From an uncultured Bacilli bacterium (GTDB taxonomy: Bacteria > Bacillota_I > Bacilli_A > RF39 > UBA660), in contig CAKOOQ010000002.1 of the NCBI GenBank assembly GCA_934098555.1, positions 1-63,500 on the forward strand: 63,500 nt of DNA. The letters are read 5' to 3'. Numbering within the stretch: position 1 is the stretch's first letter; every line of letters starts with the position of its first letter. The notes under the pieces are model-generated. The model made no database searches. It was not told the origin of the DNA and was given only the letters and a program-made list of their open reading frames with translations. Below are positions 1 through 63,500 of this stretch, in pieces. The translations under genes and the position numbers were made by a program.

Positions 1-85
1 GAAAACAGGCAAATATTCCAACTTGTTATCTCCTTAAATTTATTATATAATCTTTTTAGATAGAAAGTACAGGGTGATTGAATAA

Positions 86-475
86 ATGAATTTACAAAAA
101 TTTAAAGAAAATACTAAGTTAAAGAAAAATATTATTATTTTTTTCATGGTGGCTTTATTTCTTCTTGCCGGCATTTACTTATATACTTCTTTTGCGTATT
201 ATGAAGAAAAAAAAGAATTTAATGTGATTAATGGTACGGTGGAAGATCCTGGTGACCTTTATTTTGCTTTTTATGTGGATGAAGTAATTAGTAAAAATAT
301 GCCTGCCCAAGGTGATGGCTACATTTTAGATAACACTAAATCTAGTTGTACAAATGGGGCAACCCCTGAACTTGATACAGAAAATTGGTCTATTATTGTT
401 AAAAATATGACCATAGCCAAGACGAAATGTACTCTTCATTTTAAGAAGGAACTGACAGCTCTTTTATACGATTAA
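86..475 (+). CDS. hypothetical membrane-anchored protein (129 aa)
   Basis: Long ORF with one N-terminal hydrophobic helix (IIIFFMVALFLLAGIYLY). No family recognised. Confidence 0.45.
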   Translation: MNLQKFKENTKLKKNIIIFFMVALFLLAGIYLYTSFAYYEEKKEFNVINGTVEDPGDLYFAFYVDEVISKNMPAQGDGYILDNTKSSCTNGATPELDTENWSIIVKNMTIAKTKCTLHFKKELTALLYD

Positions 476-616
476 GATTTAGTAAAAAAGAACAAAGACG
501 AAAAATTATTAATGATTATGTTTATAGCTTAACAAATCATAATACCGCAAAAGAGACTTTTTATATTAAAAGAGGCTCTTTTTATTTTGTGAAAAATTAG
601 TGACTTCTTTATTTGA

Positions 617-643
617 CTAGCACTCATATATTGACAGTGCTAA
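617..643 (+). promoter_or_regulatory. CIRCE-like HrcA operator
   Basis: Inverted repeat CTAGCACTC-atatattga-CAGTGCTAA matches the CIRCE consensus TTAGCACTC-N9-GAGTGCTAA at 16 of 18 arm positions with exact 9-nt spacing. It overlaps the -35 box of the htpG promoter. Confidence 0.7.
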
Positions 644-659
644 ATAAATGTGCTATAAC
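631..659 (+). promoter_or_regulatory. sigma-A type promoter upstream of htpG
   Basis: TTGACA, 17-nt spacer, TATAAC, located about 25 nt upstream of the htpG RBS. Confidence 0.5.
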
Positions 660-685
660 TTTAAGTGTTGAAAGAAGGAATGAAT

Positions 686-2566
686 ATGGCTAAAAAACAA
701 TTTAAAGCAGAATCAAAAAAATTAATGGATTTAATGATAAATTCTATTTATACCAATAAAGAAATTTTCTTAAGAGAAATCATTTCTAATGCAAGTGATG
801 CGATTGATAAGCTTCATTATGAATCTCTTACTAACAAAGATATTAAGGTGGATACGAAAGGATTCGAAATCTTTTTAAAGCCTGATAAAGAGAATTGTAC
901 CTTAACCATTAGTGATAACGGTTGTGGTATGACCAAAGAAGAGTTAGAAACAAACTTAGGCACCATTGCAAAAAGTGGTTCTCTTGCTTTTAAAGAAGAA
1001 AAAGAATCTCAAAAAGACATTGATATTATTGGCCAATTTGGTGTTGGTTTTTACAGTGCTTTTATGGTTGCTTCTAAAATTGAAGTGCTATCAAAAGCTT
1101 ATGGTAGTGAAGAAGCCTATAAATGGACAAGCGAAGGCATTGATGGCTATACCATTGAAAGTGCTTCTAAAGAAACTTATGGTACCGATATTATTTTAAC
1201 CTTAAAAGAAGATACGGAAGATGAAAAATATTCCGAATACTTAGAAGAATACCGTTTAAGAGGACTTATTAAAAAATATTCTGACTATATTACTTACCCA
1301 ATTAAGATGGAAGTTACACACAGTCATTTAAAAGAAGGAACGGAAAATGAATATGAAACACATACGGAAGTAGAAACTTTAAATGATCAAATTCCTTTAT
1401 GGAAAAGAGATAAGAAAAAGATTAAAGAAGAAGACTATGATACCTTCTACAGCGATAAATTCATGGACTATGAAAAACCTTTAAAAGTCATTCATACCAG
1501 TGCTGAAGGCGTTGTAAGTTTTAACAGCTTACTTTTTATCCCAAGTCACGCCCCTTATGATTTTTATACGAAAACATATGAAAAAGGCTTACAACTTTAT
1601 TCTAATGGTGTTTTAATCATGGAAAACTGTGCTGATTTACTTCCAGATTACTTTAGCTTTGTGAAAGGTGTCGTAGATTCTCCGGATTTATCTTTAAATA
1701 TTTCAAGAGAAATGCTTCAACAAGATAAAAATTTAAAACTTATTGCGAAGAGTATTGAAACCAAAATCATTAAAGAATTAAGTACGATGATGAAAGAAAA
1801 TAAAGAAAGTTATGAGAAATTCTTTAAAGCTTTCGGAGCTACGGTAAAATATGGCATTTATGCCGACTTTGGTATGCATAAAGACAAACTTCAAGATTTG
1901 ATTATCTTTGCCTCTTCTTATGAAGATAAAATGACCTCTTTAAAAGATTATGTCTCCAGAATGAAAGATAATCAAGAAGCTATTTATTATGCTTGTGGAG
2001 AAACAACGGATAAGATTAAATTGATGCCTCAAGTAGAACAAGTAAAAGATAAAGGATATGAAATCTTATATTGTACCGAATACGTTGATGAATTTACTTT
2101 CCAAAGCTTAAGAGAATATGAAGGTAAAAAGTTTGTCAATATTTGTAAAGAAGATTTAAATCTAGCTACGGAAGAAGAAAAAGAAGAACTAAAAAAAATC
2201 AACGAAGAAAATAAAGATTTACTTGGTCTGATGAAAGGAGCTTTAACCGATATTTCGGATGTTAAATTCACGAATCGTTTGAAAAATCATCCTGTTTGTT
2301 TGGTAAGTGAAGGTGATATTTCTATTGAGATGGAAAAAGTTATTAACGCTATGCCAACGGACGAAAAAATTAAAGCCAATAAAGTCCTAGAGATTAATGC
2401 AAATCATAAGATAGCTGATAAATTAAAACATTTATATGAAAGTGATAAAGAGGCTTTAAAAGATTATACAAAGATTTTATATGCCGAGGCTCGTCTTATT
2501 GAAGGACTTCCGATAGAAAATCCAACAGAACTTGCCAATCTTATTTGTGATAAATTGGCAAATTAA
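686..2566 (+). CDS. htpG: molecular chaperone HtpG (Hsp90 family)
   Basis: N-terminal GHKL ATPase signature (REIISNASDAIDKL, ISDNGCGM, GQFGVGFYSAFMV) and full Hsp90 length. The ATG at 686 has an AAGGA RBS; the ORF track starts at a GTG at 665. Confidence 0.95.
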   Translation: MAKKQFKAESKKLMDLMINSIYTNKEIFLREIISNASDAIDKLHYESLTNKDIKVDTKGFEIFLKPDKENCTLTISDNGCGMTKEELETNLGTIAKSGSLAFKEEKESQKDIDIIGQFGVGFYSAFMVASKIEVLSKAYGSEEAYKWTSEGIDGYTIESASKETYGTDIILTLKEDTEDEKYSEYLEEYRLRGLIKKYSDYITYPIKMEVTHSHLKEGTENEYETHTEVETLNDQIPLWKRDKKKIKEEDYDTFYSDKFMDYEKPLKVIHTSAEGVVSFNSLLFIPSHAPYDFYTKTYEKGLQLYSNGVLIMENCADLLPDYFSFVKGVVDSPDLSLNISREMLQQDKNLKLIAKSIETKIIKELSTMMKENKESYEKFFKAFGATVKYGIYADFGMHKDKLQDLIIFASSYEDKMTSLKDYVSRMKDNQEAIYYACGETTDKIKLMPQVEQVKDKGYEILYCTEYVDEFTFQSLREYEGKKFVNICKEDLNLATEEEKEELKKINEENKDLLGLMKGALTDISDVKFTNRLKNHPVCLVSEGDISIEMEKVINAMPTDEKIKANKVLEINANHKIADKLKHLYESDKEALKDYTKILYAEARLIEGLPIENPTELANLICDKLAN

Positions 2567-2567
2567 G

Positions 2568-2597
2568 GAAAATCAAGGGAAAACCTTGATTTTTCTT
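2568..2597 (+). terminator. rho-independent terminator after htpG
   Basis: Hairpin AAATCAAGG-gaaaa-CCTTGATTT followed by a T-run. Confidence 0.6.
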
Positions 2598-2645
2598 TAA
2601 CAAAATACGTTTTCCTATGTTATAATCTTTAGTACGGGTGGTAAG

Positions 2646-5186
2646 ATGAAACACAGTGAAGTAAATTATGAAGAATTAAGTCCGATGATGAAACAATACA
2701 TGGATACAAAAAAAGAGTATGAAGAAGAACTTCTTTTTTATCGTATCGGGGACTTTTATGAACTTTTCTTTGAAGACGGAATTACAGCTTCAAGAGAACT
2801 AGAACTTACTTTAACGGGTAAAAATGCGGGTCTTAAAGAAAGGGTACCGATGTGTGGTGTGCCTTTTCATTCTGTTAAACCTTATATTGAAAAACTGGTT
2901 AATAAAGGTTATAAGGTGGCTATTTGTGAACAATTAGAAGATCCTAAAGATGCTAAAGGTATGGTAAAAAGAGGAGTTACGCAAGTTATCAGTAAAGGTA
3001 CGGTTGTTGATTTAGAACTTTTAAATGAACATAACAATCATTATATCGCGAGTATTCTTGACTTTTCTTATATTTATACCCTTTGTTATGCCGATATATC
3101 AACAGGTAGTATATATGTTTCTATCTTACCTCATCAAAAAGATAAACTTTTAAGTACCATTTTAAATCTTGATATTTTAGAGGTGGTTGTAAAAAGAGAT
3201 TTAGACTATGAACTTCAATCGGCTTTAAAAGGAAGCTATGGCATGGAGCTTTCTTATGATGATGAACTTTTAAATAACGGATACGAATGTGTGTATGCTT
3301 CTCTTGAGGAACCTCATTACATCGAAGCAATTAAACATTTAATGCATTATTTAGTTGTTAAGGAATTAAAAGACCTTTCTCATTTTAAACCGGCTGAGGT
3401 TGTAATTCCTGATGATTATTTAATGATGGATGTTCATACCGTTCGTAATTTGGAACTTGTTGAAACGCTTCGCCTAAAAGAAAGAACTTATTCTTTAATT
3501 TGGCTTTTAGATAAAACAAAAACAAGTATGGGGTCACGAAAGCTAAAATTTTGGCTTATGAATCCTTTAAAAAAGAAAGATTTGATTGAAGAACGTTATG
3601 ATAAGATTGAAATTTTAAATCAAGAATTTATCTTAAAAGACGAGCTAAGAAGTGCTTTATATCATATTTATGATATTGAAAGACTTTGTGGTAAGGTTTC
3701 ATGTGGTTCTTTAAATGCTAGGGACTTATTACAGTTAAAACAAAGTTTAAAAGAACTACCTAAAATAAAAGAAATTGTTCATAATCTTCATTTTAATATT
3801 AATATAACTACCCATGAAGATCTTTATAATCTTTTAGAGGAAGCTATTTACGAAGATCCTCCTGTTACAGTTAAAGAAGGATATTTGATTAAAGAAGGGT
3901 ATAACAAAGAGTTAGATGAATTAAAACAAATTCGTAGTGGTGGCAAAGAGTTTATCGCAGGTATTGAAAATAATTTAAAAGAAGAAACGGGTATTAAAAA
4001 TTTAAAAGTAGGTTTTAATAAGGTCTTCGGTTATTATATTGAAATTACCAAAGGACAAATAAATAATGTTCCCGAAAGTCTTCATTGGGAAAGAAGACAA
4101 ACTCTTACGGGTTGCGAACGTTACATTAGTCCCGAGTTAAAAGAAAAAGAAGCATTGATTTTAAATGCCGAAGAAAAAATTATTGATTTGGAATATCGTT
4201 TGTTTTGTGATATTAAAGAAACGATTAAAAAGCAAATCTTAAGTCTTACCGATACAGCTAATTTAATCGCCGAATTAGATGCGATTACAGCTTTATCGGT
4301 GGATGCCGAAGAATTACATTTGGTAAGACCTACATTGAACGAAAATCATAAAATTGAAATTAAAAATGGCCGTCACCCTGTGATTGAAAAAGTAAGTAAT
4401 AAAGAGTATGTAGCAAATGATTGTGTAATGGATGAATCTATTAATACCCTTTTGATTACGGGACCAAACATGAGTGGTAAATCTACTTATATGCGGCAAT
4501 TAGCGATTATTTTAATCATGGCCCAGATGGGATCTTTTGTTCCTGCTTCATCAGCTAACTTACCCATTGTTGATAAAATATTTACCCGAATTGGGGCAAG
4601 TGATGATTTAGTAAGTGGGGAATCTACTTTTATGGTGGAAATGAATGAAGCTAAAAACGCCATTTGTAACGCGACGGAGGATAGTCTTATATTATTTGAC
4701 GAATTGGGAAGAGGAACGGCAACTTATGATGGGATGAGTTTAGCTGAAAGCATCTTGTCTTATGTGGCTACCCATATTCGTTGTAAAACGCTTTTTTCGA
4801 CCCATTATCATGAATTAACTTCTTTAGAGAGTAAAATACCTTCTATTAAAAATGTGCATGTTAGTGCTGTGGAAGAAAATGGAAATCTTATTTTTTTACA
4901 TAAAATTAAAAATGGCGCGGTAGATAAAAGTTATGGTATTCATGTAGCTAAATTAGCGGGTCTTCCAGATCAAATTATTAACGATGCCAAAGAAATTTTA
5001 GCTCAACACGAAAAGCAAAACAAAAAGAAAAAAAATGAAGAACAAATTCAATTCGTAATGGAATTTCCAGAGGAAAAAGAAGATTCTATTAGAGAAAAAT
5101 TAAAGAAAGTGGATATCTTACATATGACGCCTTTGGAAGCTATCAATTTTATTTACGAATTAAAAGAAGAATTAAAAGAAAAGTAG
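2646..5186 (+). CDS. mutS: DNA mismatch repair protein MutS
   Basis: 846 aa. N-terminal mismatch-binding motif (GDFYELFFEDG), Walker A (GPNMSGKSTYMRQ) and STFMVEM / LFDELGRGT motifs. Confidence 0.95.
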   Translation: MKHSEVNYEELSPMMKQYMDTKKEYEEELLFYRIGDFYELFFEDGITASRELELTLTGKNAGLKERVPMCGVPFHSVKPYIEKLVNKGYKVAICEQLEDPKDAKGMVKRGVTQVISKGTVVDLELLNEHNNHYIASILDFSYIYTLCYADISTGSIYVSILPHQKDKLLSTILNLDILEVVVKRDLDYELQSALKGSYGMELSYDDELLNNGYECVYASLEEPHYIEAIKHLMHYLVVKELKDLSHFKPAEVVIPDDYLMMDVHTVRNLELVETLRLKERTYSLIWLLDKTKTSMGSRKLKFWLMNPLKKKDLIEERYDKIEILNQEFILKDELRSALYHIYDIERLCGKVSCGSLNARDLLQLKQSLKELPKIKEIVHNLHFNINITTHEDLYNLLEEAIYEDPPVTVKEGYLIKEGYNKELDELKQIRSGGKEFIAGIENNLKEETGIKNLKVGFNKVFGYYIEITKGQINNVPESLHWERRQTLTGCERYISPELKEKEALILNAEEKIIDLEYRLFCDIKETIKKQILSLTDTANLIAELDAITALSVDAEELHLVRPTLNENHKIEIKNGRHPVIEKVSNKEYVANDCVMDESINTLLITGPNMSGKSTYMRQLAIILIMAQMGSFVPASSANLPIVDKIFTRIGASDDLVSGESTFMVEMNEAKNAICNATEDSLILFDELGRGTATYDGMSLAESILSYVATHIRCKTLFSTHYHELTSLESKIPSIKNVHVSAVEENGNLIFLHKIKNGAVDKSYGIHVAKLAGLPDQIINDAKEILAQHEKQNKKKKNEEQIQFVMEFPEEKEDSIREKLKKVDILHMTPLEAINFIYELKEELKEK

Positions 5187-5214
5187 TCACATAGAATAAA
5201 GAAAGGTGATAAGA

Positions 5215-5787
5215 ATGGATGATGTTAAGATTTGCCATATGGATTCCTATGGCTTTTTAAATCAATATAATAAAAATAAAAATAGTTTGGAAGTTCAAAA
5301 AGTAATTTTAAAAATATTAAATGCCAGTTCCTATGAAACGGCAATGAATGCCTTTGTTGAGCTTTATTATCTTTGTGGTAAAAATATGAAAAACTTAAAA
5401 AAAGTGTTATCATTACCTTTAACCAGTAATCGCCAAATTAAAGATATTCCGATTATAAAAAAAATCGCCAGTGAATTTAATCCTCAAAATATTATGATAA
5501 TAGAGGCAATTGTTGGGTATGATGAAAAAGCTTCTTCCTTAAGAGAAAGAGCCATTTATGAACCAGATATCTTTTACATTGCATGTGAAGGTAAAACAGA
5601 TAAAGAAATATTAAGCATCTATGAAGAAAGAAAACATATTTATTGGCAAATAAATCGAGCTATTTTGCTTCGCGATATCTCTTATTTAAAAGAAAATATC
5701 GAACTTATTAAAACAATTCCTTGTTATCAATGGTGTTTATCTTATTTTGCTTTAGAAAATGAGACAAAAAGAGTCTTCAAAAAATAG
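5215..5787 (+). CDS. hypothetical protein (about 190 aa)
   Basis: ORF with an AAAGGTG RBS ahead of the ATG at 5215. No recognisable domain. It occupies the position where mutL usually follows mutS. Confidence 0.45.
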   Translation: MDDVKICHMDSYGFLNQYNKNKNSLEVQKVILKILNASSYETAMNAFVELYYLCGKNMKNLKKVLSLPLTSNRQIKDIPIIKKIASEFNPQNIMIIEAIVGYDEKASSLRERAIYEPDIFYIACEGKTDKEILSIYEERKHIYWQINRAILLRDISYLKENIELIKTIPCYQWCLSYFALENETKRVFKK

Positions 5788-5807
5788 CTGAGAGGCTATT
5801 TTTTTTA
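5783..5807. terminator. bidirectional terminator between convergent genes
   Basis: AATAGC-tgagag-GCTATT hairpin flanked by an A-run and a T-run. Confidence 0.45.
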
Positions 5808-6629
5808 GAGATATTTTGCCATTCTTTCGAGAGTTAATTCCTCTTTTAAAAAATCGGTAATAAGAGACTCAGGTATCCTGTCTGATAAGGTATAACAAAG
5901 TTCTTCATCTTCAGGATTGGCTAAAAATTCGGTAATATACTCCCGTGATAACAGTTCAATAATTAAAACACCTAAAGAAAATTCCGTAATTCTTTTATAA
6001 TCTTCATTCGCGGTTGCTGAATAAATCGCTGAATGTCCATCAATATCAATAATTTGAGGCTCTAGAAAAGGGGTTAACAAAATATTGGTATTTTTACTTT
6101 CCAAAGTAGGATGTTGACATAAATCAATATGATAAATGTGATGACTGGTAAGTTCTTTAACCTCTTCCAAAATTTTCTTGATAATTTTTAGGCGTAAACG
6201 ATACAAAGGAATATTCATGACAGTATAAATATTGGTTGTATGACGGTGATAATATAAAGAACATCCTTTTAACTTTCCATCCACATAAACGGCACTTTGC
6301 GGCAAACGTGTTAAATGAATATCTTTTTGAGCGGCAATTGCCCGAGATATGGATTCTTTTCTCGATAAGCGTACACCTTCTTCGTCAAAATATTGGATAG
6401 TATTATGATGAATGCTTTTGTTTTTAAAATTTTTAATAGGCGTAACGTTAACCCCGTCTTCATCAAACGTTGCGTTTTTAATATCCATTTGCATGCAATC
6501 ATAGTAGGAATGGTAAATTTTTAAAAGTTCATTTTGACTATATTCATAAATGGTTCCTTCGCTACCTTGACCAATTATTTTTAATTTTTGTAAATCTGGG
6601 GTACTTATTTCAATTTTATTCATAATCAT
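5805..6629 (-). CDS. protein-kinase-fold protein (putative)
   Basis: Gly-rich loop IIGQGSEGTIY followed by LLKIY (Lys), a catalytic-loop-like HIDLCQHPTLESKNTNILL, and DIDG in place of DFG. The likely start is MIMNK at 6629, which has an AGAGGA RBS. Confidence 0.45.
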   Translation of the reverse strand: MIMNKIEISTPDLQKLKIIGQGSEGTIYEYSQNELLKIYHSYYDCMQMDIKNATFDEDGVNVTPIKNFKNKSIHHNTIQYFDEEGVRLSRKESISRAIAAQKDIHLTRLPQSAVYVDGKLKGCSLYYHRHTTNIYTVMNIPLYRLRLKIIKKILEEVKELTSHHIYHIDLCQHPTLESKNTNILLTPFLEPQIIDIDGHSAIYSATANEDYKRITEFSLGVLIIELLSREYITEFLANPEDEELCYTLSDRIPESLITDFLKEELTLERMAKYL

Positions 6630-6792
6630 TCCTCTTTGAGAATCTATTATATCTAAAAAAATCTTTTCCAAAGAGAAAATCCTTATTTCTTTACATAATG
6701 TTGACATTTTGAAATTTCCTTACATAAACCCATTTTTAGCTAGTATCTTGGGCCTTTTTTTGGTAAAATATTTAGGAATGAAGGTGATTTAG

Positions 6793-7188
6793 ATGCTTAA
6801 TCGAAGTGAAGCACGTAAAGTTTGTATGACTTGTTTATATCAAATAGATATTTTAAGGCAAAATAAGTTGTCTATTGATATCGATGAAGTCATTAAAGAA
6901 AATTTAGAAATCGAAAATAACTTTGTAAGTCAAGTTGTTAAAGGCGTTACAGAGCATTTAGAAGAGATAGATACATTATGTAATACATATTTAACAAATT
7001 GGAAAATCAATCGTTTAGATAAAACGGGAGCTAATATTTTAAGAATGGCATTTTACGAGTTAAAATATATGGATACGCCTTCTATTGTTGTGATAAATGA
7101 AGCTGTAGAACTTGCTAAAGTATATACGGATAAAGAACTCGCCAATATGATAAATGCGTCTTTAGATAAATATATTAAAGAAGTTTAA
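6793..7188 (+). CDS. nusB: transcription antitermination factor NusB
   Basis: 131 aa. Typical NusB N-terminus (SEARKVCMTCLYQ) and DTPxxVVINEAVELAK motif. Confidence 0.85.
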   Translation: MLNRSEARKVCMTCLYQIDILRQNKLSIDIDEVIKENLEIENNFVSQVVKGVTEHLEEIDTLCNTYLTNWKINRLDKTGANILRMAFYELKYMDTPSIVVINEAVELAKVYTDKELANMINASLDKYIKEV

Positions 7189-7200
7189 AAGGAGTTTGGT

Positions 7201-8547
7201 ATGACAGAAAAGTATTTAAGTATCGTTCAAATCAATAATTACATTAAAAATCTTTTTGATACCAATCTTTATTTAAAAAAAGTCTATTTAAAAGGTGAAA
7301 TCAGTAATTTTAAACACCATTCTTCTGGACATTTATATTTGACTTTAAAAGATGATTCCTCAAGAATTAGTGCCATTATGTTTAAAAGTGCGGCTAGTCT
7401 TTTAAATTTCAAACCGGAAGATGGTATGAATGTTCTTGTAGAGGGAAGAGTTGCTGTTTACCCAGCTGGTGGTAATTATCAAATTTATATTGAAAAAATG
7501 GAACCCGATGGTTTAGGAAATTTATATATAGAGTTTGAAAAACTCAAAAGAAAACTAGCCAGTGAAGGTCTTTTTGATGCTAAATACAAAAAAGAAATTC
7601 CTAAATTTCCTATGCGTATAGGTATTATTACCGCACCGACAGGAGCGGCCATTAAAGATATTTTAAGTACTTTAAAAAGAAGATTTCCCTATGCTAAGAC
7701 CCTTCTTTTTCCTTCTTTAGTACAAGGCTTTTCGGCGGCCTCTTCTATTGCTCAAAATATTTATGAAGCTAACCGATATCGTTTAGATGTTTTAATTGTC
7801 GGGCGCGGAGGAGGCTCTATCGAAGATTTGTGGGCTTTTAATGAGGAAGTTGTCGCACGGGCAATCTTTGCTTCTAAAATACCCATTATCAGTGCGGTTG
7901 GTCACGAAGTCGATTTTACCATTGCTGATTATGTTGCGGATAAAAGAGCTCCAACCCCGACAGGAGCTGCCGAGATGGCCGTGCCAACAAAAGAAGAAGT
8001 AAAAACGCTTTTTAAACAAAAAGAAGAAGAAATTAATCATTTGTTTTTGACCCAGTTAGAAAGTGCTAAACATAATTTTAATACCCTAAAAAATCATTAT
8101 GTTTTAAAAAATCCTCAGATGCTTTACGAAATGAAGATGCAACATTTAGATAATTTGACCGATAATTTACAAAAAAATTATCAATATTATTTAAGTCATA
8201 AACAAAATGAACTTGCTAAGTATAAAAACCATTATGTTCTTAATAATCCAACTATACTTTATCAAAAAGCCTATGAAAACTTAAAAAATGCCCAAGGACG
8301 TTTACAAAAAGAAATAAAAAGTTATCTTTCTGATAAAAGTAAAACACTTTATTATACAATTTTAAATTTAAAACTTTTAAATCCTTTGAATATTTTAGAA
8401 CAAGGCTATGCTATTGTGAAAAAAGATAATAAGATTATTAAGACAACCCAAAATATTAAAATAGAGGATACGTTAGATGTCACTTTGAGTAAGGGGACAT
8501 TAAAAGTGAAAGTAGAGGAGATTCAATATGAAAGAAATGACGTTTGA
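7201..8547 (+). CDS. xseA: exodeoxyribonuclease VII large subunit
   Basis: OB-fold N-terminus (VYLKGEISNFKHHSSGHLYLTLKD), GIITAPTGAAIKD and GRGGGSIEDLWAFNEE motifs. Confidence 0.9.
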   Translation: MTEKYLSIVQINNYIKNLFDTNLYLKKVYLKGEISNFKHHSSGHLYLTLKDDSSRISAIMFKSAASLLNFKPEDGMNVLVEGRVAVYPAGGNYQIYIEKMEPDGLGNLYIEFEKLKRKLASEGLFDAKYKKEIPKFPMRIGIITAPTGAAIKDILSTLKRRFPYAKTLLFPSLVQGFSAASSIAQNIYEANRYRLDVLIVGRGGGSIEDLWAFNEEVVARAIFASKIPIISAVGHEVDFTIADYVADKRAPTPTGAAEMAVPTKEEVKTLFKQKEEEINHLFLTQLESAKHNFNTLKNHYVLKNPQMLYEMKMQHLDNLTDNLQKNYQYYLSHKQNELAKYKNHYVLNNPTILYQKAYENLKNAQGRLQKEIKSYLSDKSKTLYYTILNLKLLNPLNILEQGYAIVKKDNKIIKTTQNIKIEDTLDVTLSKGTLKVKVEEIQYERNDV

Positions 8548-8782
8548 AACAGCTTTAAATAATTTAGAAGTTATTATTAAAGATTTAGAAAATGGCAATA
8601 TTCCCCTAGAAGATGCCATAAGTAAATATACCGATGCGATGAATTTGGTGAAAATTTGTCAAGAAAAATTAGATAATGCTACGGAGCAAGTTAACAAAAT
8701 CATCGGTGAAAATGGAGAAGTACAAGACTTTTTGATGAAAGAAGAGGATATAAATGACAAAGCTAGTAACGAAGATAACTGA
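8528..8782 (+). CDS. xseB: exodeoxyribonuclease VII small subunit
   Basis: 84 aa. FETALNNLEVIIKDLENGNIPLEDAI is the typical XseB helix. It overlaps the xseA stop. Confidence 0.85.
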   Translation: MKEMTFETALNNLEVIIKDLENGNIPLEDAISKYTDAMNLVKICQEKLDNATEQVNKIIGENGEVQDFLMKEEDINDKASNEDN

Positions 8783-10172
8783 TCGAGATACCGATTTTGC
8801 ATCTTGGTATAACGATGTTTTAAGAGAAGCTGATCTTGTTAATTATTCCAGTGTCAAGGGAAGTATGATTATTAGACCCTATGGTTATGCTATTTGGGAA
8901 AATATGCAAAGTATTTTAGATAAGGAATTTAAAAGATTAGGACATCAAAATGTGCAAATGCCAATGTTTATTCCCGAATCTTTATTAAATGTAGAAAAGG
9001 AACATGTTAAAGGGTTTGCACCAGAAGTTGCTTGGGTTACCTATGGTGGGGAAAATAAATTAGAAGAAAGAATGTGTGTTAGACCAACCAGTGAAGTTTT
9101 ATTTTGTGATCACTTTAAAAACATTGTAAAGTCGTATCGGGATTTACCTCTTTTATACAATCAGTGGTGCACCATTGTTCGTTGGGAAAAAACGACACGT
9201 CCCTTTTTAAGAAGCCGTGAGATTCTTTGGCAAGAAGGTCATACGCTTCATCAAACTAAAGAAGAGGCTCATGCGGAGACATTAAGAATGTTTAAGGTTT
9301 ATGAAGACTTCCAAAGAAATGTTTTAGCTCTTCCAGTTATCACGGGACGCAAAACAGAAAAAGAAAAATTTGCTGGTGCTGAAGAAACGTATACTATCGA
9401 AGCTATGATGTATGATGGTGTGGCTCTTCAAAACGGTACCAGTCATTATTTTGGCCAACATTTTGCTAAGGCTTTTGGTATTCAATTTTTAGATACGGAT
9501 AATACTCTTAAAACGCCTTATCAAACAAGCTGGGGGGTTACAACAAGAATGATTGGTGCCCTTATTATGACGCATGGCGATAATCATGGTTTGGTTCTTC
9601 CTCCTAATATTGCTCCAACTAAAGTCGTTTTTATTCCTATCGGAAAAGACAAAGAAGTCTTAGAATCTATTCAAAAGCTTACTCAAGAACTTCCTTTAGA
9701 TGTTACCTATAAAATTGATACTTCTGAAAAATCTCCAGGCTTTAAGTTTGCGGATGCCGAGGTTAAAGGGATACCTGTAAGAGTTGAAGTAGGTAAAAGA
9801 GATTTAGAAAAAAATGAGGTCACACTGGTTAGACGTGATACTTTAGAAAAAGAAAGTATCTCTCTTTCTTCCTTTTCTTCCCGTTTGCAAAGCCTTTTAA
9901 AAGAGATTCAAAAAGATATGTATGAAAGGGCCTTAAAAAGACGTGACAGTATGATTTATGAAGTAAAAACCAAAGAAGAATTTCAAAATACCGCCCAAAA
10001 TAAGCCTGGTTTCATTTTGATGCCTTGGTGTGGTGAGACTTCATGTGAAGACACCATCAAAGAAGAAACAGGGCTTAAAAGCCGTTGCATTAAAGAAGAA
10101 ATCAAAGATGGGGTTTGTGCTTACTGTGGTAAACCAGCCAAATATAAAATTTATTTTGGTAAGCAATATTAA
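8754..10172 (+). CDS. proS: proline--tRNA ligase (archaeal/eukaryote-like type, no INS editing domain)
   Basis: 472 aa class II aaRS. N-terminal DFASWYNDVL, GYAIWENM, RPTSE and a C-terminal Cys-rich Zn-type domain ending in Y. It overlaps the xseB 3' end by 29 nt. Confidence 0.9.
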   Translation: MTKLVTKITDRDTDFASWYNDVLREADLVNYSSVKGSMIIRPYGYAIWENMQSILDKEFKRLGHQNVQMPMFIPESLLNVEKEHVKGFAPEVAWVTYGGENKLEERMCVRPTSEVLFCDHFKNIVKSYRDLPLLYNQWCTIVRWEKTTRPFLRSREILWQEGHTLHQTKEEAHAETLRMFKVYEDFQRNVLALPVITGRKTEKEKFAGAEETYTIEAMMYDGVALQNGTSHYFGQHFAKAFGIQFLDTDNTLKTPYQTSWGVTTRMIGALIMTHGDNHGLVLPPNIAPTKVVFIPIGKDKEVLESIQKLTQELPLDVTYKIDTSEKSPGFKFADAEVKGIPVRVEVGKRDLEKNEVTLVRRDTLEKESISLSSFSSRLQSLLKEIQKDMYERALKRRDSMIYEVKTKEEFQNTAQNKPGFILMPWCGETSCEDTIKEETGLKSRCIKEEIKDGVCAYCGKPAKYKIYFGKQY

Positions 10173-10173
10173 A

Positions 10174-10204
10174 AAGAATAAGAGCGAAATCTTATTCTTT
10201 TTTC
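10174..10204. terminator. bidirectional terminator (proS / spoIVB convergent)
   Basis: AAGAATAAG-agcgaaat-CTTATTCTT followed by a T-run. Confidence 0.55.
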
Positions 10205-11190
10205 AAAAGAGCATCTCCCGTTTCTAACATTGTCGTAATAAAAATGGCATAACCTGTCGCAGGGTTATCTGTGATAACATGTGTAACCGCCCCGATTATT
10301 TTTCCATTTTGAACAATAGGAGAACCACTCATACCTTGGACAATCCCCCCAGCAGTATCTAACAAGTCTTTATCCGTGACAACAAAGGAAATATTTTTAA
10401 CATCGTTATACTCTTGAATACTTGTAATATCAATTTTATAACTTTTCTTTTCTTGACCTCTTAAAACTGTGTAAATCTCAGCTAAACCAATTTTAATTTC
10501 TTCTTTTTGGGCGACAGGAATAGTTTTAGTATTTAATTTTTCTTTATAAAAGCCATAAATGCCATGTCGGGTGTTATTATTTAAAGGCCCATAAACTTTA
10601 TTAAAATGAAATTCACCATTTTTTTCTCCAGCATTACCGCGAGTACTCTTACGAATGCTTGTCACAGGGCTTTCAAAAATAAGACCCGTTTTTACTTCCA
10701 CAAGTTTTAAACTATTACTTTCTAAAATTTCATGTCCCAAAGCACCATAAATCTTTGTGACTGGATCTACATAGGTAAGGGTACCAAGTCCTGTAATGTT
10801 ATCTTTCACATAAAGTCCTGTTTTATAAACATTATCCACCCTTTTAAGAGGCATGGTAATATCAAACGTTTTTTCCTCTCTTTTAATAGTAAGGGCAACT
10901 TTTTCATTGGAGACATTTTCTAAAATAGCGTCACTTAATGTATTTACAGAATCTATTTCGGTTTTGCCAACCTTTAAAATATAATCGCCGACTTTTATTT
11001 CAGGAGACCCTTTTAAATACGCTCCATCGACTTTATAAAAGCCAACCACTAAGATACCAGGCGTTTTTATTTGAATACCAATATTTTCTCCACCTAAAAT
11101 AACTTCATTAGAATAAGCCAAAACAAGAGTAGGGCATAAAAGCAAGAAGAAAAAAAAGATATTTAAAGAAAATTTTTTCACGCTTATCAC
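10192..11190 (-). CDS. spoIVB: SpoIVB peptidase (S55 family)
   Basis: Signal peptide, PDZ-like segment, GTLTYVDPVTKIYGALGH and GMSGSPIVQNGKIIGAVTHV serine-protease motifs. The start may be the GTG at 11181, after AGGTGA. Confidence 0.85.
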   Translation of the reverse strand: MISVKKFSLNIFFFFLLLCPTLVLAYSNEVILGGENIGIQIKTPGILVVGFYKVDGAYLKGSPEIKVGDYILKVGKTEIDSVNTLSDAILENVSNEKVALTIKREEKTFDITMPLKRVDNVYKTGLYVKDNITGLGTLTYVDPVTKIYGALGHEILESNSLKLVEVKTGLIFESPVTSIRKSTRGNAGEKNGEFHFNKVYGPLNNNTRHGIYGFYKEKLNTKTIPVAQKEEIKIGLAEIYTVLRGQEKKSYKIDITSIQEYNDVKNISFVVTDKDLLDTAGGIVQGMSGSPIVQNGKIIGAVTHVITDNPATGYAIFITTMLETGDALLKKE

Positions 11191-11248
11191 CTCACTCTTA
11201 TTATGTTTTAATAAGACATAAAAAAAATGGTAATAACTGGGTTACCAT

Positions 11249-11344
11249 TTATGAAATAGCATAAGCAATAATACTGCCTGCAATACCTAAAACCATAATA
11301 ATCAAGGTTATCCATGTTACAATTTGTCTTGTTTTTTTACTCAT
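11249..11344 (-). CDS. small membrane peptide (31 aa), unannotated
   Basis: Not in the ORF track because it is under 60 aa. GAAGGTGA RBS 6 nt upstream of the ATG. Product MSKKTRQIVTWITLIIMVLGIAGSIIAYAIS. Confidence 0.3.
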   Translation of the reverse strand: MSKKTRQIVTWITLIIMVLGIAGSIIAYAIS

Positions 11345-11446
11345 TTTGTTCACCTTCTAACTTAAAAGTTCATTATAACTTTAACATAAACCTTAGAAAA
11401 AGTACATAAAAATTTATTTTTGACATACGATTTAACAGGTGAAATT

Positions 11447-12028
11447 ATGACACTTCTAAAAAAGTTTTTAAATCGGAAAAAGTATCTTTTTTTATTTATG
11501 AGTGTTCTTCTTTTGATTGGTTTTATCATCGGACTATATTTGAGTGTGAAACATATTGATTCTTTAAAAGATAGTCTTTATTACTTTATAAGCAATAGAA
11601 ATAATTTGCATTTAAATTATCTTTATATTCATTTTTTCTTTCTCGTTATTAGTTTTCTTTTTTCGTTTTTTGTGGTTGGCTTAGCCTTACTTTGTAGTCT
11701 TATTTTTTATGAAGGCATGACTCTTGGTTTTTTAATTGGCTTGTTTAGCCTAACATTGTCTTTTAAAGGTGGTGTTTATGCCTTTATTTTCTTTATCTTT
11801 ACCCAATTATTTTACCTTATCATTCTCTTTTTCTTTTTTATTAAATGTTTTAATATTGCTCGTAAAATGATAGGAAAGATTCTTTATAAAACAGATCCAA
11901 CCAATTACCTTGTTTTGATGACAAAAAGCTGTGGTATTTTAATTTTAGCTATGGTATTTTATGATTTTTTGCTTTTTCTCTTTAGCAAACCTTTATTAAA
12001 CGTTTTTGCTTTTCTTTTAGAAGTATGA
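11447..12028 (+). CDS. spoIIM: stage II sporulation protein M-like membrane protein
   Basis: Polytopic, about 190 aa. The N-terminal pattern (KKYLFLFMSVLLLIGFIIGLYLS ... DSLYYFI) resembles B. subtilis SpoIIM. AGGTGA RBS before the ATG at 11447. Confidence 0.55.
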   Translation: MTLLKKFLNRKKYLFLFMSVLLLIGFIIGLYLSVKHIDSLKDSLYYFISNRNNLHLNYLYIHFFFLVISFLFSFFVVGLALLCSLIFYEGMTLGFLIGLFSLTLSFKGGVYAFIFFIFTQLFYLIILFFFFIKCFNIARKMIGKILYKTDPTNYLVLMTKSCGILILAMVFYDFLLFLFSKPLLNVFAFLLEV

Positions 12029-12061
12029 TAAAATAAGCCATAGAAAAAGAGGTCGAGACTT

Positions 12062-13177
12062 ATGGCAAAAAAAGTAATTGTGGGAATGAGTGGGGGAGTT
12101 GATTCCGCGGTTAGTGCTTATTTATTAAAAAAGCAAGGCTATGAAGTAGAGGGTCTTTTTATGCGCAATTGGGACGCAGGTCTTAATAATGATATTTTAG
12201 GGAATCCAACTTTAAATAATAATATTTGTCCTCAAGAACAAGATTATAATGATGCTTTAAAAACATGTGAAATACTTGGCATTCCTCTTCATCGTGTGGA
12301 CTTTATTAAAGAATATTGGGATAATGTTTTTACTTATTTTTTAAACGAATTAAAAAAAGGAAGAACCCCTAATCCTGATTTACTTTGTAATAAGTATATT
12401 AAGTTTGATGTCTTTAAAAAAGAAGCCAAAAAACTGGGTGGTGACTTTATGGCCACGGGGCATTATGTCCGATTAAAAGATGGTTTCCTTTTAAAGGGTG
12501 TGGACGAAAACAAAGATCAAACTTATTTCCTTGCCCAATTAAGTAAAGAACAATTAGAAGATGTTTTGTTTCCCGTTGGAGATTTACATAAAGAGGAAGT
12601 AAGAAAAATAGCCAGTGAATGTGGTCTAAACGTGGCAGCTAAAAAAGATTCGACAGGAATTTGCTTTATTGGTGAAAGAAATTATCAAGAGTTTATTCGC
12701 AATTATTTAAAACCTAATCCTGGAAATGTTGTGAATGTGGAAACAAAAGAAGTGATAGGAAGACACACAGGTCTTATGAATTATACTATTGGTCAAAGAA
12801 GAAATGTAGGTCTTTCGGGATTTCAAGAACGTCATTACGTCTGTGGCAAAAACGTTTCTAAAAATGAACTTTATGTGGCTTTTGGTGATGATTCTAGTTA
12901 CTTAATTAGTGATAGTTGTCTTTTAGAAGATGTCAACTTAACCATCGATAATCCGCCAAAGAAGTGTCAAGCCAAATTTCGTTACCGCGGGGAAGATTAT
13001 CCCATAGAACTTGAAATTTTACCTAATAAAATGGCTAAAGTCATTTATAAAGAAGGCGTTAAAGCCGTAACACCTGGTCAATTTTGTGTTTTCTATGACG
13101 GTGATGTTTGCTTTGGAAGTGGCATTATTAAAGAAATCTACAAAAATGATGAAAAAATATGGTATTTGAATAATTAA
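12062..13177 (+). CDS. mnmA: tRNA 2-thiouridine(34) synthase MnmA
   Basis: PP-loop VGMSGGVDSAV, NPDxLCN and DQTYFL motifs, 371 aa. Confidence 0.95.
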   Translation: MAKKVIVGMSGGVDSAVSAYLLKKQGYEVEGLFMRNWDAGLNNDILGNPTLNNNICPQEQDYNDALKTCEILGIPLHRVDFIKEYWDNVFTYFLNELKKGRTPNPDLLCNKYIKFDVFKKEAKKLGGDFMATGHYVRLKDGFLLKGVDENKDQTYFLAQLSKEQLEDVLFPVGDLHKEEVRKIASECGLNVAAKKDSTGICFIGERNYQEFIRNYLKPNPGNVVNVETKEVIGRHTGLMNYTIGQRRNVGLSGFQERHYVCGKNVSKNELYVAFGDDSSYLISDSCLLEDVNLTIDNPPKKCQAKFRYRGEDYPIELEILPNKMAKVIYKEGVKAVTPGQFCVFYDGDVCFGSGIIKEIYKNDEKIWYLNN

Positions 13178-13277
13178 GAGACCAACATGGCAATTTTAAA
13201 GTTTCTTTTTTATTGATATGATATCTTAGATACATTAAATATTCCGTATGAAAGGGAAGATTATTTTTCCCACTGAA

Positions 13278-13310
13278 GAGAGAGATGAATTTGTATCTCT
13301 CTCATTTTTT
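13278..13310 (+). terminator. rho-independent terminator downstream of mnmA
   Basis: GAGAGAGAT-gaatttgt-ATCTCTCTC followed by TTTTTT. Confidence 0.5.
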
Positions 13311-13362
13311 GTAGTAAAATAAAAGCTTTGCGAAGATTTAATACCATATTAAAAAGTGACTC

Positions 13363-13383
13363 GGCGAAAATTAGGCGAAATTA
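13363..13383 (+). repeat. tandem GGCGAAA(A)TTA repeat upstream of the island's first gene
   Basis: GGCGAAAATTA and GGCGAAATTA are directly abutted, about 5 nt upstream of a TTGAAC -35-like hexamer. Relatively GC-rich for the region. Confidence 0.4.
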
Positions 13384-13441
13384 AGTTTTTGAACTATAAT
13401 AATATGTTATAATATTATTTAGTTATTTTGGGGGTGTTTTA

Positions 13442-13789
13442 ATGTATAAGTTTATAAGTATAATAAGTGCACTAATAAGACAATTCTTATTGCCAAATCC
13501 ATATATAAATTTATTTAGTCAAGAAGTATACGCTGATTTATTCAATATAATAATAGGTGGAATAATTTTACATAAGTTATCATTTTGGCTAACTGGAATG
13601 GCATATACAAGAGGTATTAATGAGCCAGCAGAAGGAAGTATTGGATATTTATTTAGCTATATAATACTAACTTTATTAATTACGTTTCTAAGTAAAATAA
13701 TAAGTAATATTTGGATAATGGTTTGTGCGTTTTTAATTATTTATATTTTGTTTTGTATTGTTGTAAGCAAAACTTTTAACAGACCATAA
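13442..13789 (+). CDS. small 3-TM membrane protein (115 aa), unknown function
   Basis: GGGGG RBS and three hydrophobic helices. It has its own terminator at about 13860-13887. First gene of the low-GC island. Confidence 0.5.
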   Translation: MYKFISIISALIRQFLLPNPYINLFSQEVYADLFNIIIGGIILHKLSFWLTGMAYTRGINEPAEGSIGYLFSYIILTLLITFLSKIISNIWIMVCAFLIIYILFCIVVSKTFNRP

Positions 13790-13859
13790 GTATTTTTAAT
13801 AAATTTAATAAGAATAGCAGACAGATACTCTAAAAAGTGCTATCCTTATAATAGCGATT

Positions 13860-13887
13860 GATACTATTATTATAGTATCTTTTTTTG
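13860..13887 (+). terminator. rho-independent terminator
   Basis: GATACTAT-tatt-ATAGTATC followed by TTTTTTT. Confidence 0.5.
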
Positions 13888-13901
13888 TTAGGAGAAATGT
13901 T

Positions 13902-14849
13902 ATGCAAAAAATACTAAAATCAGGGATGACAATTGGAATATCAATGATGTCTGTTTTAATTCCAGATGTGAAAGAATTAATAATTTCAATAGTAGAGAAA
14001 TTATTTGATTTAGATACAGTTGAAATAAATCCTATTTATTGTAGTGGTTTGGGTTTTTTATTATTTATTATTTGTTTAATTACTTATATTAAATATAATG
14101 ATAGAGATAGAATAATTAACATAGTTGGATTCGGCAATAATGAATATTGGGAAAGAAATAATAAGAACGTTGAGACAATTGATGTAAGAAATTGGTTTAA
14201 TGTAAAAGATAAAGACAAAAATAAGTATTTGAAAAAAGTACTTAATGATTCTGATAATTGTGTTTACAAATATTTAGCTTCTGGCTTATCTTACACTGCA
14301 ATAGCTCCTATACCATTAGTTTCAATTATTGGGAGACACTTTTCCAAAATAAAAATAAATAATTATTATGAATATTTAAATAAAAGTTCGAATGTAAAAA
14401 AAATAAATAACTCAATATTTTTTCCTAGATTAAAACTGGAAATTACAAATAAAGATAGTTCTAATGAATACGCGTTGATATCGGTTAGCACCACAGCAAA
14501 TATTAAAAAGCATCAAATAGCACAATTTGGAGATTGTTTACACTATAATACTTACATTTCAAATCCACATCAAAACTCAATTTATTCGAAGAAGCAACTG
14601 TTTAATTATTGCAATAAAATAATTGAACAAATAAATGAAATTAGTGCTTTAAAAGAAATAAAAAGAATTTATATAGTCTTTGCAACTCAATCACCCTTAC
14701 CATTCGAAATTGGTAAACAACTAAACGATAGGATGGCAAAAGAAGTTATTATTTGTCATTATCAAAACGATTCTTGCGTTCCTTATGAGTGGGGAATAGC
14801 TCTAAATGGAAAAAATAAAGAAAAATATATTGACTTAAAGAAGGTATAA
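13902..14849 (+). CDS. TM-SAVED-like CBASS effector (putative)
   Basis: AGGAG RBS. N-terminal hydrophobic segments (strong helix at aa 45-64). The C-terminal 240 aa or so contain two copies of the CARF/SAVED-like strand-Pro-helix-Gly pattern (AIAPIPLVSIIGR at aa 133-145, YIVFATQSPLPFEIGKQL at aa 257-274) and end in a Y/W-rich strand. The stop is 1 nt from the cyclase ATG. Confidence 0.55.
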   Translation: MQKILKSGMTIGISMMSVLIPDVKELIISIVEKLFDLDTVEINPIYCSGLGFLLFIICLITYIKYNDRDRIINIVGFGNNEYWERNNKNVETIDVRNWFNVKDKDKNKYLKKVLNDSDNCVYKYLASGLSYTAIAPIPLVSIIGRHFSKIKINNYYEYLNKSSNVKKINNSIFFPRLKLEITNKDSSNEYALISVSTTANIKKHQIAQFGDCLHYNTYISNPHQNSIYSKKQLFNYCNKIIEQINEISALKEIKRIYIVFATQSPLPFEIGKQLNDRMAKEVIICHYQNDSCVPYEWGIALNGKNKEKYIDLKKV

Positions 14850-14850
14850 A

Positions 14851-16242
14851 ATGGCAATAAAATTAGAAGATTTGAAAAAAGTTGATTTTTCACAAATGTT
14901 AAATACATTTTATATAAACAATGTAATTCTACCTTTAGAAAAAGTCGAAGAACTTAAAGAGAAGAAAGATTTAAATATTAGAAGATTAAAAGAGGGATTA
15001 GAAGAGTATAACATAGAAAATTCTACGGAATACAAAATAGATGAGTTTGTACTTCAAGGTAGCATTGCTATGGGTACTGCAGTATCAGCAGATGAAAAGA
15101 ATTATGATATTGATATAGGTGTTATTATGGATAAATCTGCTTTACCAGATGGTACATTGAGTGCTAAAAAAATAATATCGGAATCTTTGAAGAAGAAATG
15201 TTATAACATGAAAAACAACCCAGACCCAAATGGTAATAGTATTACAATTGAATATGAAGAAGGTTATCATTTGGATTTTGCACTTTATGGTAAGAAAGAT
15301 AAAAAATATTATCATTGTGGAACAACAAGTTGGGATGAAAGAAATCCTAAGGCTATTTCTTGGTGGTTTAATAATCAAAATCAAAAGTATAATAATAGAT
15401 TGCAAATGATGACTAAGTTCTTAAAATTTTTTTGTAAGCAAGATAGTGATTGGATAATGCCGGGCGGTTTAATAATAAGTGTTTTAGTAGATGAAGCTAT
15501 AAAAAAAGAAGACTTATCATTATCATACGATGTTTTATTAAAGAATATTGTAAATAGTATTGTTAAAAGATTAAGATATGATAAGAGTGTATATAATCCT
15601 GTTAATTTAAGTAAGAATCTAATTGTAAAACAAAAAGATGTGCAAAAATTAAAGAATTTACATAATAGGTTAGAAAATAGGATTACAAAAGTTAACAATT
15701 TAACAATTAATAGTACAAGCGTAGAAATATACGAGGCTTGGAATTATTTCTTTGGTGAAGAATATTTTTCTGATGATTTTGAATTAAAAATAATACAATG
15801 TGAAGATAATGAAGAATATATAAATACCTATTTTGATATTTTAAGAGATAATAACACTAATAATTTGATTAAATGCCAATTATCATCTAAAGAAGGAAGT
15901 ACTGATGGTAGAACTATTAGAAATTATGAATCTAATATGCCTTTAAGTGTTTCTAGGTATAAAGATGAGCGACTAATATTTACAGCTCATCCGATGATTT
16001 CAGGACAGTATACAATATTATGGAAAATTAGAAATAATGGAAAAAAGGCTGTAGAGAATAATTCATTACGTGGAAATATAGTTTATTCTAATACTGCTTA
16101 TAATTTTAACTATATTGATATAAATGGAAATACAAGATATGAAAATATATCTTTTCCAGGTCATCATTATATTGATTGTTATGTAATAAAGGATGACTAT
16201 GTTATTCAATCGGAAAGATTTTTAGTGAATTTAACAGAATAA
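14851..16242 (+). CDS. CD-NTase/SMODS-type cyclic (oligo)nucleotide synthase with C-terminal AGS-C-like sensor domain
   Basis: Pol-beta NTase signature G70-S71...(14 aa)...D86-I-D88 and third acidic residue D142 (HLDFALY). SMODS-like helix NPKAISWWFNNQNQKYNNRLQMMTKFLKFF. C-terminal 170 aa beta-rich domain with YTILWKIRNNGKKAVENNSLRGNIV ... FPGHHYIDCYVIKDDYVIQ. Confidence 0.7.
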   Translation: MAIKLEDLKKVDFSQMLNTFYINNVILPLEKVEELKEKKDLNIRRLKEGLEEYNIENSTEYKIDEFVLQGSIAMGTAVSADEKNYDIDIGVIMDKSALPDGTLSAKKIISESLKKKCYNMKNNPDPNGNSITIEYEEGYHLDFALYGKKDKKYYHCGTTSWDERNPKAISWWFNNQNQKYNNRLQMMTKFLKFFCKQDSDWIMPGGLIISVLVDEAIKKEDLSLSYDVLLKNIVNSIVKRLRYDKSVYNPVNLSKNLIVKQKDVQKLKNLHNRLENRITKVNNLTINSTSVEIYEAWNYFFGEEYFSDDFELKIIQCEDNEEYINTYFDILRDNNTNNLIKCQLSSKEGSTDGRTIRNYESNMPLSVSRYKDERLIFTAHPMISGQYTILWKIRNNGKKAVENNSLRGNIVYSNTAYNFNYIDINGNTRYENISFPGHHYIDCYVIKDDYVIQSERFLVNLTE

Positions 16243-16467
16243 ATAGTATTTATTTAAAATATGGAACACTTTAAATAAATATAATATGTTTTATTAATAA
16301 AAAAGTTTTCGTTAATCTGAAATATGCTAGATTAAATGTGGGAACTTCCTTTATTTTGCTTACAGACTTACAATTAAAAGTTATATTAATAATTATCAAG
16401 CTGGTTACTTTATTTGAAAAAACAAGTTATAATATTTAATCGTACATTATAAGGTAAGGTTGATAGT

Positions 16468-16869
16468 ATGGCTAATATATTCAGAGTAGTAAAAGATAAA
16501 AACTATACAATTGTTAATAATGAATATTTAAAGAATAAAAATCTTAGAGTAGATAGTATAGGATTATTAACTATAATACTATCATTACCATCAGACTTTA
16601 ATATAACTATCAAAGGTTTAATTAGTCTTACACATCAAAAAGCAAATTATAGAGCTATTAAAGTAATGCTTGATAATTTAAAAGAAAATGGTTATTTAGA
16701 AATAACTAAGTTAAGAGATGAAAAAGGTCATTTTTTCTTTAACTATATATTTTTTGAAAGTAATAGACCTAATCCACTATACACTTTTTATATAGTGGAC
16801 GACGCTAATCAGAGTGTTATAAACGATAATAAAACTAATTCTCCACTACCAGCAAAAAAGGAGTGGTAA
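16468..16869 (+). CDS. winged-helix DNA-binding protein of the phage/plasmid replication-organiser N-terminal type
   Basis: Pattern F-x-V...YTIVNNEYLKNKNL...IGLLTIILSLPSDFNITIKGL...LKENGYLEITKLRDEKGHF is typical of Firmicutes mobile-element wHTH proteins. Confidence 0.5.
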   Translation: MANIFRVVKDKNYTIVNNEYLKNKNLRVDSIGLLTIILSLPSDFNITIKGLISLTHQKANYRAIKVMLDNLKENGYLEITKLRDEKGHFFFNYIFFESNRPNPLYTFYIVDDANQSVINDNKTNSPLPAKKEW

Positions 16870-16905
16870 GTATAGGGCGTTTTGATTTTCTTTGTTTACT
16901 TTTAC

Positions 16906-16935
16906 TTGACACAAAAGTGTCTAGTGCTTTATAAT
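16906..16935 (+). promoter_or_regulatory. promoter with overlapping palindromic operator
   Basis: TTGACA-18 nt-TATAAT. The perfect palindrome GACAC-aaaa-GTGTC (16908-16921) overlaps the -35 and spacer. Confidence 0.5.
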
Positions 16936-16974
16936 TGAGTTGTAAAATATAAATAAAGAGAGTAGGCAAAGATA

Positions 16975-17769
16975 ATGAACAGATTAAACGAATTATTACA
17001 AGAATTAGGAATTTCCAAAGTGCGATTGGCTAAATATTTAGGTGTATCAAGACAGATGGTTTATAATTATCTTGAACTTGATGACATTAATAAATGGCCT
17101 AAAGAAAAGAAAATTTTGCTTTACCGTTTACTAGATATTAATGATGATAAAAATCAATCTATTGATTCCATAAAAGTAACAACCGATTATCTTATGAGTG
17201 TTGAAAATAGATTAAATACCGGTGTTAAAGGAACTACCAATATTTCTAACTATTTTGACTTAAAGAATTTAAATAAAGAATCTCAAATTCTTATCACCAA
17301 CATTTTAAATTTACTAAGAGAAAGGTTAGGGGATGATAAGAAAAAACAAGAAAATTATTATGCCTTTTTATACCTTTATCATATGCTTCAATCTATGGAC
17401 AATGTTCCTGAAATAAAATATATTTTTGGATATATGTCAAAGGCTACGGGATTCACAAATCCGGAAGAATTTAAGTTTAATGAAGATAGACAATTTATCT
17501 TTGAAGGAATTTTGTACTCTGCCCTAACGCTTTATAACAATGGGGGAGCCTCACGTAGCAAACTTGCCCTATCGCATAAACGGTTTGTTCAAGAGATAGA
17601 AAAACAAAATGAAGAAAAATTAAGTCGTACCCAACAATTATTTACTTTGAGAACACAAGCTTTAAAGGAATTAGGCTATACAGAGATGAATGAATCTAAT
17701 GCCTCAGAAATTATAGAAAAAATTGCCGAAATTGAATCACGTGGTTCAATTATGAATGCTGACGAATAA
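16975..17769 (+). CDS. HTH (XRE-like) DNA-binding protein with 200-aa C-terminal domain
   Basis: N-terminal LNELLQELGISKVRLAKYLGVSRQMVYNYL helix-turn-helix. The rest is unrecognised. Confidence 0.6.
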   Translation: MNRLNELLQELGISKVRLAKYLGVSRQMVYNYLELDDINKWPKEKKILLYRLLDINDDKNQSIDSIKVTTDYLMSVENRLNTGVKGTTNISNYFDLKNLNKESQILITNILNLLRERLGDDKKKQENYYAFLYLYHMLQSMDNVPEIKYIFGYMSKATGFTNPEEFKFNEDRQFIFEGILYSALTLYNNGGASRSKLALSHKRFVQEIEKQNEEKLSRTQQLFTLRTQALKELGYTEMNESNASEIIEKIAEIESRGSIMNADE

Positions 17770-17795
17770 TATCTATTTTTATAGATATTTTTATT
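17769..17795 (+). terminator. rho-independent terminator
   Basis: ATATCTAT-tttt-ATAGATAT followed by a T-rich run. Confidence 0.45.
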
Positions 17796-18025
17796 TTAAA
17801 ACTTGCAACGAGATGATGGATTGTTCATCTTTTAAAATTTCGATGCAAATGAGATGCTTGTCAAAAATCATATTTTTATCAAAAAAGTTTAAATATTATT
17901 TTAACAAACAAGAAATTTTATAATATGTTATATGATATACAATATATAATTGTATTCAGCATATTATTAATACGATAAAATATGCTAAAATTTCTATTAT
18001 TTTTATTATAATCTAATAAATATAA

Positions 18026-18053
18026 AAGTTGCATAATATATATTATGTTAACC
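18026..18053 (+). other. dif-like XerC/XerD recombination site (attL of prophage)
   Basis: AAGTTGCATAA-TATATA-TTATGTTAACC. The central hexamer is identical to B. subtilis dif. The right arm matches TTATGT(A/T)AA of the B. subtilis and E. coli dif XerD arms. The left arm ends in GCATAA as in E. coli dif. Reference sequences are quoted from memory. Confidence 0.6.
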
Positions 18054-18068
18054 GTGATATTTTAAATT
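18040..18068 (+). repeat. 29-bp direct repeat, left copy (att core)
   Basis: ATATTATGTTAACCGTGATATTTTAAATT is identical to 26124-26152. Confidence 0.9.
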
Positions 18069-18346
18069 AAATGCAGTTCGCTATACTGCTCTTGTTCTCT
18101 TTTTTTATAGATTTCTAAAAGTTCGATACGTTGTTTTATTAATTCTTTATAAAACATAAGTTCTTTCATAGAATAACACGACAACATTGCATAGCGTTTG
18201 TAATATTCATGATGACCATAAACCTTACAAAAATTATAAGCGCATACTAACAAATCATATCGATTTTTTAAATAAGTTAAATTATTACAAGAACTAACTT
18301 CTTTTACAAACTTCTTTTCATTTTCAGATAAACCTTTATACATCAT
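18062..18346 (-). CDS. phage hypothetical protein (94 aa)
   Basis: ORF overlapping the Rep stop by 11 nt. Last gene before attL. Confidence 0.45.
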   Translation of the reverse strand: MMYKGLSENEKKFVKEVSSCNNLTYLKNRYDLLVCAYNFCKVYGHHEYYKRYAMLSCYSMKELMFYKELIKQRIELLEIYKKREQEQYSELHLI

Positions 18347-18965
18347 AGTAAGACATTACCCTTTCATACGGCTCATTATGTTTTTGCAAAGCCCTTATAA
18401 ATGTCACAGTCGAACGTCTATAAATATCATACAAACCATTTAAAGCCACATACCTAACAAAATCTTGTTCATCTAAGTAACCAACAAAACTATCAATGTA
18501 ATCCAACAATTCTAAAACCTTTTCACTCTCATCTTTACCGGAATTTTTAATATAATTTTTTAACTTTTGTTTGAGACTACCCTGCACATTTCTAACGTCA
18601 TATTGATACTTATCAGGTTCATTATAATGAATCAAATAAAGTAAACTACGTTCTAAACTTCGACATTTTTGTATATAATTAATTTCAATACCTAAATCTT
18701 TAGCTAAAGCCGAATTCCATACTGGATTATTAAAACGGATAACAACATGTGTATGAACTTTTTTTAGATTTCCATCTTCATCTAAATCACTATCATGATT
18801 AATCGAAGCATAATCGTATGAACGTTTTACAATCTCAATTGCTTCTTTATGGCTTTCGTCCTCATTTGGATAAAGTAACAAGCAAAACTTTCTATCTCTA
18901 AACTTTTCAATAGCCAAACTATCACCCTCCCCTATTTTGACACAAATTTTTTTAAATTGACACAA
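18336..18965 (-). CDS. rolling-circle replication initiator (HUH endonuclease, plasmid Rep_2/RepB-like)
   Basis: HUH motif KKVHTHVVI (H71-T-H73) and Tyr motif SLLYLIHYNE about 40 aa downstream. TTG start with no clear RBS, so the start is uncertain. Confidence 0.7.
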   Translation of the reverse strand: MCQFKKICVKIGEGDSLAIEKFRDRKFCLLLYPNEDESHKEAIEIVKRSYDYASINHDSDLDEDGNLKKVHTHVVIRFNNPVWNSALAKDLGIEINYIQKCRSLERSLLYLIHYNEPDKYQYDVRNVQGSLKQKLKNYIKNSGKDESEKVLELLDYIDSFVGYLDEQDFVRYVALNGLYDIYRRSTVTFIRALQKHNEPYERVMSYYDV

Positions 18966-19436
18966 TGGTATGTGTCAGAAAAAAGCCTTTATTTATCGTA
19001 CTTAATAGACCTTTGACACATGACACACAGATTGCTATTAGTCGTAGTATAGCAATCTATAATTTATAATCTTTTATATTATAATATTTATATTATTAAA
19101 TTACTTATATATTAAATAATTTAATTTTTTAGCTGGTTAGGTGCGAAAGCACGATTATAACATCAAAAAGAGATAATTATAAAAACAGTTCATTAAAATT
19201 TTTTTGATATTGCTTTTTGTAACAAGATAGATACTCTTTTTAATGTTAAAAAATTATACTTGCTTCCACTTCGTCAAGGCTATTGCAGTTATCAAGCAGA
19301 ATATCAACGAAGCAGCAAAACCTTGACAAAGATACGAATTTCTTTCAAATAAGTTTTTAAAAAATGGATTAAGTTCTATTAAATTAATAACCAGCTTAAA
19401 AAATCATAAAGATTGCTATTTTGTTGTATATAAAAA
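18966..19436 (-). other. phage intergenic region (candidate origin / packaging-signal hairpins)
   Basis: Non-coding 470 bp with GACAC/GTGTC repeats, the hairpin GATTGCTAT-N10-ATAGCAATC (19030-19057), the GC-richer hairpin GTCAAGG...CCTTGAC (19273-19327), and inverted AGCTGGTTA copies at 19130 and 19388. Confidence 0.45.
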
Positions 19437-19718
19437 CTAGCTTGCATTAATTGGCAATTTTCGAATAATCCACATCGAAAAATGATAAATATGATCAAAA
19501 TTCGCGGCTAAAATTACTAAAGGAACTAGCGTTTTAATCGTCGAAATACGAACAAAAAAACCTAATAAATCCAAATGATCAAAAATAAGATTAACAAAAC
19601 CGTTAAGACTTGTTAAAATTGAAACATCTAGTTGAGGTAAACTTGGCAACACAGCAAAAATCAAATCAACTAATAATTTAGCTAAATCTAATATAAAAGT
19701 TGTAACCATCACTATCAA
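19437..19718 (-). CDS. small polytopic membrane protein (pVI-like minor coat candidate)
   Basis: 93 aa, very hydrophobic. It overlaps the stop of the upstream large gene by 4 nt, the position expected for pVI. Confidence 0.4.
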   Translation of the reverse strand: MIVMVTTFILDLAKLLVDLIFAVLPSLPQLDVSILTSLNGFVNLIFDHLDLLGFFVRISTIKTLVPLVILAANFDHIYHFSMWIIRKLPINAS

Positions 19719-21499
19719 ACCTTCTTTCGATTTCTATATTCACGATGAGTTTTATGGGCTGTAACAGATTGATGAACTTGATTATTATCATCAATTGTAT
19801 AATTTTGACTAGCTGATAAAATATCCGTTTCAAACGTATCATTATTACCAAAAACACGATTATAAATATTAGAACAATAATTAAAAAAACTTAACATCAG
19901 CAAAGCATCTACACACATCAAATAAATATCATGCATATTTTTAATATTACTATCATTTAACAAACTAGCTAAATCAAACGAGCCGGCCGAAATGATTGTT
20001 CCGTCAAAATTAGCAACTTTAAAATCAGGCCACGAAATCACATAAGAACCAGTATCCGTCAACTCGGTAAATCTTTCTAAAAATGTAATTATCCAAGTAA
20101 AAGGATAACTTAAAAAGCCAAATTGATTAGTTAAACTCTCATTCACGCCTTTAAACCAGTTCGAAAGGTCCTCTTTTGAAGGAACAAACAAAGACCTCAA
20201 CATATTGCGAAAATTAGACCAAAAATCCTCTGTACTTTTTTTAAAAGAATCAAAAAAGTTAGAAATTGTGTCTGCAACAACCTCATTCGAAGACTTTGAA
20301 GTAAAATTATAAGTTGCCTTAGCAACATTACCATTTGAATCAACAATTCTAAAATATAAAGTATGTTTACCAAAATTAACATTACTAAACGTATAATGAT
20401 TCGTTGGAATATCAATCCAAGAACCATCGTCAAGTTTCAAATAGTATTTTTCAATTTTACCAGACATGGCATAACTATCACGTAAATCGACATAAATATT
20501 ACTATCATTATAAGAAACAATATAACGTAAAACCGGTAACAAAGATGTTTTAACATCAACATTAAAAGTTGAAAGAGGTGTATTTGAACCGTCTTTATAA
20601 ACGGCTTTTGCTGTACCAGAATAAGAACCATTACTAAAACCGGTTAGCGTTACAGATTTCTCAGTCGTATAAACATAATCATAGCTACCCAATGTATAAT
20701 AATATCCAACAACGTTATCCTCATCTGTAGCATTAAAATTTAATGTGATATCCGAACCACTAACCGAACTTGTTACATTTAAAAGACCTAAGTTATCACT
20801 TTCATAATTAATATCTGATGAAAGATATAAATAATATATATTTTCAATATAATCCGTTGCAGAATCCGTTTGAGCATATGCTTTATTATCTAAATCAACA
20901 AACAAACTAAAGAATTCAATATATTTTTTAGGAACACGACAACTAATCACAGCACTCGGAAAATCAGAATTGGAGCTTGTTGTTAAACAATCATATGGCT
21001 TATATGTTTCGTTATTTGCATCACCAAACCTCGATTGCACACTAAAATGTAATCTATTAAAAATTTGATAGCTTTCAAAAATACCGGCTTGTATTTCATT
21101 ATTTTTTGCTGAAGCATACATTCTAAAATATAAAGTATAAAAATTATTATCATTTGAAAGTATTCCTTGATTAAAAAAATTTTCATAAGAAAAACGATAA
21201 GAATTTGTTGTTAAATAATAATCTGTTAACTCATTTGCTTTTACATAAACAGGAATACGATAACCTGTAAAATTTGGATACAAATTACTTATTTTTTTAT
21301 CATTTAAATAATCAAGTTTCAAATAATCAAGGTTAGAATAATTAAAGTTTTGATAAGTATCAGAATTATTAAACCTATAATAAAGATATTTAGGTCTTAT
21401 CTGAACAGGAGTTAAAGCATTAACATGAGTAATATCAAAAAATAAAGTTACGACACTCAATGTTGCAAATATAAAAATCGTTTCTAATATTCTTTTCAT
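19715..21499 (-). CDS. large secreted phage protein (pIII-like adsorption / minor coat candidate)
   Basis: 594 aa with an N-terminal signal peptide (IFIFATLSVVTLFF...VNA), Ig/Fn3-like beta-rich repeats in the middle and a C-terminal hydrophobic segment. Confidence 0.45.
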   Translation of the reverse strand: MKRILETIFIFATLSVVTLFFDITHVNALTPVQIRPKYLYYRFNNSDTYQNFNYSNLDYLKLDYLNDKKISNLYPNFTGYRIPVYVKANELTDYYLTTNSYRFSYENFFNQGILSNDNNFYTLYFRMYASAKNNEIQAGIFESYQIFNRLHFSVQSRFGDANNETYKPYDCLTTSSNSDFPSAVISCRVPKKYIEFFSLFVDLDNKAYAQTDSATDYIENIYYLYLSSDINYESDNLGLLNVTSSVSGSDITLNFNATDEDNVVGYYYTLGSYDYVYTTEKSVTLTGFSNGSYSGTAKAVYKDGSNTPLSTFNVDVKTSLLPVLRYIVSYNDSNIYVDLRDSYAMSGKIEKYYLKLDDGSWIDIPTNHYTFSNVNFGKHTLYFRIVDSNGNVAKATYNFTSKSSNEVVADTISNFFDSFKKSTEDFWSNFRNMLRSLFVPSKEDLSNWFKGVNESLTNQFGFLSYPFTWIITFLERFTELTDTGSYVISWPDFKVANFDGTIISAGSFDLASLLNDSNIKNMHDIYLMCVDALLMLSFFNYCSNIYNRVFGNNDTFETDILSASQNYTIDDNNQVHQSVTAHKTHREYRNRKKV

Positions 21500-21502
21500 A
21501 CT

Positions 21503-22069
21503 CTACCTCCTTCTTTTAAACTCAATAGCTAAAAATATTAATAAAATAGCTATAGTAATCATTAAAAAATATGGTTTTAATTCATCTAATGTTAAACCAT
21601 TTGTTGAAGCGTTTGTATCGTTTGATGAATTATCATTAACTTTTTTATCGTGATAATTTGTTACGTATGAACCATTAAAACTCAAATTAGACCAACCAGA
21701 CGTGCTTTTATAAGTAGAATAAATACCTAATGAATCTTGCTCAAAAATATAACACTGCGCGGTCAAATGACCGTTAAATGAAGAACGATTAACACTAAAA
21801 GAAGAACCAGAACCAGTTTTATGATTGGTAGATGTAATAGCATCATCATTTAAAAAACATAAACGTAATTGTTTATCAGATTCAAGAACAGTACGACCTA
21901 TAACATAATAATCTAAAAATGAAGAATACGAAAACCAAAGTTCCCTTTTAGCAAACGTCTCAACATAATCGGGTACATCGTAAAACTTAAAAGTAGATGC
22001 ACTAACAGAAATTGTTTGAAGTGATAAAGATATAATCATAATGGATAAAAAATAAATAATCTTACGCAT
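21503..22069 (-). CDS. phage membrane-anchored secreted protein
   Basis: Likely start at MRKIIYFLSIMIISLSL (signal peptide). C-terminal TM plus basic tail (FLMITIAILLIFLAIEFKRRR), a coat-protein-like topology. Confidence 0.45.
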   Translation of the reverse strand: MRKIIYFLSIMIISLSLQTISVSASTFKFYDVPDYVETFAKRELWFSYSSFLDYYVIGRTVLESDKQLRLCFLNDDAITSTNHKTGSGSSFSVNRSSFNGHLTAQCYIFEQDSLGIYSTYKSTSGWSNLSFNGSYVTNYHDKKVNDNSSNDTNASTNGLTLDELKPYFLMITIAILLIFLAIEFKRRR

Positions 22070-22073
22070 ATTA

Positions 22074-22226
22074 TCACAATACTTTCTTTTTATTACCACC
22101 GATAAAGTCAAGCATTAAATTAATTAATCTGTTAGCAATTTCAAAAACTAAATAAATTGGAAAAGCTACAACAAGTAAAGAAGCAATGCAATTAACAATA
22201 ACTTGGTAATCAACGTTTACTATCAT
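22074..22226 (-). CDS. small TM protein (50 aa) overlapping the 3' end of the pI ATPase gene, unannotated
   Basis: The ATG lies inside the last codons of the ATPase gene in another frame. Product MIVNVDYQVIVNCIASLLVVAFPIYLVFEIANRL... Confidence 0.3.
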   Translation of the reverse strand: MIVNVDYQVIVNCIASLLVVAFPIYLVFEIANRLINLMLDFIGGNKKKVL

Positions 22227-22935
22227 AAATATCAACACCTTTACTTTCAATTTTTAAATTTTTGTTTTCAATAACTTTATAAGTATCAAACCTTTTAAAC
22301 GACAAAGGATTTTTAAAGTATCTAAATACCCTTTTGACGGTACCTTTTAAATTCGTTCCAGTACTCTCTTCACCGTCAATACTATTTCGGTCGATAAGAC
22401 TATTTTTTTGTAAAAAACCAAATAGCTTTTTTTCACAATAAATTACAACATCAAATTGCTCACGTAACTGTTTGGCCATCCGGCCAAACACTTGACTCGT
22501 AGCAACAATATGAATACGTTGTTTACGTTGTTGAGCTATTTGAGTCATAACATCCATATCAATATTTTTGCTACCTAATGAATTAAAATAAAGTTGAATC
22601 TCATCGATTAAAAAGATAACTCCTTGTTTACCATTTTTATACTTCGTTAAATCCTTTGCTTCTTGAAATAAAAATACTCGTTCATTATCAAAAGGATAAT
22701 CTGTTAGTTCTAAATTCGTAACAATTTTACAATTAGGATACAACTTTAACAATTTATATACATAATTTACAGCTGATAAAGTTTTACCAGAACCTTGAGG
22801 CCCACAAAAAATACAAAGGCCATCAGGTCGAAAGTAATCAGGATTTTCTCTATAAAAATCACGTTGATACTTAAGTTGTTTAAAAATATTTAAAGGCCCT
22901 AGCTTTTCTTTTAAAGCATAAGCACTAACCGCCAT
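22210..22935 (-). CDS. Zot/pI-like morphogenesis ATPase (inovirus hallmark)
   Basis: Walker A GPQGSGKT (aa 45-52) and Walker B VIFLIDEIQ. At 241 aa it has no TM segment of its own. Confidence 0.75.
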   Translation of the reverse strand: MAVSAYALKEKLGPLNIFKQLKYQRDFYRENPDYFRPDGLCIFCGPQGSGKTLSAVNYVYKLLKLYPNCKIVTNLELTDYPFDNERVFLFQEAKDLTKYKNGKQGVIFLIDEIQLYFNSLGSKNIDMDVMTQIAQQRKQRIHIVATSQVFGRMAKQLREQFDVVIYCEKKLFGFLQKNSLIDRNSIDGEESTGTNLKGTVKRVFRYFKNPLSFKRFDTYKVIENKNLKIESKGVDIYDSKR

Positions 22936-22943
22936 AAAATCAC

Positions 22944-23033
22944 CTACTTATTTTTATGAAAAATTTTATTCCAAGCCCAATTAAAAAACTTGTATATTAA
23001 AAATACTAAAAAGAAACTTAACAGGCTACTCAT
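22944..23033 (-). CDS. 29-aa hydrophobic peptide (pVII/pIX-like candidate), unannotated
   Basis: MSSLLSFFLVFLIYKFFNWAWNKIFHKNK. Its stop abuts the RBS of the ATPase gene. Confidence 0.3.
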   Translation of the reverse strand: MSSLLSFFLVFLIYKFFNWAWNKIFHKNK

Positions 23034-23037
23034 AACA

Positions 23038-23241
23038 TCATTCATCTTTTTGCTCCTCTCTTTTCTCATCAATTTTCTTACTTAAATTTTTAAGCAATGC
23101 TTTTCTTTCTGGTTTACTTAATTTATTAAATTTATGTAGCAAAACATATAAATACTCTAATTGGTCTAAAGTTAAATTATCTAAATTATTCATAATCACT
23201 AAATTTTTAGAAAAAAAGGAATGATAAAACACGCATATCAC
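23038..23241 (-). CDS. phage hypothetical protein (67 aa)
   Basis: ORF in the structural block. No family recognised. Confidence 0.4.
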   Translation of the reverse strand: MICVFYHSFFSKNLVIMNNLDNLTLDQLEYLYVLLHKFNKLSKPERKALLKNLSKKIDEKREEQKDE

Positions 23242-23259
23242 TCCTAATTTTCCAACGTA

Positions 23260-23475
23260 TTATAAACGAATACGTCCAGCCGCAACAGCGCTTGTGAAAG
23301 CATTAACAGCTTTACGAACTCCTAACCAAAGTAAGAAGAAGCCCATACCTACACCAACAACAGAAGCTAAAACATTTAAAACTTGAGCTGTAGTAATAGA
23401 ACTTGTTAGCGCTGTAATGAAAGCAGTAAAATCAATCGTTGTAGGTTGAGTTTCTTGAGATGCTTCCATAGACAA
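23260..23475 (-). CDS. major coat protein-like (pVIII-like)
   Basis: 71 aa with an acidic/polar N-terminal part, an Ala/Val/Gly-rich TM helix (VLASVVGVGMGFFLLWLGV) and a basic C-terminus (RKAVNAF...GRIRL). GGAGG RBS. Noticeably GC-richer than its neighbours. Confidence 0.6.
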   Translation of the reverse strand: MSMEASQETQPTTIDFTAFITALTSSITTAQVLNVLASVVGVGMGFFLLWLGVRKAVNAFTSAVAAGRIRL

Positions 23476-23653
23476 ACCTCCTTTTCATTCTTTTTGTCCT
23501 TTTTTATAAAAAAGGAGCGTCTTACTAAAAGCGGTCAAACAGTAAGATAACAGTTTATAAGCTGCTGGTTTTTAATTTTAAGTATATTAGAATAAAAGAG
23601 TTTATAAGATAAAAATATATATAAATTTTTACTTAAAATCACCGCAAATTTTT

Positions 23654-23923
23654 TTAATATCGTTTATTTTTATTTTTTTCAACATAAATATAAACAACTT
23701 TACGACCAAAATGTTTTTTGAACCACAAACGAATACTTCGAAAAAAATATTTAATCTTAGTTTTTAAATTTCTAGAGGGTTTAAGATTGTAATAGCCTAT
23801 ATATTCTTCACCAAAACCATTATAGCTACCAATTTTCAAAGGTATTGAATCTTTATAAGGTTCATAACCAAATCTACATCTATAACAATCATGATTGTAA
23901 CTATAATAAATTAATAATCGCAT
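23654..23923 (-). CDS. phage hypothetical basic protein (89 aa)
   Basis: ORF overlapping the upstream gene. Lys/Arg/Tyr-rich. Confidence 0.35.
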   Translation of the reverse strand: MRLLIYYSYNHDCYRCRFGYEPYKDSIPLKIGSYNGFGEEYIGYYNLKPSRNLKTKIKYFFRSIRLWFKKHFGRKVVYIYVEKNKNKRY

Positions 23924-24197
23924 TGTTATACTTAATACCAGTAATTTTAGTCTTTGGCTTCATTGGATTCATAGGATTTTCAACGGTTTCAACCATTAAA
24001 GTGCATTCCTTGTTTACCATTTTTTCATCAAGCTTATCAAAAGCAGTAATCGGCAAAAATGCATAAAGTACAATGTATCCTTTTACCTTTTCAGATTTAC
24101 AAGGCTTATCGGTTGCAATATAATCGATTCTTGTATAAGGTTCTTTACCTTTCGGACAACATTTTGTTATCGTTGTCAAATTAACTTTTAATTCCAT
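23901..24197 (-). CDS. phage protein, possible ssDNA-binding (pV-like) by size and position only
   Basis: 98 aa, GGAGCG RBS, located upstream of the coat genes. No motif-level support. Confidence 0.3.
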   Translation of the reverse strand: MELKVNLTTITKCCPKGKEPYTRIDYIATDKPCKSEKVKGYIVLYAFLPITAFDKLDEKMVNKECTLMVETVENPMNPMKPKTKITGIKYNNAIINLL

Positions 24198-24253
24198 TTT
24201 TTACGCTCCTTTTCTATCTTTTGTTTTATGGCACAAAAGCTAAAGCCAAGAAA

Positions 24254-24469
24254 TTACCAGAAACCTCTATTAGGCGAATAAACAACATTATTTACATAAA
24301 CATTCTCTAAATGAAGTTGATTCAAAAGAATATTGAAAAATTTTAAAGCTTGTTCTTTTGTTTTAAAATGAAAAGTTGCGAATGATAAATTACCGTCTAA
24401 AAAATGAATTTTAATAAACCTATCATCTAGCTCCAAAATGTGTAAATAATTATCATTTATAAAATACAT
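24254..24469 (-). CDS. phage hypothetical protein (71 aa)
   Basis: ORF overlapping the upstream gene by 13 nt. Confidence 0.4.
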   Translation of the reverse strand: MYFINDNYLHILELDDRFIKIHFLDGNLSFATFHFKTKEQALKFFNILLNQLHLENVYVNNVVYSPNRGFW

Positions 24470-24957
24470 ACGTCTTTTTTTACAAGATTAATTGACTTAT
24501 TTAAAACATCACGACACAGGTTTACAGCTTCGGTTTTATCACAAAAAGAAAATTCAATTTCATCTAAACCAGAAGAGTCATTAAAGCCTAATTTGATAAT
24601 ATACAAGCCTAAAGCGTCTTTATAAGCTTTAATAAATTTCACTTTTAAATAATCAATAGTAAATTCCATATCCTCAACTACTTCCTCAACTTCCTCATCA
24701 GTCATACATAAAAACTTTTTAATAATATATCTTACATCCGAATATGATTTACAAGTACCGTCATATAAATAAATGTAGCCCTCTTCACCAGTTAAAATAT
24801 CAAAAGCTTTTGCCATTTCGGAATCGGAATCACAAAAGTAAACACAATAAGCATTTATAAAGTTTTCATATGTTAAGTCAATGTCGTTTTCTTTCATATA
24901 ATCGTTAACTTTTCTCATATTCATCATTTCATAAACAATATTAATCATCTTTATCAC
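24457..24957 (-). CDS. phage hypothetical protein (166 aa), first gene of the leftward operon
   Basis: AGGAGTGA RBS. Divergent from the XRE gene. Confidence 0.45.
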   Translation of the reverse strand: MIKMINIVYEMMNMRKVNDYMKENDIDLTYENFINAYCVYFCDSDSEMAKAFDILTGEEGYIYLYDGTCKSYSDVRYIIKKFLCMTDEEVEEVVEDMEFTIDYLKVKFIKAYKDALGLYIIKLGFNDSSGLDEIEFSFCDKTEAVNLCRDVLNKSINLVKKDVCIL

Positions 24958-24962
24958 TCCTT

Positions 24963-25002
24963 TTATATACGTTTAACGCATTTATATATCAATTATATAC
25001 GT
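24963..25002. promoter_or_regulatory. candidate operator repeats in the phage switch region
   Basis: TTATATACGT occurs twice, 30 bp apart (24963 and 24993), between the divergent genes. Confidence 0.35.
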
Positions 25003-25062
25003 GTGACGTTTACTTGTCAATACGCAATAAGTATATTTTGTAAAATAACTTTGGTGAGGAAA

Positions 25063-25296
25063 ATGAATATAAATAGATTGAAAGAAATAAGAGAAGATAA
25101 AGATTATAAACAAAGTGAGGTTGCAAAAATTCTAAATGTAACACAAGCACAATATAGCAGATATGAAACAGGTGAAAACACAATTCCACTTGACAAAATA
25201 TATAAACTAGCAGAATTTTACAAAACATCAATAGATTATCTAGTTTATAGAACAGATGAAAGAAATCCTTATCCAAAAAGTATAATGAAAAATTGA
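25063..25296 (+). CDS. XRE-family HTH repressor
   Basis: MNINRLKEIREDKDYKQSEVAKILNVTQAQYSRYETGENTIPLDKIYKLAEFYKTSIDYLV. GGTGAGGA RBS before the ATG at 25063; the ORF track starts earlier, at 25003. Confidence 0.8.
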   Translation: MNINRLKEIREDKDYKQSEVAKILNVTQAQYSRYETGENTIPLDKIYKLAEFYKTSIDYLVYRTDERNPYPKSIMKN

Positions 25297-25307
25297 AAGA
25301 GGAAAAA

Positions 25308-25460
25308 ATGAACAATCAAAGTTTAGAAGAAATTAATCAAAGTTTAAAAACAATAAAAGATATTATTGTTGAAGAATATAAAAGAAAAAAAAGTATCGAA
25401 ATGTTAAAAATTGCTATAGCCCTTCTTATATTTGCTATTATCTACATTAGATACTCATAA
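25308..25460 (+). CDS. small C-terminally TM-anchored protein (50 aa), unannotated
   Basis: AGAGGAAAAAATG start. Product ...KKSIEMLKIAIALLIFAIIYIRYS. Confidence 0.35.
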   Translation: MNNQSLEEINQSLKTIKDIIVEEYKRKKSIEMLKIAIALLIFAIIYIRYS

Positions 25461-25537
25461 AAAAAGATTGCCTAAAACCAATTTGCAATCTTAAAATAAA
25501 GGACTTATTTTTCAAGCATCAATAGGAGGTGACAACA

Positions 25538-25630
25538 TTGAAAAATACAATTAATTCAAAAAAACACAAAATTTTAACAATATGTATAATTCTATTCTTT
25601 GTTTTATTAGCAATTTCAACATTAAAATAA
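25538..25630 (+). CDS. 30-aa hydrophobic peptide, unannotated
   Basis: Strong AGGAGGTGA RBS 7 nt upstream of a TTG. Product (M)KNTINSKKHKILTICIILFFVLLAISTLK. Confidence 0.3.
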   Translation: MKNTINSKKHKILTICIILFFVLLAISTLK

Positions 25631-25651
25631 AACATCGATAATTAATTAAGC

Positions 25652-25714
25652 CCTTTACGATACCTAAATTACATTTTTATAATAAATTAAGTATCGCAAA
25701 AGGTTTATTTTTTT
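25652..25714 (+). terminator. long-stem terminator
   Basis: CCTTTACGATAC ... GTATCGCAAAAGG (12-13 bp stem, one bulge) followed by a T-run. Confidence 0.4.
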
Positions 25715-25905
25715 ATATACTCATACATCGAAATTTATTTATAAATACCATGTCAAATAATTATAATCAATAGGAATCGAACCTATACCCCTCTGTCTTA
25801 GTTTCGGAATTGGCGTACGCACCCAGACTCTTTCCAAGAACTCTATTTTATAATTATCCAACATGCTACCTATAAAGGTAACATTTAAAAATCAAACTAT
25901 GTTAT

Positions 25906-26082
25906 TTATTTTTTTAACCTTTTATACAACTTACAACCCATATAACTAATCATTTTTAATAAAATCAATATTGCAACAAGAAGGATAAATCCAATTATAT
26001 ATTCAAAATCATTAGTAATAAAATAAAAAATAAATGAATCAATAAAAATAATTAAGCATAACAGAATTTCATAATTATTCAT
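25906..26082 (-). CDS. 58-aa two-TM protein, unannotated
   Basis: AAAGGGG RBS. Product MNNYEILLCLIIFIDSFIFYFITNDFEYIIGFILLVAILILLKMISYMGCKLYKRLKK. It falls just under the 60-aa ORF cutoff. Confidence 0.3.
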   Translation of the reverse strand: MNNYEILLCLIIFIDSFIFYFITNDFEYIIGFILLVAILILLKMISYMGCKLYKRLKK

Positions 26083-26109
26083 AAAGTAACCCCTTTACAC
26101 ATTTTGATA

Positions 26110-26137
26110 TTTTCATAACGTAAATATTATGTTAACC
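26110..26137 (+). other. degenerate dif-like site (attR)
   Basis: TTTTCATAACG-TAAATA-TTATGTTAACC. The XerD-type arm is identical to attL, the central region matches 5 of 6, and the left arm is degenerate (the CATAA is displaced by 2 nt). Confidence 0.45.
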
Positions 26138-26152
26138 GTGATATTTTAAATT
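26124..26152 (+). repeat. 29-bp direct repeat, right copy (att core)
   Basis: Identical to 18040-18068. Confidence 0.9.
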
Positions 26153-26195
26153 GAAATTTTTAATTTGTTTTTCTACTTGTTAACGGAACAGAAAA

Positions 26196-26945
26196 TTATA
26201 ATAAATGATTCAATATTAAAATGATGATACCTAATAAACCACCATATATTAAAAATTTTTCTTGGTGATAAGATAAGGCTTTGGGAAGTAATTCTTCAAT
26301 GGCCAGCGTTATCATAATGCCACCAACAAATAATAAAATGATACCAATAAATTCTGACGATAAAAAGCTTTTTAAAAACAAGAAAGCTAATATTGCTCCG
26401 AATGGTTCGGCAAGACCTGATAGTAATGTCATGTTAATGGCCTTTTTTTTACTTTTTGTGGCAAAATAAATTGGCACAGCAATACTAATACCTTCGGGTA
26501 TATTATGAAGCATAATCGCCACACTAAGCCGTAATCCTAAAGAAAAGTTTTGATAACTACTTAAAAAAGTTAAAATACCTTCCGGTAAATTGTGCATCAT
26601 AAGTGTTAGCATGCTAAGAAGGCCTAAACGATAGAGGCTTTCTTCTCCCCTTCTCTTTTCTATCTTTTTATTCATAAGTTGAATCATAAAAATAGCTAAA
26701 ACAAAAATAACGAACGATAAACAAAGGCCTTTGAATAGTTTAAATTTTGTTAAAATTAAATAACTGGCTTCGGGTATTAATTCTAAAACAGAAATACCAA
26801 TCATAATGGTTAAAGAAAGACTTAAACAAAATGTAATAAACTTGTTGATATTTTTTTCCTGCCAGTTAAAAAAAATAATAAAAGAACCTAAAACGGTCGA
26901 AAGACCCGCTAAGGAAGATAAAACAAAAGGCCTTAAAAAAGTCAT
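26196..26945 (-). CDS. zupT: ZIP-family divalent metal (zinc) transporter ZupT-like
   Basis: Polytopic, with HNLPEGI and HNIPEGISIAVP signature motifs. Confidence 0.85.
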   Translation of the reverse strand: MTFLRPFVLSSLAGLSTVLGSFIIFFNWQEKNINKFITFCLSLSLTIMIGISVLELIPEASYLILTKFKLFKGLCLSFVIFVLAIFMIQLMNKKIEKRRGEESLYRLGLLSMLTLMMHNLPEGILTFLSSYQNFSLGLRLSVAIMLHNIPEGISIAVPIYFATKSKKKAINMTLLSGLAEPFGAILAFLFLKSFLSSEFIGIILLFVGGIMITLAIEELLPKALSYHQEKFLIYGGLLGIIILILNHLL

Positions 26946-26970
26946 AGCATCACCTATTTTATACTATGAC

Positions 26971-28014
26971 CTATCTTTTTCTTCTAGAAGTATTATTTTT
27001 TATTTCCATATAATGATTCATATCGTAAATACCAATTCTTAAAAGGTCTTCGGGAGTGGAATTATAAATATCATTCGTATCCATTTCTTTAAAGACCGCT
27101 TCTAATCCTCCCCTACTATAGATTTCTTCTAAAACTTTATCATTAAAGTCTTGCATTTTTATTTGCTCTTCTAAATGATAAAACTCTAAATCAGTATAAT
27201 TTTTGGCTTCTTTCGTTGTCATTAACTTAGGTTCTGGAGGAAAAGAGGCAAATCTTCTTCGAGCTTCTTGTATGGTAATATAGCCATCTGAAGGTGAAAG
27301 TCCATAAAGAAACTTAGGATAATGATTTAAGACTCTATCTTGAATTAAATTTTTATCCCAAGGTTTTTTCATTATATAATTTAGATACTCTAAAACAAGG
27401 GCTCTTAGTTTTTTATATGATAATAGTTCATTTAAAAGGCTTTCTTTTTTATTTGGTGTATAATCAATGAGACGATTTAAAATATGGCTATCGAGTGTCA
27501 AATAAGATTCATGATTAAAATAAGCGAGTGAAGACGAATTACCTGTAATATTTTGGATTAATCGTGTCGCATATTCATTAAAAAAAGGTGTAGCTTCGAG
27601 ATTTAACTTGCGATTCGTTTTATCCGCTACTTTTTGATATCTTTCTTTAGCAAGAGTACCTAGACCGTCATAAATTTTTTCTTTTAAAGCTGCTAAATTA
27701 GCCGGCAAATGATAATTATAAATAAGCTCGTAAGTATGGAACTTAAAAAAATTATTCTTGCTTTTTGTAACACGCAAAATATAAAAATCAGTAGAATCAT
27801 CTACAGAAATAAGAGGATTCCAATTAGATGCGAGACGTTTAAACTCTTCTTGGGTATAATTCATGCTGAGTAAATCAATCAAAGAAATATCTTCAAATTG
27901 ACTCGTTAGTTCATGTGAAGACTCCGAAAGGTCCAGTTGAAGCACATAGGCTTTCTTTTGTTTAGCTCCGATTAAATAATAATAACTCTTTCTCATATTC
28001 TCTCTCCGTTTCAT
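26971..28014 (-). CDS. hypothetical protein (about 340 aa)
   Basis: Long ORF with no recognisable domain. Confidence 0.45.
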   Translation of the reverse strand: MKRRENMRKSYYYLIGAKQKKAYVLQLDLSESSHELTSQFEDISLIDLLSMNYTQEEFKRLASNWNPLISVDDSTDFYILRVTKSKNNFFKFHTYELIYNYHLPANLAALKEKIYDGLGTLAKERYQKVADKTNRKLNLEATPFFNEYATRLIQNITGNSSSLAYFNHESYLTLDSHILNRLIDYTPNKKESLLNELLSYKKLRALVLEYLNYIMKKPWDKNLIQDRVLNHYPKFLYGLSPSDGYITIQEARRRFASFPPEPKLMTTKEAKNYTDLEFYHLEEQIKMQDFNDKVLEEIYSRGGLEAVFKEMDTNDIYNSTPEDLLRIGIYDMNHYMEIKNNTSRRKR

Positions 28015-28128
28015 GTTTTATTTTAATGGAAATTGGCAAAATCATCAAGTCTCTTTTTACCAATATTTGTTATTTAATTTAGGTATCTTTTTTTCTCTTT
28101 CGGTCATAATACTAGTGGGAGGTAAAAA

Positions 28129-28230
28129 ATGAAAAAAAATCAAAAAAATAATTCTAGAAAACAAGAACGTAAAAATCAAAATCAAAATCAAAAACGCGAA
28201 TCTAGAAATCAAGAAAAATCATGTGATTAA
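28129..28230 (+). CDS. 33-aa highly basic Asn/Gln/Lys-rich peptide, unannotated
   Basis: GGGAGG RBS. Product MKKNQKNNSRKQERKNQNQNQKRESRNQEKSCD. Contains (AAAATC)x3. Confidence 0.3.
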   Translation: MKKNQKNNSRKQERKNQNQNQKRESRNQEKSCD

Positions 28231-28233
28231 TAG

Positions 28234-28270
28234 AATAAGGAAGAATGATTCAATTTCTTCCTTATTTTTT
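28234..28270. terminator. bidirectional terminator
   Basis: Perfect 12-bp stem AATAAGGAAGAA-N9-TTCTTCCTTATT followed by a T-run. It overlaps the recombinase stop codon. Confidence 0.6.
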
Positions 28271-29170
28271 GGCATGAGGATGGTAATGAGTGTACTCCTC
28301 TTTGTTTTTTTGACTCGTAACATGCGTGTATATTTCCGTTGTGGCAATGTTGCTATGACCAAGAAAAGTTTGAATGACGCGAAGGTTGGCGCCATTTAAG
28401 AGTAAATGCGTTGCAAAAGAATGTCTTAACATATGAGGATTTACCTTTCTATCAATTGTCTTTAAAGATATTTCATTTAAAAGTTTATTGACACCTTGTC
28501 TTGTGATAGGCGTTCCACGATTATTTAAGAAAAGTTCGTCGTATACTTTACCCTTTTTAATGAGTTTACACCGGTATTTTTCTATATAAAGTTTTAAATA
28601 ATATAAAGAGGTTTCGTTTAAAAAAACAATTCTTTCTTTTGCCCCTTTTCCTTCCACCCTAACCCATTCATTTTCAAAGTCAATATTTTTAAGTTTTAAA
28701 GAAACGAGTTCACTAATGCGCAAACCAGTCGCATACAAAACTTCAAGCATAGTTTTCGTTCTGTAATCATAGTCCGTTTTTAAAGGAAAAGAAAGAAGTT
28801 TATCGACTTCTTCATAAGAAAGATAATTAGGTAGATGTTCCTTTACTTTAGGAAAATAAATACAATCACAAACATTTTCTATGCCTTCTTTATCTTCCGT
28901 TAAAAAATGATAAAAGCCTTTTAAAGTGGATAAATAATGGGAACGTGTCCGTTCATTTTGACTCTTTTTTTGTAAGAAAGATAAAATATCTTCTTTTTTT
29001 AAGTTTAAAGCAGACGATGTTGTCTTAAAAAAACACCTAAATTCATCTAAATCGTTTTTATAAGACAAAACCGTATTTTCACTTAATTTTTTTTCATATT
29101 GAATATAATCAAGATACATCTTAATTTCGTTATTCATAATCATCACAAGATAAGTATAAAGGCTTTTCAA
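28262..29170 (-). CDS. tyrosine recombinase, XerD/XerC family
   Basis: N-terminal SAM-like domain (LSENTVLSYKNDL) and C-terminal catalytic LRHSFATHLL ... LGHSNIATTEIYTHV. The start is probably MIMNNE, about 27 nt into the ORF. Confidence 0.85.
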   Translation of the reverse strand: MKSLYTYLVMIMNNEIKMYLDYIQYEKKLSENTVLSYKNDLDEFRCFFKTTSSALNLKKEDILSFLQKKSQNERTRSHYLSTLKGFYHFLTEDKEGIENVCDCIYFPKVKEHLPNYLSYEEVDKLLSFPLKTDYDYRTKTMLEVLYATGLRISELVSLKLKNIDFENEWVRVEGKGAKERIVFLNETSLYYLKLYIEKYRCKLIKKGKVYDELFLNNRGTPITRQGVNKLLNEISLKTIDRKVNPHMLRHSFATHLLLNGANLRVIQTFLGHSNIATTEIYTHVTSQKNKEEYTHYHPHAKK

Positions 29171-29207
29171 AACCTTGTCAAACTGATATACTAAAAAAGG
29201 TGGTAAT

Positions 29208-30404
29208 ATGGAAATTTTAGCAAATATAATGCGACCAACAACACTAAGTGAGGTTATTGGTCAAACCCATCTTATTGGAGAAAATAAAATAATAACAAAT
29301 TTAGTAAAACAAAATCACTTGTGTTCGATGATTTTATATGGTAGACCAGGGACAGGCAAAACATCTATTGCTAATGCCATTGTTCATGATTTAAAGAAAC
29401 CTTATAAATTTTTAAATGCAACCATGAATAATAAAAGTGATTTTGATATCGCCATTGAAGAAGCTAAAATGTATGGTGATTTAATTTTAATTATTGATGA
29501 GATTCATCGGATGAATAAGGATAAACAAGATATTTTGCTTCCTCATATTGAATCTGGATTGATTACTTTAATTGGTCTTACAACGTCCAATCCTTATCAT
29601 AAAATAAATCCGGCAATTAGAAGTCGTGTGCAAATTTTTGAACTACATGATTTAACCATAGATGATATTATTGTTGGGCTTAAAAGAGCTACCCAAAAAT
29701 TAGATGATTGCCTAATAGAAGATGATGCTTTAGAATATATTGCAACTTATTCAAGTGGTGATGTAAGAAGTGCTCTAAATCTTTTAGAAACCGCTTACTA
29801 TGCATCGGGTAATCACAAAATTACGATAGATCTTCTAAAAAGTATTCAAAGTAAACCTGTTTTTTTTCATGATAAAAATGAAGATGGCCATTATGACGTT
29901 TTGTCTGCTTTTCAAAAATCTATTCGGGGTAGTGATGTGGATGCTTCTTTACATTATTTAGCTCGTCTTATTGAAGCTGGAGATTTAGATAGCATTTATA
30001 GAAGAATGAGTGTGATTGCTTATGAAGATATCGGGCTTGCTAATCCTTCTATTGGTCCTAAAGTCATGGCGGCAATAAGTGCCTCTGAACTTGTTGGCTT
30101 ACCAGAGGCCCGCATTCCTCTTGGCACAATTGTTACCGAAATGGCTTTATCTCCTAAATCTAACTCCGCTCATGTGGCTTTAGATGAAGCCTTAAATGAC
30201 ATTCGAAGAGGCTCAACCGGAAACGTTCCTGATAATATTAAAACAACCAGTCCCAATTACTTATATCCTCATAATTATAAAAATTCTTATGTGAAACAAA
30301 ATTATATGCCTGAGAACTTAAAGGGGAAAAAATATTATCATCCTCGTGATAATAAATATGAAAATAATTTAAATAAATTATGGCATGAAATGAAAGGAGA
30401 ATAA
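29208..30404 (+). CDS. rarA: replication-associated recombination protein A (AAA+ ATPase)
   Basis: GRPGTGKTS Walker A, IIDEIHR Walker B, and a C-terminal MgsA domain (HYDVLSAFQKSIRGSD). Confidence 0.9.
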   Translation: MEILANIMRPTTLSEVIGQTHLIGENKIITNLVKQNHLCSMILYGRPGTGKTSIANAIVHDLKKPYKFLNATMNNKSDFDIAIEEAKMYGDLILIIDEIHRMNKDKQDILLPHIESGLITLIGLTTSNPYHKINPAIRSRVQIFELHDLTIDDIIVGLKRATQKLDDCLIEDDALEYIATYSSGDVRSALNLLETAYYASGNHKITIDLLKSIQSKPVFFHDKNEDGHYDVLSAFQKSIRGSDVDASLHYLARLIEAGDLDSIYRRMSVIAYEDIGLANPSIGPKVMAAISASELVGLPEARIPLGTIVTEMALSPKSNSAHVALDEALNDIRRGSTGNVPDNIKTTSPNYLYPHNYKNSYVKQNYMPENLKGKKYYHPRDNKYENNLNKLWHEMKGE

Positions 30405-30405
30405 A

Positions 30406-31296
30406 ATGAATAAAATTTTGCTTTTAGGTTCTGGAGCTTTTTCTCTTGCCCTTTTAAGCGTTTTAGAAAAAAAGGCGACGAATCAAATTACTTTATGGAG
30501 TCCTGATAAAACGTTTAAATTAAAAAGAAAAAATGTCCTATTAACTTATGATTTAGAACCTGCCCTTATAAAAAACGACTATATTTTTGTTTTGACAAGT
30601 TCAAAATATTTAACCGATTTATTAAAAAAAATACTAAATGTCAATTTAAAAGAAAAGATTCTTTTTATCGGCACAAAAGGTTTATTAGAAGAAAATCCTT
30701 ACTTTATGAGTGATTATTTAGAATCTAAGGGTATTTCTTACAGTCTTTTTGGGGGTCCCAATTTAGCTGAAGAACTTCTTCATTCATCACCAACAACAAT
30801 AAGTTTTGCTTCGAATTATCCCGATGCTGAAGAAAAAATAAAGAATCTTTTTCCTTTTTGGATTAAACAAATCACTGTCAAAAAAGCCCACTCTTTAGAA
30901 CTTTGTAATGTTTTAAAAAATATATATGCCATAGGATCCGGAATGATTTATAAAACATACCCTTATTCCAACACCCATTATAGTTATGTAAATGAAGTTA
31001 TTAAAGAATTAAAAAGAATACTAAATGATGACATGTATCCTTTTTTAGGTGATTTACTTCTTACATGTTCGATGATGAAATCACGAAATTTTACTTATGG
31101 TTTTCTTTTTGACAATGTGAAAAAAAGAACCAAATTTCTTGAAAATAATACGGTAGAAGGTTTTATGAATCTTGAATTCGTTAAACAAATTTTAGAAAAA
31201 GAAAATATTTCAGCTCCCCTTTTTTTAAGTATTTATAAAAGCCTTAAAACAGGGAAAATAGATGAAAAATTAAAAGAAGTTATTTTTGCATCATAA
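30406..31296 (+). CDS. gpsA: NAD(P)H-dependent glycerol-3-phosphate dehydrogenase-like (divergent GpsA)
   Basis: GGPNLAEEL, LKNIYAIGSGM, SRNFTYGF and VEGF motifs align with GpsA. The N-terminal dinucleotide loop is degenerate (GSGAFS) and the protein is short (296 aa). Confidence 0.55.
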   Translation: MNKILLLGSGAFSLALLSVLEKKATNQITLWSPDKTFKLKRKNVLLTYDLEPALIKNDYIFVLTSSKYLTDLLKKILNVNLKEKILFIGTKGLLEENPYFMSDYLESKGISYSLFGGPNLAEELLHSSPTTISFASNYPDAEEKIKNLFPFWIKQITVKKAHSLELCNVLKNIYAIGSGMIYKTYPYSNTHYSYVNEVIKELKRILNDDMYPFLGDLLLTCSMMKSRNFTYGFLFDNVKKRTKFLENNTVEGFMNLEFVKQILEKENISAPLFLSIYKSLKTGKIDEKLKEVIFAS

Positions 31297-31966
31297 CTTC
31301 TTTTTTTATATCATTAATAACGTAACTAGACATAAGAGCTCCCGCGGCCATCGGTACAGCACAAATGGTGCCTAAAAGAGCAGCATGCTTAGGAACTTCA
31401 CTACTACAAACACATAAAGATTTTAAAGCCTTAGGATTTTTATTGAAATGGCTGCGAATTTTTTTGGCTAAAGGATCACTTTTTGTGTTTTTTAAAGGTA
31501 TAATATTTAGCATTTCAGGATGGGTTTTATTGGCAGTTCCCATACAAGTTATCAATTTTGTCTTAGCAAGAGTACATTCTTCAATTAATTTGATTTTAAC
31601 ACTAACCGTATCGCAAGCATCCAAAATATAATCGTATAGGCTAACAAATTCCTCCGTAATATCCTCTTCTTTCAGCTCTTTTTTATAAGCTATAACTTTG
31701 GTTTTGGAAGGAATAAGGCTCGCTCTTTCTTTGGCTACATCTACCTTATCTTGTCCAATCGTTTTCATGTTTGAAAGAATTTGGCGATTTAAATTTGTTA
31801 TATCAAAAACATCCTTATCAATAACGGTTATTTCTTTTATTCCTGTTCGAATCAAAGATTCAAAGACGTATCCTCCAACTCCACCAAGACCAATTAATAA
31901 TACTTTCGTTTCCTTTATTTTTTGAACAACCTCTAAAGGAAGTAGTCTTTCTATTCTTTCAAACAT
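31280..31966 (-). CDS. tcdA: tRNA threonylcarbamoyladenosine dehydratase (ThiF/E1-like)
   Basis: LIGLGGVGGYVFESLIRTGI Rossmann loop, NLNRQ and DACD motifs, 228 aa. Confidence 0.8.
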   Translation of the reverse strand: MFERIERLLPLEVVQKIKETKVLLIGLGGVGGYVFESLIRTGIKEITVIDKDVFDITNLNRQILSNMKTIGQDKVDVAKERASLIPSKTKVIAYKKELKEEDITEEFVSLYDYILDACDTVSVKIKLIEECTLAKTKLITCMGTANKTHPEMLNIIPLKNTKSDPLAKKIRSHFNKNPKALKSLCVCSSEVPKHAALLGTICAVPMAAGALMSSYVINDIKKEVMMQK

Positions 31967-31984
31967 ATTTATTTCCTTTCTTTT

Positions 31985-32165
31985 TTACATAAAAAAACCA
32001 AATGTAAGTCAGCGTGATAAAATCCCCGCTTTCTCGCAGGTGGGCATCTCACTTATATTTTAGGATCCTAATACACTTAACGGATTAGTTTTCTACACCA
32101 TATAAGGTTCTGATTCCCATATATCACCATAGTCGGTTTTATGTAACTATCTTACACTTGGCAAT
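31985..32165 (-). promoter_or_regulatory. structured leader with intrinsic terminator upstream of tcdA (class unknown)
   Basis: On the minus strand AAAUAUAAGUGAG ... CUGACUUACAUUU forms a 13-bp stem with 2 mismatches that encloses a GC-rich inner hairpin and is followed by GGUUUUUUU, immediately 5' of the tcdA RBS. Confidence 0.3.
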
Positions 32166-32191
32166 TAAATTATACAATAAAATAAGGTGTC

Positions 32192-32518
32192 ATGCAACTA
32201 TATTTACATAAGTTTACACTTGACTATTGTTACGGATATAAAATTACATTCCAGACATTTGTTTGGATGTTTCTATTTTTGATTTTTCTACATAAACTTT
32301 ATATACTTCTTTCTGTTTTAAAAAGAAAAAAGCTATTATATCCGAATGGTTATAATTTCAAAATAACTATTCAAGTTCAATATTTCAGATATGAAAGAGG
32401 AATAAAAATTATGCCAGTTGATAAAATGGCTGTTTTTGCTAAATACTATGATGTCAGCGTTGATTATTTATTAGGCCTTACTGATATATTAGGAAACCTT
32501 ACTCTAAATCAAAGCTAA
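32192..32518 (+). pseudogene. remnant of an XRE-family HTH gene
   Basis: Only the C-terminal part looks like an HTH_3 protein (QVQYFRYERGIKIMPVDKMAVFAKYYDVSVDYLLGLTD). Helices 1-2 are shortened or replaced and the N-terminal 45 aa are low-complexity hydrophobic. Confidence 0.4.
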
Positions 32519-32762
32519 GTGTTTAAAAAAAACTTGCTCTTTAAATAAGAGACAAGTTTTTTTACTTTCTGATAAAATATATGGATTGGATTTAGTACCA
32601 TCTTCACCTTATCTTAGATTATTATTGTTCGTTTCATTTTAAATCAAAGCGTAATCATAACTGTTACTTATTTTATCAATACCGTATTAACATCGTTAGA
32701 TGATGATTTAGCCTTATTTACTAAAGAAACTATGGTTTCCATTTACCGTATTAGATAATTTT

Positions 32763-34220
32763 TTAACGCTTTGTTAATTCTTGGGTTAAAATTTCTTTTG
32801 TAAGAACAGGATTGGCTTTGCCTCTTGTTTCTTTCATAACTTGACCAACAAAATAATCAAATAAATTTGTTTTACCCGCTTTATAAGCGGCAATTTGAGT
32901 TTCATTTTTGTCTAAGATGGTTAAAATCAATTCCGTTAAAGTTGTGACATCAGAAATTTGACCATTTTCTTTATTAATAAAGTTTTTAGGTTCTTTTTGT
33001 TCTTCAATAGCCTTATAAAAAACTTCTTTAGCTTGTTTAGAAGATAAAATACCTTCTTTGATACCATCAATAATTTGTTTTAAATAAGCTGGTGTAAGGA
33101 AGAAATCTTTAATTTCAATGTTTTCTTTATTTAATTCTCCTACAATGGTAACCGTTATCCAGTTAGAAGCTGTTTTAGGATCCATAGAAAGTTTTAAACA
33201 TTCCTCGAAATAATCAGAAATAGCTTTATCTTTAACAAGAACACTGGCATCGTAAGAAGAAAGACCATAAGTTTTGATATAATCTTCTTTTCTTTCATGA
33301 GCAAGTTTGGGAATAGAAGCTCTAATTTCTTCTAACCAAGAAGGACTGATTTTAAATTTCGGAATATTAGGTTCTACAAAGTATTTATAATCCACAGCGT
33401 CTGCTTTACTTCTCATATAAATGGTACTAAATGTTTCTTCATCCCACCTTCTGGTTTGCTGAGGCATTTCATCGTAGGTGCCATTTTCTTTAAGTTCGGT
33501 TTGACGTTCTATTTCATAGTTAATGGCATCTCTTACACCACCAAAAGAGTTTACATTTTTTATTTCAATTTTAGTTCCCCAGTTTTTAGGGTCTGTCTCA
33601 TCTAGGCTACTATCCATAATAGAAACGTTAACGTCACATCTTATTTGACCTTTTTTGGTATCCGCATCAGAAATACCGGCATATTGATAGGTGCTTCTCA
33701 TGTGTTCTAGAAAAGCGACGGCTTCACTCGCTGAATGAAAATCAGGTTCCGTAACAAGTTCTAGTAAAGGAACACCTGCTCTATTATAATCAATTGTAGA
33801 TGTGGTTTCATAGTGATCAAGACTGGCCGCATCTTCTTCTAAGTGAATGTTATTTACGCGAACCCGTTTCATTTCTCCGTCACATTCATAATCCACATAG
33901 CCATAAATACCAACAGGAATCGGTTTGGTTTCTTGGGTTAACTGAAATCCTTTTGGTAAATCTGGGTAGTAATAGTTCTTTCTTTCAAAATACATATATT
34001 CTGGTTGAGAACAATGCATTATCATGGAAGCCATTAAAGAAAGTTTAACAGCTTCTTTATTAACAACAGGTAAAGTTCCTGGAAAGGCCATATCAAGAGG
34101 TCTTACTGAAGAGTTAGGTTCATCCGAATAAGTATTTTTTGCACTTGAGAAAACCTTACTTTTTGTTTTGGATATTTCACAGTGCATTTCAAGACCTATT
34201 TTAGCTATATATTTACTCAT
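32763..34220 (-). CDS. gatB: Asp-tRNA(Asn)/Glu-tRNA(Gln) amidotransferase subunit B
   Basis: IGLEMHCE, GTLPVVN and NRAGVPLLELVTEPD motifs, 485 aa. Confidence 0.95.
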   Translation of the reverse strand: MSKYIAKIGLEMHCEISKTKSKVFSSAKNTYSDEPNSSVRPLDMAFPGTLPVVNKEAVKLSLMASMIMHCSQPEYMYFERKNYYYPDLPKGFQLTQETKPIPVGIYGYVDYECDGEMKRVRVNNIHLEEDAASLDHYETTSTIDYNRAGVPLLELVTEPDFHSASEAVAFLEHMRSTYQYAGISDADTKKGQIRCDVNVSIMDSSLDETDPKNWGTKIEIKNVNSFGGVRDAINYEIERQTELKENGTYDEMPQQTRRWDEETFSTIYMRSKADAVDYKYFVEPNIPKFKISPSWLEEIRASIPKLAHERKEDYIKTYGLSSYDASVLVKDKAISDYFEECLKLSMDPKTASNWITVTIVGELNKENIEIKDFFLTPAYLKQIIDGIKEGILSSKQAKEVFYKAIEEQKEPKNFINKENGQISDVTTLTELILTILDKNETQIAAYKAGKTNLFDYFVGQVMKETRGKANPVLTKEILTQELTKR

Positions 34221-35670
34221 GTTCTACCTCCTTTGCGATTTGTCCTTTATAATTCATTTGTCCTTCTAATAAAGCGGCTATTTTTAAGACTTTTTCATCT
34301 TCATAACAGTTGCCCGTTATGTTAATACCAACAGGTAAGCCATTTATAAAACCATCAGGAATGGTAATCGAAGGAAAACCCCCGAAATTACCAATTTGTA
34401 AATGTTCTTCAAGAACTTGTGTGTTTTCATCCAACATGTTTTTAGCGCCTTCTAATTTTTTAGCAGGACCCGAACCCACCGGTAAAATAACGGCATCATA
34501 TTCTTTAAATAAATTTTTGTAAGCATCCACAATTAAACGACGAACTCTTTGGGCATTATGAAAATATTTGTCTTGATTTTCTTTTTGTAAAACATAAGAG
34601 CCAATTACAAAACGACGTTTAATTAAACTTGAGAAACCTTTGGTACGTGCATCTTTCATCATATCGATGTAGTTATCTCCTTTTCCTCTTGGGCCAAAGA
34701 TAATACCTGTTAAATTAGACATGTTACTACTTGCCTCTGCACAAGAAATAATAACATAAACACTCGCGACAGCTTTTAAAAGCTTTTCATCGACGGATAC
34801 TTCTTCTACTTCAATACCAAGATTTTTAAAGTGTTTTAACGTGTCTTGGAAGTTTTCTAAGTGACTCTTTAATTCTTCACTGGCATTAGGATAACGATTG
34901 CTATCACATATTTCTTTAATATAACAAACTTTTTTCAAAGGCATATCCTTTTTTAAAGACTCATAAAGATGGATATCTTTGCTATCAAAGCTTGTCATAT
35001 CGTTTTTGTCAATACCTTTCATAGCATCCACGACGATAGCTGCGTCTAAAACACTTCTGGTTAACACGCCACAGTGATCAAGACTAGAAGCAAAAGGAAA
35101 TAATCCATAACGACTAATCATCCCATAAGTCGGTTTGTATCCAACAATGCCACAGTAAGCAGCAGGTTTACGAATCGAGTCACCAGTGTCACTTCCTAAA
35201 GCATAAGGGTAAACACCCGAGGCAACCGCGGCCGCAGAACCAGCAGAGGAACCAGCTGTCATTCTCGTATGGTCCCAAGGGTTTGTCACAACACCTGTGT
35301 GGCAAGTCGTCCCCGTTCCCCCCATGCCAAATTCATCTAAAGCTGTTTTATTTACCATAATAGCTCCTGCTGCTTTTAAGTTTTTAACGGCAGTGGCATC
35401 AAAGAAAGGTACATAGTTTTTTAAAATATTAGAAGATCCTGTTGATAAAACATCTTTGGTAGAATAATTATCTTTTACCCCATAAGGGATGCCAGATAAT
35501 AAGTTATCTGTCACTTCCCCCCCTTTTGCGTCATCTAAAATGGTAACAAAGGCATTACAAGACGTTTGGACTTCATGTGATTTTTGTAAAGATTCTTTAA
35601 CAAGTTCCTCACTCGTTACTTCTTTATTTATTAATTTTTCATGTAAAGAAACAATACTTTCGTTCATCAT
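34213..35670 (-). CDS. gatA: Asp-tRNA(Asn)/Glu-tRNA(Gln) amidotransferase subunit A
   Basis: Amidase signature GGSSAGSAAAVA / GSDTGDSIRKPA. The start is MMNESIV, just after the gatC stop. Confidence 0.95.
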   Translation of the reverse strand: MMNESIVSLHEKLINKEVTSEELVKESLQKSHEVQTSCNAFVTILDDAKGGEVTDNLLSGIPYGVKDNYSTKDVLSTGSSNILKNYVPFFDATAVKNLKAAGAIMVNKTALDEFGMGGTGTTCHTGVVTNPWDHTRMTAGSSAGSAAAVASGVYPYALGSDTGDSIRKPAAYCGIVGYKPTYGMISRYGLFPFASSLDHCGVLTRSVLDAAIVVDAMKGIDKNDMTSFDSKDIHLYESLKKDMPLKKVCYIKEICDSNRYPNASEELKSHLENFQDTLKHFKNLGIEVEEVSVDEKLLKAVASVYVIISCAEASSNMSNLTGIIFGPRGKGDNYIDMMKDARTKGFSSLIKRRFVIGSYVLQKENQDKYFHNAQRVRRLIVDAYKNLFKEYDAVILPVGSGPAKKLEGAKNMLDENTQVLEEHLQIGNFGGFPSITIPDGFINGLPVGINITGNCYEDEKVLKIAALLEGQMNYKGQIAKEVEHE

Positions 35671-35671
35671 T

Positions 35672-35968
35672 TTATCCCACCACCTTTGGTACAACGATGT
35701 AGGCACCATCCTCATCGCCACTATTTCTTAATAAATCATCAATTGGAATCGATTCTTCCGGTTCATCTTCTCTTAATTCATACATAAAATTATCTAAAGC
35801 ATGTGTCATAGGTTCGACCTCACTTAAATTAGGAATTTCTAAAACCGAACCTATACTTTTATCAATACTATCAAATTCTAGTGTTATCATGTCTTTTTCT
35901 TCTTCGGTTAAACCAATTAATAATTTATCCGCATAGTTATCTATCATTTCTTTAGTAAACTTACTCAT
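35672..35968 (-). CDS. gatC: amidotransferase subunit C
   Basis: 98 aa, position between aspS and gatA, and a LSEVEPMTHA motif. Confidence 0.85.
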   Translation of the reverse strand: MSKFTKEMIDNYADKLLIGLTEEEKDMITLEFDSIDKSIGSVLEIPNLSEVEPMTHALDNFMYELREDEPEESIPIDDLLRNSGDEDGAYIVVPKVVG

Positions 35969-37724
35969 TTTTTTTCTCCTCTCTTACCATAATTCCAAGT
36001 TCTTTTAGTTGTTCTTTTGTAAGGTTACTTGGCGAACCCATAAGGTTATCCGCACCTGTAGTACTTGTTGGGAAAGCTTGAACCTCTCTTAAGTTTGGCT
36101 CGTCTAATAAAAGCATTAATATCCGGTCTATCCCTGGAGCCATTCCTCCATGAGGCGGACAACCATATTGAAAAGCTGTATAAATAGAACGGAACTTTTC
36201 TTCTACATCTTCTTTTTTATAGCCCACCACTTCAAAGCCTTTAACTAAACTTTCTAAATCATGATTTCTTATGGCTCCAGAAGCCATTTCAAAGCCATTG
36301 CAAACAAAGTCATATTGATAAGCCAAAATAGATAAAACATCATCCGTATCATAGTCTTTAAGACCATGATGAGGAAGACTAAATGGATTGTGACAGAAGT
36401 CAATTTTTTTCTTTTCCTCATCATATTCAAACATAGGGAAATCTTTAATAATGCAAAGTTCTAATTTATCATTATCGATTAAAGCACATTTTTCGCCCAG
36501 ATAAGTTCTTATTAAACTTGCATATTTTAATGCTAATTTAAGATTTCGATTGGCAATAAAGAATAAAACAGAATTTGGTTTCATTTGACACACAGTAATC
36601 AGTTTTTTTCTTTCTTGTTCGCTCAAAAATTTATCAATAGGCCCCTTTAAGGAACCTTCGTTTGTTAAAGTAAGATAACCAATACCAGGCATACCAATAG
36701 AACTCGCATAGTCTACGATTTCATTAAACCAACTGTTTGACTTATCCCCAATATCAGAAACTAAAATGCTTTTAATATAACTTTTTTGAAAAGGTTTAAA
36801 CGTCGTATCTTTTAAAATATCTGTGATATCTTTAATAATTAATGGATTTCTTAAATCAGGTTTATCGGTTCCATAGTTATCCATAGCTTCTTTATAAGTG
36901 AGGCGTCTAAAAGGTTTCGGACTCACTTTTTTATGGGAAAACTTTGTAAAAACATCGTAGAAAATATCTTCGCCAATAGCTAAAACATCTTCTTCAGTTA
37001 CATAACTCATTTCTAAATCTAATTGATAAAATTCTAAGGTTCTATCCCGTCTAGCATCTTCATCGCGAAAACAAGGTGCGATTTGAAAATATTTAGAAAT
37101 GCCCCCTACCATTAAAAGTTCTTTGTATATTTGGGGTGCTTGAGGAAGAGCGTAGAACTTACCTTTAAAGTTTCTAGATGGAACGACAAAGTCTCTAGCC
37201 CCTTCTGGACTCGAAGCCGTTAAAATGGGCGTTTGAACTTCCATAAAACCTAAATCATACATTTTGTTACGTAAAAAATGCAAAACATCACTCCGTAATT
37301 TGAAGTTCTTTTGTACCTCTTTATTACGTAAGTCTAAATAACGATATTTAAGTCTGACGTCTTCACCTACTTTTTTACTACTTCTAATATCAAAAGGTAA
37401 AACACTTAAAGAACGACTTAAAACATCTAAAGAAGAAACAAGAAGCTCTATTTCACCTGTTTTTAATTTTGGGTTATACGTTTCTTCACTTCTTTTTCGG
37501 ATAACTCCCCTCACTTTAATAACGCTTTCTTTACTTAAATGGGCAAACATCGTATCATCATTGGAAACAATTTGCAAAGTATCCGTCGTATCTCGAAGGT
37601 CTAAAAATAAGACCCCACCATGGTCACGGATATTTTCAATCCAACCACTCACGGTAATTGTCTTACCGATATCTTCTTTTGTTAAATCTTTGATTTCACA
37701 ATCACGATAAAAATTTTCTTTCAT
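35961..37724 (-). CDS. aspS: aspartate--tRNA ligase
   Basis: 587 aa bacterial-type AspRS (OB N-terminus VSGWIENIRDHGGVLFLDLRD, FRDEDARRDR, GGMAPGIDR). Confidence 0.95.
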   Translation of the reverse strand: MKENFYRDCEIKDLTKEDIGKTITVSGWIENIRDHGGVLFLDLRDTTDTLQIVSNDDTMFAHLSKESVIKVRGVIRKRSEETYNPKLKTGEIELLVSSLDVLSRSLSVLPFDIRSSKKVGEDVRLKYRYLDLRNKEVQKNFKLRSDVLHFLRNKMYDLGFMEVQTPILTASSPEGARDFVVPSRNFKGKFYALPQAPQIYKELLMVGGISKYFQIAPCFRDEDARRDRTLEFYQLDLEMSYVTEEDVLAIGEDIFYDVFTKFSHKKVSPKPFRRLTYKEAMDNYGTDKPDLRNPLIIKDITDILKDTTFKPFQKSYIKSILVSDIGDKSNSWFNEIVDYASSIGMPGIGYLTLTNEGSLKGPIDKFLSEQERKKLITVCQMKPNSVLFFIANRNLKLALKYASLIRTYLGEKCALIDNDKLELCIIKDFPMFEYDEEKKKIDFCHNPFSLPHHGLKDYDTDDVLSILAYQYDFVCNGFEMASGAIRNHDLESLVKGFEVVGYKKEDVEEKFRSIYTAFQYGCPPHGGMAPGIDRILMLLLDEPNLREVQAFPTSTTGADNLMGSPSNLTKEQLKELGIMVREEKKNE

Positions 37725-37735
37725 AAGCGTCCTTT

Positions 37736-39100
37736 CTAGAATTCACAAGAACCAGGAACTCTTGGATAAGCAATCACATCACGAATATTATCCACACCTG
37801 TTAAATAAATCAAAAGTCTTTCAAAGCCCATACCAAAACCAGAATGAACCACTGTTCCGTATTTACGTAAATCCGTATACCATTTTAGCTCTTCCGTATT
37901 CATATGAAGTTCTTTCATACGTTTTAGAAGCTTATCATAATCTTCTTCTCTTTGACTGCCACCCATAAGTTCACCCGATAAAGGTACTTCAAGGTCTACA
38001 GCCCGAACCGTTTTACCATCTTCGTTTTGTTTCATATAGAATGCCTTAATATCTTTAGGCCAATCCGTGATGAAAACAGGGCCATGGAAGTATTCCGTAA
38101 TAAAGGATTCATGTTCTTTATGAATATCCTCTCCATACTCCGGTTCAAATTCCCATTTTTGATTAGCGTTTTTTAAAATAGTAATCACTTCTTCATGTGT
38201 TACCCGAGTAAAAGTACTTTTTGTTAACGTTTCTAGTTTATTAACTAGGCCATTAGAAACGAATTTATCTAAGAAAGCAAGCTCTTCTTTGCCATGCTCT
38301 AGAACATAAGAAACCACGTGTTTTAACATATCTTCTTCGATATCCATTAACTCGTCTAAATCACAAAAAGCTATTTCAGGTTCAATCATCCAAAATTCGG
38401 CGGCATGGGTTTTCGTGTTAGAATTTTCCGCCCGAAAAGTGGGTCCAAAAGTATAAACCTTTGAAAAGGCTGTCGCGAATGTTTCAGCCTCTAATTGACC
38501 TGATACCGTTAGAGAAGTTTCTTTGCCAAAGAAATCTTTTTTATAATCGACCTTTCCTTTTATTTTATCTAGAGGAAGTGTTGTTACTTGAAACATTTCT
38601 CCAGCCCCTTCACAGTCAGAAGCCGTGATTAAAGGAGCATTAAAGTAAATATAACCTCTTGTTTGAAAATATTCATGAATAGCAAAAGCCGCGATAGAAC
38701 GAATACGAAAAACCGCTTGAAATAAGTTGGCTCTTGGCCTTAAATGCGCAATGCTTCTTAAAAATTCTTTGCTATGTTTTTTAGGCTGCAAAGGATAATC
38801 TTTGGCACATTCCCCAAGTAACGTGATTTTGGTTGCTTTTAGTTCGATGCTTTGAGTACCTTCCCCCTTTTTTAAGATACCTTCTACTTCAATAGAAGAA
38901 CCAAAGTTAATCGTATCTACTTCTTTAAAGTTTGGTAAAGCCGTGTCATAAACTACTTGAAGCTTTTTCATAGAAGTGCCATCTGCTAAATCAATAAAGC
39001 CAAAATTTGAACCATGACGATGATTACGAATCCAACCTTTTACCTTAATTTCCTTATCCATTAACTTTTCTTCATCTTTATAAATATCCATTAAATACAT
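37736..39100 (-). CDS. asnS: asparagine--tRNA ligase
   Basis: Class IIb aaRS (GWIRNHR, FRAENSNTKTHAAEFWMIEPE, GFGMGFERL). Start chosen at MYLMDIY, after a GAAAGGA RBS. Confidence 0.95.
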   Translation of the reverse strand: MYLMDIYKDEEKLMDKEIKVKGWIRNHRHGSNFGFIDLADGTSMKKLQVVYDTALPNFKEVDTINFGSSIEVEGILKKGEGTQSIELKATKITLLGECAKDYPLQPKKHSKEFLRSIAHLRPRANLFQAVFRIRSIAAFAIHEYFQTRGYIYFNAPLITASDCEGAGEMFQVTTLPLDKIKGKVDYKKDFFGKETSLTVSGQLEAETFATAFSKVYTFGPTFRAENSNTKTHAAEFWMIEPEIAFCDLDELMDIEEDMLKHVVSYVLEHGKEELAFLDKFVSNGLVNKLETLTKSTFTRVTHEEVITILKNANQKWEFEPEYGEDIHKEHESFITEYFHGPVFITDWPKDIKAFYMKQNEDGKTVRAVDLEVPLSGELMGGSQREEDYDKLLKRMKELHMNTEELKWYTDLRKYGTVVHSGFGMGFERLLIYLTGVDNIRDVIAYPRVPGSCEF

Positions 39101-39120
39101 TTTTATCATCCTTTCTTTAA

Positions 39121-39345
39121 ACAAAAAAACCTAAGTAATTCATAAGGACGACTTAAAAAGCCGCGGTGCCACCTTATTTTACCTAGGTACTCTCAAAATA
39201 GTTTTATCGGTCCAACCGTTTTAAGGATATAAAGAGTTGTTATTTCAAAAAGATTTATAAAAGCCTTCTCACCCATTAGCTCTCTCTTTGTTATAAATTT
39301 CTTTTCTACTTTTCTCTTTCTCAAAAAGTTCCTCTTTATTTTAAC
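39121..39345 (-). promoter_or_regulatory. T-box riboswitch leader (Asn specifier candidate)
   Basis: The minus strand has an AGAGAGAGCUAAUGGGUGAGAAGGC stem-I element, AAUAACAACU with AAC followed by A in the specifier region, the T-box sequence AAGGUGGCACCGCGG, and a terminator ending in UUUUUUU. Confidence 0.75.
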
Positions 39346-39376
39346 CCTTTTTCTTTCATGTCGTCAATCTTTTTTA

Positions 39377-40258
39377 TTACTTTCGCATCATTTTATGACG
39401 GTATTCCTCTTTTAAATATGAACTGGATAGATGTGTATAAATTTCTGTGGTGCTTAATTTTTCATGACCTAAAAGTTCTTGGACCGTTCTAATATCCGCG
39501 CCATTAGAAAGCATATCCGTTGCATAGGTATGCCGTAAGGTATGAGGTGAAACATGTTGCATCAAGTTAGCTTCAAAGGCTCTTTTTTGGACAATTTTTT
39601 CAATACTAGCTCGGCTTAGCTTACCACCCTTTTGATTCACAAATAAATAATCATGTTTTTCTTTTTTTAATAAATTATCTCGAACATCTAAATAATCATT
39701 TAATGCCTCTAAAGCAACCTCTCCAAAATAAACAACACGTTCTTTTTTGCCTTTACCTACTGTATAAATTGTTTGTTCCTTCCTCTTAATATCATTTAAT
39801 TTAATATTCGAAAGTTCACTTACCCTTAATCCTGTTGAATAAAGAAGTTCTAAAATAAGATAACGTTCTTTATCCCACGCTGTTTCTAAATTAGGAAAAG
39901 AAAGGAGTTGTTCTCTTTCTTCTTGATTTAAAATATTGGGTAACGGTCTTCCTAATTTGGGGTTATGAATTTCTAAAAAAATATTTTTTAATAGAACTTT
40001 ATTTTGAACTAAAAAATTATAAAAACTTCTTAGACTACTTAGGTGTCTGGCAATACTTTTACTTGTAAAATGATTATCACTTAAGTATTTTAAATAATCC
40101 CGGATGTTTTCTTTAGTTAAAACTAAATAATCTTCATGATGCTTTTCTAAATAAAAAGAAAACTCTTTTAAATCATTATGATAAGCCATAACGGTATTAG
40201 AAGAAAACATTCGTTCCCTTAATAGATATTCACAGAACTCTTCTATCTTATTTTCCAT
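39377..40258 (-). CDS. tyrosine recombinase, XerC/XerD family
   Basis: FSSNTVMAYHNDL N-terminal domain and catalytic LRHTYATDML ... LGHEKLSTTEIYTHL, 293 aa. Confidence 0.85.
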   Translation of the reverse strand: MENKIEEFCEYLLRERMFSSNTVMAYHNDLKEFSFYLEKHHEDYLVLTKENIRDYLKYLSDNHFTSKSIARHLSSLRSFYNFLVQNKVLLKNIFLEIHNPKLGRPLPNILNQEEREQLLSFPNLETAWDKERYLILELLYSTGLRVSELSNIKLNDIKRKEQTIYTVGKGKKERVVYFGEVALEALNDYLDVRDNLLKKEKHDYLFVNQKGGKLSRASIEKIVQKRAFEANLMQHVSPHTLRHTYATDMLSNGADIRTVQELLGHEKLSTTEIYTHLSSSYLKEEYRHKMMRK

Positions 40259-40288
40259 TTAAATCACAGTTTTATTCTACCATCTTTA

Positions 40289-40317
40289 TTGTCAAATGAA
40301 AAGCTATCTGCTATAAT
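40289..40317 (+). promoter_or_regulatory. sigma-A promoter for murT-gatD
   Basis: TTGTCA-17 nt-TATAAT. It lies inside the 5' extension of the track ORF, so that extension is probably not translated. Confidence 0.5.
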
Positions 40318-40336
40318 TTTTGTAGGTGATGAAAAG

Positions 40337-41680
40337 ATGATGACAACTTTACAGATTATTGTTAACAAAAGTTTGACGTTTTTATGTAAATTATTTCATA
40401 AAAACGGTAGTCAATTTCCTGGGGCAATTAGTTATAACATGAATCAACATGTTCTAGAAAAAATTAAATATCCTAAATATGTTATTGGCGTAACTGGCTC
40501 AAGTGGCAAAGGAACTACCACACAGATGATTTATCATATTTTAACGGATGCTGGATTTGATGTGGTATATAATGCTTCTGGAAGCAACGGAATACGAGGT
40601 ATTACAACGCTTGTTTTAAATAATTGTACGTTAACAGGAAAATTCAAACATGACGTTTTACTTTTAGAATTAGATGAACGGCATCTTCATCTTGCGTTTA
40701 GTAAGAATAAAATGACGCATTTAGTCGTAACAAATATTACACGTGATCAACCGGCTAGAAACGGTTCTCCAGATATTATCTATGACGCTATTTTTAAAGC
40801 CATCGATGAAAAAACAACTCTTGTTTTAAATGCGGATGATCCAGGTATTATGAAAGAAAAATTGACTTTTAAAGGTGACATTGTTACTTATGGTATTAAT
40901 AAGACAAAAGATTCTTACTCTAAAAAAGAAAACTTTTCTGTGGATAATGCCTACTGCCCTAAATGTCACAAAAAACTCGTTTACTATTATTACCATTATG
41001 GCCATATAGGCTCTTATTATTGTCAAAACTGTGACTTTAAAAGAGGCAATCCTGATTTTACAGCTTCACATGTGGATTTAGATAATAAAACCATGCTTGT
41101 TAATAATAATGAAGTTTGTCTCAATAAAAATTTTCTTTTTACAGCTTATGCCACTTTAGCGGCTTATGCATTGTGTAAAACAATAGGTATTAAAGATAAA
41201 CAAATTTTATATGCTTTAAATGATGATATGATATCCTCTAAAAGAGGTCATGAATATAAAATGGATGAACGAAACATTTTAATGCTGGAAAGCAAAAATG
41301 AAAATGCTTTAAGTTATTACCAATCTCTTCGTTATATTGTTAATGAAAAAGGAAAAAAAGATGTTATTCTAGGATTTGATAATGTTTCTAGAAGATATAA
41401 ATATAACGATTTAAGTTGGCTTTGGGATGTCGATTTTGAACTTTTAAATGATAGTAGCATTGAAAAAATCTTTTTAATTGGTCGTTTTAAATGGGATGTT
41501 TTGGTTCGACTTAAATATGCCAAAATTAAGGCTTCTAAAATTGTTTTAATTGATGATTTGGATAACTTGATTCAAACGGTTAAAAAAGAATCGACGGGCA
41601 ATATTTATACGATGGTTTGCTTTGATATGACAGCAATTATTAAAAATAAGATAAAGGAGTATAATGATGGAAACAATTAA
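40337..41680 (+). CDS. murT: lipid II isoglutaminyl synthase subunit MurT (Mur ligase family)
   Basis: VTGSSGKGTT P-loop, a four-Cys ribbon (CPKCHKK...CQNCDF), a C-terminal DLSWLWDVDFE domain, and an AGGTGA RBS before the ATGATG at 40337. Confidence 0.8.
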   Translation: MMTTLQIIVNKSLTFLCKLFHKNGSQFPGAISYNMNQHVLEKIKYPKYVIGVTGSSGKGTTTQMIYHILTDAGFDVVYNASGSNGIRGITTLVLNNCTLTGKFKHDVLLLELDERHLHLAFSKNKMTHLVVTNITRDQPARNGSPDIIYDAIFKAIDEKTTLVLNADDPGIMKEKLTFKGDIVTYGINKTKDSYSKKENFSVDNAYCPKCHKKLVYYYYHYGHIGSYYCQNCDFKRGNPDFTASHVDLDNKTMLVNNNEVCLNKNFLFTAYATLAAYALCKTIGIKDKQILYALNDDMISSKRGHEYKMDERNILMLESKNENALSYYQSLRYIVNEKGKKDVILGFDNVSRRYKYNDLSWLWDVDFELLNDSSIEKIFLIGRFKWDVLVRLKYAKIKASKIVLIDDLDNLIQTVKKESTGNIYTMVCFDMTAIIKNKIKEYNDGNN

Positions 41681-42404
41681 AATTGCACATTTATACTATG
41701 ATTTAATGAATCTTTATGGTGAACATGGTAACGTAAGAGGTCTTACGCATCATTTAGAAAATCATGGTATCCGAGTTATCGTCCATAATTTATCAATTGA
41801 TGATAAAATAAAATTCGATGATTATGATATTTTCTACATCGGTAGTGGTGCCAAAGAATCCTTTCTTCTTTCTTTAAATGATTTATTAAAACGCAAAGAT
41901 GAAGTTATAAAAGCTTTTAATAAAAATAAATTCTTTTTTGTCACAGGAAATGCTCTAGACTTTTTTGGCGAAAGTTTTACGACGATTGACAATGTTAAAT
42001 ATGAAACGCTTGGCCTTTTTAAATATCAAAGTGTTGAAACAGATTTTCGAATTGTAGGTGAACAAGTCTTTAATGCTAGAGATTTAAAAGATGAAATTAT
42101 TGGTTTTGAAAATCGAAATTCGGTTTTAAAAAACGTTCGAGAAAAGCCTTTATTTACTGTTAAAGACGGTACAGGATACGCACCAAATGAAACGACAGAT
42201 GGCATTTTAAAAAAGCACTTCTATGGCACATATTTACTTGGTCCTCTTTTCATTCGTAATCCTTATTTTACTGAAAAAGTAATTAAAGAGATTTTAAAAC
42301 AAAGAAAATTAGAATACACCCCCTTCAATGATGATGTAGAAATAACGGCTTATCGGGAATATCAAAAAAACTTGTTAAAAGAAGAAGATATAGAAAAAGA
42401 ATAA
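41664..42404 (+). CDS. gatD: GatD-like (CobQ-type glutamine amidotransferase fold) partner of MurT, apparently lacking the catalytic residues
   Basis: Collinear with S. aureus GatD (LYGEHGN, DIFYIGSG, IIGFENR, GTYLLGP). It contains no Cys residue at all, and the position of the catalytic His reads Leu. Confidence 0.65.
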   Translation: MMETIKIAHLYYDLMNLYGEHGNVRGLTHHLENHGIRVIVHNLSIDDKIKFDDYDIFYIGSGAKESFLLSLNDLLKRKDEVIKAFNKNKFFFVTGNALDFFGESFTTIDNVKYETLGLFKYQSVETDFRIVGEQVFNARDLKDEIIGFENRNSVLKNVREKPLFTVKDGTGYAPNETTDGILKKHFYGTYLLGPLFIRNPYFTEKVIKEILKQRKLEYTPFNDDVEITAYREYQKNLLKEEDIEKE

Positions 42405-42433
42405 GATGAAATAAAAACTCTTATTCTTTTTTT
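42397..42433. terminator. bidirectional terminator
   Basis: AAGAATAAG-N14-CTTATTCTT followed by a T-run. Confidence 0.5.
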
Positions 42434-42440
42434 AATATCC

Positions 42441-42836
42441 TTAATCAATCGAGTCAATAGAACAGGTAAATTCATTATTTTGATAGGTTATCAAAATGGG
42501 TGTTGAGTTAGACAGACGTTCTTTATTACGGGGATCTACTAAATCTTCATCGCTAATAAGACCTTGTTCTAAAAGACGTCCGACAGTAACGGAACACGTT
42601 TTTTTACTGATACATGTACTCTTTAAGCTTTTGTTAGGATTTTCTTCATCTTTAGCGGCATTTAAATGAATATAACTACAGGCAGCCTTCGTAAGAGATT
42701 CTTTGAAAGAAGCATACTGTTTATCTTGCTGCTTATTTAATAAACCACTCATATTTGAAACGATAACCATTCCTAAAAGACCTAAAAGACCAATGGTTAT
42801 TACAAGCTCCACTAATGTAAATCCCTTTTTATTCAT
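42441..42836 (-). CDS. type IV pilin / competence pseudopilin-like protein
   Basis: Class III signal peptide MNKKG/FTLVELVITIGLLGLL (prepilin cleavage/methylation motif). Confidence 0.8.
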   Translation of the reverse strand: MNKKGFTLVELVITIGLLGLLGMVIVSNMSGLLNKQQDKQYASFKESLTKAACSYIHLNAAKDEENPNKSLKSTCISKKTCSVTVGRLLEQGLISDEDLVDPRNKERLSNSTPILITYQNNEFTCSIDSID

Positions 42837-43704
42837 TTTTCTCACCTATTTTCTGTCCACATTGTACCACAGCTTCGTATCCTTTTAAAGATTTAGTCAA
42901 CAATTCTTGAGGCTTTTTTAAAACATCTTTAGAAAACATAACTAAAACCGTTGAACCCCCAAAGAAAAACATTCCTTTTTCCATACCACGCTTAAATTCT
43001 TTTTGATAATGGTTTTTAATTTTACCTACTCCTAAAGCCCCAACTTCCATATATAATACATCTTGAAAGTTCTTGGTCTTTAAAAGAGAATATTCCCGCG
43101 TATTTTCTAAATAGACCTTCTTTTTCTTTAAAGCAACATCTCGAACCGTGTGAAATGCCCCCTTTATGCTTTTAGCAAATAGAAGTGAGCCATCATCAAA
43201 ATAATGATATCGATGATAATGTGTTGGGATTAATCTAAAAACATAAAGATAACCTCCTTGGTATTTTTTAGCCAAGCCATGGTTTAAAAGAAGTTCTTCT
43301 AAAGAGTACGATAAACCTTTTACTTGAAATGTACTTTTCTCATCAATTCGATAGGCACTTAAATAAGCATCACAAGGCGCGTAGAGGCTATCATTATCTT
43401 TACCAAAAGTCACTTTCTTCTTCTCTCTGGTAAAAAAATCATTAAAACTTTGATATTTTTTTTCTTTATATATGTTCATATCTAACTTATTTTTAGAAAT
43501 AAAAGAGGGAATTAAAGCCTTAGAAAATTTAGAATCATAAAAATAGCCCATAAAAAGACTGACTTTTTTTGAAGTTATAAAAGGAAGCAATTTTTGCCCG
43601 AGATAAGAATCATAAAGAAAAGATAAAAAAATATTTTCTTGATACTCTTTTACATACAAAAGTAAAGAAGTGCACTCACAAGAATTATCCCGTATATCAC
43701 ACAT
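42829..43704 (-). CDS. psd: phosphatidylserine decarboxylase proenzyme
   Basis: C-terminal self-cleavage motif FFFGGSTVLVMF. Position is downstream of pssA. The start is uncertain because the ORF overlaps pssA by 55 nt. Confidence 0.8.
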   Translation of the reverse strand: MCDIRDNSCECTSLLLYVKEYQENIFLSFLYDSYLGQKLLPFITSKKVSLFMGYFYDSKFSKALIPSFISKNKLDMNIYKEKKYQSFNDFFTREKKKVTFGKDNDSLYAPCDAYLSAYRIDEKSTFQVKGLSYSLEELLLNHGLAKKYQGGYLYVFRLIPTHYHRYHYFDDGSLLFAKSIKGAFHTVRDVALKKKKVYLENTREYSLLKTKNFQDVLYMEVGALGVGKIKNHYQKEFKRGMEKGMFFFGGSTVLVMFSKDVLKKPQELLTKSLKGYEAVVQCGQKIGEKNE

Positions 43705-44270
43705 ACTATCTCGCCCTTTCCTTTTAAATGAGGAACTTGGATTTTAGATATTTGTAAAAAAGCAACAATTATCATGGCAAGAACATAAAAGTATGGCAAA
43801 TAAGTTGGAAAAAAGGAAAGCAGAAAATAAACCGTCGGGAAAATAATCGCCGCAGGAGTCACTGGAAGTCCCGTGTAATATTTACGAGATTCCTTCTCTT
43901 TAGTTCTTCTTATTTCTTCATCCACATTAAAATAGGCTAATCTAGAAATGGCCGTCAAAAGATAAAACAAAGATAAAATTTGTAAAATACCATGATCTTT
44001 GGTGAGAGCCAAACTAATAAATAAAGGGGCTGCTCCAAAACAAATAACATCCGATAAAGAATCGAGCTGAATGCCATAACGAATGGCAAAATCACCACGC
44101 TTTTTTTTCGTCCTAGCAACGGTTCCGTCCAAAGAATCAAAAAGACCCGCTAGAATAAGGCTTAAAAAGCTATAGATTATTTGACCTGACATGGCCAAAT
44201 AAATACTTAAAATACCACATAAAGTTCCTAAAAACGTAAATAACGTTGTATAATCAAAAATTCCTATCAT
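43650..44270 (-). CDS. pssA: CDP-diacylglycerol--serine O-phosphatidyltransferase
   Basis: CDP-alcohol phosphatidyltransferase motif DSLDGTVAR...G...DSLSD. Polytopic. Confidence 0.85.
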   Translation of the reverse strand: MIGIFDYTTLFTFLGTLCGILSIYLAMSGQIIYSFLSLILAGLFDSLDGTVARTKKKRGDFAIRYGIQLDSLSDVICFGAAPLFISLALTKDHGILQILSLFYLLTAISRLAYFNVDEEIRRTKEKESRKYYTGLPVTPAAIIFPTVYFLLSFFPTYLPYFYVLAMIIVAFLQISKIQVPHLKGKGEIVCVIYGIILVSALLYFCM

Positions 44271-45298
44271 AAATCTACTACTCTCTTTCTTTTTATTAAA
44301 TGAAAAATGGAATAAAATAAAGCACTTATTAAAACAAATAAATAAAAATTTATGCTTCGTAATAATATCATTGCCGAGGCTTTGTAGGTCGGCCCATAGA
44401 TAGCCTCATTAACCTTTAAAAGAAGGTTTTCGCTGACCACAACACCCCCAGGGAAAGGCACAAAATCACTGGCCAAAGTAATACCAACTTGAAATGCTAT
44501 TAAAGAAAACAAAGAATATCCTTCTAAAGGAAAAGATAAATAAACAACATAACTAACGCTTAATAAGGAAAGTCGTTGCATAAGCATATAAAAAAGACCT
44601 TCTAAAAGAATTTTAGGTTTTTCTTTTGTTATCTTTGCACATTTTTGATAGTCTTCTAAAGCTTGTTTTAAAGCCTTTTTCTTTGCTTCTTCATTTTTGA
44701 TAAAGTGCATTTTTGAACCCAAATGAATAAGATTGAAAATAAATTTAGGAAAAATTTTCTTACTATAAACCATTAGAAGGAAAAGAAAGACTACCAGTAA
44801 GGTCGTTACAAAGCCAAAAAGGACCAAAATGGTAAAAAGTTGATTGGTGTGAAATAATAAAGAAGCATAAAAAGGAAATAAAATAAGTGCTAAAAGAAGT
44901 AAAGCTATTTTATAAAGAATCGTATTTAATAAAATAATAAGACTATTAATACGATAAGGAATGCCATCTTTACTCATCTCATACATTTCAACTGGTTGAC
45001 CTCCCATGCTACTAGGTGTTATCGCTGAAAAATAGTTTTCTGTACAAACATAGCCTATGGCTTGAAAAAGAGTCATTTTCTTACCAAAATGATTCAGCAT
45101 CCGTTTTAAAAATATGGCTGCCCAAAAAACATAAAAACCCATCAGAAAAACGCCTAAAATTAAAATGTGTGGTTCGCATTTTTGAAAAGCCATTATCAAT
45201 GATGAAAAAGAATAATCTTTCAAAATAAAATAATAGGTGGCCAACAAAAGCAAGATGAAAAATAATATAAATAAAATATACCTCTTCTTAGACTTCAT
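44267..45298 (-). CDS. flippase-like membrane protein (lysyl-PG synthase TM-region family)
   Basis: Polytopic, 343 aa, with an ITPSSMGGQPVEMYEMSKDGI motif typical of that family. Confidence 0.55.
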   Translation of the reverse strand: MKSKKRYILFILFFILLLLATYYFILKDYSFSSLIMAFQKCEPHILILGVFLMGFYVFWAAIFLKRMLNHFGKKMTLFQAIGYVCTENYFSAITPSSMGGQPVEMYEMSKDGIPYRINSLIILLNTILYKIALLLLALILFPFYASLLFHTNQLFTILVLFGFVTTLLVVFLFLLMVYSKKIFPKFIFNLIHLGSKMHFIKNEEAKKKALKQALEDYQKCAKITKEKPKILLEGLFYMLMQRLSLLSVSYVVYLSFPLEGYSLFSLIAFQVGITLASDFVPFPGGVVVSENLLLKVNEAIYGPTYKASAMILLRSINFYLFVLISALFYSIFHLIKRKRVVDL

Positions 45299-45544
45299 TT
45301 TATCACCATCTTAATGGTAGCATAGAAAAATCAAAAAAGCTAGGATTTGCCCTAACTTTTGTTTTCTAATTTTTCTTTCCAATTCAAAATACATTTCACT
45401 TGCTAATGATATAGCTTTAAAAATTTATCTTAAAAATAATTTAAAGGACCTAAACGTCTAGAAAAAAGTATTTAAAACCTTTTATCTTTAAAGAAGAGTG
45501 TTCTTAAATATAAAAGACTTTTTAAATGCATATCAAGAAGGTAA

Positions 45545-45808
45545 AGGCATCCCATCTTTTTTGTTTCAATTTTTGATAGAAAAAACTTAAAAGATACAGA
45601 CGTTTACGACAAAGTCTATCTTAATAGACGCTTATTTTCTAAAATTCATAATTCTAAAATCTAACGTTAAAGTAAAGAAGCGGTTCTTCTTTTTGCTATT
45701 GTCCTAGAACTTTCCGAAGAAGAATTAGAATCTCTTTTAGAAAGAACCTCTTATTCTCCTTTCAAAAACAATCCTTATGATTTAATTATTCGTTTTAAAG
45801 GACTATAA
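45545..45808 (+). pseudogene. decayed HTH-type regulator gene with two in-frame stop codons
   Basis: The frame reads ...KNLKDTDVYDKVYLNRRLFSKIHNSKI*R*SKEAVLLFAIVLELSEEELESLLERTSYSPFKNNPYDLIIRF. This matches a common Clostridia/Firmicutes family (DxxVYKKAxIDRxLFSKI...PSKxT...aLxLxLxxxExxxLLxxAGYxLSxSxxFDLII). Stops at 45662 and 45668. No start codon. Confidence 0.55.
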
Positions 45809-45840
45809 TTATAGACTGTTTCACTACTAAAAAAAGAACT

Positions 45841-48369
45841 CTATTTTAAAAGGAGTTCTAATTTTTTCTTTTCTTCTTCTAGTTTCTTTTTTTCATCTAA
45901 AACTAACTTTTCAGGAGCTTTACTCACAAAGTTTTCATTGGCTAAAAGATTTTGCCTTTTTAAAATACTGGCTTTTAAACTCTCTATTTCTTTTTCTTTC
46001 TTAAGAATATCTTCTTCTGTTTCTTCTTTTTCATCACATAAAGTGAGACAATAGTTTTTATAAACTACTTCATATTGGCTTAAACTATCACTTTCTGAAG
46101 CTATGTAATCATTTAACTTTAACATTTGGAAAATAAAGGTATAATCTTCTGTATTTTTTAATAAGACGTGATACTCTTTACCAATGTTATGTTCGGCTTT
46201 AACGTTTCTAAAAAGACGAATAAATTCTAATTCATTATCGACCTTTTCCAGTGCCTCTTTAAAAATTTCTTTTTTATTATATTTAGGGTAAGCACTTAGC
46301 ATAATAGTATCCGAAGTATTTAAAACTTTACCATAGATTTCTTCTGTTACAAAAGGCATGAAAGGATGAAGCATTTTTAAAATACCAACTAAAACATCAC
46401 GTAAAACTTTTTTGGTTGTATTTTCTTGCATATGATATTTAGCCATTTCAATATACTTATCGCAAAAATCTTCCCAAATAAAGCGATATAAAACCGTGCC
46501 AACATTTTGAAATTCATACTTATCCATGTATTTAGTAACGTCTTTAACGGTCATATTATAACGAGTTAAAATCCATTTATCTGCCTCGCTATACAAAGGT
46601 GTTTCTTCTTCATTAAGACCTTCTAAATTCATCATAACAAAACGAGAGGCATTCCAAATTTTATTGATGAAATTCCATGTGCTCTTTACTTTTTCCTCAT
46701 CATATCTTAAATCTGTTCCACCCGCGGTGGAAGTCGTTAAATAATATCTTAAAGCATCGGCACCGTAAGAATCAATAACATCCATAGGATCGACGCCATT
46801 ACCTAAGCTTTTACTCATTTTACGACCCTGTTTGTCTCTTATAAGACCATGAATATAACAATATTCAAAAGGACGTTTGCCCGTGAAATGAAGTCCTTGA
46901 AAAGTCATACGATTCACCCAAAAAGGAATAATGTCATACCCAGTAACTAAAACGCTTGTTGGATAGTATCTTTGTAGTAATGAAGTTTCATCTGGCCAGC
47001 CAAGTGTTGAAAAAGGCCATAAAGCACTAGAAAACCAAGTATCTAACACATCTTCATCTTGAACCCATCCTTCTTCTTTTGGCTCTTCCATGCCAACATA
47101 AATTTCATCGTCCTTATACCAAGCGGGTATTTGATGCCCCCACCAAAGTTGTCTTGAAATACACCAGTCATAAGTAATTTCCATCCAGTGATTCATAATC
47201 TTTTCATAACGACTTGGTAAAAATTTAACTTTTGTCTCTTTATTTTTTTGATTATTCAAAACAGCATCCGCAAGAGGTCTCATTTTCACAAACCATTGTT
47301 TAGATACCATAGGTTCTACCATCGCATCTGTTCTTTCAGAGTGTCCAACACTATGAATGATAGGCTCTACTTTTAAAAGGTAACCTTTTTCTTTAAGTTC
47401 TGCAAGTAGTTTTTCACGACATTCAAAACGGTCCATACCTGCATAAGATAGGCAATTTTCATTCATGGTACCATCTAGATTTAAAATATCTACTCCCTTT
47501 AAGTTATGTCTTTTTCCTACTTCGTAGTCATTAGGGTCGCTTTTAGGAGTTATTTTTACACAACCAGTACCTTTTTGCATATCCGCATGTTCATCAGCAA
47601 TAACAGGTATTTCTCTTCCCACAAGAGGTAAAATAATTGTTTTACCAATATACTTTTGGTACCTTTCATCCTCTTTATTCACGGCAACAGCCATATCACC
47701 AAACATAGTTTCAGGACGTGTTGTCGCGACATCTAAATACTCATCACTATCTTTAAAAGGATACTTTAAATGATAAAAATTGCCAGGGATATCTTTATAA
47801 ATAACTTCTTCGTTTGATAAGGCTGTCTTAGCAACGGGATCCCAGTTAATCATTCTTTCCCCACGATAAATAAGACCCTCGTTATATAATTTAACAAAAA
47901 CAGTCCGCACAGCCTTAGATAAGCCTTCATCTAAAGTAAACCTTTCTTTAGAATAATCTACACTTAAGCCAAGTTTCGCCCATTGTTTGTGAATATTAGA
48001 AGCATATTCCTCTTTCCATTTCCAAGCTTCTTTTAACCAGTCTTCTCTTTTCATACTGCGAGGATTTATGCCTTCTTCCCGCAATTTTTTATCGACTTTT
48101 GCTTGTGTAGCAATACCCGCATGATCCATTCCTGGAACCCATAAAGCATCAAAGCCCTGCATTCTTTTATAACGAATCATAATATCTTGAATGGAAGTAT
48201 CCCAAGCATGACCAAGATGAAGTTTACCGGTGACATTTGGAGGTGGAATGACAATACAAAAAGGTTTACCATCATTTTTGCCACTTTCAAAATAACTTTT
48301 TTCTTTCCAAAAATCGTATTTTCCTTTTTCTACCTCTAAATGATTATATTTTTTATCGATTACGTTCAT
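45841..48369 (-). CDS. valS: valine--tRNA ligase
   Basis: Class I aaRS with HLGHAWD (HIGH) and KMSKS motifs and a C-terminal coiled coil. Start chosen at MNVIDKKY. Confidence 0.95.
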   Translation of the reverse strand: MNVIDKKYNHLEVEKGKYDFWKEKSYFESGKNDGKPFCIVIPPPNVTGKLHLGHAWDTSIQDIMIRYKRMQGFDALWVPGMDHAGIATQAKVDKKLREEGINPRSMKREDWLKEAWKWKEEYASNIHKQWAKLGLSVDYSKERFTLDEGLSKAVRTVFVKLYNEGLIYRGERMINWDPVAKTALSNEEVIYKDIPGNFYHLKYPFKDSDEYLDVATTRPETMFGDMAVAVNKEDERYQKYIGKTIILPLVGREIPVIADEHADMQKGTGCVKITPKSDPNDYEVGKRHNLKGVDILNLDGTMNENCLSYAGMDRFECREKLLAELKEKGYLLKVEPIIHSVGHSERTDAMVEPMVSKQWFVKMRPLADAVLNNQKNKETKVKFLPSRYEKIMNHWMEITYDWCISRQLWWGHQIPAWYKDDEIYVGMEEPKEEGWVQDEDVLDTWFSSALWPFSTLGWPDETSLLQRYYPTSVLVTGYDIIPFWVNRMTFQGLHFTGKRPFEYCYIHGLIRDKQGRKMSKSLGNGVDPMDVIDSYGADALRYYLTTSTAGGTDLRYDEEKVKSTWNFINKIWNASRFVMMNLEGLNEEETPLYSEADKWILTRYNMTVKDVTKYMDKYEFQNVGTVLYRFIWEDFCDKYIEMAKYHMQENTTKKVLRDVLVGILKMLHPFMPFVTEEIYGKVLNTSDTIMLSAYPKYNKKEIFKEALEKVDNELEFIRLFRNVKAEHNIGKEYHVLLKNTEDYTFIFQMLKLNDYIASESDSLSQYEVVYKNYCLTLCDEKEETEEDILKKEKEIESLKASILKRQNLLANENFVSKAPEKLVLDEKKKLEEEKKKLELLLK

Positions 48370-48766
48370 TTTTCTGTCTCTCCTTTGCTTGCTCATATAA
48401 CTTTATGATTCTTTTTTCACTAAGTTCTTTCCACGTATCTTCATTTTCATAATACTTTACCATATGAACTCTTTTTTCTTCTTTTTCAGGAAACAAGTTA
48501 TCAACGAAATAAAGAATTTGCTTATCTGTAATAACATCTGGAAACATGACCACCATATCTAATATATCATCCATAATAGTAAGCATATGATAATCTTTAG
48601 TAGCACTTTTAGCGTTATCATAACGGTCAAAGCCTTTGATTTCATATTTTTCATCAAACTGATTTTTCAAAAGTCCCGCGATTAACTCGTCATGCCTTTT
48701 TAAACGATTTTCCAAAAAATCTGTATACACCTCGCCTGCTCCTGTTACTAATAAAACTTCTTTCAT
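48353..48766 (-). CDS. hypothetical protein (137 aa) between the T-box leader and valS
   Basis: ORF with an RBS. It overlaps the valS start by about 17 nt. No family recognised. Confidence 0.5.
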   Translation of the reverse strand: MKEVLLVTGAGEVYTDFLENRLKRHDELIAGLLKNQFDEKYEIKGFDRYDNAKSATKDYHMLTIMDDILDMVVMFPDVITDKQILYFVDNLFPEKEEKRVHMVKYYENEDTWKELSEKRIIKLYEQAKERQKNERNR

Positions 48767-48769
48767 AAA

Positions 48770-49005
48770 ACATAACCCTTTCTAAAATAAAAAGAATGGC
48801 CATCTAAAGGAGTCTTTTTAGACGGTACCATCCTTACTTTTTCTCTTACTTGATAAAGGAGATGTCTCCTACATGCTTTAGTTAACAACCTTCTAAAAGC
48901 CTTTTTGTTTATTTGCACCCACCATAAACTCTCTTTGAAAAAAGGCTTTTATACTCCTTTAACCTCATCGCATTTCTTAAATATCATACCAGCATCTTTT
49001 TTAAA
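48770..49005 (-). promoter_or_regulatory. T-box riboswitch leader (Val specifier candidate)
   Basis: The minus strand has AGAGAGUUUAUGGUGGGUGCAA, GAAGGUUGUUAACU with GUU followed by a purine, the T-box sequence AAGGAUGGUACCGUC, and a terminator with a U-run. Confidence 0.7.
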
Positions 49006-49017
49006 AAGCAATCTTTT

Positions 49018-49971
49018 TTACGATAAATTAATGGTTTCTTTAAGGCTTGTGCTTACATAAACTTTTAGTTTTTTATCTTCAATAACAGAAGAAGTTTCCT
49101 CACCATCTTCTAGGGAGTATGTACGACTTATCTGCTTATTTTCTTTTACATCGTAAACATAGAAGGTATTATCATGAGTGGTACAGTTTAAGTATTTACC
49201 CGTAAAAGATAAAGATTTAAATTCATCCGAAAGTTTATCGTTATTATTATAATCTGTTAAAACATAAGATTCTTTATTTTTTTCAAGAATAAGAAATTCG
49301 CCATTAAAATCTACGATTGGATCTGTAATATTTTCTGTTAATACGGCTTCATTTGTATCTATAATATCCCATCTTTTATCTTTCATGGTAATAAAATAAT
49401 CAGAAGATAAAACGTTATTCGTTATAACAGAAGGAGAAAGACCGATAAATTCATACTTTTCATCAAAAGGTATAAGCATAAAAGGCCTATTTTTTAAACT
49501 TAAAACGCCATAATATCCATCCATATTAGAAACAATAACAAGATCATTTAAAAGGCCATAGCCATAGTCTTTTACTTCTTTATAAGGACTCGCTTTATAA
49601 GCGGTTTTTGTTTTAATATCATATAAGAAAGTAACCTCATCATTAATGAAAGCATAACGTTTTTGAATAACTTTTATATAGTCTTCGGAAGGAAGATAAC
49701 TATCTTTATAATCGCTATCCGTCACTTTATTTTTAGCAATATCACAATCAGTTGTTACACAGCTATAATTACCAATAAGTTCTCCGTCATCGGTATAAAA
49801 CCATAATTTGTTATCAAAAAATTTTTCTTTGTTTGTGTTTGGCTTTTCATTATTTGTCGTCAGCTGTTTTCTAGAATGATGTAAAAACATGCCATAGCCT
49901 CCGAGAAAAGAGGTTAAAACAAGGAAAATAACAATGGTTATCCCAGCACTTTTAGCTATTTTCTGATTCAT
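49018..49971 (-). CDS. membrane-anchored repeat protein (WG-repeat-like)
   Basis: N-terminal TM (ITIVIFLVLTSFLGGYGMF) followed by beta-rich repeats (YYGVLSL, YVLTDYNN...). Confidence 0.45.
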   Translation of the reverse strand: MNQKIAKSAGITIVIFLVLTSFLGGYGMFLHHSRKQLTTNNEKPNTNKEKFFDNKLWFYTDDGELIGNYSCVTTDCDIAKNKVTDSDYKDSYLPSEDYIKVIQKRYAFINDEVTFLYDIKTKTAYKASPYKEVKDYGYGLLNDLVIVSNMDGYYGVLSLKNRPFMLIPFDEKYEFIGLSPSVITNNVLSSDYFITMKDKRWDIIDTNEAVLTENITDPIVDFNGEFLILEKNKESYVLTDYNNNDKLSDEFKSLSFTGKYLNCTTHDNTFYVYDVKENKQISRTYSLEDGEETSSVIEDKKLKVYVSTSLKETINLS

Positions 49972-52210
49972 TTTCACTGTCCTCTTTCTCACTGACATAA
50001 GTTCCATCTAATAAAAACTTTTGTTTGGCATTATACGTATTATTACTATTTCCTATTTCTACATAAATATATTTTGAATCAAAAGTAATTCTAAAGGCAT
50101 TGACCTCGCTACCATAATAACGGTCTGTTAAAAGTTCAAGACCATCTTTACCTTTTTCATCACCCGTAACTTCGTAAATATATTCTTTTTTACTTGCCTC
50201 ATCATAACGATATAAATGAACCCGATGATTAATAACTGCCGCATAATAATCGTCATAAAGTTCTACATAATTATAAGCCGTACTGCTAATTTCTTTTGCA
50301 AAAGAATGAACAAAGAACATATTATCTTTGAAAGTTTTTAAGTAATTTTTGTAATAATCAACGATGGGCGAAGCTTTATCTTCGGTTTTTTTCTCACCGG
50401 TTTTATCATATAAAGCATATTTGTTATTTTCATTAACAACAAAATAATCTCCTAAACGTTTGATTTCGTTTTTATTAAACTGAATAACAGAAGAAACCCC
50501 ATCACTCGTAATTTTATTAACTCCATATTTACCCGTGGATTTTGATTGAGCAATAAAATAGAGATTGGTTGGAGTAATAAAGGTGACATCTTCACCACCT
50601 GTATAAGAAGCGGTATCTACCGTGCTAAATTCACTAATTGGTTTCGTGGTATCTTGTAAATCTACTAAATAAATGCTCGTACCATCTTTAATAAATGCAT
50701 ATTTTTTGCCAACAATAGGAATATACCCCTCTTTAACATCGCCTGTTTCCTTCATATTGCCGTTTGTCTCTCTTAAAACAGAGTCACTGGCAATAGTACA
50801 ATTAGAAAGCTTCGTTGTATTATTTTCAATCGTATTTTGGTTATTACAATGGTAGGTTCCTAAAAGATTTTTTTTACTACTATCTTGATAAATATATAAA
50901 TTTCCCTCAAAGTAATTTAAAAAAGCAAGTTTCTTTGATAAATTACCTTCTTTTAAATCAATATTATAGTTTACTTTATCTTCCCCATCATAAACATTAA
51001 TAAATAATAAAGAATCATTTAACTCATAATCAAAAGCTTGTTTGGTTTTCGTAAGTTTTAGATCTTCGTTATAAACTTCAATTTTATTATAATTGGTATT
51101 TTTAAGTTCGATATCTTTTAAACTATAGAAATTATCTTCATAATCTAAAACATAAAGTTTACCTTTACGAATAGATAAGAAAACGTCTTTTAATAAAACA
51201 ATATAATCTTGTTCATCGTTTTTAGCAATTTCTTTCGCATTATAATCATAAAGATGATATTTATTTTCTTTATTTTTCGTAACAACATATTTTTCATTCG
51301 CGTTTACTATTGTCTCATTAAAAGCCTTCGTTAAGGGCTTATTTTCTAAATTAGAAACGTAAGAATTGTTATCTTTACGAACCGCGACGAGACCCACGTT
51401 TTCTTGATTTGGAATGATATGAAGCTCATCATAAGTTGCTGGAATCACAGTTTTAACTTCATCTGGTGTAATGTTTAAAAGACCATATTTACTTTCTTCA
51501 TTTTTAACAATAACATAATTATCATAGCCATAACTTGTTAAAATCTCATAAACCGTACTGATAGTTTTCTTATCTTTTAAATCATATAAAAGATAATTTT
51601 TAGCTTCTTTTTCTTTACTATCATGAATAAAAACAAAACGATTTTGATAAATAGAAGAACGAAGTTTTAGCATCTCTTCTTTTTCATTTTGAAGTCTTAC
51701 GGTATCCATTGTTGTATCCGTATTAACATAAGCCACTTCACATAAAGTTTCTTCTTTGTTTTCACATTCGTAAGTGCCAATTTCTTTATCTTCACTATCT
51801 AGAAGAATTAAAGTGCCATTTTCATAACGATAATTATCTTTTTCTAAAATAACATCGGGTTTTTTATGTTCCTTTAAATCATCCTTTTTTAAAGTAAAAA
51901 AGAATATAAGACCAACAAGACTAAGGAAGATAAATAGGGCTAAAACAATCGTGATAATCTTTTTCTTTTTATCAAGGTTTTGCCACCATTTTTTGATTTT
52001 TACGATTAGTTTTTCTTTTTTAGGGGGTTGATCGTTTTTCATTTCTTCTTTCGTTTCCACTTCTGTTTTAAAAACCAAATCCGCATCTTTCATATGTTCG
52101 TCAAAATCTTTTTGATATTCATTTGTTAAATTTTCTAAAGATTCCAGTGCTAAATCACTCAAAGTATTTAATTCTTTTGTATCTTCTTTTTTTTCATTAT
52201 CCATAATCAT
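49952..52210 (-). CDS. large membrane-anchored repeat protein (WG-repeat-like), 752 aa
   Basis: Acidic N-terminus, one TM near aa 95-115, then repeats of the KYGLLN / KYHLYDYN / KYGVNK / KYALYDKTG type. Confidence 0.45.
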   Translation of the reverse strand: MIMDNEKKEDTKELNTLSDLALESLENLTNEYQKDFDEHMKDADLVFKTEVETKEEMKNDQPPKKEKLIVKIKKWWQNLDKKKKIITIVLALFIFLSLVGLIFFFTLKKDDLKEHKKPDVILEKDNYRYENGTLILLDSEDKEIGTYECENKEETLCEVAYVNTDTTMDTVRLQNEKEEMLKLRSSIYQNRFVFIHDSKEKEAKNYLLYDLKDKKTISTVYEILTSYGYDNYVIVKNEESKYGLLNITPDEVKTVIPATYDELHIIPNQENVGLVAVRKDNNSYVSNLENKPLTKAFNETIVNANEKYVVTKNKENKYHLYDYNAKEIAKNDEQDYIVLLKDVFLSIRKGKLYVLDYEDNFYSLKDIELKNTNYNKIEVYNEDLKLTKTKQAFDYELNDSLLFINVYDGEDKVNYNIDLKEGNLSKKLAFLNYFEGNLYIYQDSSKKNLLGTYHCNNQNTIENNTTKLSNCTIASDSVLRETNGNMKETGDVKEGYIPIVGKKYAFIKDGTSIYLVDLQDTTKPISEFSTVDTASYTGGEDVTFITPTNLYFIAQSKSTGKYGVNKITSDGVSSVIQFNKNEIKRLGDYFVVNENNKYALYDKTGEKKTEDKASPIVDYYKNYLKTFKDNMFFVHSFAKEISSTAYNYVELYDDYYAAVINHRVHLYRYDEASKKEYIYEVTGDEKGKDGLELLTDRYYGSEVNAFRITFDSKYIYVEIGNSNNTYNAKQKFLLDGTYVSEKEDSENESENS

Positions 52211-52288
52211 TACCTACTTTCTTAAGAATAAATCTTTGCTACCCTATAGATAGGATAGCATAATTTTAAAGAGTTGTATAGAAACTTT

Positions 52289-53062
52289 TTAAAAATTATT
52301 TTGAAATAAAAAGTCTAAAAACCACGAAAATTTGTCGTAAAAGAAAAAGACAAAACATAAGGCGCTGATAAGAAAAGGTCCATAAGGTAATTCTTTAGTG
52401 TTTGAATTATAAAGTGTGAATGTCGCATATGGGAGAGCTAAAAACGTCGATAAAATAAGGGCTAAAAAACCATGAGGTAAACCAAGAGTAAGGCCAAAGA
52501 TAAAAGAAAGTTTTATATCTCCACCTCCTAAGGCCTCTCTTTTAAACATCATTTTGCCAAGAAGACCCACACAATACATAAATAAAAAAAGCATGAACCC
52601 TGCAAGGACCCTAGAAAGGGCAAAGGCAAAACTATAAAAATACCATTCTAAAAAAAAGATAGCCAAGGAAGAAACCACTAAAGGAGAATCTAAAATTATC
52701 ATGTATTTGATATCCGTTAAAAAGATAAGATCAAATAAGGAAAGCAAAAATAATGAAACCAAAAAAGAATAAGAAATACCATAATAACAATAAGAAAGGC
52801 TAAAAGAAAGCCCTAAAAATATTTCCGTAAGAAGAAAAGTTTTGGAAAGAGGTTTATGACAAGCCGAACATTTGCCTCTTAAAATAAGAAAAGATAGGAT
52901 GGGAACAATTTCCCAGAAAGCTAAAGGGTGATTACAATAATCACAATGACTTCTTGGCTTAATGATGGACTTTCCTTCTGGAAGACGAGAGGCCATGACT
53001 CCATAAAAGGAAGCCATCACGCTTCCCAACACAAACCAAAAAACAATATTTAATATATTCAT
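52289..53062 (-). CDS. prepilin peptidase (A24 family)
   Basis: N-terminal Cys-rich box (HCDYCNHPL...GKCSACHKPL), polytopic, GGGDIKL motif. Start at MNILNIV. Confidence 0.85.
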   Translation of the reverse strand: MNILNIVFWFVLGSVMASFYGVMASRLPEGKSIIKPRSHCDYCNHPLAFWEIVPILSFLILRGKCSACHKPLSKTFLLTEIFLGLSFSLSYCYYGISYSFLVSLFLLSLFDLIFLTDIKYMIILDSPLVVSSLAIFFLEWYFYSFAFALSRVLAGFMLFLFMYCVGLLGKMMFKREALGGGDIKLSFIFGLTLGLPHGFLALILSTFLALPYATFTLYNSNTKELPYGPFLISALCFVFFFYDKFSWFLDFLFQNNF

Positions 53063-53070
53063 ATTACCAC

Positions 53071-54657
53071 CTATTCTAGTTGTCCATATAAATCGAACAT
53101 TGGAATTAAAACAGCCATTAAAATAATACCGACAATAATAGCCAGTAAACATATTGTAACTGGTTCGACAAAAGATTTCAAACTATTTACCATTGAACGA
53201 TGCATTTCTTGATAATAAGTACTGACTTTACTCATCATCTCGGCAAGCTGGCCTGTTGATTCTCCAGTTTCAATCATGAAGTAAGCTACATCCGGAACAG
53301 CCCAATGATCTTTAAAAGCGAGACTGATTTTATCCCCTTTAACAATATTATCAATTGTTTTATACATAATTTCTTTATAAATTTCATTGTTCGTAATCTT
53401 ACTTAAAATATCAATACTATCGGTAATAAAGACATTGTTTTTTAAAAGCGACGCAAATGTTTTTGAAAAAATAGTCATTTCATTGTAAATAATAACTTTA
53501 CCTATAATAGGTATTTTCATAGCAAAAGTTTGCAAAGACTTTCTAAAGGCTTTGATTTTTTGATAAAGAAGAACAATCACTAAAATAATAAATAATATTA
53601 TAGTAATTAAAGTAAAGGCATTATCTTGTAAAAAATTACTAATATTTAAAATAGTTAAAGTAAAGCTATTTAAAGTCGCGCCAGCTTCGTCGTAAATATT
53701 AACAAATTGAGGGACAACCCATACCATAATAAAAGTAATAACAGCAAGAGCAAAAATCATAATAATGGTTGGATACGTTAAAGCAGAAATCATTTGCTTT
53801 CTGGTTTTTTCAATCTCTTCATAATAATTAGCCATATCATCTAAGGTTTCTTCAAGCTCGCCTGTCGCTTCAGCCGCTTTAATCATATTAATAAGTAAAG
53901 CAGGAAACATGTTGCCTTGTTTTTCTAAAGCACTTGAGAAGGATTCGCCCATAGTAAGTTCATAAATAATGGATTGGAAAGCCCTTTTATAATTCATATT
54001 CTTATTCATTTGTCGATTTAAAATACGAATGGAATCTGTTAAGGGAATACCACTTTTTAAGTAGGTGGATAGCTGCGTTAACCAAAAGAGTAAATCTTTA
54101 TTTTTAAGTTTTACTGAAAAAAGACTTGATTTACCATAAAGAAGGTTAATAAAGTCACTGGTTTCAATTTTATAAACATCATAACCATCTTGAACTAAAA
54201 AAGTATTCACATCTAATTTAGAGTAACTATTTATAATACCTGTTTCAATTTTTCCATCCCTATTCTTTGCCGTAAAGCGAAAAACCTGAGGTTCTTTACT
54301 TCTTATCTTTCCGTTTCCCTCCAGCTCTGCTAAAAGCTTCAATTTTTCTTTTTCAAGACCCTCTATCTTTTTTTTCATGTAAGAAGTGTTTTTCAAAAGG
54401 TCATTAATATCCATATTTAAAATGCTACTTTTCTTTGCTTCCGCTTTTTGGGTATTTTCTTTCCCTGGAGATATTTTAACAGCCTCCGAAACCTTTAAAC
54501 TAGCATGTTGCCAAAGAAAAATTGGAATATCTTTAAATACATAAAGAATACCCCGCCAAAGACATTCTAATATATAGATAAACACTTCCATCACAGATTT
54601 AAAAGAAATGAATAATCCCAAACTTGGATACTTCAAAGGATTTTTATTCTCTTGCAT
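53071..54657 (-). CDS. type II secretion / type IV pilus platform protein (GspF/PilC family) with N-terminal extension
   Basis: Two GspF repeats (SGIPLTDSIRIL, GDKISLAF... and GESTGQLAEMM). About 120 extra N-terminal residues carry a hydrophobic segment and a coiled coil. Confidence 0.85.
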   Translation of the reverse strand: MQENKNPLKYPSLGLFISFKSVMEVFIYILECLWRGILYVFKDIPIFLWQHASLKVSEAVKISPGKENTQKAEAKKSSILNMDINDLLKNTSYMKKKIEGLEKEKLKLLAELEGNGKIRSKEPQVFRFTAKNRDGKIETGIINSYSKLDVNTFLVQDGYDVYKIETSDFINLLYGKSSLFSVKLKNKDLLFWLTQLSTYLKSGIPLTDSIRILNRQMNKNMNYKRAFQSIIYELTMGESFSSALEKQGNMFPALLINMIKAAEATGELEETLDDMANYYEEIEKTRKQMISALTYPTIIMIFALAVITFIMVWVVPQFVNIYDEAGATLNSFTLTILNISNFLQDNAFTLITIILFIILVIVLLYQKIKAFRKSLQTFAMKIPIIGKVIIYNEMTIFSKTFASLLKNNVFITDSIDILSKITNNEIYKEIMYKTIDNIVKGDKISLAFKDHWAVPDVAYFMIETGESTGQLAEMMSKVSTYYQEMHRSMVNSLKSFVEPVTICLLAIIVGIILMAVLIPMFDLYGQLE

Positions 54658-54854
54658 ATCTTACCCTCTATTCTCCTCATAAGTATACCATACTTATGAG
54701 GATCGAAACAACTTTATTTTTTTCATTTATAAATAAAAAAACAAGTATCCTTCTATTTATATAGAAAGATACTCGTAGCTTATTTTTTATTCTATTCCAA
54801 TCACATAAGGTGATTCTTCAGATCCTTCTCCCGACAAAATGGATACATTTGATT

Positions 54855-55001
54855 TTAAATATAACGAAGGCCGAAATCTGTAGTTACTGTACGTGTTTTA
54901 TTTCCTGTGCCATCATCCACGTTATTCATCACGGCTATAATAGCGATGATACCTATTAATAAAACAGCTAAAACTAATATATTTCTTTTCTTTTTTTTCA
55001 T
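54855..55001 (-). CDS. 48-aa membrane-anchored peptide, unannotated
   Basis: AAGGAG RBS. Product MKKKKRNILVLAVLLIGIIAIIAVMNNVDDGTGNKTRTVTTDFGLRYI. Confidence 0.3.
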   Translation of the reverse strand: MKKKKRNILVLAVLLIGIIAIIAVMNNVDDGTGNKTRTVTTDFGLRYI

Positions 55002-55131
55002 AAATGGAACAACTCCTTTTCTCTTTAATATGTAACAGTTTGGTATGTTTTAAACTCTTTTTTGTTCATATAAATATCTTAGCATATTTTTAATACCTAT
55101 TGGTAATAAAAAGACTATCATAAGATAATCT

Positions 55132-56295
55132 TTAGGAATTGGTAAAGAGTTTGATTTGTCTTTTCTCTTCACTTATTTTGTTTTCTATCGCGATTCTTTG
55201 GATAACAAAACACATTAAAATAATATTCATATTATAACTTCCCCCATAGCTTAAAAATGGAAGTGGAACGCCAGTTAAAGGAATTAAGGCCAAAGAACCG
55301 GCTAAGTTGATAATAAGATGTAACAAAATATAAATGAACGTACCATAGCAAATAATAAAGTTGCGGGTATTGTCACAGGCTTTAGCAATTTTTAAAATTC
55401 GATATAAAATAAAGGCATAGCCTATTAAAACCAGAATACCTAACAAAAGGCCTAATTCTTCGACTAAGATAGGAAAAATAAAGTCGGTATGAGCTTCTGG
55501 TAAATAAAGATATTTTTGGCTGGAATTACCAAGACCAACTCCAAAAATACCACCGTTATGATAGGCAATGAGCCCATTACAAACTTGGTATCCGGTATCT
55601 TCCATATAACGGCTACAAGGAGATGAAAATTTAAGCCGAGATAGCTGGGCCGAATTAAAAATATCAGAGCCACTATACAAAAGTACAAAAGCAAAAATGA
55701 TGGTCCCAATGCCTAAATATTTAATGATATTTACTTTTTTCTTATCTGAAAAAGGAACTTTTAAAAAAGTAAAGAAAACAATCCCAGCAATAATGGCTGC
55801 GCCACCAAAGTCCGGTTGTTTGGCAACGAGAATAAAAATAACCAAAGCAAATAAAATGGGTAAAAAATTATACCAAAAATTTTTTTTCTTTTTAAGACTT
55901 TTTTCATAAAAACAACCCATATAAAGAATTAAAGCCGTTTTAGCAAATTCGGTCGGTTGAAGATTAAAAAAGCCAAAATCAATCCAGCTTTGGGCCCCAC
56001 CAGCAATGGCTCCATAGCCAAAAACATAAATTAAAAGTGCAACAACAGCTAAAAGGTAGACAGTAGATAACCATTTATAATTACGGGTAGGTTGTCTTAA
56101 AACAAGGAAAAAACCCACAAAAACAGAAAGCAAAACAAAGATAACTTGTCGAATAAAAAAATAATAGGAAGAAACTTGGTATCTTAAAACAGCTGAAACA
56201 GAAGAAGCACTCAGTATCATCACAATGCCTAAAATCATGTAAAAAAACATCAAAATAAAAAGTGGTTTGTCTACCTTTTTTAATAACGACTTCAT
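55132..56295 (-). CDS. SEDS-family peptidoglycan polymerase (FtsW/RodA/SpoVE)
   Basis: Ten or so TM segments, with PTEFAK, HTDFIF and LPFLSYGGS motifs. Confidence 0.85.
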   Translation of the reverse strand: MKSLLKKVDKPLFILMFFYMILGIVMILSASSVSAVLRYQVSSYYFFIRQVIFVLLSVFVGFFLVLRQPTRNYKWLSTVYLLAVVALLIYVFGYGAIAGGAQSWIDFGFFNLQPTEFAKTALILYMGCFYEKSLKKKKNFWYNFLPILFALVIFILVAKQPDFGGAAIIAGIVFFTFLKVPFSDKKKVNIIKYLGIGTIIFAFVLLYSGSDIFNSAQLSRLKFSSPCSRYMEDTGYQVCNGLIAYHNGGIFGVGLGNSSQKYLYLPEAHTDFIFPILVEELGLLLGILVLIGYAFILYRILKIAKACDNTRNFIICYGTFIYILLHLIINLAGSLALIPLTGVPLPFLSYGGSYNMNIILMCFVIQRIAIENKISEEKRQIKLFTNS

Positions 56296-56449
56296 AGTAT
56301 CACCTTACTAACATGGTATCACAAAAACAAAAAGATACAAAGAGATTATCAAAAGATATTGACATTCATTAAACAAAATTATGCTAACAAAATAGATCAT
56401 TTTTTCTTCTTTTGTATAGACTATAGTAGATAGATTAGGAGGTAATACT

Positions 56450-56638
56450 ATGTATTATTATGGTAATAATGGTTACTATGGTGGCATGGGTGGCGGTTAT
56501 ACTCCATGTTATAACACAGGTTATGCCGGATATACTTCTGGTTACGGTGCAGGCGCTGCCATTTGGATTGTTTTATTCATCTTACTTGTTATCATCATAG
56601 GAACTGGCTGGAATTGGAATAATAATTCAAACAACTAG
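56450..56638 (+). CDS. YjcZ-like Gly/Tyr-rich small sporulation membrane protein
   Basis: AGGAGG RBS. G/Y-rich N-terminus and an AAIWIVLFILLVIIIG helix that resembles the YjcZ family FALIVVLFILLIIVG. Confidence 0.5.
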   Translation: MYYYGNNGYYGGMGGGYTPCYNTGYAGYTSGYGAGAAIWIVLFILLVIIIGTGWNWNNNSNN

Positions 56639-56664
56639 AAAAAAAGGTGCCACAGCACCTTTTT

Positions 56665-57570
56665 CTATGGTAAAAGAGCTAAATGAGCCACTTTTATAGC
56701 TTCTTCAAATGTATCACAAGAAGCAATAAAAAGATTTTTATGGCAAAAGCGAAATCCTTTGATGCCTGTTAAAGCTTCTAATTCCTCTTTGGCTTTACCA
56801 CCCCATTCACTTTTTAAAGAAAGACGGTTTTCAAAACTATTTTTTTCTTTAGGAATGGTATGAATGATATAACCTCCACGATTAGAAGGAAATACGGCAA
56901 AAAAAATATCCCTGGCTTTTTTATTTTTGCTTTCTAAAACAGTTTGGCTGTAAGGAAGATATTCTTCTAAAATAAGAAGATGATTTTCACTTTTGAAAAT
57001 GGCTTCTTCAACTCTATCTTTAGCTTTTAAATAATCAAGTGTTCTTCTTTCAAAACGATTGAAAATGATTTTGGCAATTTCATAAGCTTCATAAAAAGCT
57101 TCTTGATAACTTTTTTCTTCACACCATGTTGGATTTAAATATTCGATGATTTCAGATAACGATGATACCTTATAATCTTTAGGCATAGTAGGAAAAAAGC
57201 CATTATCAAAAGCATCTATTTGAGTCACAAAATCCCGAACATAAAGATGATAAGCTTCATCGATTTCTTTAACATTTAATTTTTGTAAATAATCTTTACC
57301 ATATTTTTCAAACAATAAACCAAAAGAGCAATATTTAATACCATCTTCCCTTACTCTAGCTCTATCTTGGTGATGATCAAACTCTCCAAAACCAATATCA
57401 TAAATTATTTTATTCTTGTAAACAGAACCATCTATTTCTTTGGCTCGATATAAAGTCATATTTTTAAATATCTTTTCTAAGAAGACTGTTGCGAAAACAT
57501 CATCAGCATGAAATTTTCCATCATGAGTAACAAAGTCAGCTTCAAGGATATTATCAACTATTTTTAGCAT
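56665..57570 (-). CDS. MYG1 / UPF0160 family metal-dependent hydrolase
   Basis: THDGKFHADDVFA and GEFDHHQ motifs. Confidence 0.8.
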   Translation of the reverse strand: MLKIVDNILEADFVTHDGKFHADDVFATVFLEKIFKNMTLYRAKEIDGSVYKNKIIYDIGFGEFDHHQDRARVREDGIKYCSFGLLFEKYGKDYLQKLNVKEIDEAYHLYVRDFVTQIDAFDNGFFPTMPKDYKVSSLSEIIEYLNPTWCEEKSYQEAFYEAYEIAKIIFNRFERRTLDYLKAKDRVEEAIFKSENHLLILEEYLPYSQTVLESKNKKARDIFFAVFPSNRGGYIIHTIPKEKNSFENRLSLKSEWGGKAKEELEALTGIKGFRFCHKNLFIASCDTFEEAIKVAHLALLP

Positions 57571-57673
57571 TTTACCCTCTTTTCTACTACCTATTATTGT
57601 AACATAGGATTTTTAAATTTTCTTTCTTTTTTTTCTTTTTGTGGTACAATAGTAATGTTTTGGGGTGTTGTAT

Positions 57674-58225
57674 ATGAAATTACCAAAGATACATATTTTA
57701 GAAGAATTTGATAAAAAATTAAGAATGACAAGTAAGGACGTCACTTTTCCTTTAACCAAAGAAGATAAAGGTATGATTGAAGATATGATTACTTATCTTA
57801 CAATGAGTCAAATAAAAGAATATGAAGAAAAATATAATTTAAGACCTGGTATGGGCCTTTCGGCAGTTCAAGTAGGCGTTTTAAAAAGAATATTTGTTAT
57901 TGTAGAAGAAAAAGAAAATCATACTTTTAAAAACTATATCGTTATTAATCCTAAGGTTTTAGCTCATAGTGAAGAAGAAATCTTTGTTGGCGAAGGTGAA
58001 GGATGTCTTTCTATTAACCGGCCAGTGGAAGGTATTGTCCCACGATTTGCCCGTCTTACGGTTGAAGCTTATGATACAGAAGGGAAAAAATTTCAAATTC
58101 GAGTTCGGGAAGATATTGCTATTGCCTTTCAACATGAAATTGATCATTTAAATGGCATTTTATTTATTGATAAAATTGACCCTAAAAATCCTTTTAAAAA
58201 TCGCGAGAAGATGCGAGAAATTTAA
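57674..58225 (+). CDS. def: peptide deformylase
   Basis: GLSAVQVG, EGCLS and HEIDHLNG motifs. Confidence 0.9.
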   Translation: MKLPKIHILEEFDKKLRMTSKDVTFPLTKEDKGMIEDMITYLTMSQIKEYEEKYNLRPGMGLSAVQVGVLKRIFVIVEEKENHTFKNYIVINPKVLAHSEEEIFVGEGEGCLSINRPVEGIVPRFARLTVEAYDTEGKKFQIRVREDIAIAFQHEIDHLNGILFIDKIDPKNPFKNREKMREI

Positions 58226-58260
58226 AAAAGCTGAAAGAAGGAAACACTCTTTCAGTTTTT

Positions 58261-61209
58261 TTATTTTTCATTATCTTCTAAAGTCACACTGACAATTTTT
58301 GAAACGCCTTGTTCTTGCATGGTAATTCCGTACAAAGTACCAGCATATTCCATGGTTCTTTTTTTGTGTGTAATAAGTAAGAATTCACTTTTATCTTTTT
58401 GTTCTTGCAAGTATTTACCAAAAGTATCGACATTTGCTTCATCTAGGGCTGCTTCTACTTCGTCTAAAATACAGAAAGGAACTGGATAAACATTTAAAAT
58501 AGCAAATAAAAGGGAAATAGCGGTTAGTGTTTTTTCTCCTCCTGAAAGAAGTTGAATACTATTTAATTTCTTTCCTGGCGGTTCAGCTACAATTTCAATT
58601 CCTGTTTCTAAGATATTATCCGGTTCGGTAAGATGAAGTTCTCCTCTTCCACCTTTAAACATTTTTTTAAAAACAAGAGCAAATTCACTAGCAATTTTTT
58701 GAAAAGCATCTTTTAAACGCGTTTCCATCACCGCATCCATTTCATCAATAACTTTGTAAAGGTCTGTACAAGACTTTTCTAAGTCTTCTTTTTGGGTCAT
58801 TAAGAATGTATAACGTTCACTTACTCTTTCATATTCTGAAATACTACCTAAGTTTACTTCACCTAAAAGGGAAATATCTTTTTTTAGGCTTTTTACTTTT
58901 AAACGAGCAATATCTTCTTTAATATCTAAGACATAATCCATTTTTGCTTTTTCATATGTGATATGATAATCTTCACTTAAAATATTAAGTAAATAGTCCA
59001 TCTTCGTGTCTAACTTACCAATTTCAATTTCATGATTTTTAATATCATTTTCAAGTTTATGGAAGGCACTATTTTTTTCTCGGTATTTATTTTCTAAATC
59101 GGCAATTAAAGAGGCTAATTCGCTCTTCCTTTTTTGTTTTTCCGTTAAAATACGGGTTGTTTTTTCTTTTTCTATTTCTGCGAGTTTTTTCTCATCCAGT
59201 ATTTTAACAATGGAAGAAGCCACCGTATTATTTTTAAGCATATCCGCGGATGATAAATTCTCTTTCACAGTCTTTAATTTTTCTTCTAAAGTTTCTTTTT
59301 GTTTTTCTTTGCTTTTTAAAAGCTCATCTTGATAGAAAATATTTTTTTCTATTTTAGAAAGACTTTCTTCACGAGCTTCTTTTTCTTCTTGCAAAGAGGT
59401 TTTCTTTTTTAAAAGTTTTTGTAAAGAGGCTTCATTTTCTTCTAAAGAAATTTTGGCTTTTTCAAGCTCTTTTTTATCATTTAAAGACGAAGATTGACGT
59501 TTTAAAAAACCTCCTGTTAAAGAACCTCCACTATGCATAATCTCACCATCTAAAGTCACCACCCGATAACGGTAGTTTAATGAAGAAGAAAGATGGTTCA
59601 TAGCTTCAAAATTAGAAACCACAAAAACATTACCAAGTTGATTCGTCATAATATTTTGATACTTAACATCATAAGAAATTAAGTCACTAGCAATTCCTAA
59701 GAATCCCTTCGTACCATGAGCTATTTTTAAGTCTTCTTCTCCTACGTTTCTTCCTTTAATAACATTTAATGGAAAAAAAGTAGCTCTTCCTAAATGGTTT
59801 TCTTTTAAGTAAGAAATGGCTTCTTTAGCGCATAGTTCATTGTCACAAATAATGAAATTAGCGGATGTGGAAAGGGCCACATCAATCGCGGTGGTATATT
59901 CTTCTTTAACGGTTATATTTTTGCCAATCGTCTGGTGAAGGCCTTTTAATCGCGGATTATTAATTACATTTTTCACGGCCACTGGTAAAGACATATCACT
60001 TTCAATGTTTGCTTCTAATAAATTTATTTTATTTTTTAAAAGTAAATTATTACGAGAAGCCTCTTCATATTCAGCATTGATATGTCTTTGGGTAACTTCT
60101 TGTAAAGAAGAAGTTTCTTCTAAATCCATTAAATCCCGTCTTAAGCCTTTAAGAGTCACATCTAAAGATGTTATTTCATCGTTAGAAGAGGCTAAGTCTT
60201 TAGTAAGACGTACTTCTTCTTCTTTTAAAGCTAACATATTTTCATTAACTTTTTCTTCACTAACTTCATATTTTTGTCGTTCTAAAAGCAACGTATACTC
60301 TGAAGTTATCTTGGCAAGACGTTCGTTTACGAAAATAAGTTCTTTATTTTTAGCCGTAATATCTTCTTCTAAATGTAATAGTTCGACTTTTAAACTTTCC
60401 GTTTCATTATTTTCTTTCGTACTCGTCATTAAAAGACGTTCTTTTTCTTCCGTTAAGCTTTGCATTTCGGTTTCTAAAACATGATACATATCATGAATAT
60501 GCGAAATATCATGCGTTGTTAAACTAATTTCTAAACCTTCCAGTTCTTTTTTTAGAGCCACATACTGTTTTGCTTTAATACTTTGTTCTTTTAAAGGCTC
60601 AACCGTGAGTGAAAGTTCATCGGTGACTAAAGAAACTTTTTCTAAATTATCTTTGGTTTTTTCTAGTTTACGAACACTTTCTATTTTACGATTCTTATAT
60701 TTTAAAACGCCCGCGGCGCCTTCTAAAATAACCCTTCTATCATAAGGCTTTGAATTAACAATAGATTCAATACTGCCTTGGCTAATGATATTAAAAGAAT
60801 CTACCCCCATACCACTATCTAAAAAAAGAGTGGTAATATCTTTTAATCTTACTTTACTATTATTAATATAATATTCATTTTCCCCTGTATAATAGAGTAC
60901 CCTTTTTACTTCGACATCTTGTAAATCGGTATTTAAAAAATGGTCCGTATTATCAAAAGTTAAGGCAACTTCGCATCTTTTTAAAGGGCTTCTCGTTTCA
61001 CTTCCAGCAAAGATAACATCACTCATCGCCCCTGCCCCACGAAGGCTTTTCACAGATTGTTCGCCTAAAACCCAACGTACCGCATCCACAATATTACTTT
61101 TACCTGAGCCATTAGGTCCTACAATGGCCGTAATATTTGTTTTAAGTTCAATATCAATTTTATCTGCAAAGGACTTAAAACCAAAAGCTCGAATACTTTT
61201 TAACTTCAT
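58261..61209 (-). CDS. smc: chromosome segregation protein SMC (short, 982 aa)
   Basis: N-terminal Walker A GPNGSGKSN, long coiled coils, a hinge, and C-terminal LSGGEKTL and ILDEVEAALD motifs. Confidence 0.95.
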   Translation of the reverse strand: MKLKSIRAFGFKSFADKIDIELKTNITAIVGPNGSGKSNIVDAVRWVLGEQSVKSLRGAGAMSDVIFAGSETRSPLKRCEVALTFDNTDHFLNTDLQDVEVKRVLYYTGENEYYINNSKVRLKDITTLFLDSGMGVDSFNIISQGSIESIVNSKPYDRRVILEGAAGVLKYKNRKIESVRKLEKTKDNLEKVSLVTDELSLTVEPLKEQSIKAKQYVALKKELEGLEISLTTHDISHIHDMYHVLETEMQSLTEEKERLLMTSTKENNETESLKVELLHLEEDITAKNKELIFVNERLAKITSEYTLLLERQKYEVSEEKVNENMLALKEEEVRLTKDLASSNDEITSLDVTLKGLRRDLMDLEETSSLQEVTQRHINAEYEEASRNNLLLKNKINLLEANIESDMSLPVAVKNVINNPRLKGLHQTIGKNITVKEEYTTAIDVALSTSANFIICDNELCAKEAISYLKENHLGRATFFPLNVIKGRNVGEEDLKIAHGTKGFLGIASDLISYDVKYQNIMTNQLGNVFVVSNFEAMNHLSSSLNYRYRVVTLDGEIMHSGGSLTGGFLKRQSSSLNDKKELEKAKISLEENEASLQKLLKKKTSLQEEKEAREESLSKIEKNIFYQDELLKSKEKQKETLEEKLKTVKENLSSADMLKNNTVASSIVKILDEKKLAEIEKEKTTRILTEKQKRKSELASLIADLENKYREKNSAFHKLENDIKNHEIEIGKLDTKMDYLLNILSEDYHITYEKAKMDYVLDIKEDIARLKVKSLKKDISLLGEVNLGSISEYERVSERYTFLMTQKEDLEKSCTDLYKVIDEMDAVMETRLKDAFQKIASEFALVFKKMFKGGRGELHLTEPDNILETGIEIVAEPPGKKLNSIQLLSGGEKTLTAISLLFAILNVYPVPFCILDEVEAALDEANVDTFGKYLQEQKDKSEFLLITHKKRTMEYAGTLYGITMQEQGVSKIVSVTLEDNEK

Positions 61210-61212
61210 CTT

Positions 61213-61866
61213 CTAAGCTCTTTTTCTATAGGCATCGCAAGCCGCTTTTTGTTCGGCTTCTTTTTTGCTTTTGCCGATACCGGTACCAAAAACAATGCCA
61301 TCAATCACAACATTAACTTCAAACGTTTTATCATGAGCCGGACCTTCTTCACGAACAAGTTCGTAAGTTAAGCTTTCTTTATCCGTCTGAACCATTTCTT
61401 GTAAAGCCGATTTGTAATCAGAAAGAAAAATTTCTTTCCTTTTAATATAAGGAACAATAATTCCTAAAGCATACTTTTTTGCCACATTAAAACCACAGTC
61501 TAAATAAATAGCCCCTAAAACGCTTTCAAAGACATCTGCGATAATCGTATCATTGACATTATCTAATTGACCGTTACCTACTTTAATATATTTATTTAAG
61601 CCTATTTCTTTCGCATATGTGGCAAGTGCATGTTCACAAACGTAGCTTGCTCTTGTTTTAGTCATATTGCCTTCTCTTAAATCAGTGTTTAAATAAAAAT
61701 ATTCACTTGTTATTAATTCTAAAACAGCATCTCCTAAAAATTCTAAACGTTCATAAGATTCTAAATGATGTTCATTTGCATAAGAAGTATGCGTAAAGGC
61801 TGTTTCCATTTGTTTTCTGTTTTTTATTTTTATATTATATTTCAAAAAAAACTCTTCAAAATTCAT
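61213..61866 (-). CDS. rnc: ribonuclease III
   Basis: ERLEFLGDAV signature and a C-terminal dsRBD (GxGKSKKEAEQKAA). Confidence 0.9.
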   Translation of the reverse strand: MNFEEFFLKYNIKIKNRKQMETAFTHTSYANEHHLESYERLEFLGDAVLELITSEYFYLNTDLREGNMTKTRASYVCEHALATYAKEIGLNKYIKVGNGQLDNVNDTIIADVFESVLGAIYLDCGFNVAKKYALGIIVPYIKRKEIFLSDYKSALQEMVQTDKESLTYELVREEGPAHDKTFEVNVVIDGIVFGTGIGKSKKEAEQKAACDAYRKRA

Positions 61867-61955
61867 ATTTTATAACCTCCTTTCAAAATTATACACATAG
61901 AAAAGTTATTTTACAAGTCAGTTTTTTTGTAGTAAAATAATTTTAGGTGATAGCT

Positions 61956-62162
61956 ATGAAAAAGTTATTAATTTTTTTAATTAATTTTTATCAAATGCTA
62001 CCTTTAGAAATCCATAAGGCGTGTCGTTGCATTCCTACTTGTAGCGAGTATACCAAACAAGCTATCTTAAAGTATGGTTCCCTAAAAGGGACATATCTTG
62101 GCCTTAAAAGAATTTTAAAATGTCGCCCACATGGTATTTATGGCTATCAACCACTGGATTAA
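61956..62162 (+). CDS. yidD: membrane protein insertion efficiency factor YidD
   Basis: CRCIPTCSEYTKQAILKYG and CRPHG motifs. AGGTGA RBS before the ATG at 61956. Confidence 0.85.
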   Translation: MKKLLIFLINFYQMLPLEIHKACRCIPTCSEYTKQAILKYGSLKGTYLGLKRILKCRPHGIYGYQPLD

Positions 62163-62175
62163 AAGGAGGTGGAAA

Positions 62176-63036
62176 ATGAAAAAAGTTTTTTATAGTTTGA
62201 TTGTTGGACTGATGATTTTTCTAACAAGTGGTTGTAATAATTTAGAAAACGCGACAATCTATACAACAACCTATCCGATTGAATACTTAGCAACCACTCT
62301 TTATAGTGATCATTCTAAAGCTTCTTCTATTTATCCGGATGGAGCAAATACAAAAGACTATAGCTTAACAGAAAAACAGATTGATAATTTTAGCAAAGGT
62401 ACTCTTTTCATCTATAATGGGACAACAAATGAAAAAGAAATTGCCAATACGCTTGTTAAGAAAAACAAGAATCTAAAAATTATTGATGCGGCTTATGCTT
62501 TAAAATATGACTACGGTGTAGAAGAACTATGGCTTAGTCCTAGTAATTATTTAATGCTAGCTGCAAATATCAAAAATAGTTTACAAGAACAAATTGATTC
62601 AAAATACATTAACGAAGAGATTGAAAACAAATATCAAACTTTAGAAGAAACATTGTCAATTATGGATGCGGAAATACGTTCTATTGCCAAAAATGCTAAA
62701 AGTCATAATAATCATATTTTAGTAGCCGATTCCCATACCTTTAAATATTTAGAAAATTATGGATTTAAAGTTATTTCTTTAGAAGATTATACTTTAAACA
62801 GTTCCCCTCTTGCTTCTCTTAAAAGTAATTTTAAAGCTGGAACTTATAAATATGTTTTAACTGAAAAAGGAGTCGAAGAATCTGATGTCTTGAAAGACAT
62901 CAAAAAAGATACCACTGTTTCTTCTATGCCCGTTGATTTTATGAATACATTAGCTGAAGAAAGCAGAAAAGCAAACGAAACCTATTTAACTATCATGAAA
63001 CAATATGTAGCCAATTTAAAAACGATTACGAATTAA
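62176..63036 (+). CDS. ZnuA/TroA-fold solute-binding lipoprotein lacking the usual His ligands
   Basis: Lipobox LTSGC. Collinear with cluster-9 metal SBPs (TTYPIEYL, LFIYNG, LWLSPSNY), but the positions of the metal-binding His are K/E. AGGAGG RBS. Confidence 0.5.
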   Translation: MKKVFYSLIVGLMIFLTSGCNNLENATIYTTTYPIEYLATTLYSDHSKASSIYPDGANTKDYSLTEKQIDNFSKGTLFIYNGTTNEKEIANTLVKKNKNLKIIDAAYALKYDYGVEELWLSPSNYLMLAANIKNSLQEQIDSKYINEEIENKYQTLEETLSIMDAEIRSIAKNAKSHNNHILVADSHTFKYLENYGFKVISLEDYTLNSSPLASLKSNFKAGTYKYVLTEKGVEESDVLKDIKKDTTVSSMPVDFMNTLAEESRKANETYLTIMKQYVANLKTITN

Positions 63037-63097
63037 AAAAATCTTCTCTAGCACAAGGGAAGATTTTTTTTAAGAAAAAAGGGACTTGATACACCAC

Positions 63098-63500
63098 TTA
63101 TTTTTCTGGTACTGCTTTTAATTTTTTTATTTCTTCTTCGGATAGACCTGTAGCTGTAGAAATTTTTTCAAAATCAAGTCCTAGTTTCAAAAGTTCTTTT
63201 GCAATTTCAATGTTTCGTTCTTTTTTACCTTCCTCTTTTCCTTCAGACTTACCAATATCAATTCCTGAATCTAAAGCTTCTTTAAGTTCGGTCATCCGGC
63301 ATTTTTCTTCATCTTCTTCTTTGGTCATATAACTAAAGAATTCTGGGTCCTCATTTACTTTTTTAACTTCATTCATAAATTTGATCACCTTTCTATCTCT
63401 TGGCAATTTAGCCAAGTCTTCTACATTTAAATCAAGCATAATTAAATACTTGAATTTCTGAATGTTTACTTCGTCTTTAGCATACCAATAATTTAAGACT
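63098..63500 (-). CDS. Rpn/YhgA-like recombination-promoting nuclease (PD-(D/E)XK transposase-like), C-terminal part; 5' end beyond the window
   Basis: C-terminal EGKKERNIEIAKELLKLGLDFEKISTATGLSEEEIKKLK is typical of the family. The frame stays open upstream of the ATG at 63439 to the window edge. Confidence 0.5.
   Translation of the reverse strand, partial: VLNYWYAKDEVNIQKFKYLIMLDLNVEDLAKLPRDRKVIKFMNEVKKVNEDPEFFSYMTKEEDEEKCRMTELKEALDSGIDIGKSEGKEEGKKERNIEIAKELLKLGLDFEKISTATGLSEEEIKKLKAVPEK

Follow-up and report, generated by a model that had tools for sequence, protein, structure and literature searches.

Which genes of an AT-rich block in this window (the whole 63,500-nt stretch of DNA analyzed here, from an uncultured Bacilli bacterium) make up a defense system, and of what kind? 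An earlier note had proposed a minimal CBASS-type cassette, in which a TM-SAVED-like effector directly precedes a CD-NTase, and had allowed that a small three-TM protein encoded just upstream might take part. The three ORFs claimed are all present on the plus strand, encoding a small membrane protein of 115 aa (13442..13789; ORF map and AF2 model), a cap14-type effector of 315 aa (13902..14849; Pfam, NCBIfam, PADLOC, and PDB sequence matches), and a cdnB-type CD-NTase of 463 aa (14851..16242; PADLOC, Pfam, PDB sequence matches, AF2, and Foldseek). We are highly confident that the second and third genes form an intact cap14-cdnB type I CBASS anti-phage operon, carried as horizontally acquired cargo of a defense slot, and that the 115-aa gene lies outside it. 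Every test run that could have told against the minimal TM-SAVED plus CD-NTase reading favors it.

The 463-aa protein comprises a nucleotidyltransferase core (residues ~12-310) and an Ig-like beta domain, AGS-C (residues ~319-462). The Pol-beta/CD-NTase pattern picked out earlier is read directly in the translation as G70 S71, D86 I87 D88, and D142, and its catalytic residues (G70, S71, D86, D88, D142) are invariant in 17 homologues, down to 31% identity. The profile searches that the earlier note had called for are significant for CD-NTase, AGS-C, and SAVED alike, above the curated Pfam cut-offs. In the cyclase, Pfam recognizes DncV-like_NTFase (PF21654; E=1.9e-11, 45.2 bits vs. a cut-off of 24.9) and AGS_C (PF18134; residues 319-460, E=1.1e-18, 67.9 bits vs. 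26.7), and the PADLOC model Cyclase PDLC00778 ("oligonucleotide cyclase") extends over residues 12-461 (E=3.5e-112). PADLOC thus covers nearly the full length of the cyclase, and does so for the effector as well. The C-terminal extension, an AGS-C domain (Pfam residues 319-460; beta strands over 340-462 in the structural model), is therefore about 145 aa long and not the ~170 aa first estimated. The NCBIfam equivalog models for CBASS cyclases score below cut-off (82.8 bits vs. 150), and by this measure the protein is predicted not to be an equivalog of those subfamilies.

Structural comparison gives the same picture. The AF2 model of the cyclase (pLDDT 88.5, pTM 0.88) retrieves only CD-NTases among its top 50 Foldseek matches in the PDB, all with probability 1.00, and the best of these is BfCdnB (7ljo; E=6.8e-15, TM 0.81 on target). 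BfCdnB is also the best PDB match by sequence (7ljo_A, E=7.2e-10), and its GS/DxD/D motif aligns with that of the window protein. DwCdnB follows in the order of best matches, and CdnG and DncV are much weaker. By homology, the 463-aa protein is a cGAS/DncV-like nucleotidyltransferase, which we describe as clade-B-like because its best matches among characterized proteins are clade B enzymes; 7LJO itself has been assigned to clade B04 (PMC10442399). Nucleotide use may vary among other clade B enzymes, and DwCdnB, for one, was crystallized with several different NTPs according to PDB titles. Identity between the cyclase and the relatives fetched from the Bacillus and Clostridium groups is only 30-38%. 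One cluster of its family holds 135 member sequences, and the CBASS proteins of the window are 98% identical to their counterparts from other samples.

The 315-aa effector contains an amphipathic hairpin motif (residues ~8-38), a TM helix (~42-66), and a SAVED domain (130-301). The SAVED assignment comes from Pfam (PF18145; residues 130-301, E=4.9e-21, 75.8 bits vs. a cut-off of 26.2) and NCBIfam (NF033611; E=3.6e-18, 66 bits vs. 33), and PADLOC matches both its Effector 2TM (E=2.6e-39) and SAVED_TM (E=9.9e-38) models. Solved TM-SAVED chains are recovered by sequence (9wq2_B, E=8e-23; 9om7_F, E=3.1e-21), and the two motifs that had been quoted as a duplicated CARF-like pattern align with conserved positions in both chains, in keeping with that claim. 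The "TM segment(s)" reported for the N-terminus fare less evenly: hydropathy reveals one strongly hydrophobic helix (~42-66) and an amphipathic inter-TM motif (8-38) but no first TM helix. The "2TM" model of PADLOC aligns from its position 39 onward, and N-terminal comparison shows that the first TM helix of the 353-389-aa Cap14 homologues is missing throughout a 313-315-aa subfamily. By homology, this protein belongs to the Cap14 family as a predicted SAVED receptor anchored in the membrane; because the first TM helix of characterized Cap14 is absent here, the membrane mechanism of the short form could differ in detail.

The stop codon of cap14 (14847-14849) is separated by a single base from the ATG of cdnB at 14851. 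This 1-nt gap, with a GAAGG before the start codon, makes translational coupling of the two genes probable; the spacing is retained in relatives with unrelated flanks. Among the loci with a detectable SAVED gene, that gene lies immediately 5' of the cyclase and co-oriented with it in all cases (49/49). The effector-first order noticed earlier is thus the family norm, and neither it nor the AGS-C fusion is a peculiarity of this locus, since nearly all clade B systems of type I carry AGS-C, which correlates there with phage range (bioRxiv 10.1101/2023.05.21.541620). The ORFs neighboring the pair encode the 115-aa protein, a 133-aa protein, a 264-aa HTH protein, and mnmA; as had been stated, Pfam and PADLOC give no match to Cap2, Cap3, HORMA, TRIP13, or a nuclease in them. 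Since Cap2, Cap3, and HORMA genes are missing, positions 13902-16242 are classified, from gene content, as a predicted type I CBASS.

The earlier note treated the nucleotide signal and sensor of such a system as uncharacterized. For the CdnB/Cap14 family this does not hold, as both signal and effector mechanism have been described: in the accounts given by PMC10402079 and by the review PMC13434031, the CdnB enzymes of Bacillus thuringiensis and Clostridium botulinum make 2',3'-cGAMP. Cap14 binds this molecule, defense requires the DID active site, and the homologous B. thuringiensis (Bt) system gives >10^4-fold protection against phage (PMC10402079). Filament formation and membrane shearing by Cap14 are credited by the review to Gao 2026 and Tak 2026 (PMC13434031), and within the same two sources ligand-induced filaments with membrane disruption are ascribed to BtCap14 only. 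By analogy with these systems, phage infection would cause the window cyclase to make a cyclic dinucleotide, for which 2',3'-cGAMP is the most likely identity, at about an even chance. The SAVED domain would bind this signal, Cap14 would oligomerize into filaments, and its membrane modules would breach the membrane, leading to cell death or arrest before phage maturation (abortive infection). The AGS-C domain would probably tune which phage cue activates the cyclase.

The AF2 model of the small membrane protein (pLDDT 86.5) has helices at residues 2-16, 28-54, 62-86, and 90-112, i.e., an N-terminal helix and three TM helices, as the earlier count of three TM had it. Searches with the 115-aa protein gave no model match in Pfam, PADLOC, NCBIfam, or PHROG, and Foldseek with its model gave no match with E below 1 in the PDB or BFVD. 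The gene lies directly 5' of cap14 and co-oriented with it, its homologues occupy the same position before cap14-cdnB in three independent and deeply diverged settings (L024/L061, L031/L148, and the group of the window), and a Cap14 without its first TM helix could fit a membrane partner. These points would suit a third CBASS component, whether a partner, an immunity factor, or a regulator of Cap14, yet we consider this improbable. A homologue is found in only 4 of the 49 cyclase-fetched loci with detectable cap14, and the closest loci of the same short-Cap14 subfamily (L001-L005, cyclase 62-67% identical) are without the gene. Since the two-TM, full-length Cap14 also co-occurs with it (L024, L031), the small protein does not compensate for the lost helix. 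At 85-97% identity, the same gene precedes a Cap15-type CBASS, a 577-aa gene, a GajA-like ATPase, and a STAND NTPase, and remoter homologues stand 5' of Dodola, a TIR module, and unknown pairs, or 3' of HsdR or STAND genes. Because it is found beside many unrelated defense systems and is missing from the closest other cap14-cdnB loci, the 115-aa protein is counted as part of the conserved flank bordering the slot and not as a CBASS component; the comparative context makes it a neighbor common to many defense systems, contrary to the part in CBASS first entertained for it.

The small membrane-protein family, searched as two sub-alignments (A4 and A5, split from A3), comprises at least 215 clusters with a typical length of about 119 aa. 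A tblastn search of PLSDB plasmids found nothing, and in IMG/VR the close-subfamily profile brought up a single relative and the distant-subfamily profile none; the gene does not look typically phage-borne. A 118-aa gene before an MqsA/Panacea gene was considered as a homologue and set aside, its product being soluble and resembling a toxin partner. In both of two element families, with small proteins only 24-32% identical to each other, the gene stands before swapped cargo. Tentatively, and with considerable doubt, the small membrane family with its promoter and leader may be an active, hitherto undescribed plug-in platform of defense slots in mobile elements of gut Firmicutes, or else a stand-alone membrane exclusion gene. 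If this were true, cargos of unknown kind would become candidate new defense systems, e.g., the 577-aa gene of L101 and the 355+481-aa pair of L091.

The boundaries of the slot are seen by comparison with other loci. Homology of eight of these to the window begins at 13267-13269 (in L086, a few bases 5' of the hairpin described below), and the sequences upstream of this left boundary are unrelated; neither a target-site duplication nor a terminal inverted repeat is evident there. A 3.6-kb block is present at 97% identity in unrelated contexts. Cargo is exchanged exactly between ATG and stop codon, the alternatives in other slot loci being a Cap15-CBASS, a GajA-like ATPase, a STAND NTPase, and an unknown gene, and homology to the different-cargo loci resumes at 16231-16244. 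The region is AT-rich relative to its surroundings, as had been remarked: GC content over 13267-16856 is 24.8%, whereas the window as a whole averages 30.0% (sd 2.3%), and this is the second lowest value among 300 equal-sized windows. The dif-like site noted nearby is likewise present, as repeats at 18037-18071 and 26121-26155, starting 1.8 kb beyond the cdnB stop. A filamentous-phage-like element, with these dif-like repeats as its bounds, is also seen 1.8 kb downstream of the pair.

At the left edge of the block, a hairpin, GAGAGAGAT-N6-ATCTCTCTC followed by TTTTTT (13269..13310, plus strand), is indicated by sequence, folding (-14.4 kcal/mol, z=-2.6), and alignment, with compensatory changes in its stem in L100 and L086. 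It is the sole terminator-like site in the region scan. Conservation of the mobile block begins with it, and it is probably a terminator insulating the block from upstream transcription. A two-copy direct repeat, GGCGAAAATTA/GGCGAAATTA (13363..13383, plus strand), lies just 5' of the promoter of the small gene. This is the tandem GGCGAAA(A)TTA repeat reported before; it is kept in nine loci with few substitutions, though its two copies fall under the TRF threshold and go unscored, and it is possibly an operator or UP-like element. The promoter-like element itself, an extended -10 for the small membrane gene (TGTTATAAT; 13405..13413, plus strand), is read in the sequence, with its function assigned by resemblance, and is invariant across nine loci. 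A consensus scan also gives TTGAAC-18-TATTAT at 13389-13418; such scanning for sigma-70 sites is uninformative in this AT-rich DNA, where 31 sites were found vs. 32.5 expected.

Between the small gene and the cargo lies a leader (13838..13901, plus strand) with -10-like boxes TGCTATCCT/TATAAT (13838-13852), a hairpin GATACTAT-TATT-ATAGTATC (13860-13879; -10.8 kcal/mol, z=-2.7), a T-run (13880-13886), and an AGGAG RBS (13890-13894), the last two identified by sequence and alignment. The leader is kept up to the ATG where the cargo opens with cap14, a CD-NTase, or a 577-aa or 241-aa gene, and a 1235-aa STAND gene is preceded by a related variant. An Rfam search over 13100-17000, covering the leader hairpin and its flanks, found no family at E<=1. 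The small gene had been described as separately terminated: the hairpin and T-run (13860-13886) are there, but with TATAAT (13847-13852) just 5' of them they may equally be part of a cargo leader. We propose that cap14-cdnB would be expressed from this conserved leader, owned by the flanking element and not by the cargo. On the right, an AT-rich inverted repeat with 28-nt arms, 79% complementary (I13; 16231..16297, plus strand), straddles and follows the cdnB stop. The right flank is conserved from this repeat onward; with its weak fold (z=-1.2), the repeat may be a terminator.

Further right, a 133-aa ORF (16468..16869, plus strand) represents, from tblastn and alignment, the 5' part of a cut-short DnaD-like replication/helicase-loader gene that belongs to the mobile element. 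It has no match in Pfam or NCBIfam, tblastn retrieves phage "DnaD-like helicase loader" and replication-initiator genes, and its orthologue in L097 is 267 aa long. Position 16856 was considered as the end of the element and rejected: beyond it L097, L099, L100, and L101 remain mutually homologous while the window diverges, so it is a window-specific recombination breakpoint inside the DnaD-like gene. The CBASS pair is horizontally acquired cargo in the defense-gene slot of a phage-like element remnant beside the chromosome terminus. With the element around the pair cut short in the window, the regulatory context may be incomplete.

This truncation invites the view that the whole cassette is a decaying, non-functional remnant. 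Besides the break at 16856, an A-to-C change alters a -10-like box of the leader (TATCCT in the window vs. TATACT elsewhere), and the C-terminus of the small membrane protein is changed (RP* vs. RHNYF*). Yet neither CBASS ORF is shortened, every invariant catalytic residue is kept, no damage is seen in the RBS, the TATAAT box, or the coupling of the genes, and the 98% identity to counterparts from other samples and the 135-member cyclase cluster argue further against decay, which we judge quite unlikely. The notion of a housekeeping cyclic-nucleotide pair, serving membrane-potential or stress signaling instead of phage defense, has in its favor that some CD-NTases, e.g., DncV, were first tied to physiology. 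The activating cue of type I CBASS also remains poorly defined (bioRxiv 10.1101/2023.05.21.541620). It is the least credible alternative, given that the pair is low-GC mobile cargo, interchangeable with other defense systems in one slot, patchily distributed among relatives whose flanks hold RM, TA, AbiE/RloB-type, and integrase/Mob genes, with conserved chromosomal synteny across a lineage not seen, and that the homologous Bt system is itself protective.

A horizontally acquired CBASS operon of this kind is of interest for two reasons. Its CdnB-Cap14 architecture is already characterized, and the locus adds a divergent gut-Bacilli member to a family that matters for combining a mammalian-type signal, 2',3'-cGAMP, with a filament-forming membrane effector; a natural Cap14 lacking that first TM helix might help to delimit the smallest module able to disrupt a membrane. 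More surprising is the placement of the pair, in a slot of a mobile-element remnant where related bacteria hold other defense genes. ATG-to-stop swaps behind the small membrane gene offer a "guilt-by-slot" handle on new defense genes in uncultured gut Firmicutes, and the slot illustrates the reshuffling of immune cargo among mobile elements near the replication terminus.

The closest known parallels are BtCBASS of B. thuringiensis 407 (Tak et al., 2023; PMC10402079) and the C. botulinum system, likewise two-gene operons with cap14 followed by cdnB. They share with the window a cGAS-like CD-NTase, the lack of Cap2, Cap3, and HORMA, and a Firmicute host; they differ in that Cap14 is 315 aa here, its first TM helix absent, vs. 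369-376 aa, and that the window host is an uncultured gut Bacilli lineage. BfCdnB (7LJO) is the best sequence and structure match to the cyclase, with an aligned active site at about 20% identity. The chain that was crystallized, 290 residues long in the fold library, leaves out the AGS-C domain, and none of the matches therefore offers a solved counterpart to residues 320-463 of the window protein. AGS-C reportedly owes its name to Burroughs in 2015. Among AGS-C-fused CD-NTases, the window protein has the usual setting, a type I operon whose clade-B-like cyclase bears a ~145-aa beta-rich PF18134 domain, and nothing distinctive relative to those surveyed (bioRxiv 10.1101/2023.05.21.541620). 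The slot, in turn, recalls the P2/P4 hotspots (Rousset et al., 2022; PMC9122126), where conserved flanking genes likewise enclose strain-variable anti-phage cargo. It differs from them in its Firmicute gut host, in a left flank made of an unannotated small membrane gene and a leader that reaches the start codon of the cargo, and in the use of homologues of that small gene as the flank by two deeply diverged element families.

Reading of the open frames returned three genes on the + strand, at the coordinates and lengths that the earlier note had given: a small membrane gene (13442-13789, 115 aa), a cap14-type effector gene (13902-14849, 315 aa), and a cdnB-type CD-NTase gene (14851-16242, 463 aa), with 1 base between the cap14 TAA stop (14847-14849) and the cdnB ATG. 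The block spanning 13267-16856 is AT-rich, as had been noticed: its GC content is 24.8% vs 30.0% (sd 2.3%) in the window, the second lowest among 300 equal-sized windows. The "tandem repeat" described upstream is present at 13363-13383 and conserved in nine related loci, although it consists of merely two adjacent copies, GGCGAAAATTA GGCGAAATTA; TRF gave no score for this pair because it is too short.

Two Pfam families match the 463-aa protein above their gathering scores, DncV-like_NTFase (E=1.9e-11) and, over residues 319-460, AGS_C (E=1.1e-18); the PADLOC "oligonucleotide-cyclase" model spans the protein end to end (E=3.5e-112). The closest solved structure by sequence is 7LJO (E=7.2e-10), which is BfCdnB, from clade B04 (PMC10442399). 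An AlphaFold2 model built from a 17-sequence alignment is confident (pLDDT 88.5, pTM 0.88), and its top 50 Foldseek matches are CD-NTases only, with 7LJO first (E=6.8e-15, target-normalised TM 0.81); the profile and structure searches proposed for this product thus returned significant matches throughout. The catalytic pattern initially read from the sequence (G70-S71, D86-x-D88, D142) is present and invariant across 17 homologues (31-98% identity). The C-terminal extension, likened to an AGS-C domain, does carry the AGS_C match, but is 140-145 residues long rather than ~170; it is beta-rich, and falls outside the coverage of the Foldseek and structure matches. For the 315-aa protein, the SAVED assignment is borne out by Pfam (residues 130-301, E=4.9e-21), NCBIfam, and PADLOC ("Effector 2TM", E=2.6e-39; "SAVED_TM", E=9.9e-38), as well as by sequence matches to the solved TM-SAVED chains 9WQ2_B (E=8e-23) and 9OM7_F (E=3e-21).

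Related loci were gathered by an alignment search with the cyclase (80 loci taken from 202 confirmed hits in species-representative genomes, along with metagenome contigs). The nearest genome by cyclase is L006, an uncultured gut Bacilli MAG (98% identity). A Cap14-like SAVED gene lies directly upstream, on the same strand, in 49/49 loci where tblastn detects one; the effector-first order is therefore real in the window, but is the rule and not a peculiarity. Two loci with cyclases 62-67% identical, L001 and L003, keep the 1-nt junction and have unrelated flanks that carry, among others, an integrase, Mob_Pre, and an AAA_21/RloB pair, in keeping with mobile defence cargo. The features that had seemed unusual are normal for this family.

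No model in Pfam, PADLOC, NCBIfam, or PHROGs matches the 115-aa protein; its confident structure model contains four helices, three of them membrane-length, and no fold relatives of the model were found. By profile search, the family comprises at least 215 clusters of proteins of ~119 aa. A role for this gene as a CBASS subunit was rejected: of the 49 cyclase-fetched loci with a detectable cap14, only 4 carry it upstream of that gene, L001 and L003 lack it, and its homologues sit beside many other defence genes. Family members are almost always found among such genes (P0021-P0140; L087-L094, L139-L149), with neighbours that include a CD-NTase and Cap15 CBASS followed by a NERD protein (L086), DolA with an AAA protein (Dodola; L087-90), an unknown 355+481-aa pair (L091-94), a GajA-like ATPase (L103), a 1235-aa STAND NTPase (L105-109), a PycTM-like and TIR module (L139-143), Fic with Cas9 (L114), UvrD+NERD (L127), and a type II MTase (L131). 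In many loci the homologue starts 1-3 nt after an 886-1115-aa gene, sometimes nSTAND3-like, which in turn comes after HsdR or methyltransferase genes. The low frequency beside cap14 and the varied defence neighbours argue that the small membrane gene is a defence-island resident, and not a CBASS subunit. Its C-terminus in the window (13775-13789) reads ...KTFNRP*, vs ...KTFNRHNYF* in the closest relatives; a minor alteration close to the 3' end of the gene is likely to have caused this.

Comparison of the window by blastn with loci carrying close homologues of the small membrane gene revealed a sharply modular structure. A left block, from 13267/13269 to 13904/13919, is 92-97% identical in seven loci of unrelated context; it is made up of a hairpin, promoter, small membrane gene, and leader, and its right-hand limit is the ATG that opens the cargo. 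The hairpin (13269-13310) has compensatory stem changes in L100 (GAGAGCGAT/ATCGCTCTC) and L086; it looks like a terminator of mnmA, but conservation of the mobile block begins with it. Behind the ATG at the end of the left block, the cargo is cap14-cdnB (window, L006, L096, L097, L100), CD-NTase-Cap15 (L086, L098, L099), a 577-aa gene (L101, L102), or a 241-aa gene with the GajA-like ATPase (L103), and the gene for the 1235-aa STAND NTPase lies behind a variant leader (L105-108). Right-flank homology restarts at the cdnB stop (16231-16244) and runs into a DnaD-like replication gene up to 16856. Judged from these alignments, the CBASS pair is cargo of an exchange slot (flanks 13267-13904 and 16231-16856; loci L006, L086, L096-L109). 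A second, deeply diverged element family is built on the same plan, in the order [MqsR-like][MqsA-Panacea][small membrane gene] - cargo - [98 aa][TnpV], and its cargos are Dodola, the unknown pair, cap14-cdnB, or the PycTM+TIR module. That phages and satellites have hotspots for defence genes is already established (PMC9122126); no description of this flank with its start-codon-precise junction was found in the literature.

Within the leader (13838-13901), a conserved TGCTATACT/TATAAT box is closely followed by a hairpin and T-run; the first box of the leader has an A-to-C change in the window (TATCCT). A separate terminator for the small membrane gene had been proposed here, and its hairpin and T-run are present, but the upstream TGCTATACT/TATAAT allows a role in the cargo mRNA. 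Because the hairpin follows this box so closely, it could act on that mRNA as an attenuator or as a stem that stabilises the 5' end.

The right flank is incomplete. The DnaD-like helicase-loader or replication gene, whose orthologue in L097 has 267 aa, survives as the 5' part of the gene in a 133-aa ORF (16468-16869, breakpoint 16856), and thus the mobile element is a remnant in this genome; in L100 and L101, an SSB-like gene follows. The interval from the truncated element to the dif-like site holds a gene (16975-17769) for a 264-aa protein whose N-terminal part is an HTH; a perfect 12/12 sigma-70 consensus (TTGACA-18-TATAAT) precedes it at 16906-16935. Cumulative GC skew reaches its maximum at ~17500-17750, where gene orientation turns from + to -, consistent with a replication terminus near 17.5 kb. 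Beyond this lies an ~8.1-kb element (18037-26155) with 35-nt direct repeats at both ends (18037-18071 and 26121-26155, 94% identical), whose core, ATATTATGTTAACC, resembles the B. subtilis dif site over its centre and XerD arm. Because this element encodes an RCR Rep_OBD protein (18336-18965, -) and a Zot/pI-like ATPase (22210-22935, -), along with two ORFs that have no annotation (594 and 202 aa), its content suggests a filamentous-phage-like element, Xer-integrated at dif. A XerC/D-like recombinase gene is located at 28262-29170 (-).

The earlier finding of a CBASS-type cassette is correct but ordinary; what is worth keeping is the Cap14 variant without TM1 and the slot, which has an unannotated small membrane gene as its flank. 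Through this slot, new defence genes could be sought in gut Firmicutes: by position, the 577-aa gene (L101:684-2417) and the 355+481-aa pair (L091:5438-6505 and 6523-7968), for which Pfam and PADLOC gave no match, and a 272+278+528-aa trio (L095:6344-9637), for which PADLOC gave none, are candidate new defence systems.

As the earlier note had observed, Cap2, Cap3, HORMA, and TRIP13 are missing, with no Pfam or PADLOC match to these models in neighbouring genes; together with the CD-NTase/SAVED pair, this makes the system a cap14-cdnB type I CBASS. The signal had been called uncharacterised, but the same architecture has already been studied (PMC10402079, PMC13434031). In two-gene type I operons, cdnB typically pairs with cap14, the SAVED domain of Cap14 binds 2',3'-cGAMP, and the Bt operon in B. 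subtilis confers >10^4-fold protection that needs the DID active site (Tak et al. preprint, PMC10402079). According to the summary in PMC13434031 (Gao et al. 2026; Tak et al. 2026), ligand drives TM-SAVED/Cap14 into filaments, and the membrane is sheared or permeabilised. The AGS-C domain occurs "almost ubiquitously" in clades B and H, and correlates with phage range (bioRxiv 10.1101/2023.05.21.541620). By homology, the window system would share this chain of events: a phage cue would trigger the 463-aa cyclase, which would make a cyclic dinucleotide; this would be bound by the SAVED domain of the 315-aa Cap14, which would oligomerise, and failure of the membrane would lead to abortive infection. 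The product is a prediction, the cyclase being only 30-38% identical to the fetched Bacillus and Clostridium relatives. One real difference from homologues of 353-389 aa is that their strongly hydrophobic first TM helix is missing, by N-terminal comparison, from the Cap14 subfamily of the window and L001-L008 (313-315 aa), which begins at the amphipathic inter-TM motif; the PADLOC and PDB alignments likewise begin ~30-40 positions into their references. The region concerned is 13902-14100 (Cap14 residues 1-66). On sequence grounds, the gene pair is a divergent addition to the already characterised CdnB-Cap14 type I CBASS family.

Follow-up and report, generated by a model that had tools for sequence, protein, structure and literature searches.

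CTXphi is a filamentous, integrase-less phage that enters dif by means of the host Xer recombinases, as we propose for the prophage described here, located in a 63,500-nucleotide stretch of DNA (the window) from an uncultured Bacilli bacterium. CTXphi integrates as folded (+)ssDNA with two inverted dif-like sites ~90 nt apart, whereas no second inverted dif-like site for a folded ssDNA attP was found in the window phage, and its attP region folded no better than shuffles (z = -0.11). CTXphi arrays have a possible counterpart in the related contig L155, in which two tandem inovirus modules lie beside one dif. TLCphi and the gonococcal genetic island share with the window phage one consensus and one degenerate arm and the regeneration of an intact dif at one end, but they conserve the XerC arm and the central region while the XerD arm is degenerate, so that the window phage is their mirror image. 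The ORFs of the window phage gave no match to a XafT-like factor (DUF3653) of the TLCphi type. Exactly the TLCphi-type architecture was present in relatives (L129-131/L218, L132, L264/L265 and L245-258), although TLCphi is XerD-first and the central-region heterology of L132 assigns the crossover to the XerC side.

VGJphi is likewise an integrase-less inovirus whose double-stranded replicative form carries one dif-like attP; as in the window phage, its XerD arm is well conserved, its central region has a non-canonical length (7 bp, against 8 bp here) and an Xer-type site lies on either side of the prophage, which makes excision possible in principle (PMC5357621). The host of VGJphi is Vibrio, whereas the window host belongs to the Bacillota and has Xer proteins of the CodV/RipX type. 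In VGJphi the heterology lies beside the XerD side and XerC catalyses; in the window phage the heterology and 2 extra bp lie beside the XerC side, and the predicted crossover is on the XerD side, opposite to VGJ and CTX. We take the Xanthomonas elements Cf1c and phiLf, with a 15-bp core formed by the central region and the XerD arm, to be of the VGJphi type. An 8-bp central region with exchange of one strand pair is also found at the ColE1 site cer, and both traits would be shared by the window attP; cer itself resolves plasmid multimers, relies on accessory proteins and XerC-first exchange, and has no role in phage integration.

The window phage has its pI/Zot family (45-50% identity), Rep family and gene order in common with GenBank inoviruses from faecal viromes (bajarodino viruses, porcine 'Inovirus sp.') and with the metagenomic set of Roux et al. 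(2019). Their circular genomes of 4-8 kb are recorded as free circles with host and integration site not assigned. No published reports of IMEXs (integrase-less phages of this kind lysogenizing at dif via host Xer) in Bacillota were found. The first-pass annotation had compared the asymmetry of the two flanking sites with CTX/TLC elements; the asymmetry itself holds but the type does not, given that the degenerate arm is that of XerC, the opposite of TLC, and that a folded two-site attP is lacking. With its predicted crossover and offset arm, the window element falls outside the CTX, VGJ and TLC categories.

The dif site and its occupation among strains

An exact 29-bp direct repeat, ATATTATGTTAACCGTGATATTTTAAATT, was present in exactly two copies, which bracket precisely the phage block, as had been described in the first-pass annotation. 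No third copy was found in the window allowing up to 3 mismatches, and the chance expectation of a 29-bp repeat was 0 (100 shuffles). Its account of the two copies also held: the left one is embedded in a full 28-bp site, and the right one keeps the XerD arm behind a degenerate left arm, being preceded by TTTTCATAACG-TAAATA. The features are:

18026..18053, + strand, intact chromosomal dif (attL), 28 bp, AAGTTGCATAA-TATATA-TTATGTTAACC, single occurrence in the window
18026-18036, + strand, attL arm of XerC/CodV type, AAGTTGCATAA
18037-18042, + strand, attL central region, TATATA
18043-18053, + strand, attL arm of XerD/RipX type, TTATGTTAACC
18040..18068, + strand, left repeat copy: XerD arm with the 3 central-region bp before it and the 15 bp after it
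18069..26123, - strand, inovirus-type prophage body, 8,055 bp, all genes on the - strand except the repressor
26108..26137, + strand, hybrid site attR, its left side equal to the phage attP
26108-26118, + strand, attR XerC-like arm, TATTTTCATAA
26119-26126, + strand, attR 8-bp spacer, CGTAAATA
26127-26137, + strand, attR XerD arm, TTATGTTAACC
26124..26152, + strand, right repeat copy

The arms are assigned to their putative recombinases by analogy with E. coli and B. subtilis. The earlier count of 9 of 11 matches in the XerD arm is arithmetically correct against the dif sequences of these two species taken as reference. The attR XerC-like arm matches that of dif at 8 of 11 positions with 8-bp spacing and at only 2 of 11 with 6-bp spacing (P ~0.003 per position for the 8/11 match, ~0.014 over 5 registers). 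In the window, L211 and L212, the central region was TATATA in attL and TAAATA in attR. The 15-bp identity past the XerD arm exceeds what Xer recombination needs, a point against an Xer route.

By both sequence and position, the 28-mer is dif, as first proposed. The dif of more than 120 other species has the same 20-bp core, found once per genome as CATAA-TATATA-TTATGTTAA, preceded by ..CG and followed by AT, and in the related Bacilli MAG L048 the sequence ACTTCACATAA-TATATA-TTATGTTAACA adjoins the orthologous flank gene. The cumulative G-C of the window peaks at 17856, a distance of 170 bp from the site, and no better dif candidate at a skew switch elsewhere was seen within the window. Across the site, from left to right, GC skew changes from +0.139 to -0.103, and gene strand bias from 10 of 12 genes on the + strand to 21 of 27 on the - strand. 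With the prophage removed, the skew maximum is a flat plateau, ~4 kb long, on the right of dif, with no sharp peak. The skew also flips at the dif-like sites of prophage relatives, and the switch in skew and strand bias occurs at the site in the window, L048, L129-131 and L158.

Precise empty sites, as had been predicted, were found in four strains (L002, L210, L213 and L215), where a single dif, identical to the window 28-mer, lies between the left-flank HTH gene and zupT. The phage is carried by three other contigs (L001, L211 and L212) at 99.7-100% identity, and its identity is 99.7% in comparisons where the flanks reach only 95.8-98.7%. Both strain backgrounds were found occupied and empty. 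The insertion is thus precise and polymorphic in presence among strains. The window phage was found solely as integrated copies, and IMG/VR did not contain its attP junction.

Gene content of the prophage, its relatives and the host

The predicted circular form measures 8,084 bp with a single repeat copy. Family annotation of the phage genes was based on Pfam and PHROGs scans of 20 ORFs inside the element; the list also gives the two host Xer genes outside it:

18062..18346, - strand, 94-aa ORF downstream of rep, stop codon within the repeat, without family match
18336..18965, - strand, rolling-circle replication initiator Rep_OBD (Pfam PF01719, E = 3.6e-17)
19437..19718, - strand, 93-aa family-conserved protein, just downstream of the 594-aa gene
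19715..21499, - strand, 594-aa candidate adsorption (pIII-like) protein, so labelled from size and position
22210..22935, - strand, Zot/pI-type morphogenesis ATPase, inovirus hallmark (Pfam Zot, E = 1.5e-9; PHROG 197, E = 9e-13)
23260..23475, - strand, 71-aa candidate major coat protein with hydrophobic core and basic C-terminus
25003..25296, + strand, divergently transcribed Cro/CI-type HTH repressor (Pfam HTH_3, E = 4e-16; PHROG 8, E = 7e-24)
28262..29170, - strand, host Xer, the more XerD/RipX-like of two (Pfam Phage_integrase and SAM_1; NCBIfam XerD 300.6, XerC 286.3 bits)
39377..40258, - strand, second host Xer, XerC/CodV candidate (NCBIfam XerC 305.5, XerD 302.5 bits)

None of the 20 ORFs showed an integrase, transposase or recombinase domain in Pfam or PHROGs, and the host Xer proteins gave no tblastn match in the element, in agreement with the absence of integrase and transposase noted earlier. 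About half of the phage ORFs had no family match. The prophage is syntenic with related prophages and with GenBank circular inoviruses: Rep is 30-40% identical to the 'replication initiator protein' of faecal inoviruses, and Zot 45-50% identical to Zot of circular Inoviridae genomes. The 93-aa protein is 38-51% identical to equally positioned ORFs of L130, L132 and L158, and the 71-aa protein 46-73% identical to 70-81-aa ORFs likewise placed in the same three. The 594-aa protein, with no Pfam or PHROG match, shows 27-31% identity over 99-193 aa to equally positioned counterparts of 414-459 aa in relatives, its C-terminal part being conserved and the remainder variable. Repressor homologues lie at the same end in L130 and L132. 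L132 and L158 lack the 94-aa ORF; in both, rep directly adjoins the att site.

Dif-like insertion is a family-wide pattern. Sites resembling dif adjoin at least six related prophages of low GC content, which have either the XerD or the XerC arm in common with the host. In the syntenic low-GC prophages of L129/130/131/218, L132, L158 and L264, the flanking repeats combine one dif arm with the central region and a full dif lies at the rep end; in L135 and L155 dif directly follows rep. The identity spans 30-37 bp in L129-131, and 16-18 bp, confined to arm and central region, in L132 and L158. The Rep proteins of the relatives differ (28-41% identity). The L264 prophage pairs with the contig L265 (4,333 bp, circularly permuted), on which attP is present, and the circular contig L258 has an attP-like site. 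Relatives of high GC content that encode an IS30-like DDE transposase are inserted away from dif, with variable repeats of 14-17 bp; they serve as an internal control for dif targeting.

The two housekeeping-type Xer genes reported at 28.3 and 39.4 kb are indeed there, and their products are 41% identical. The first scores 174.6 bits against E. coli XerD 1a0p. Discounting the prophage, its gene lies 2.1 kb from dif; it is present in the empty-site strains and has orthologues 1-4 kb from dif in L048, L129-131, L135 and L158. SpoIVB, MurT and FtsW/SpoVE genes in the window suggest a sporulating Gram-positive host.

Route of integration

Empty sites, dif identity and skew position support the reading as an IMEX, with Xer dependence deduced: we consider it very probable that the element is an integrase-less temperate inovirus-type phage that lysogenizes at dif via host Xer. 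The two host XerC/XerD (CodV/RipX-type) paralogs would join a dif-like attP, carried by the phage's double-stranded replicative form, to the one dif that the chromosome has at its replication terminus. The two sites appear to share the XerD arm, the 3 XerD-proximal central bp and 15 further bp, while the XerC-like arm of attP would be displaced by 2 bp, giving the 8-bp spacer. Integration would leave attL (18026-18053), an intact dif, at the end near rep, which would preserve dimer resolution, and the hybrid attR at the other end. Given the junction sequences (attL TATATA, attR TAAATA), the crossover would have to be at the XerD-side (bottom-strand) cleavage position. Most likely the XerD/RipX-like enzyme would exchange one strand pair, and the Holliday junction would then be resolved via replication or a second exchange. 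That the second recombinase binds the offset XerC-like arm is a conjecture (P ~0.014). Both catalysis by the Xer proteins and the order in which they act are read from sequence. Related phages of the same family would use the mirror solution, with a shared XerC arm and crossover on the XerC side.

An ordinary two-step Xer reaction, in which the XerC/CodV-like enzyme exchanges the top strands first and XerD/RipX the bottom strands second, is possible but clearly less probable. The observed junctions would then be one heteroduplex segregant (central position 3), since after full exchange half of the daughters have TATATA in attL with TAAATA in attR, and attP does have an XerC-like arm with 8 of 11 matches. 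This arm is, however, offset by 2 bp, and the bases beside its predicted cleavage site are CG against TA in dif, so that top-strand ligation should be blocked; in addition, the same segregant occurs in both strain backgrounds (chance ~0.25 if integrations were independent and unselected). CodV cleaves B. subtilis dif more efficiently than RipX in vitro, which agrees with a two-step reaction and does not favour the XerD-first route; no direct activation of CodV/RipX-type Xer by the SftA or SpoIIIE translocases was found (PMC5357621).

It is very improbable that a phage-encoded activity, the HUH Rep or an unrecognized small protein among the ORFs without family match, integrates the phage and that the resemblance to dif is target mimicry. 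In other systems HUH endonucleases are able to bring about integration, but the shared sequence is exactly one Xer arm plus the central region in at least six relatives with differing Reps, and the arm alternates between XerC and XerD. Moreover, no ORF is big enough or similar enough to any recombinase, and the DDE-carrying relatives integrate elsewhere. Marginally less probable still is that the 28-mer is not the dimer-resolution site but an att site for another tyrosine recombinase supplied in trans, perhaps by a helper element. The 63.5 kb of visible genome, over which the dif role is predicted, leaves it some room; against it stand the core identical to that of dif in over 120 species, the position at a change of skew and strand bias in the window as well as in L048, L129-131 and L158, the single copy kept in all strains, and the two Xer paralogs as the sole recombinases nearby. 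RecA-dependent recombination over the 29-bp identity, at a site that need not be a recombinase site, is the least probable: the identity (29 bp, and 30-37 bp in L129-131) is longer than Xer requires, but L132 and L158 integrate with 16-18 bp, too short for efficient RecA recombination, dif is targeted in every case, and insertion is precise in two strain backgrounds.

With Xer-mediated lysogeny at dif as the preferred reading, an 8-kb integrase-less filamentous prophage lies exactly at the dif of an uncultured gut Bacillota and varies between strains, which would extend the cholera-phage strategy of hijacking host XerC/XerD to Gram-positive gut bacteria.

Prophage gene content and position at the predicted dif

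The 29-bp sequence ATATTATGTTAACCGTGATATTTTAAATT was present in the window as two exact + strand copies (18040-18068 and 26124-26152), and no further copy was found there at up to three mismatches, none being expected by shuffling. The left copy lies inside a 28-bp site, AAGTTGCATAA-TATATA-TTATGTTAACC, which is single in the window, and TTTTCATAACG-TAAATA immediately precedes the right copy. [quoted passage not shown] In the 8,055-bp interval that the two copies enclose, the genes are mainly on the - strand.

Table. Features of the prophage and its borders
18026-18053, 28-bp dif site (attL)
18069-26123, prophage between the repeats
18336-18965, - strand, Rep_OBD rolling-circle initiator
22210-22935, - strand, Zot/pI ATPase (Pfam Zot, E = 1.5e-9; PHROG 197, E = 9e-13)
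25003-25296, divergent, Cro/CI-type repressor
Further products: conserved 93-aa protein, 594-aa protein, 202-aa protein, several small ORFs
Coat candidate: 71-aa hydrophobic protein with a basic tail

We infer the coat and adsorption protein roles from size, position and conservation. Scanning of the 20 prophage ORFs (Pfam, PHROGs) revealed zero recombinase or transposase domains, in agreement with the earlier claim that the element has no integrase or transposase of its own, and the host Xer used as tblastn query gave no match inside the prophage. Zot and Rep were 45-50 and 30-40% identical, respectively, to those of circular 4-8-kb Inoviridae genomes of rodent and pig faecal viromes, and the gene order of the 8.06-kb prophage is shared with circular virome genomes and with three low-GC prophages located at dif-like sites (L130, L132, and L158). 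The characters of an inovirus were found, namely a pI/Zot ATPase, a genome of ~4-12 kb, a rolling-circle Rep, and coat and adsorption candidates in conserved order. Given this gene content, the identity to Inoviridae Zot and Rep and the lack of a recombinase domain, the element is classed as a predicted filamentous prophage of inovirus type (Tubulavirales) without integrase.

A scan of 185,579 species genomes located the 20-bp dif core CATAATATATATTATGTTAA in at least 120 genomes, with one match per genome. Nearly all of the listed matches stood in the context CATAA-TATATA-TTATGTTAA, preceded by ..CG and followed by AT, which is the canonical dif of Gammaproteobacteria and others. The closest to the window among the listed matches was an uncultured Bacilli MAG (L048), with two flank genes at 68-72% nucleotide identity. 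The identification of the left site as dif held on alignment with this genome, whose site, ACTTCACATAA-TATATA-TTATGTTAACA, adjoins the orthologue of the window's left-flank gene. Its position with respect to the GC skew was also in agreement, the cumulative G-C peak of the window being at 17856, 170 bp away. The skew was +0.139 to the left of the site and -0.103 to the right, and the large ORFs are mostly on the + strand at the left (10 of 12) and on the - strand at the right (21 of 27). When the prophage was deleted in silico, the peak turned into a flat plateau of ~4 kb beginning at dif; therefore, the position fits the terminus, though not sharply. The prophage sits precisely at the predicted host chromosomal dif.

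Directly to the left of dif, at 16975-17769, there is a gene for a 264-aa protein with an N-terminal HTH and no family match above threshold. Its orthologue in L048 likewise adjoins dif, and this conserved terminus position may have meaning.

Strain polymorphism, host recombinases and neighbouring genes

Contigs from other strains of the window species were found by exact-protein look-up of flanking genes. The first-pass annotation had predicted empty sites, and these were found in L002, L210 (NCBI GCA_977050195.1), L213, and L215, in which the left flank is followed by a single 28-bp dif, the same 15 nt and the right flank. L001, L211, and L212 were occupied, with junctions identical to the window's. 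L002 was phage-free although its flanks were 100% identical to those of the window, while the occupied L212 and the empty L215 had another flank variant in common. Therefore, at least two strain backgrounds have precisely acquired or lost the element. The phage of L212 was 99.7% identical to that of the window, but its flanks just 95.8-98.7%. With the window Zot as sole query, no close relatives were found in IMG/VR, the 46-mer of the attP junction gave no match there, and exact-protein look-up of the Zot returned integrated copies only; therefore, the circular form of the window phage was not directly seen.

The two Xer-type recombinase genes reported at first pass are present at 28262-29170 and 39377-40258, each scoring ~300 bits to the XerC and XerD models. 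Both paralogs exceeded the PRK00283 cut-off and had E. coli XerD as top PDB match, the product of 28262-29170 being the more XerD-like (174.6 bits to E. coli XerD vs 156 for the second paralog). In all the related Bacilli loci that were examined, a XerD-like gene and dif were 1-4 kb apart.

Table. XerD-like genes near dif
Window, 28262-29170
L048 (related Bacilli MAG), 4-798
L130 (low-GC prophage locus), 15598-16410
L158 (low-GC prophage locus), 3610-4452
L135 (low-GC prophage locus), 6445-7332
L210 (strain with empty site), 13205-14110

Linkage of xer and dif is known from the single-recombinase systems XerS/difSL and XerH/difH, and the window species, whose genome has two Xer paralogs, shows it as well. 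In L132, the host Xer gave a marginal tblastn match (24% over 104 aa, E = 0.025, in a tiny database), which was taken as noise.

The window genes for SpoIVB, MurT, and FtsW/SpoVE make a walled, probably sporulating Bacillota host reasonable. The window MutS belongs to the same 90%-identity protein cluster as one from 'Candidatus Ventrenecus sp.', a genus that NCBI places in Bacteria incertae sedis; this was the sole lead on host taxonomy. The PilC-like T2SSF gene at 53071-54657 points to type IV pilus or competence-pilus machinery, the class of receptor that inoviruses usually use. A CBASS-type system occupies a 3.6-kb block of 25% GC immediately to the left of the terminus.

Table. The CBASS block
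13278-16856, whole block
13902-14849, SAVED-domain protein
14851-16242, CD-NTase (DncV-like nucleotidyltransferase)
16468-16869, 133-aa ORF

This block is strain-variable, being present in the window and L214 (another strain) and absent from L210, L212, L213, and L215. Its borders had no clear direct repeats or dif-like sites, and the strain alignment gave no crisp boundaries.

Deduced attP structure and probable side of the exchange

Table. Sequences of attB and attP
attB (empty sites), AAGTTGCATAA-TATATA-TTATGTTAACC-GTGATATTTTAAATT-GAAATT
attP (deduced), TTTTCATAACG-TAAATA-TTATGTTAACC-GTGATATTTTAAATT-AAATGC

The XerD arm of attP matches dif at 11/11 positions and its central region at 5/6 in the 6-bp register. 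The left arm matches the XerC arm of dif at only 2/11 positions with the canonical 6-bp spacing, and TATTTTCATAA matches at 8/11 with an 8-bp spacing (P ~0.003 per position, ~0.014 over five registers). Judged by these matches, attP is a putative dif-like site with recognisable Xer-binding arms.

The window, L211, and L212 all have TATATA as the central region of attL and TAAATA as that of attR, and therefore the crossover took place 3' of central position 3. This interval includes the XerD-type bottom-strand cleavage position and excludes the XerC-type top-strand one (positions from PMC9226527 and PMC5357621). A single exchange on the XerD side would give exactly the att products observed. 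A full two-step exchange at the att sites may have occurred instead, and it yields these same products in half of the segregants. The XerC-only exchange followed by replication (CTX/VGJ mode) was rejected, given that it predicts TAAATA in attL, which has TATATA. A CTX-type single-stranded folded attP was likewise rejected, because there is no inverted second site near attP within the phage and the attP region folds no better than shuffles (z-score -0.11).

According to the single XerD-side exchange, attP would retain a XerD/RipX arm free of mismatches together with the half of the central region next to it, and its XerC-like arm would stand at the displaced 8-bp spacing. Integration would then need no translocase, with XerD/RipX exchanging just one pair of strands. 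With regard to translocases, SftA and SpoIIIE have not been found to activate CodV/RipX directly in Bacillota (PMC5357621). The comparative evidence makes the IMEX interpretation of the window element highly probable; Xer catalysis, and the XerD-side route in particular, is what we infer from it.

Identity between phage and host continues past the Xer-binding arm for 15 nt in the window (18054-18068 and 26138-26152) and ~20 nt in L130 (8117-8133 and 13920-13936), but for 1 nt only in L132 and L158. Downstream of dif, L048 shares ATATTTTAAA with the window at an equal offset from the XerD arm. The extension beyond the arm may be an accessory sequence that is conserved in the host, or it may be left over from an event in which the phage captured its attP from host DNA.

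Related prophages and comparison with known IMEX

The relatives were obtained from a metagenome scan with a Zot alignment and from an IMG/VR scan, which yielded syntenic prophages in low-GC contigs. Their att sites are named in zot+ orientation, the full dif being attR, while on the window + strand the intact dif is attL.

Table. Low-GC relatives at dif-like sites (repeat; hybrid attL; full dif at the rep end)
L129/130/131/218: 30-37 bp; ...TTAATA-TTAAAAATAAT; ACTTCCTATAA-TTAATA-TTATGTTAACT
L132: 16 bp; central region TTGAAA; attR ACTTCCTATAA-TTGATA-TTATGTTAACT
L158: 18 bp (central region, XerD arm, 1 nt); full dif ACTTCGTATAA-TATATA-TTATGTTAACT
L264: hybrid attL ACTTCGCATAA-TGTATG-TTCTTAAATTT; attR ...TGTATG-TTATGCGATTT
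L135: left end beyond contig; dif directly after rep
L155: left end beyond contig; dif directly after rep

The GC skew changes sign across the dif-like site in L129-131, L158, and L048. The 4,333-bp contig L265 corresponds to the L264 prophage in circularly permuted form (79-81% identity), with the right and left prophage ends linked via one attP, ACTTCGCATAA-TGTATG-TTCTTAAATTT, and the two contigs form, by their sequences, a matched integrated/free pair. The circular contig L258 (76-bp terminal overlap) contains AGTTCATATAA-CATAAT-TTCTCCTTTAA. In the first six circular relatives from GenBank, a dif-like site was found in bajarodino virus 41 (L123) only, a weak candidate (AAACATATTAT-ACAACA-TTATGTAAACT) ~90 bp downstream of rep; the remaining ones have hosts of differing GC content.

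The heterology of L132, at central position 5, remained with the XerD-side flank, and therefore the crossover was on the XerC side, as opposed to the XerD side in the window. Thus, two mirror architectures occur in the family, the rep-proximal end keeping an intact dif in both.

Table. Arm common to phage and host
XerD arm: window, L158, possibly L123
XerC arm: L129-131/218, L132, L264/265, L245-258

L129, L130, L131, and L218 contain another motif resembling the XerC arm, AGTTCCTATAA, which is directly oriented and located inside the phage, ~32 nt downstream of the attL arm (e.g., L130 8166-8176). L155 (1-10027) has two different inovirus-like modules in tandem, with rep genes at about 4650-5111 and 9439-9987, upstream of one dif, ACTTCAAATAA-TATATG-TTATGTTAACT. 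They resemble an IMEX array, and no degenerate dif was visible at the internal module junction.

High-GC relatives of the same pI family (L143, L145, L147, and L153) served as an internal control. Their conserved ends, GGCAGATTCT... and ...TTCTTGACATTTGCC, abut variable direct repeats of 14-17 bp, and L145 (6872-14705) encodes a Rep_trans initiator in addition to an IS30-like HTH_38 + rve transposase (12701-13699). The pattern resembles insertion by a transposase, with target duplications longer than usual. Thus, relatives with their own enzyme insert elsewhere and those without it sit at dif. A related integrase-less prophage, L160, has a 21-bp flanking repeat within a perfect 13-6-13 palindrome, CAATTGCACAAAA-TCAAAG-TTTTGTGCAATTG (sites at 1074-1094 and 7046-7078), which is unlike canonical dif and gave no match in other loci. 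A divergent Xer-like gene (324 aa, 9266-10240) lies 2.2 kb off, and both may belong to an alternative, undescribed dif/Xer system revealed by phage integration.

Three IMEX categories are described, CTX, VGJ, and TLC, with only proteobacterial hosts listed (review PMC5357621; a 2026 preprint). In the literature searched, every IMEX found comes from a proteobacterium (Vibrio, Xanthomonas, Neisseria, Enterobacter, and Legionellales) and none from Bacillota or another Gram-positive host, absence there being no proof of absence. The CTX/TLC-type asymmetry suggested at first pass did not stand, since there is no folded attP and the degenerate arm is the XerC arm. CTXphi forms attP from folded ssDNA with two inverted dif-like sites, which the window phage lacks, and so it is not CTX-type. 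VGJphi has a dsDNA attP with dif homology on the XerC side and a XerC-catalysed exchange, whereas the window phage has both its homology and its crossover on the XerD side, which makes it a mirror of the VGJ-type. In TLCphi the XerC arm and central region are conserved, the XerD arm is degenerate and an activation factor, XafT, takes part. The window phage conserves the opposite arm, its degenerate arm being that of XerC, and is hence a mirror of the TLC/GGI-type as well; its ORFs gave no match to DUF3653 (XafT-type factor). The relatives L129-131, L132, and L264/265 are TLC/GGI-like in architecture alone.

Lineages inside one phage family would alternate between XerD-arm and XerC-arm mimicry. 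Taken jointly, a fourth mode of Xer exploitation (the mirror of VGJphi, with XerD/RipX exchanging a single strand pair), arm switching within the family and a perhaps undescribed dif/Xer system in L160 make a tentative proposal, which as a whole we regard as somewhat doubtful.

The principle of inovirus use of Xer at dif is already established. The host phylum appears to be new for IMEX, and the attP architecture and probable crossover side, as read from the sequences, do not match the three described categories. Together, the loci indicate that the known Xer-exploiting strategy is also used by inoviruses without integrase in uncultured gut Bacillota, a phylum in which Xer control differs. The loci provide natural attB, attP, attL, and attR substrates from several species for studies of Gram-positive Xer recombination, offer a way of annotating dif and terminus in MAGs and account for many 'non-canonical att sites' of metagenomic inoviruses. 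To our knowledge, inoviruses have hardly been studied in gut Firmicutes. The presence/absence among strains points to temperate filamentous phages entering and leaving chromosomes of a mammalian gut Firmicutes population.
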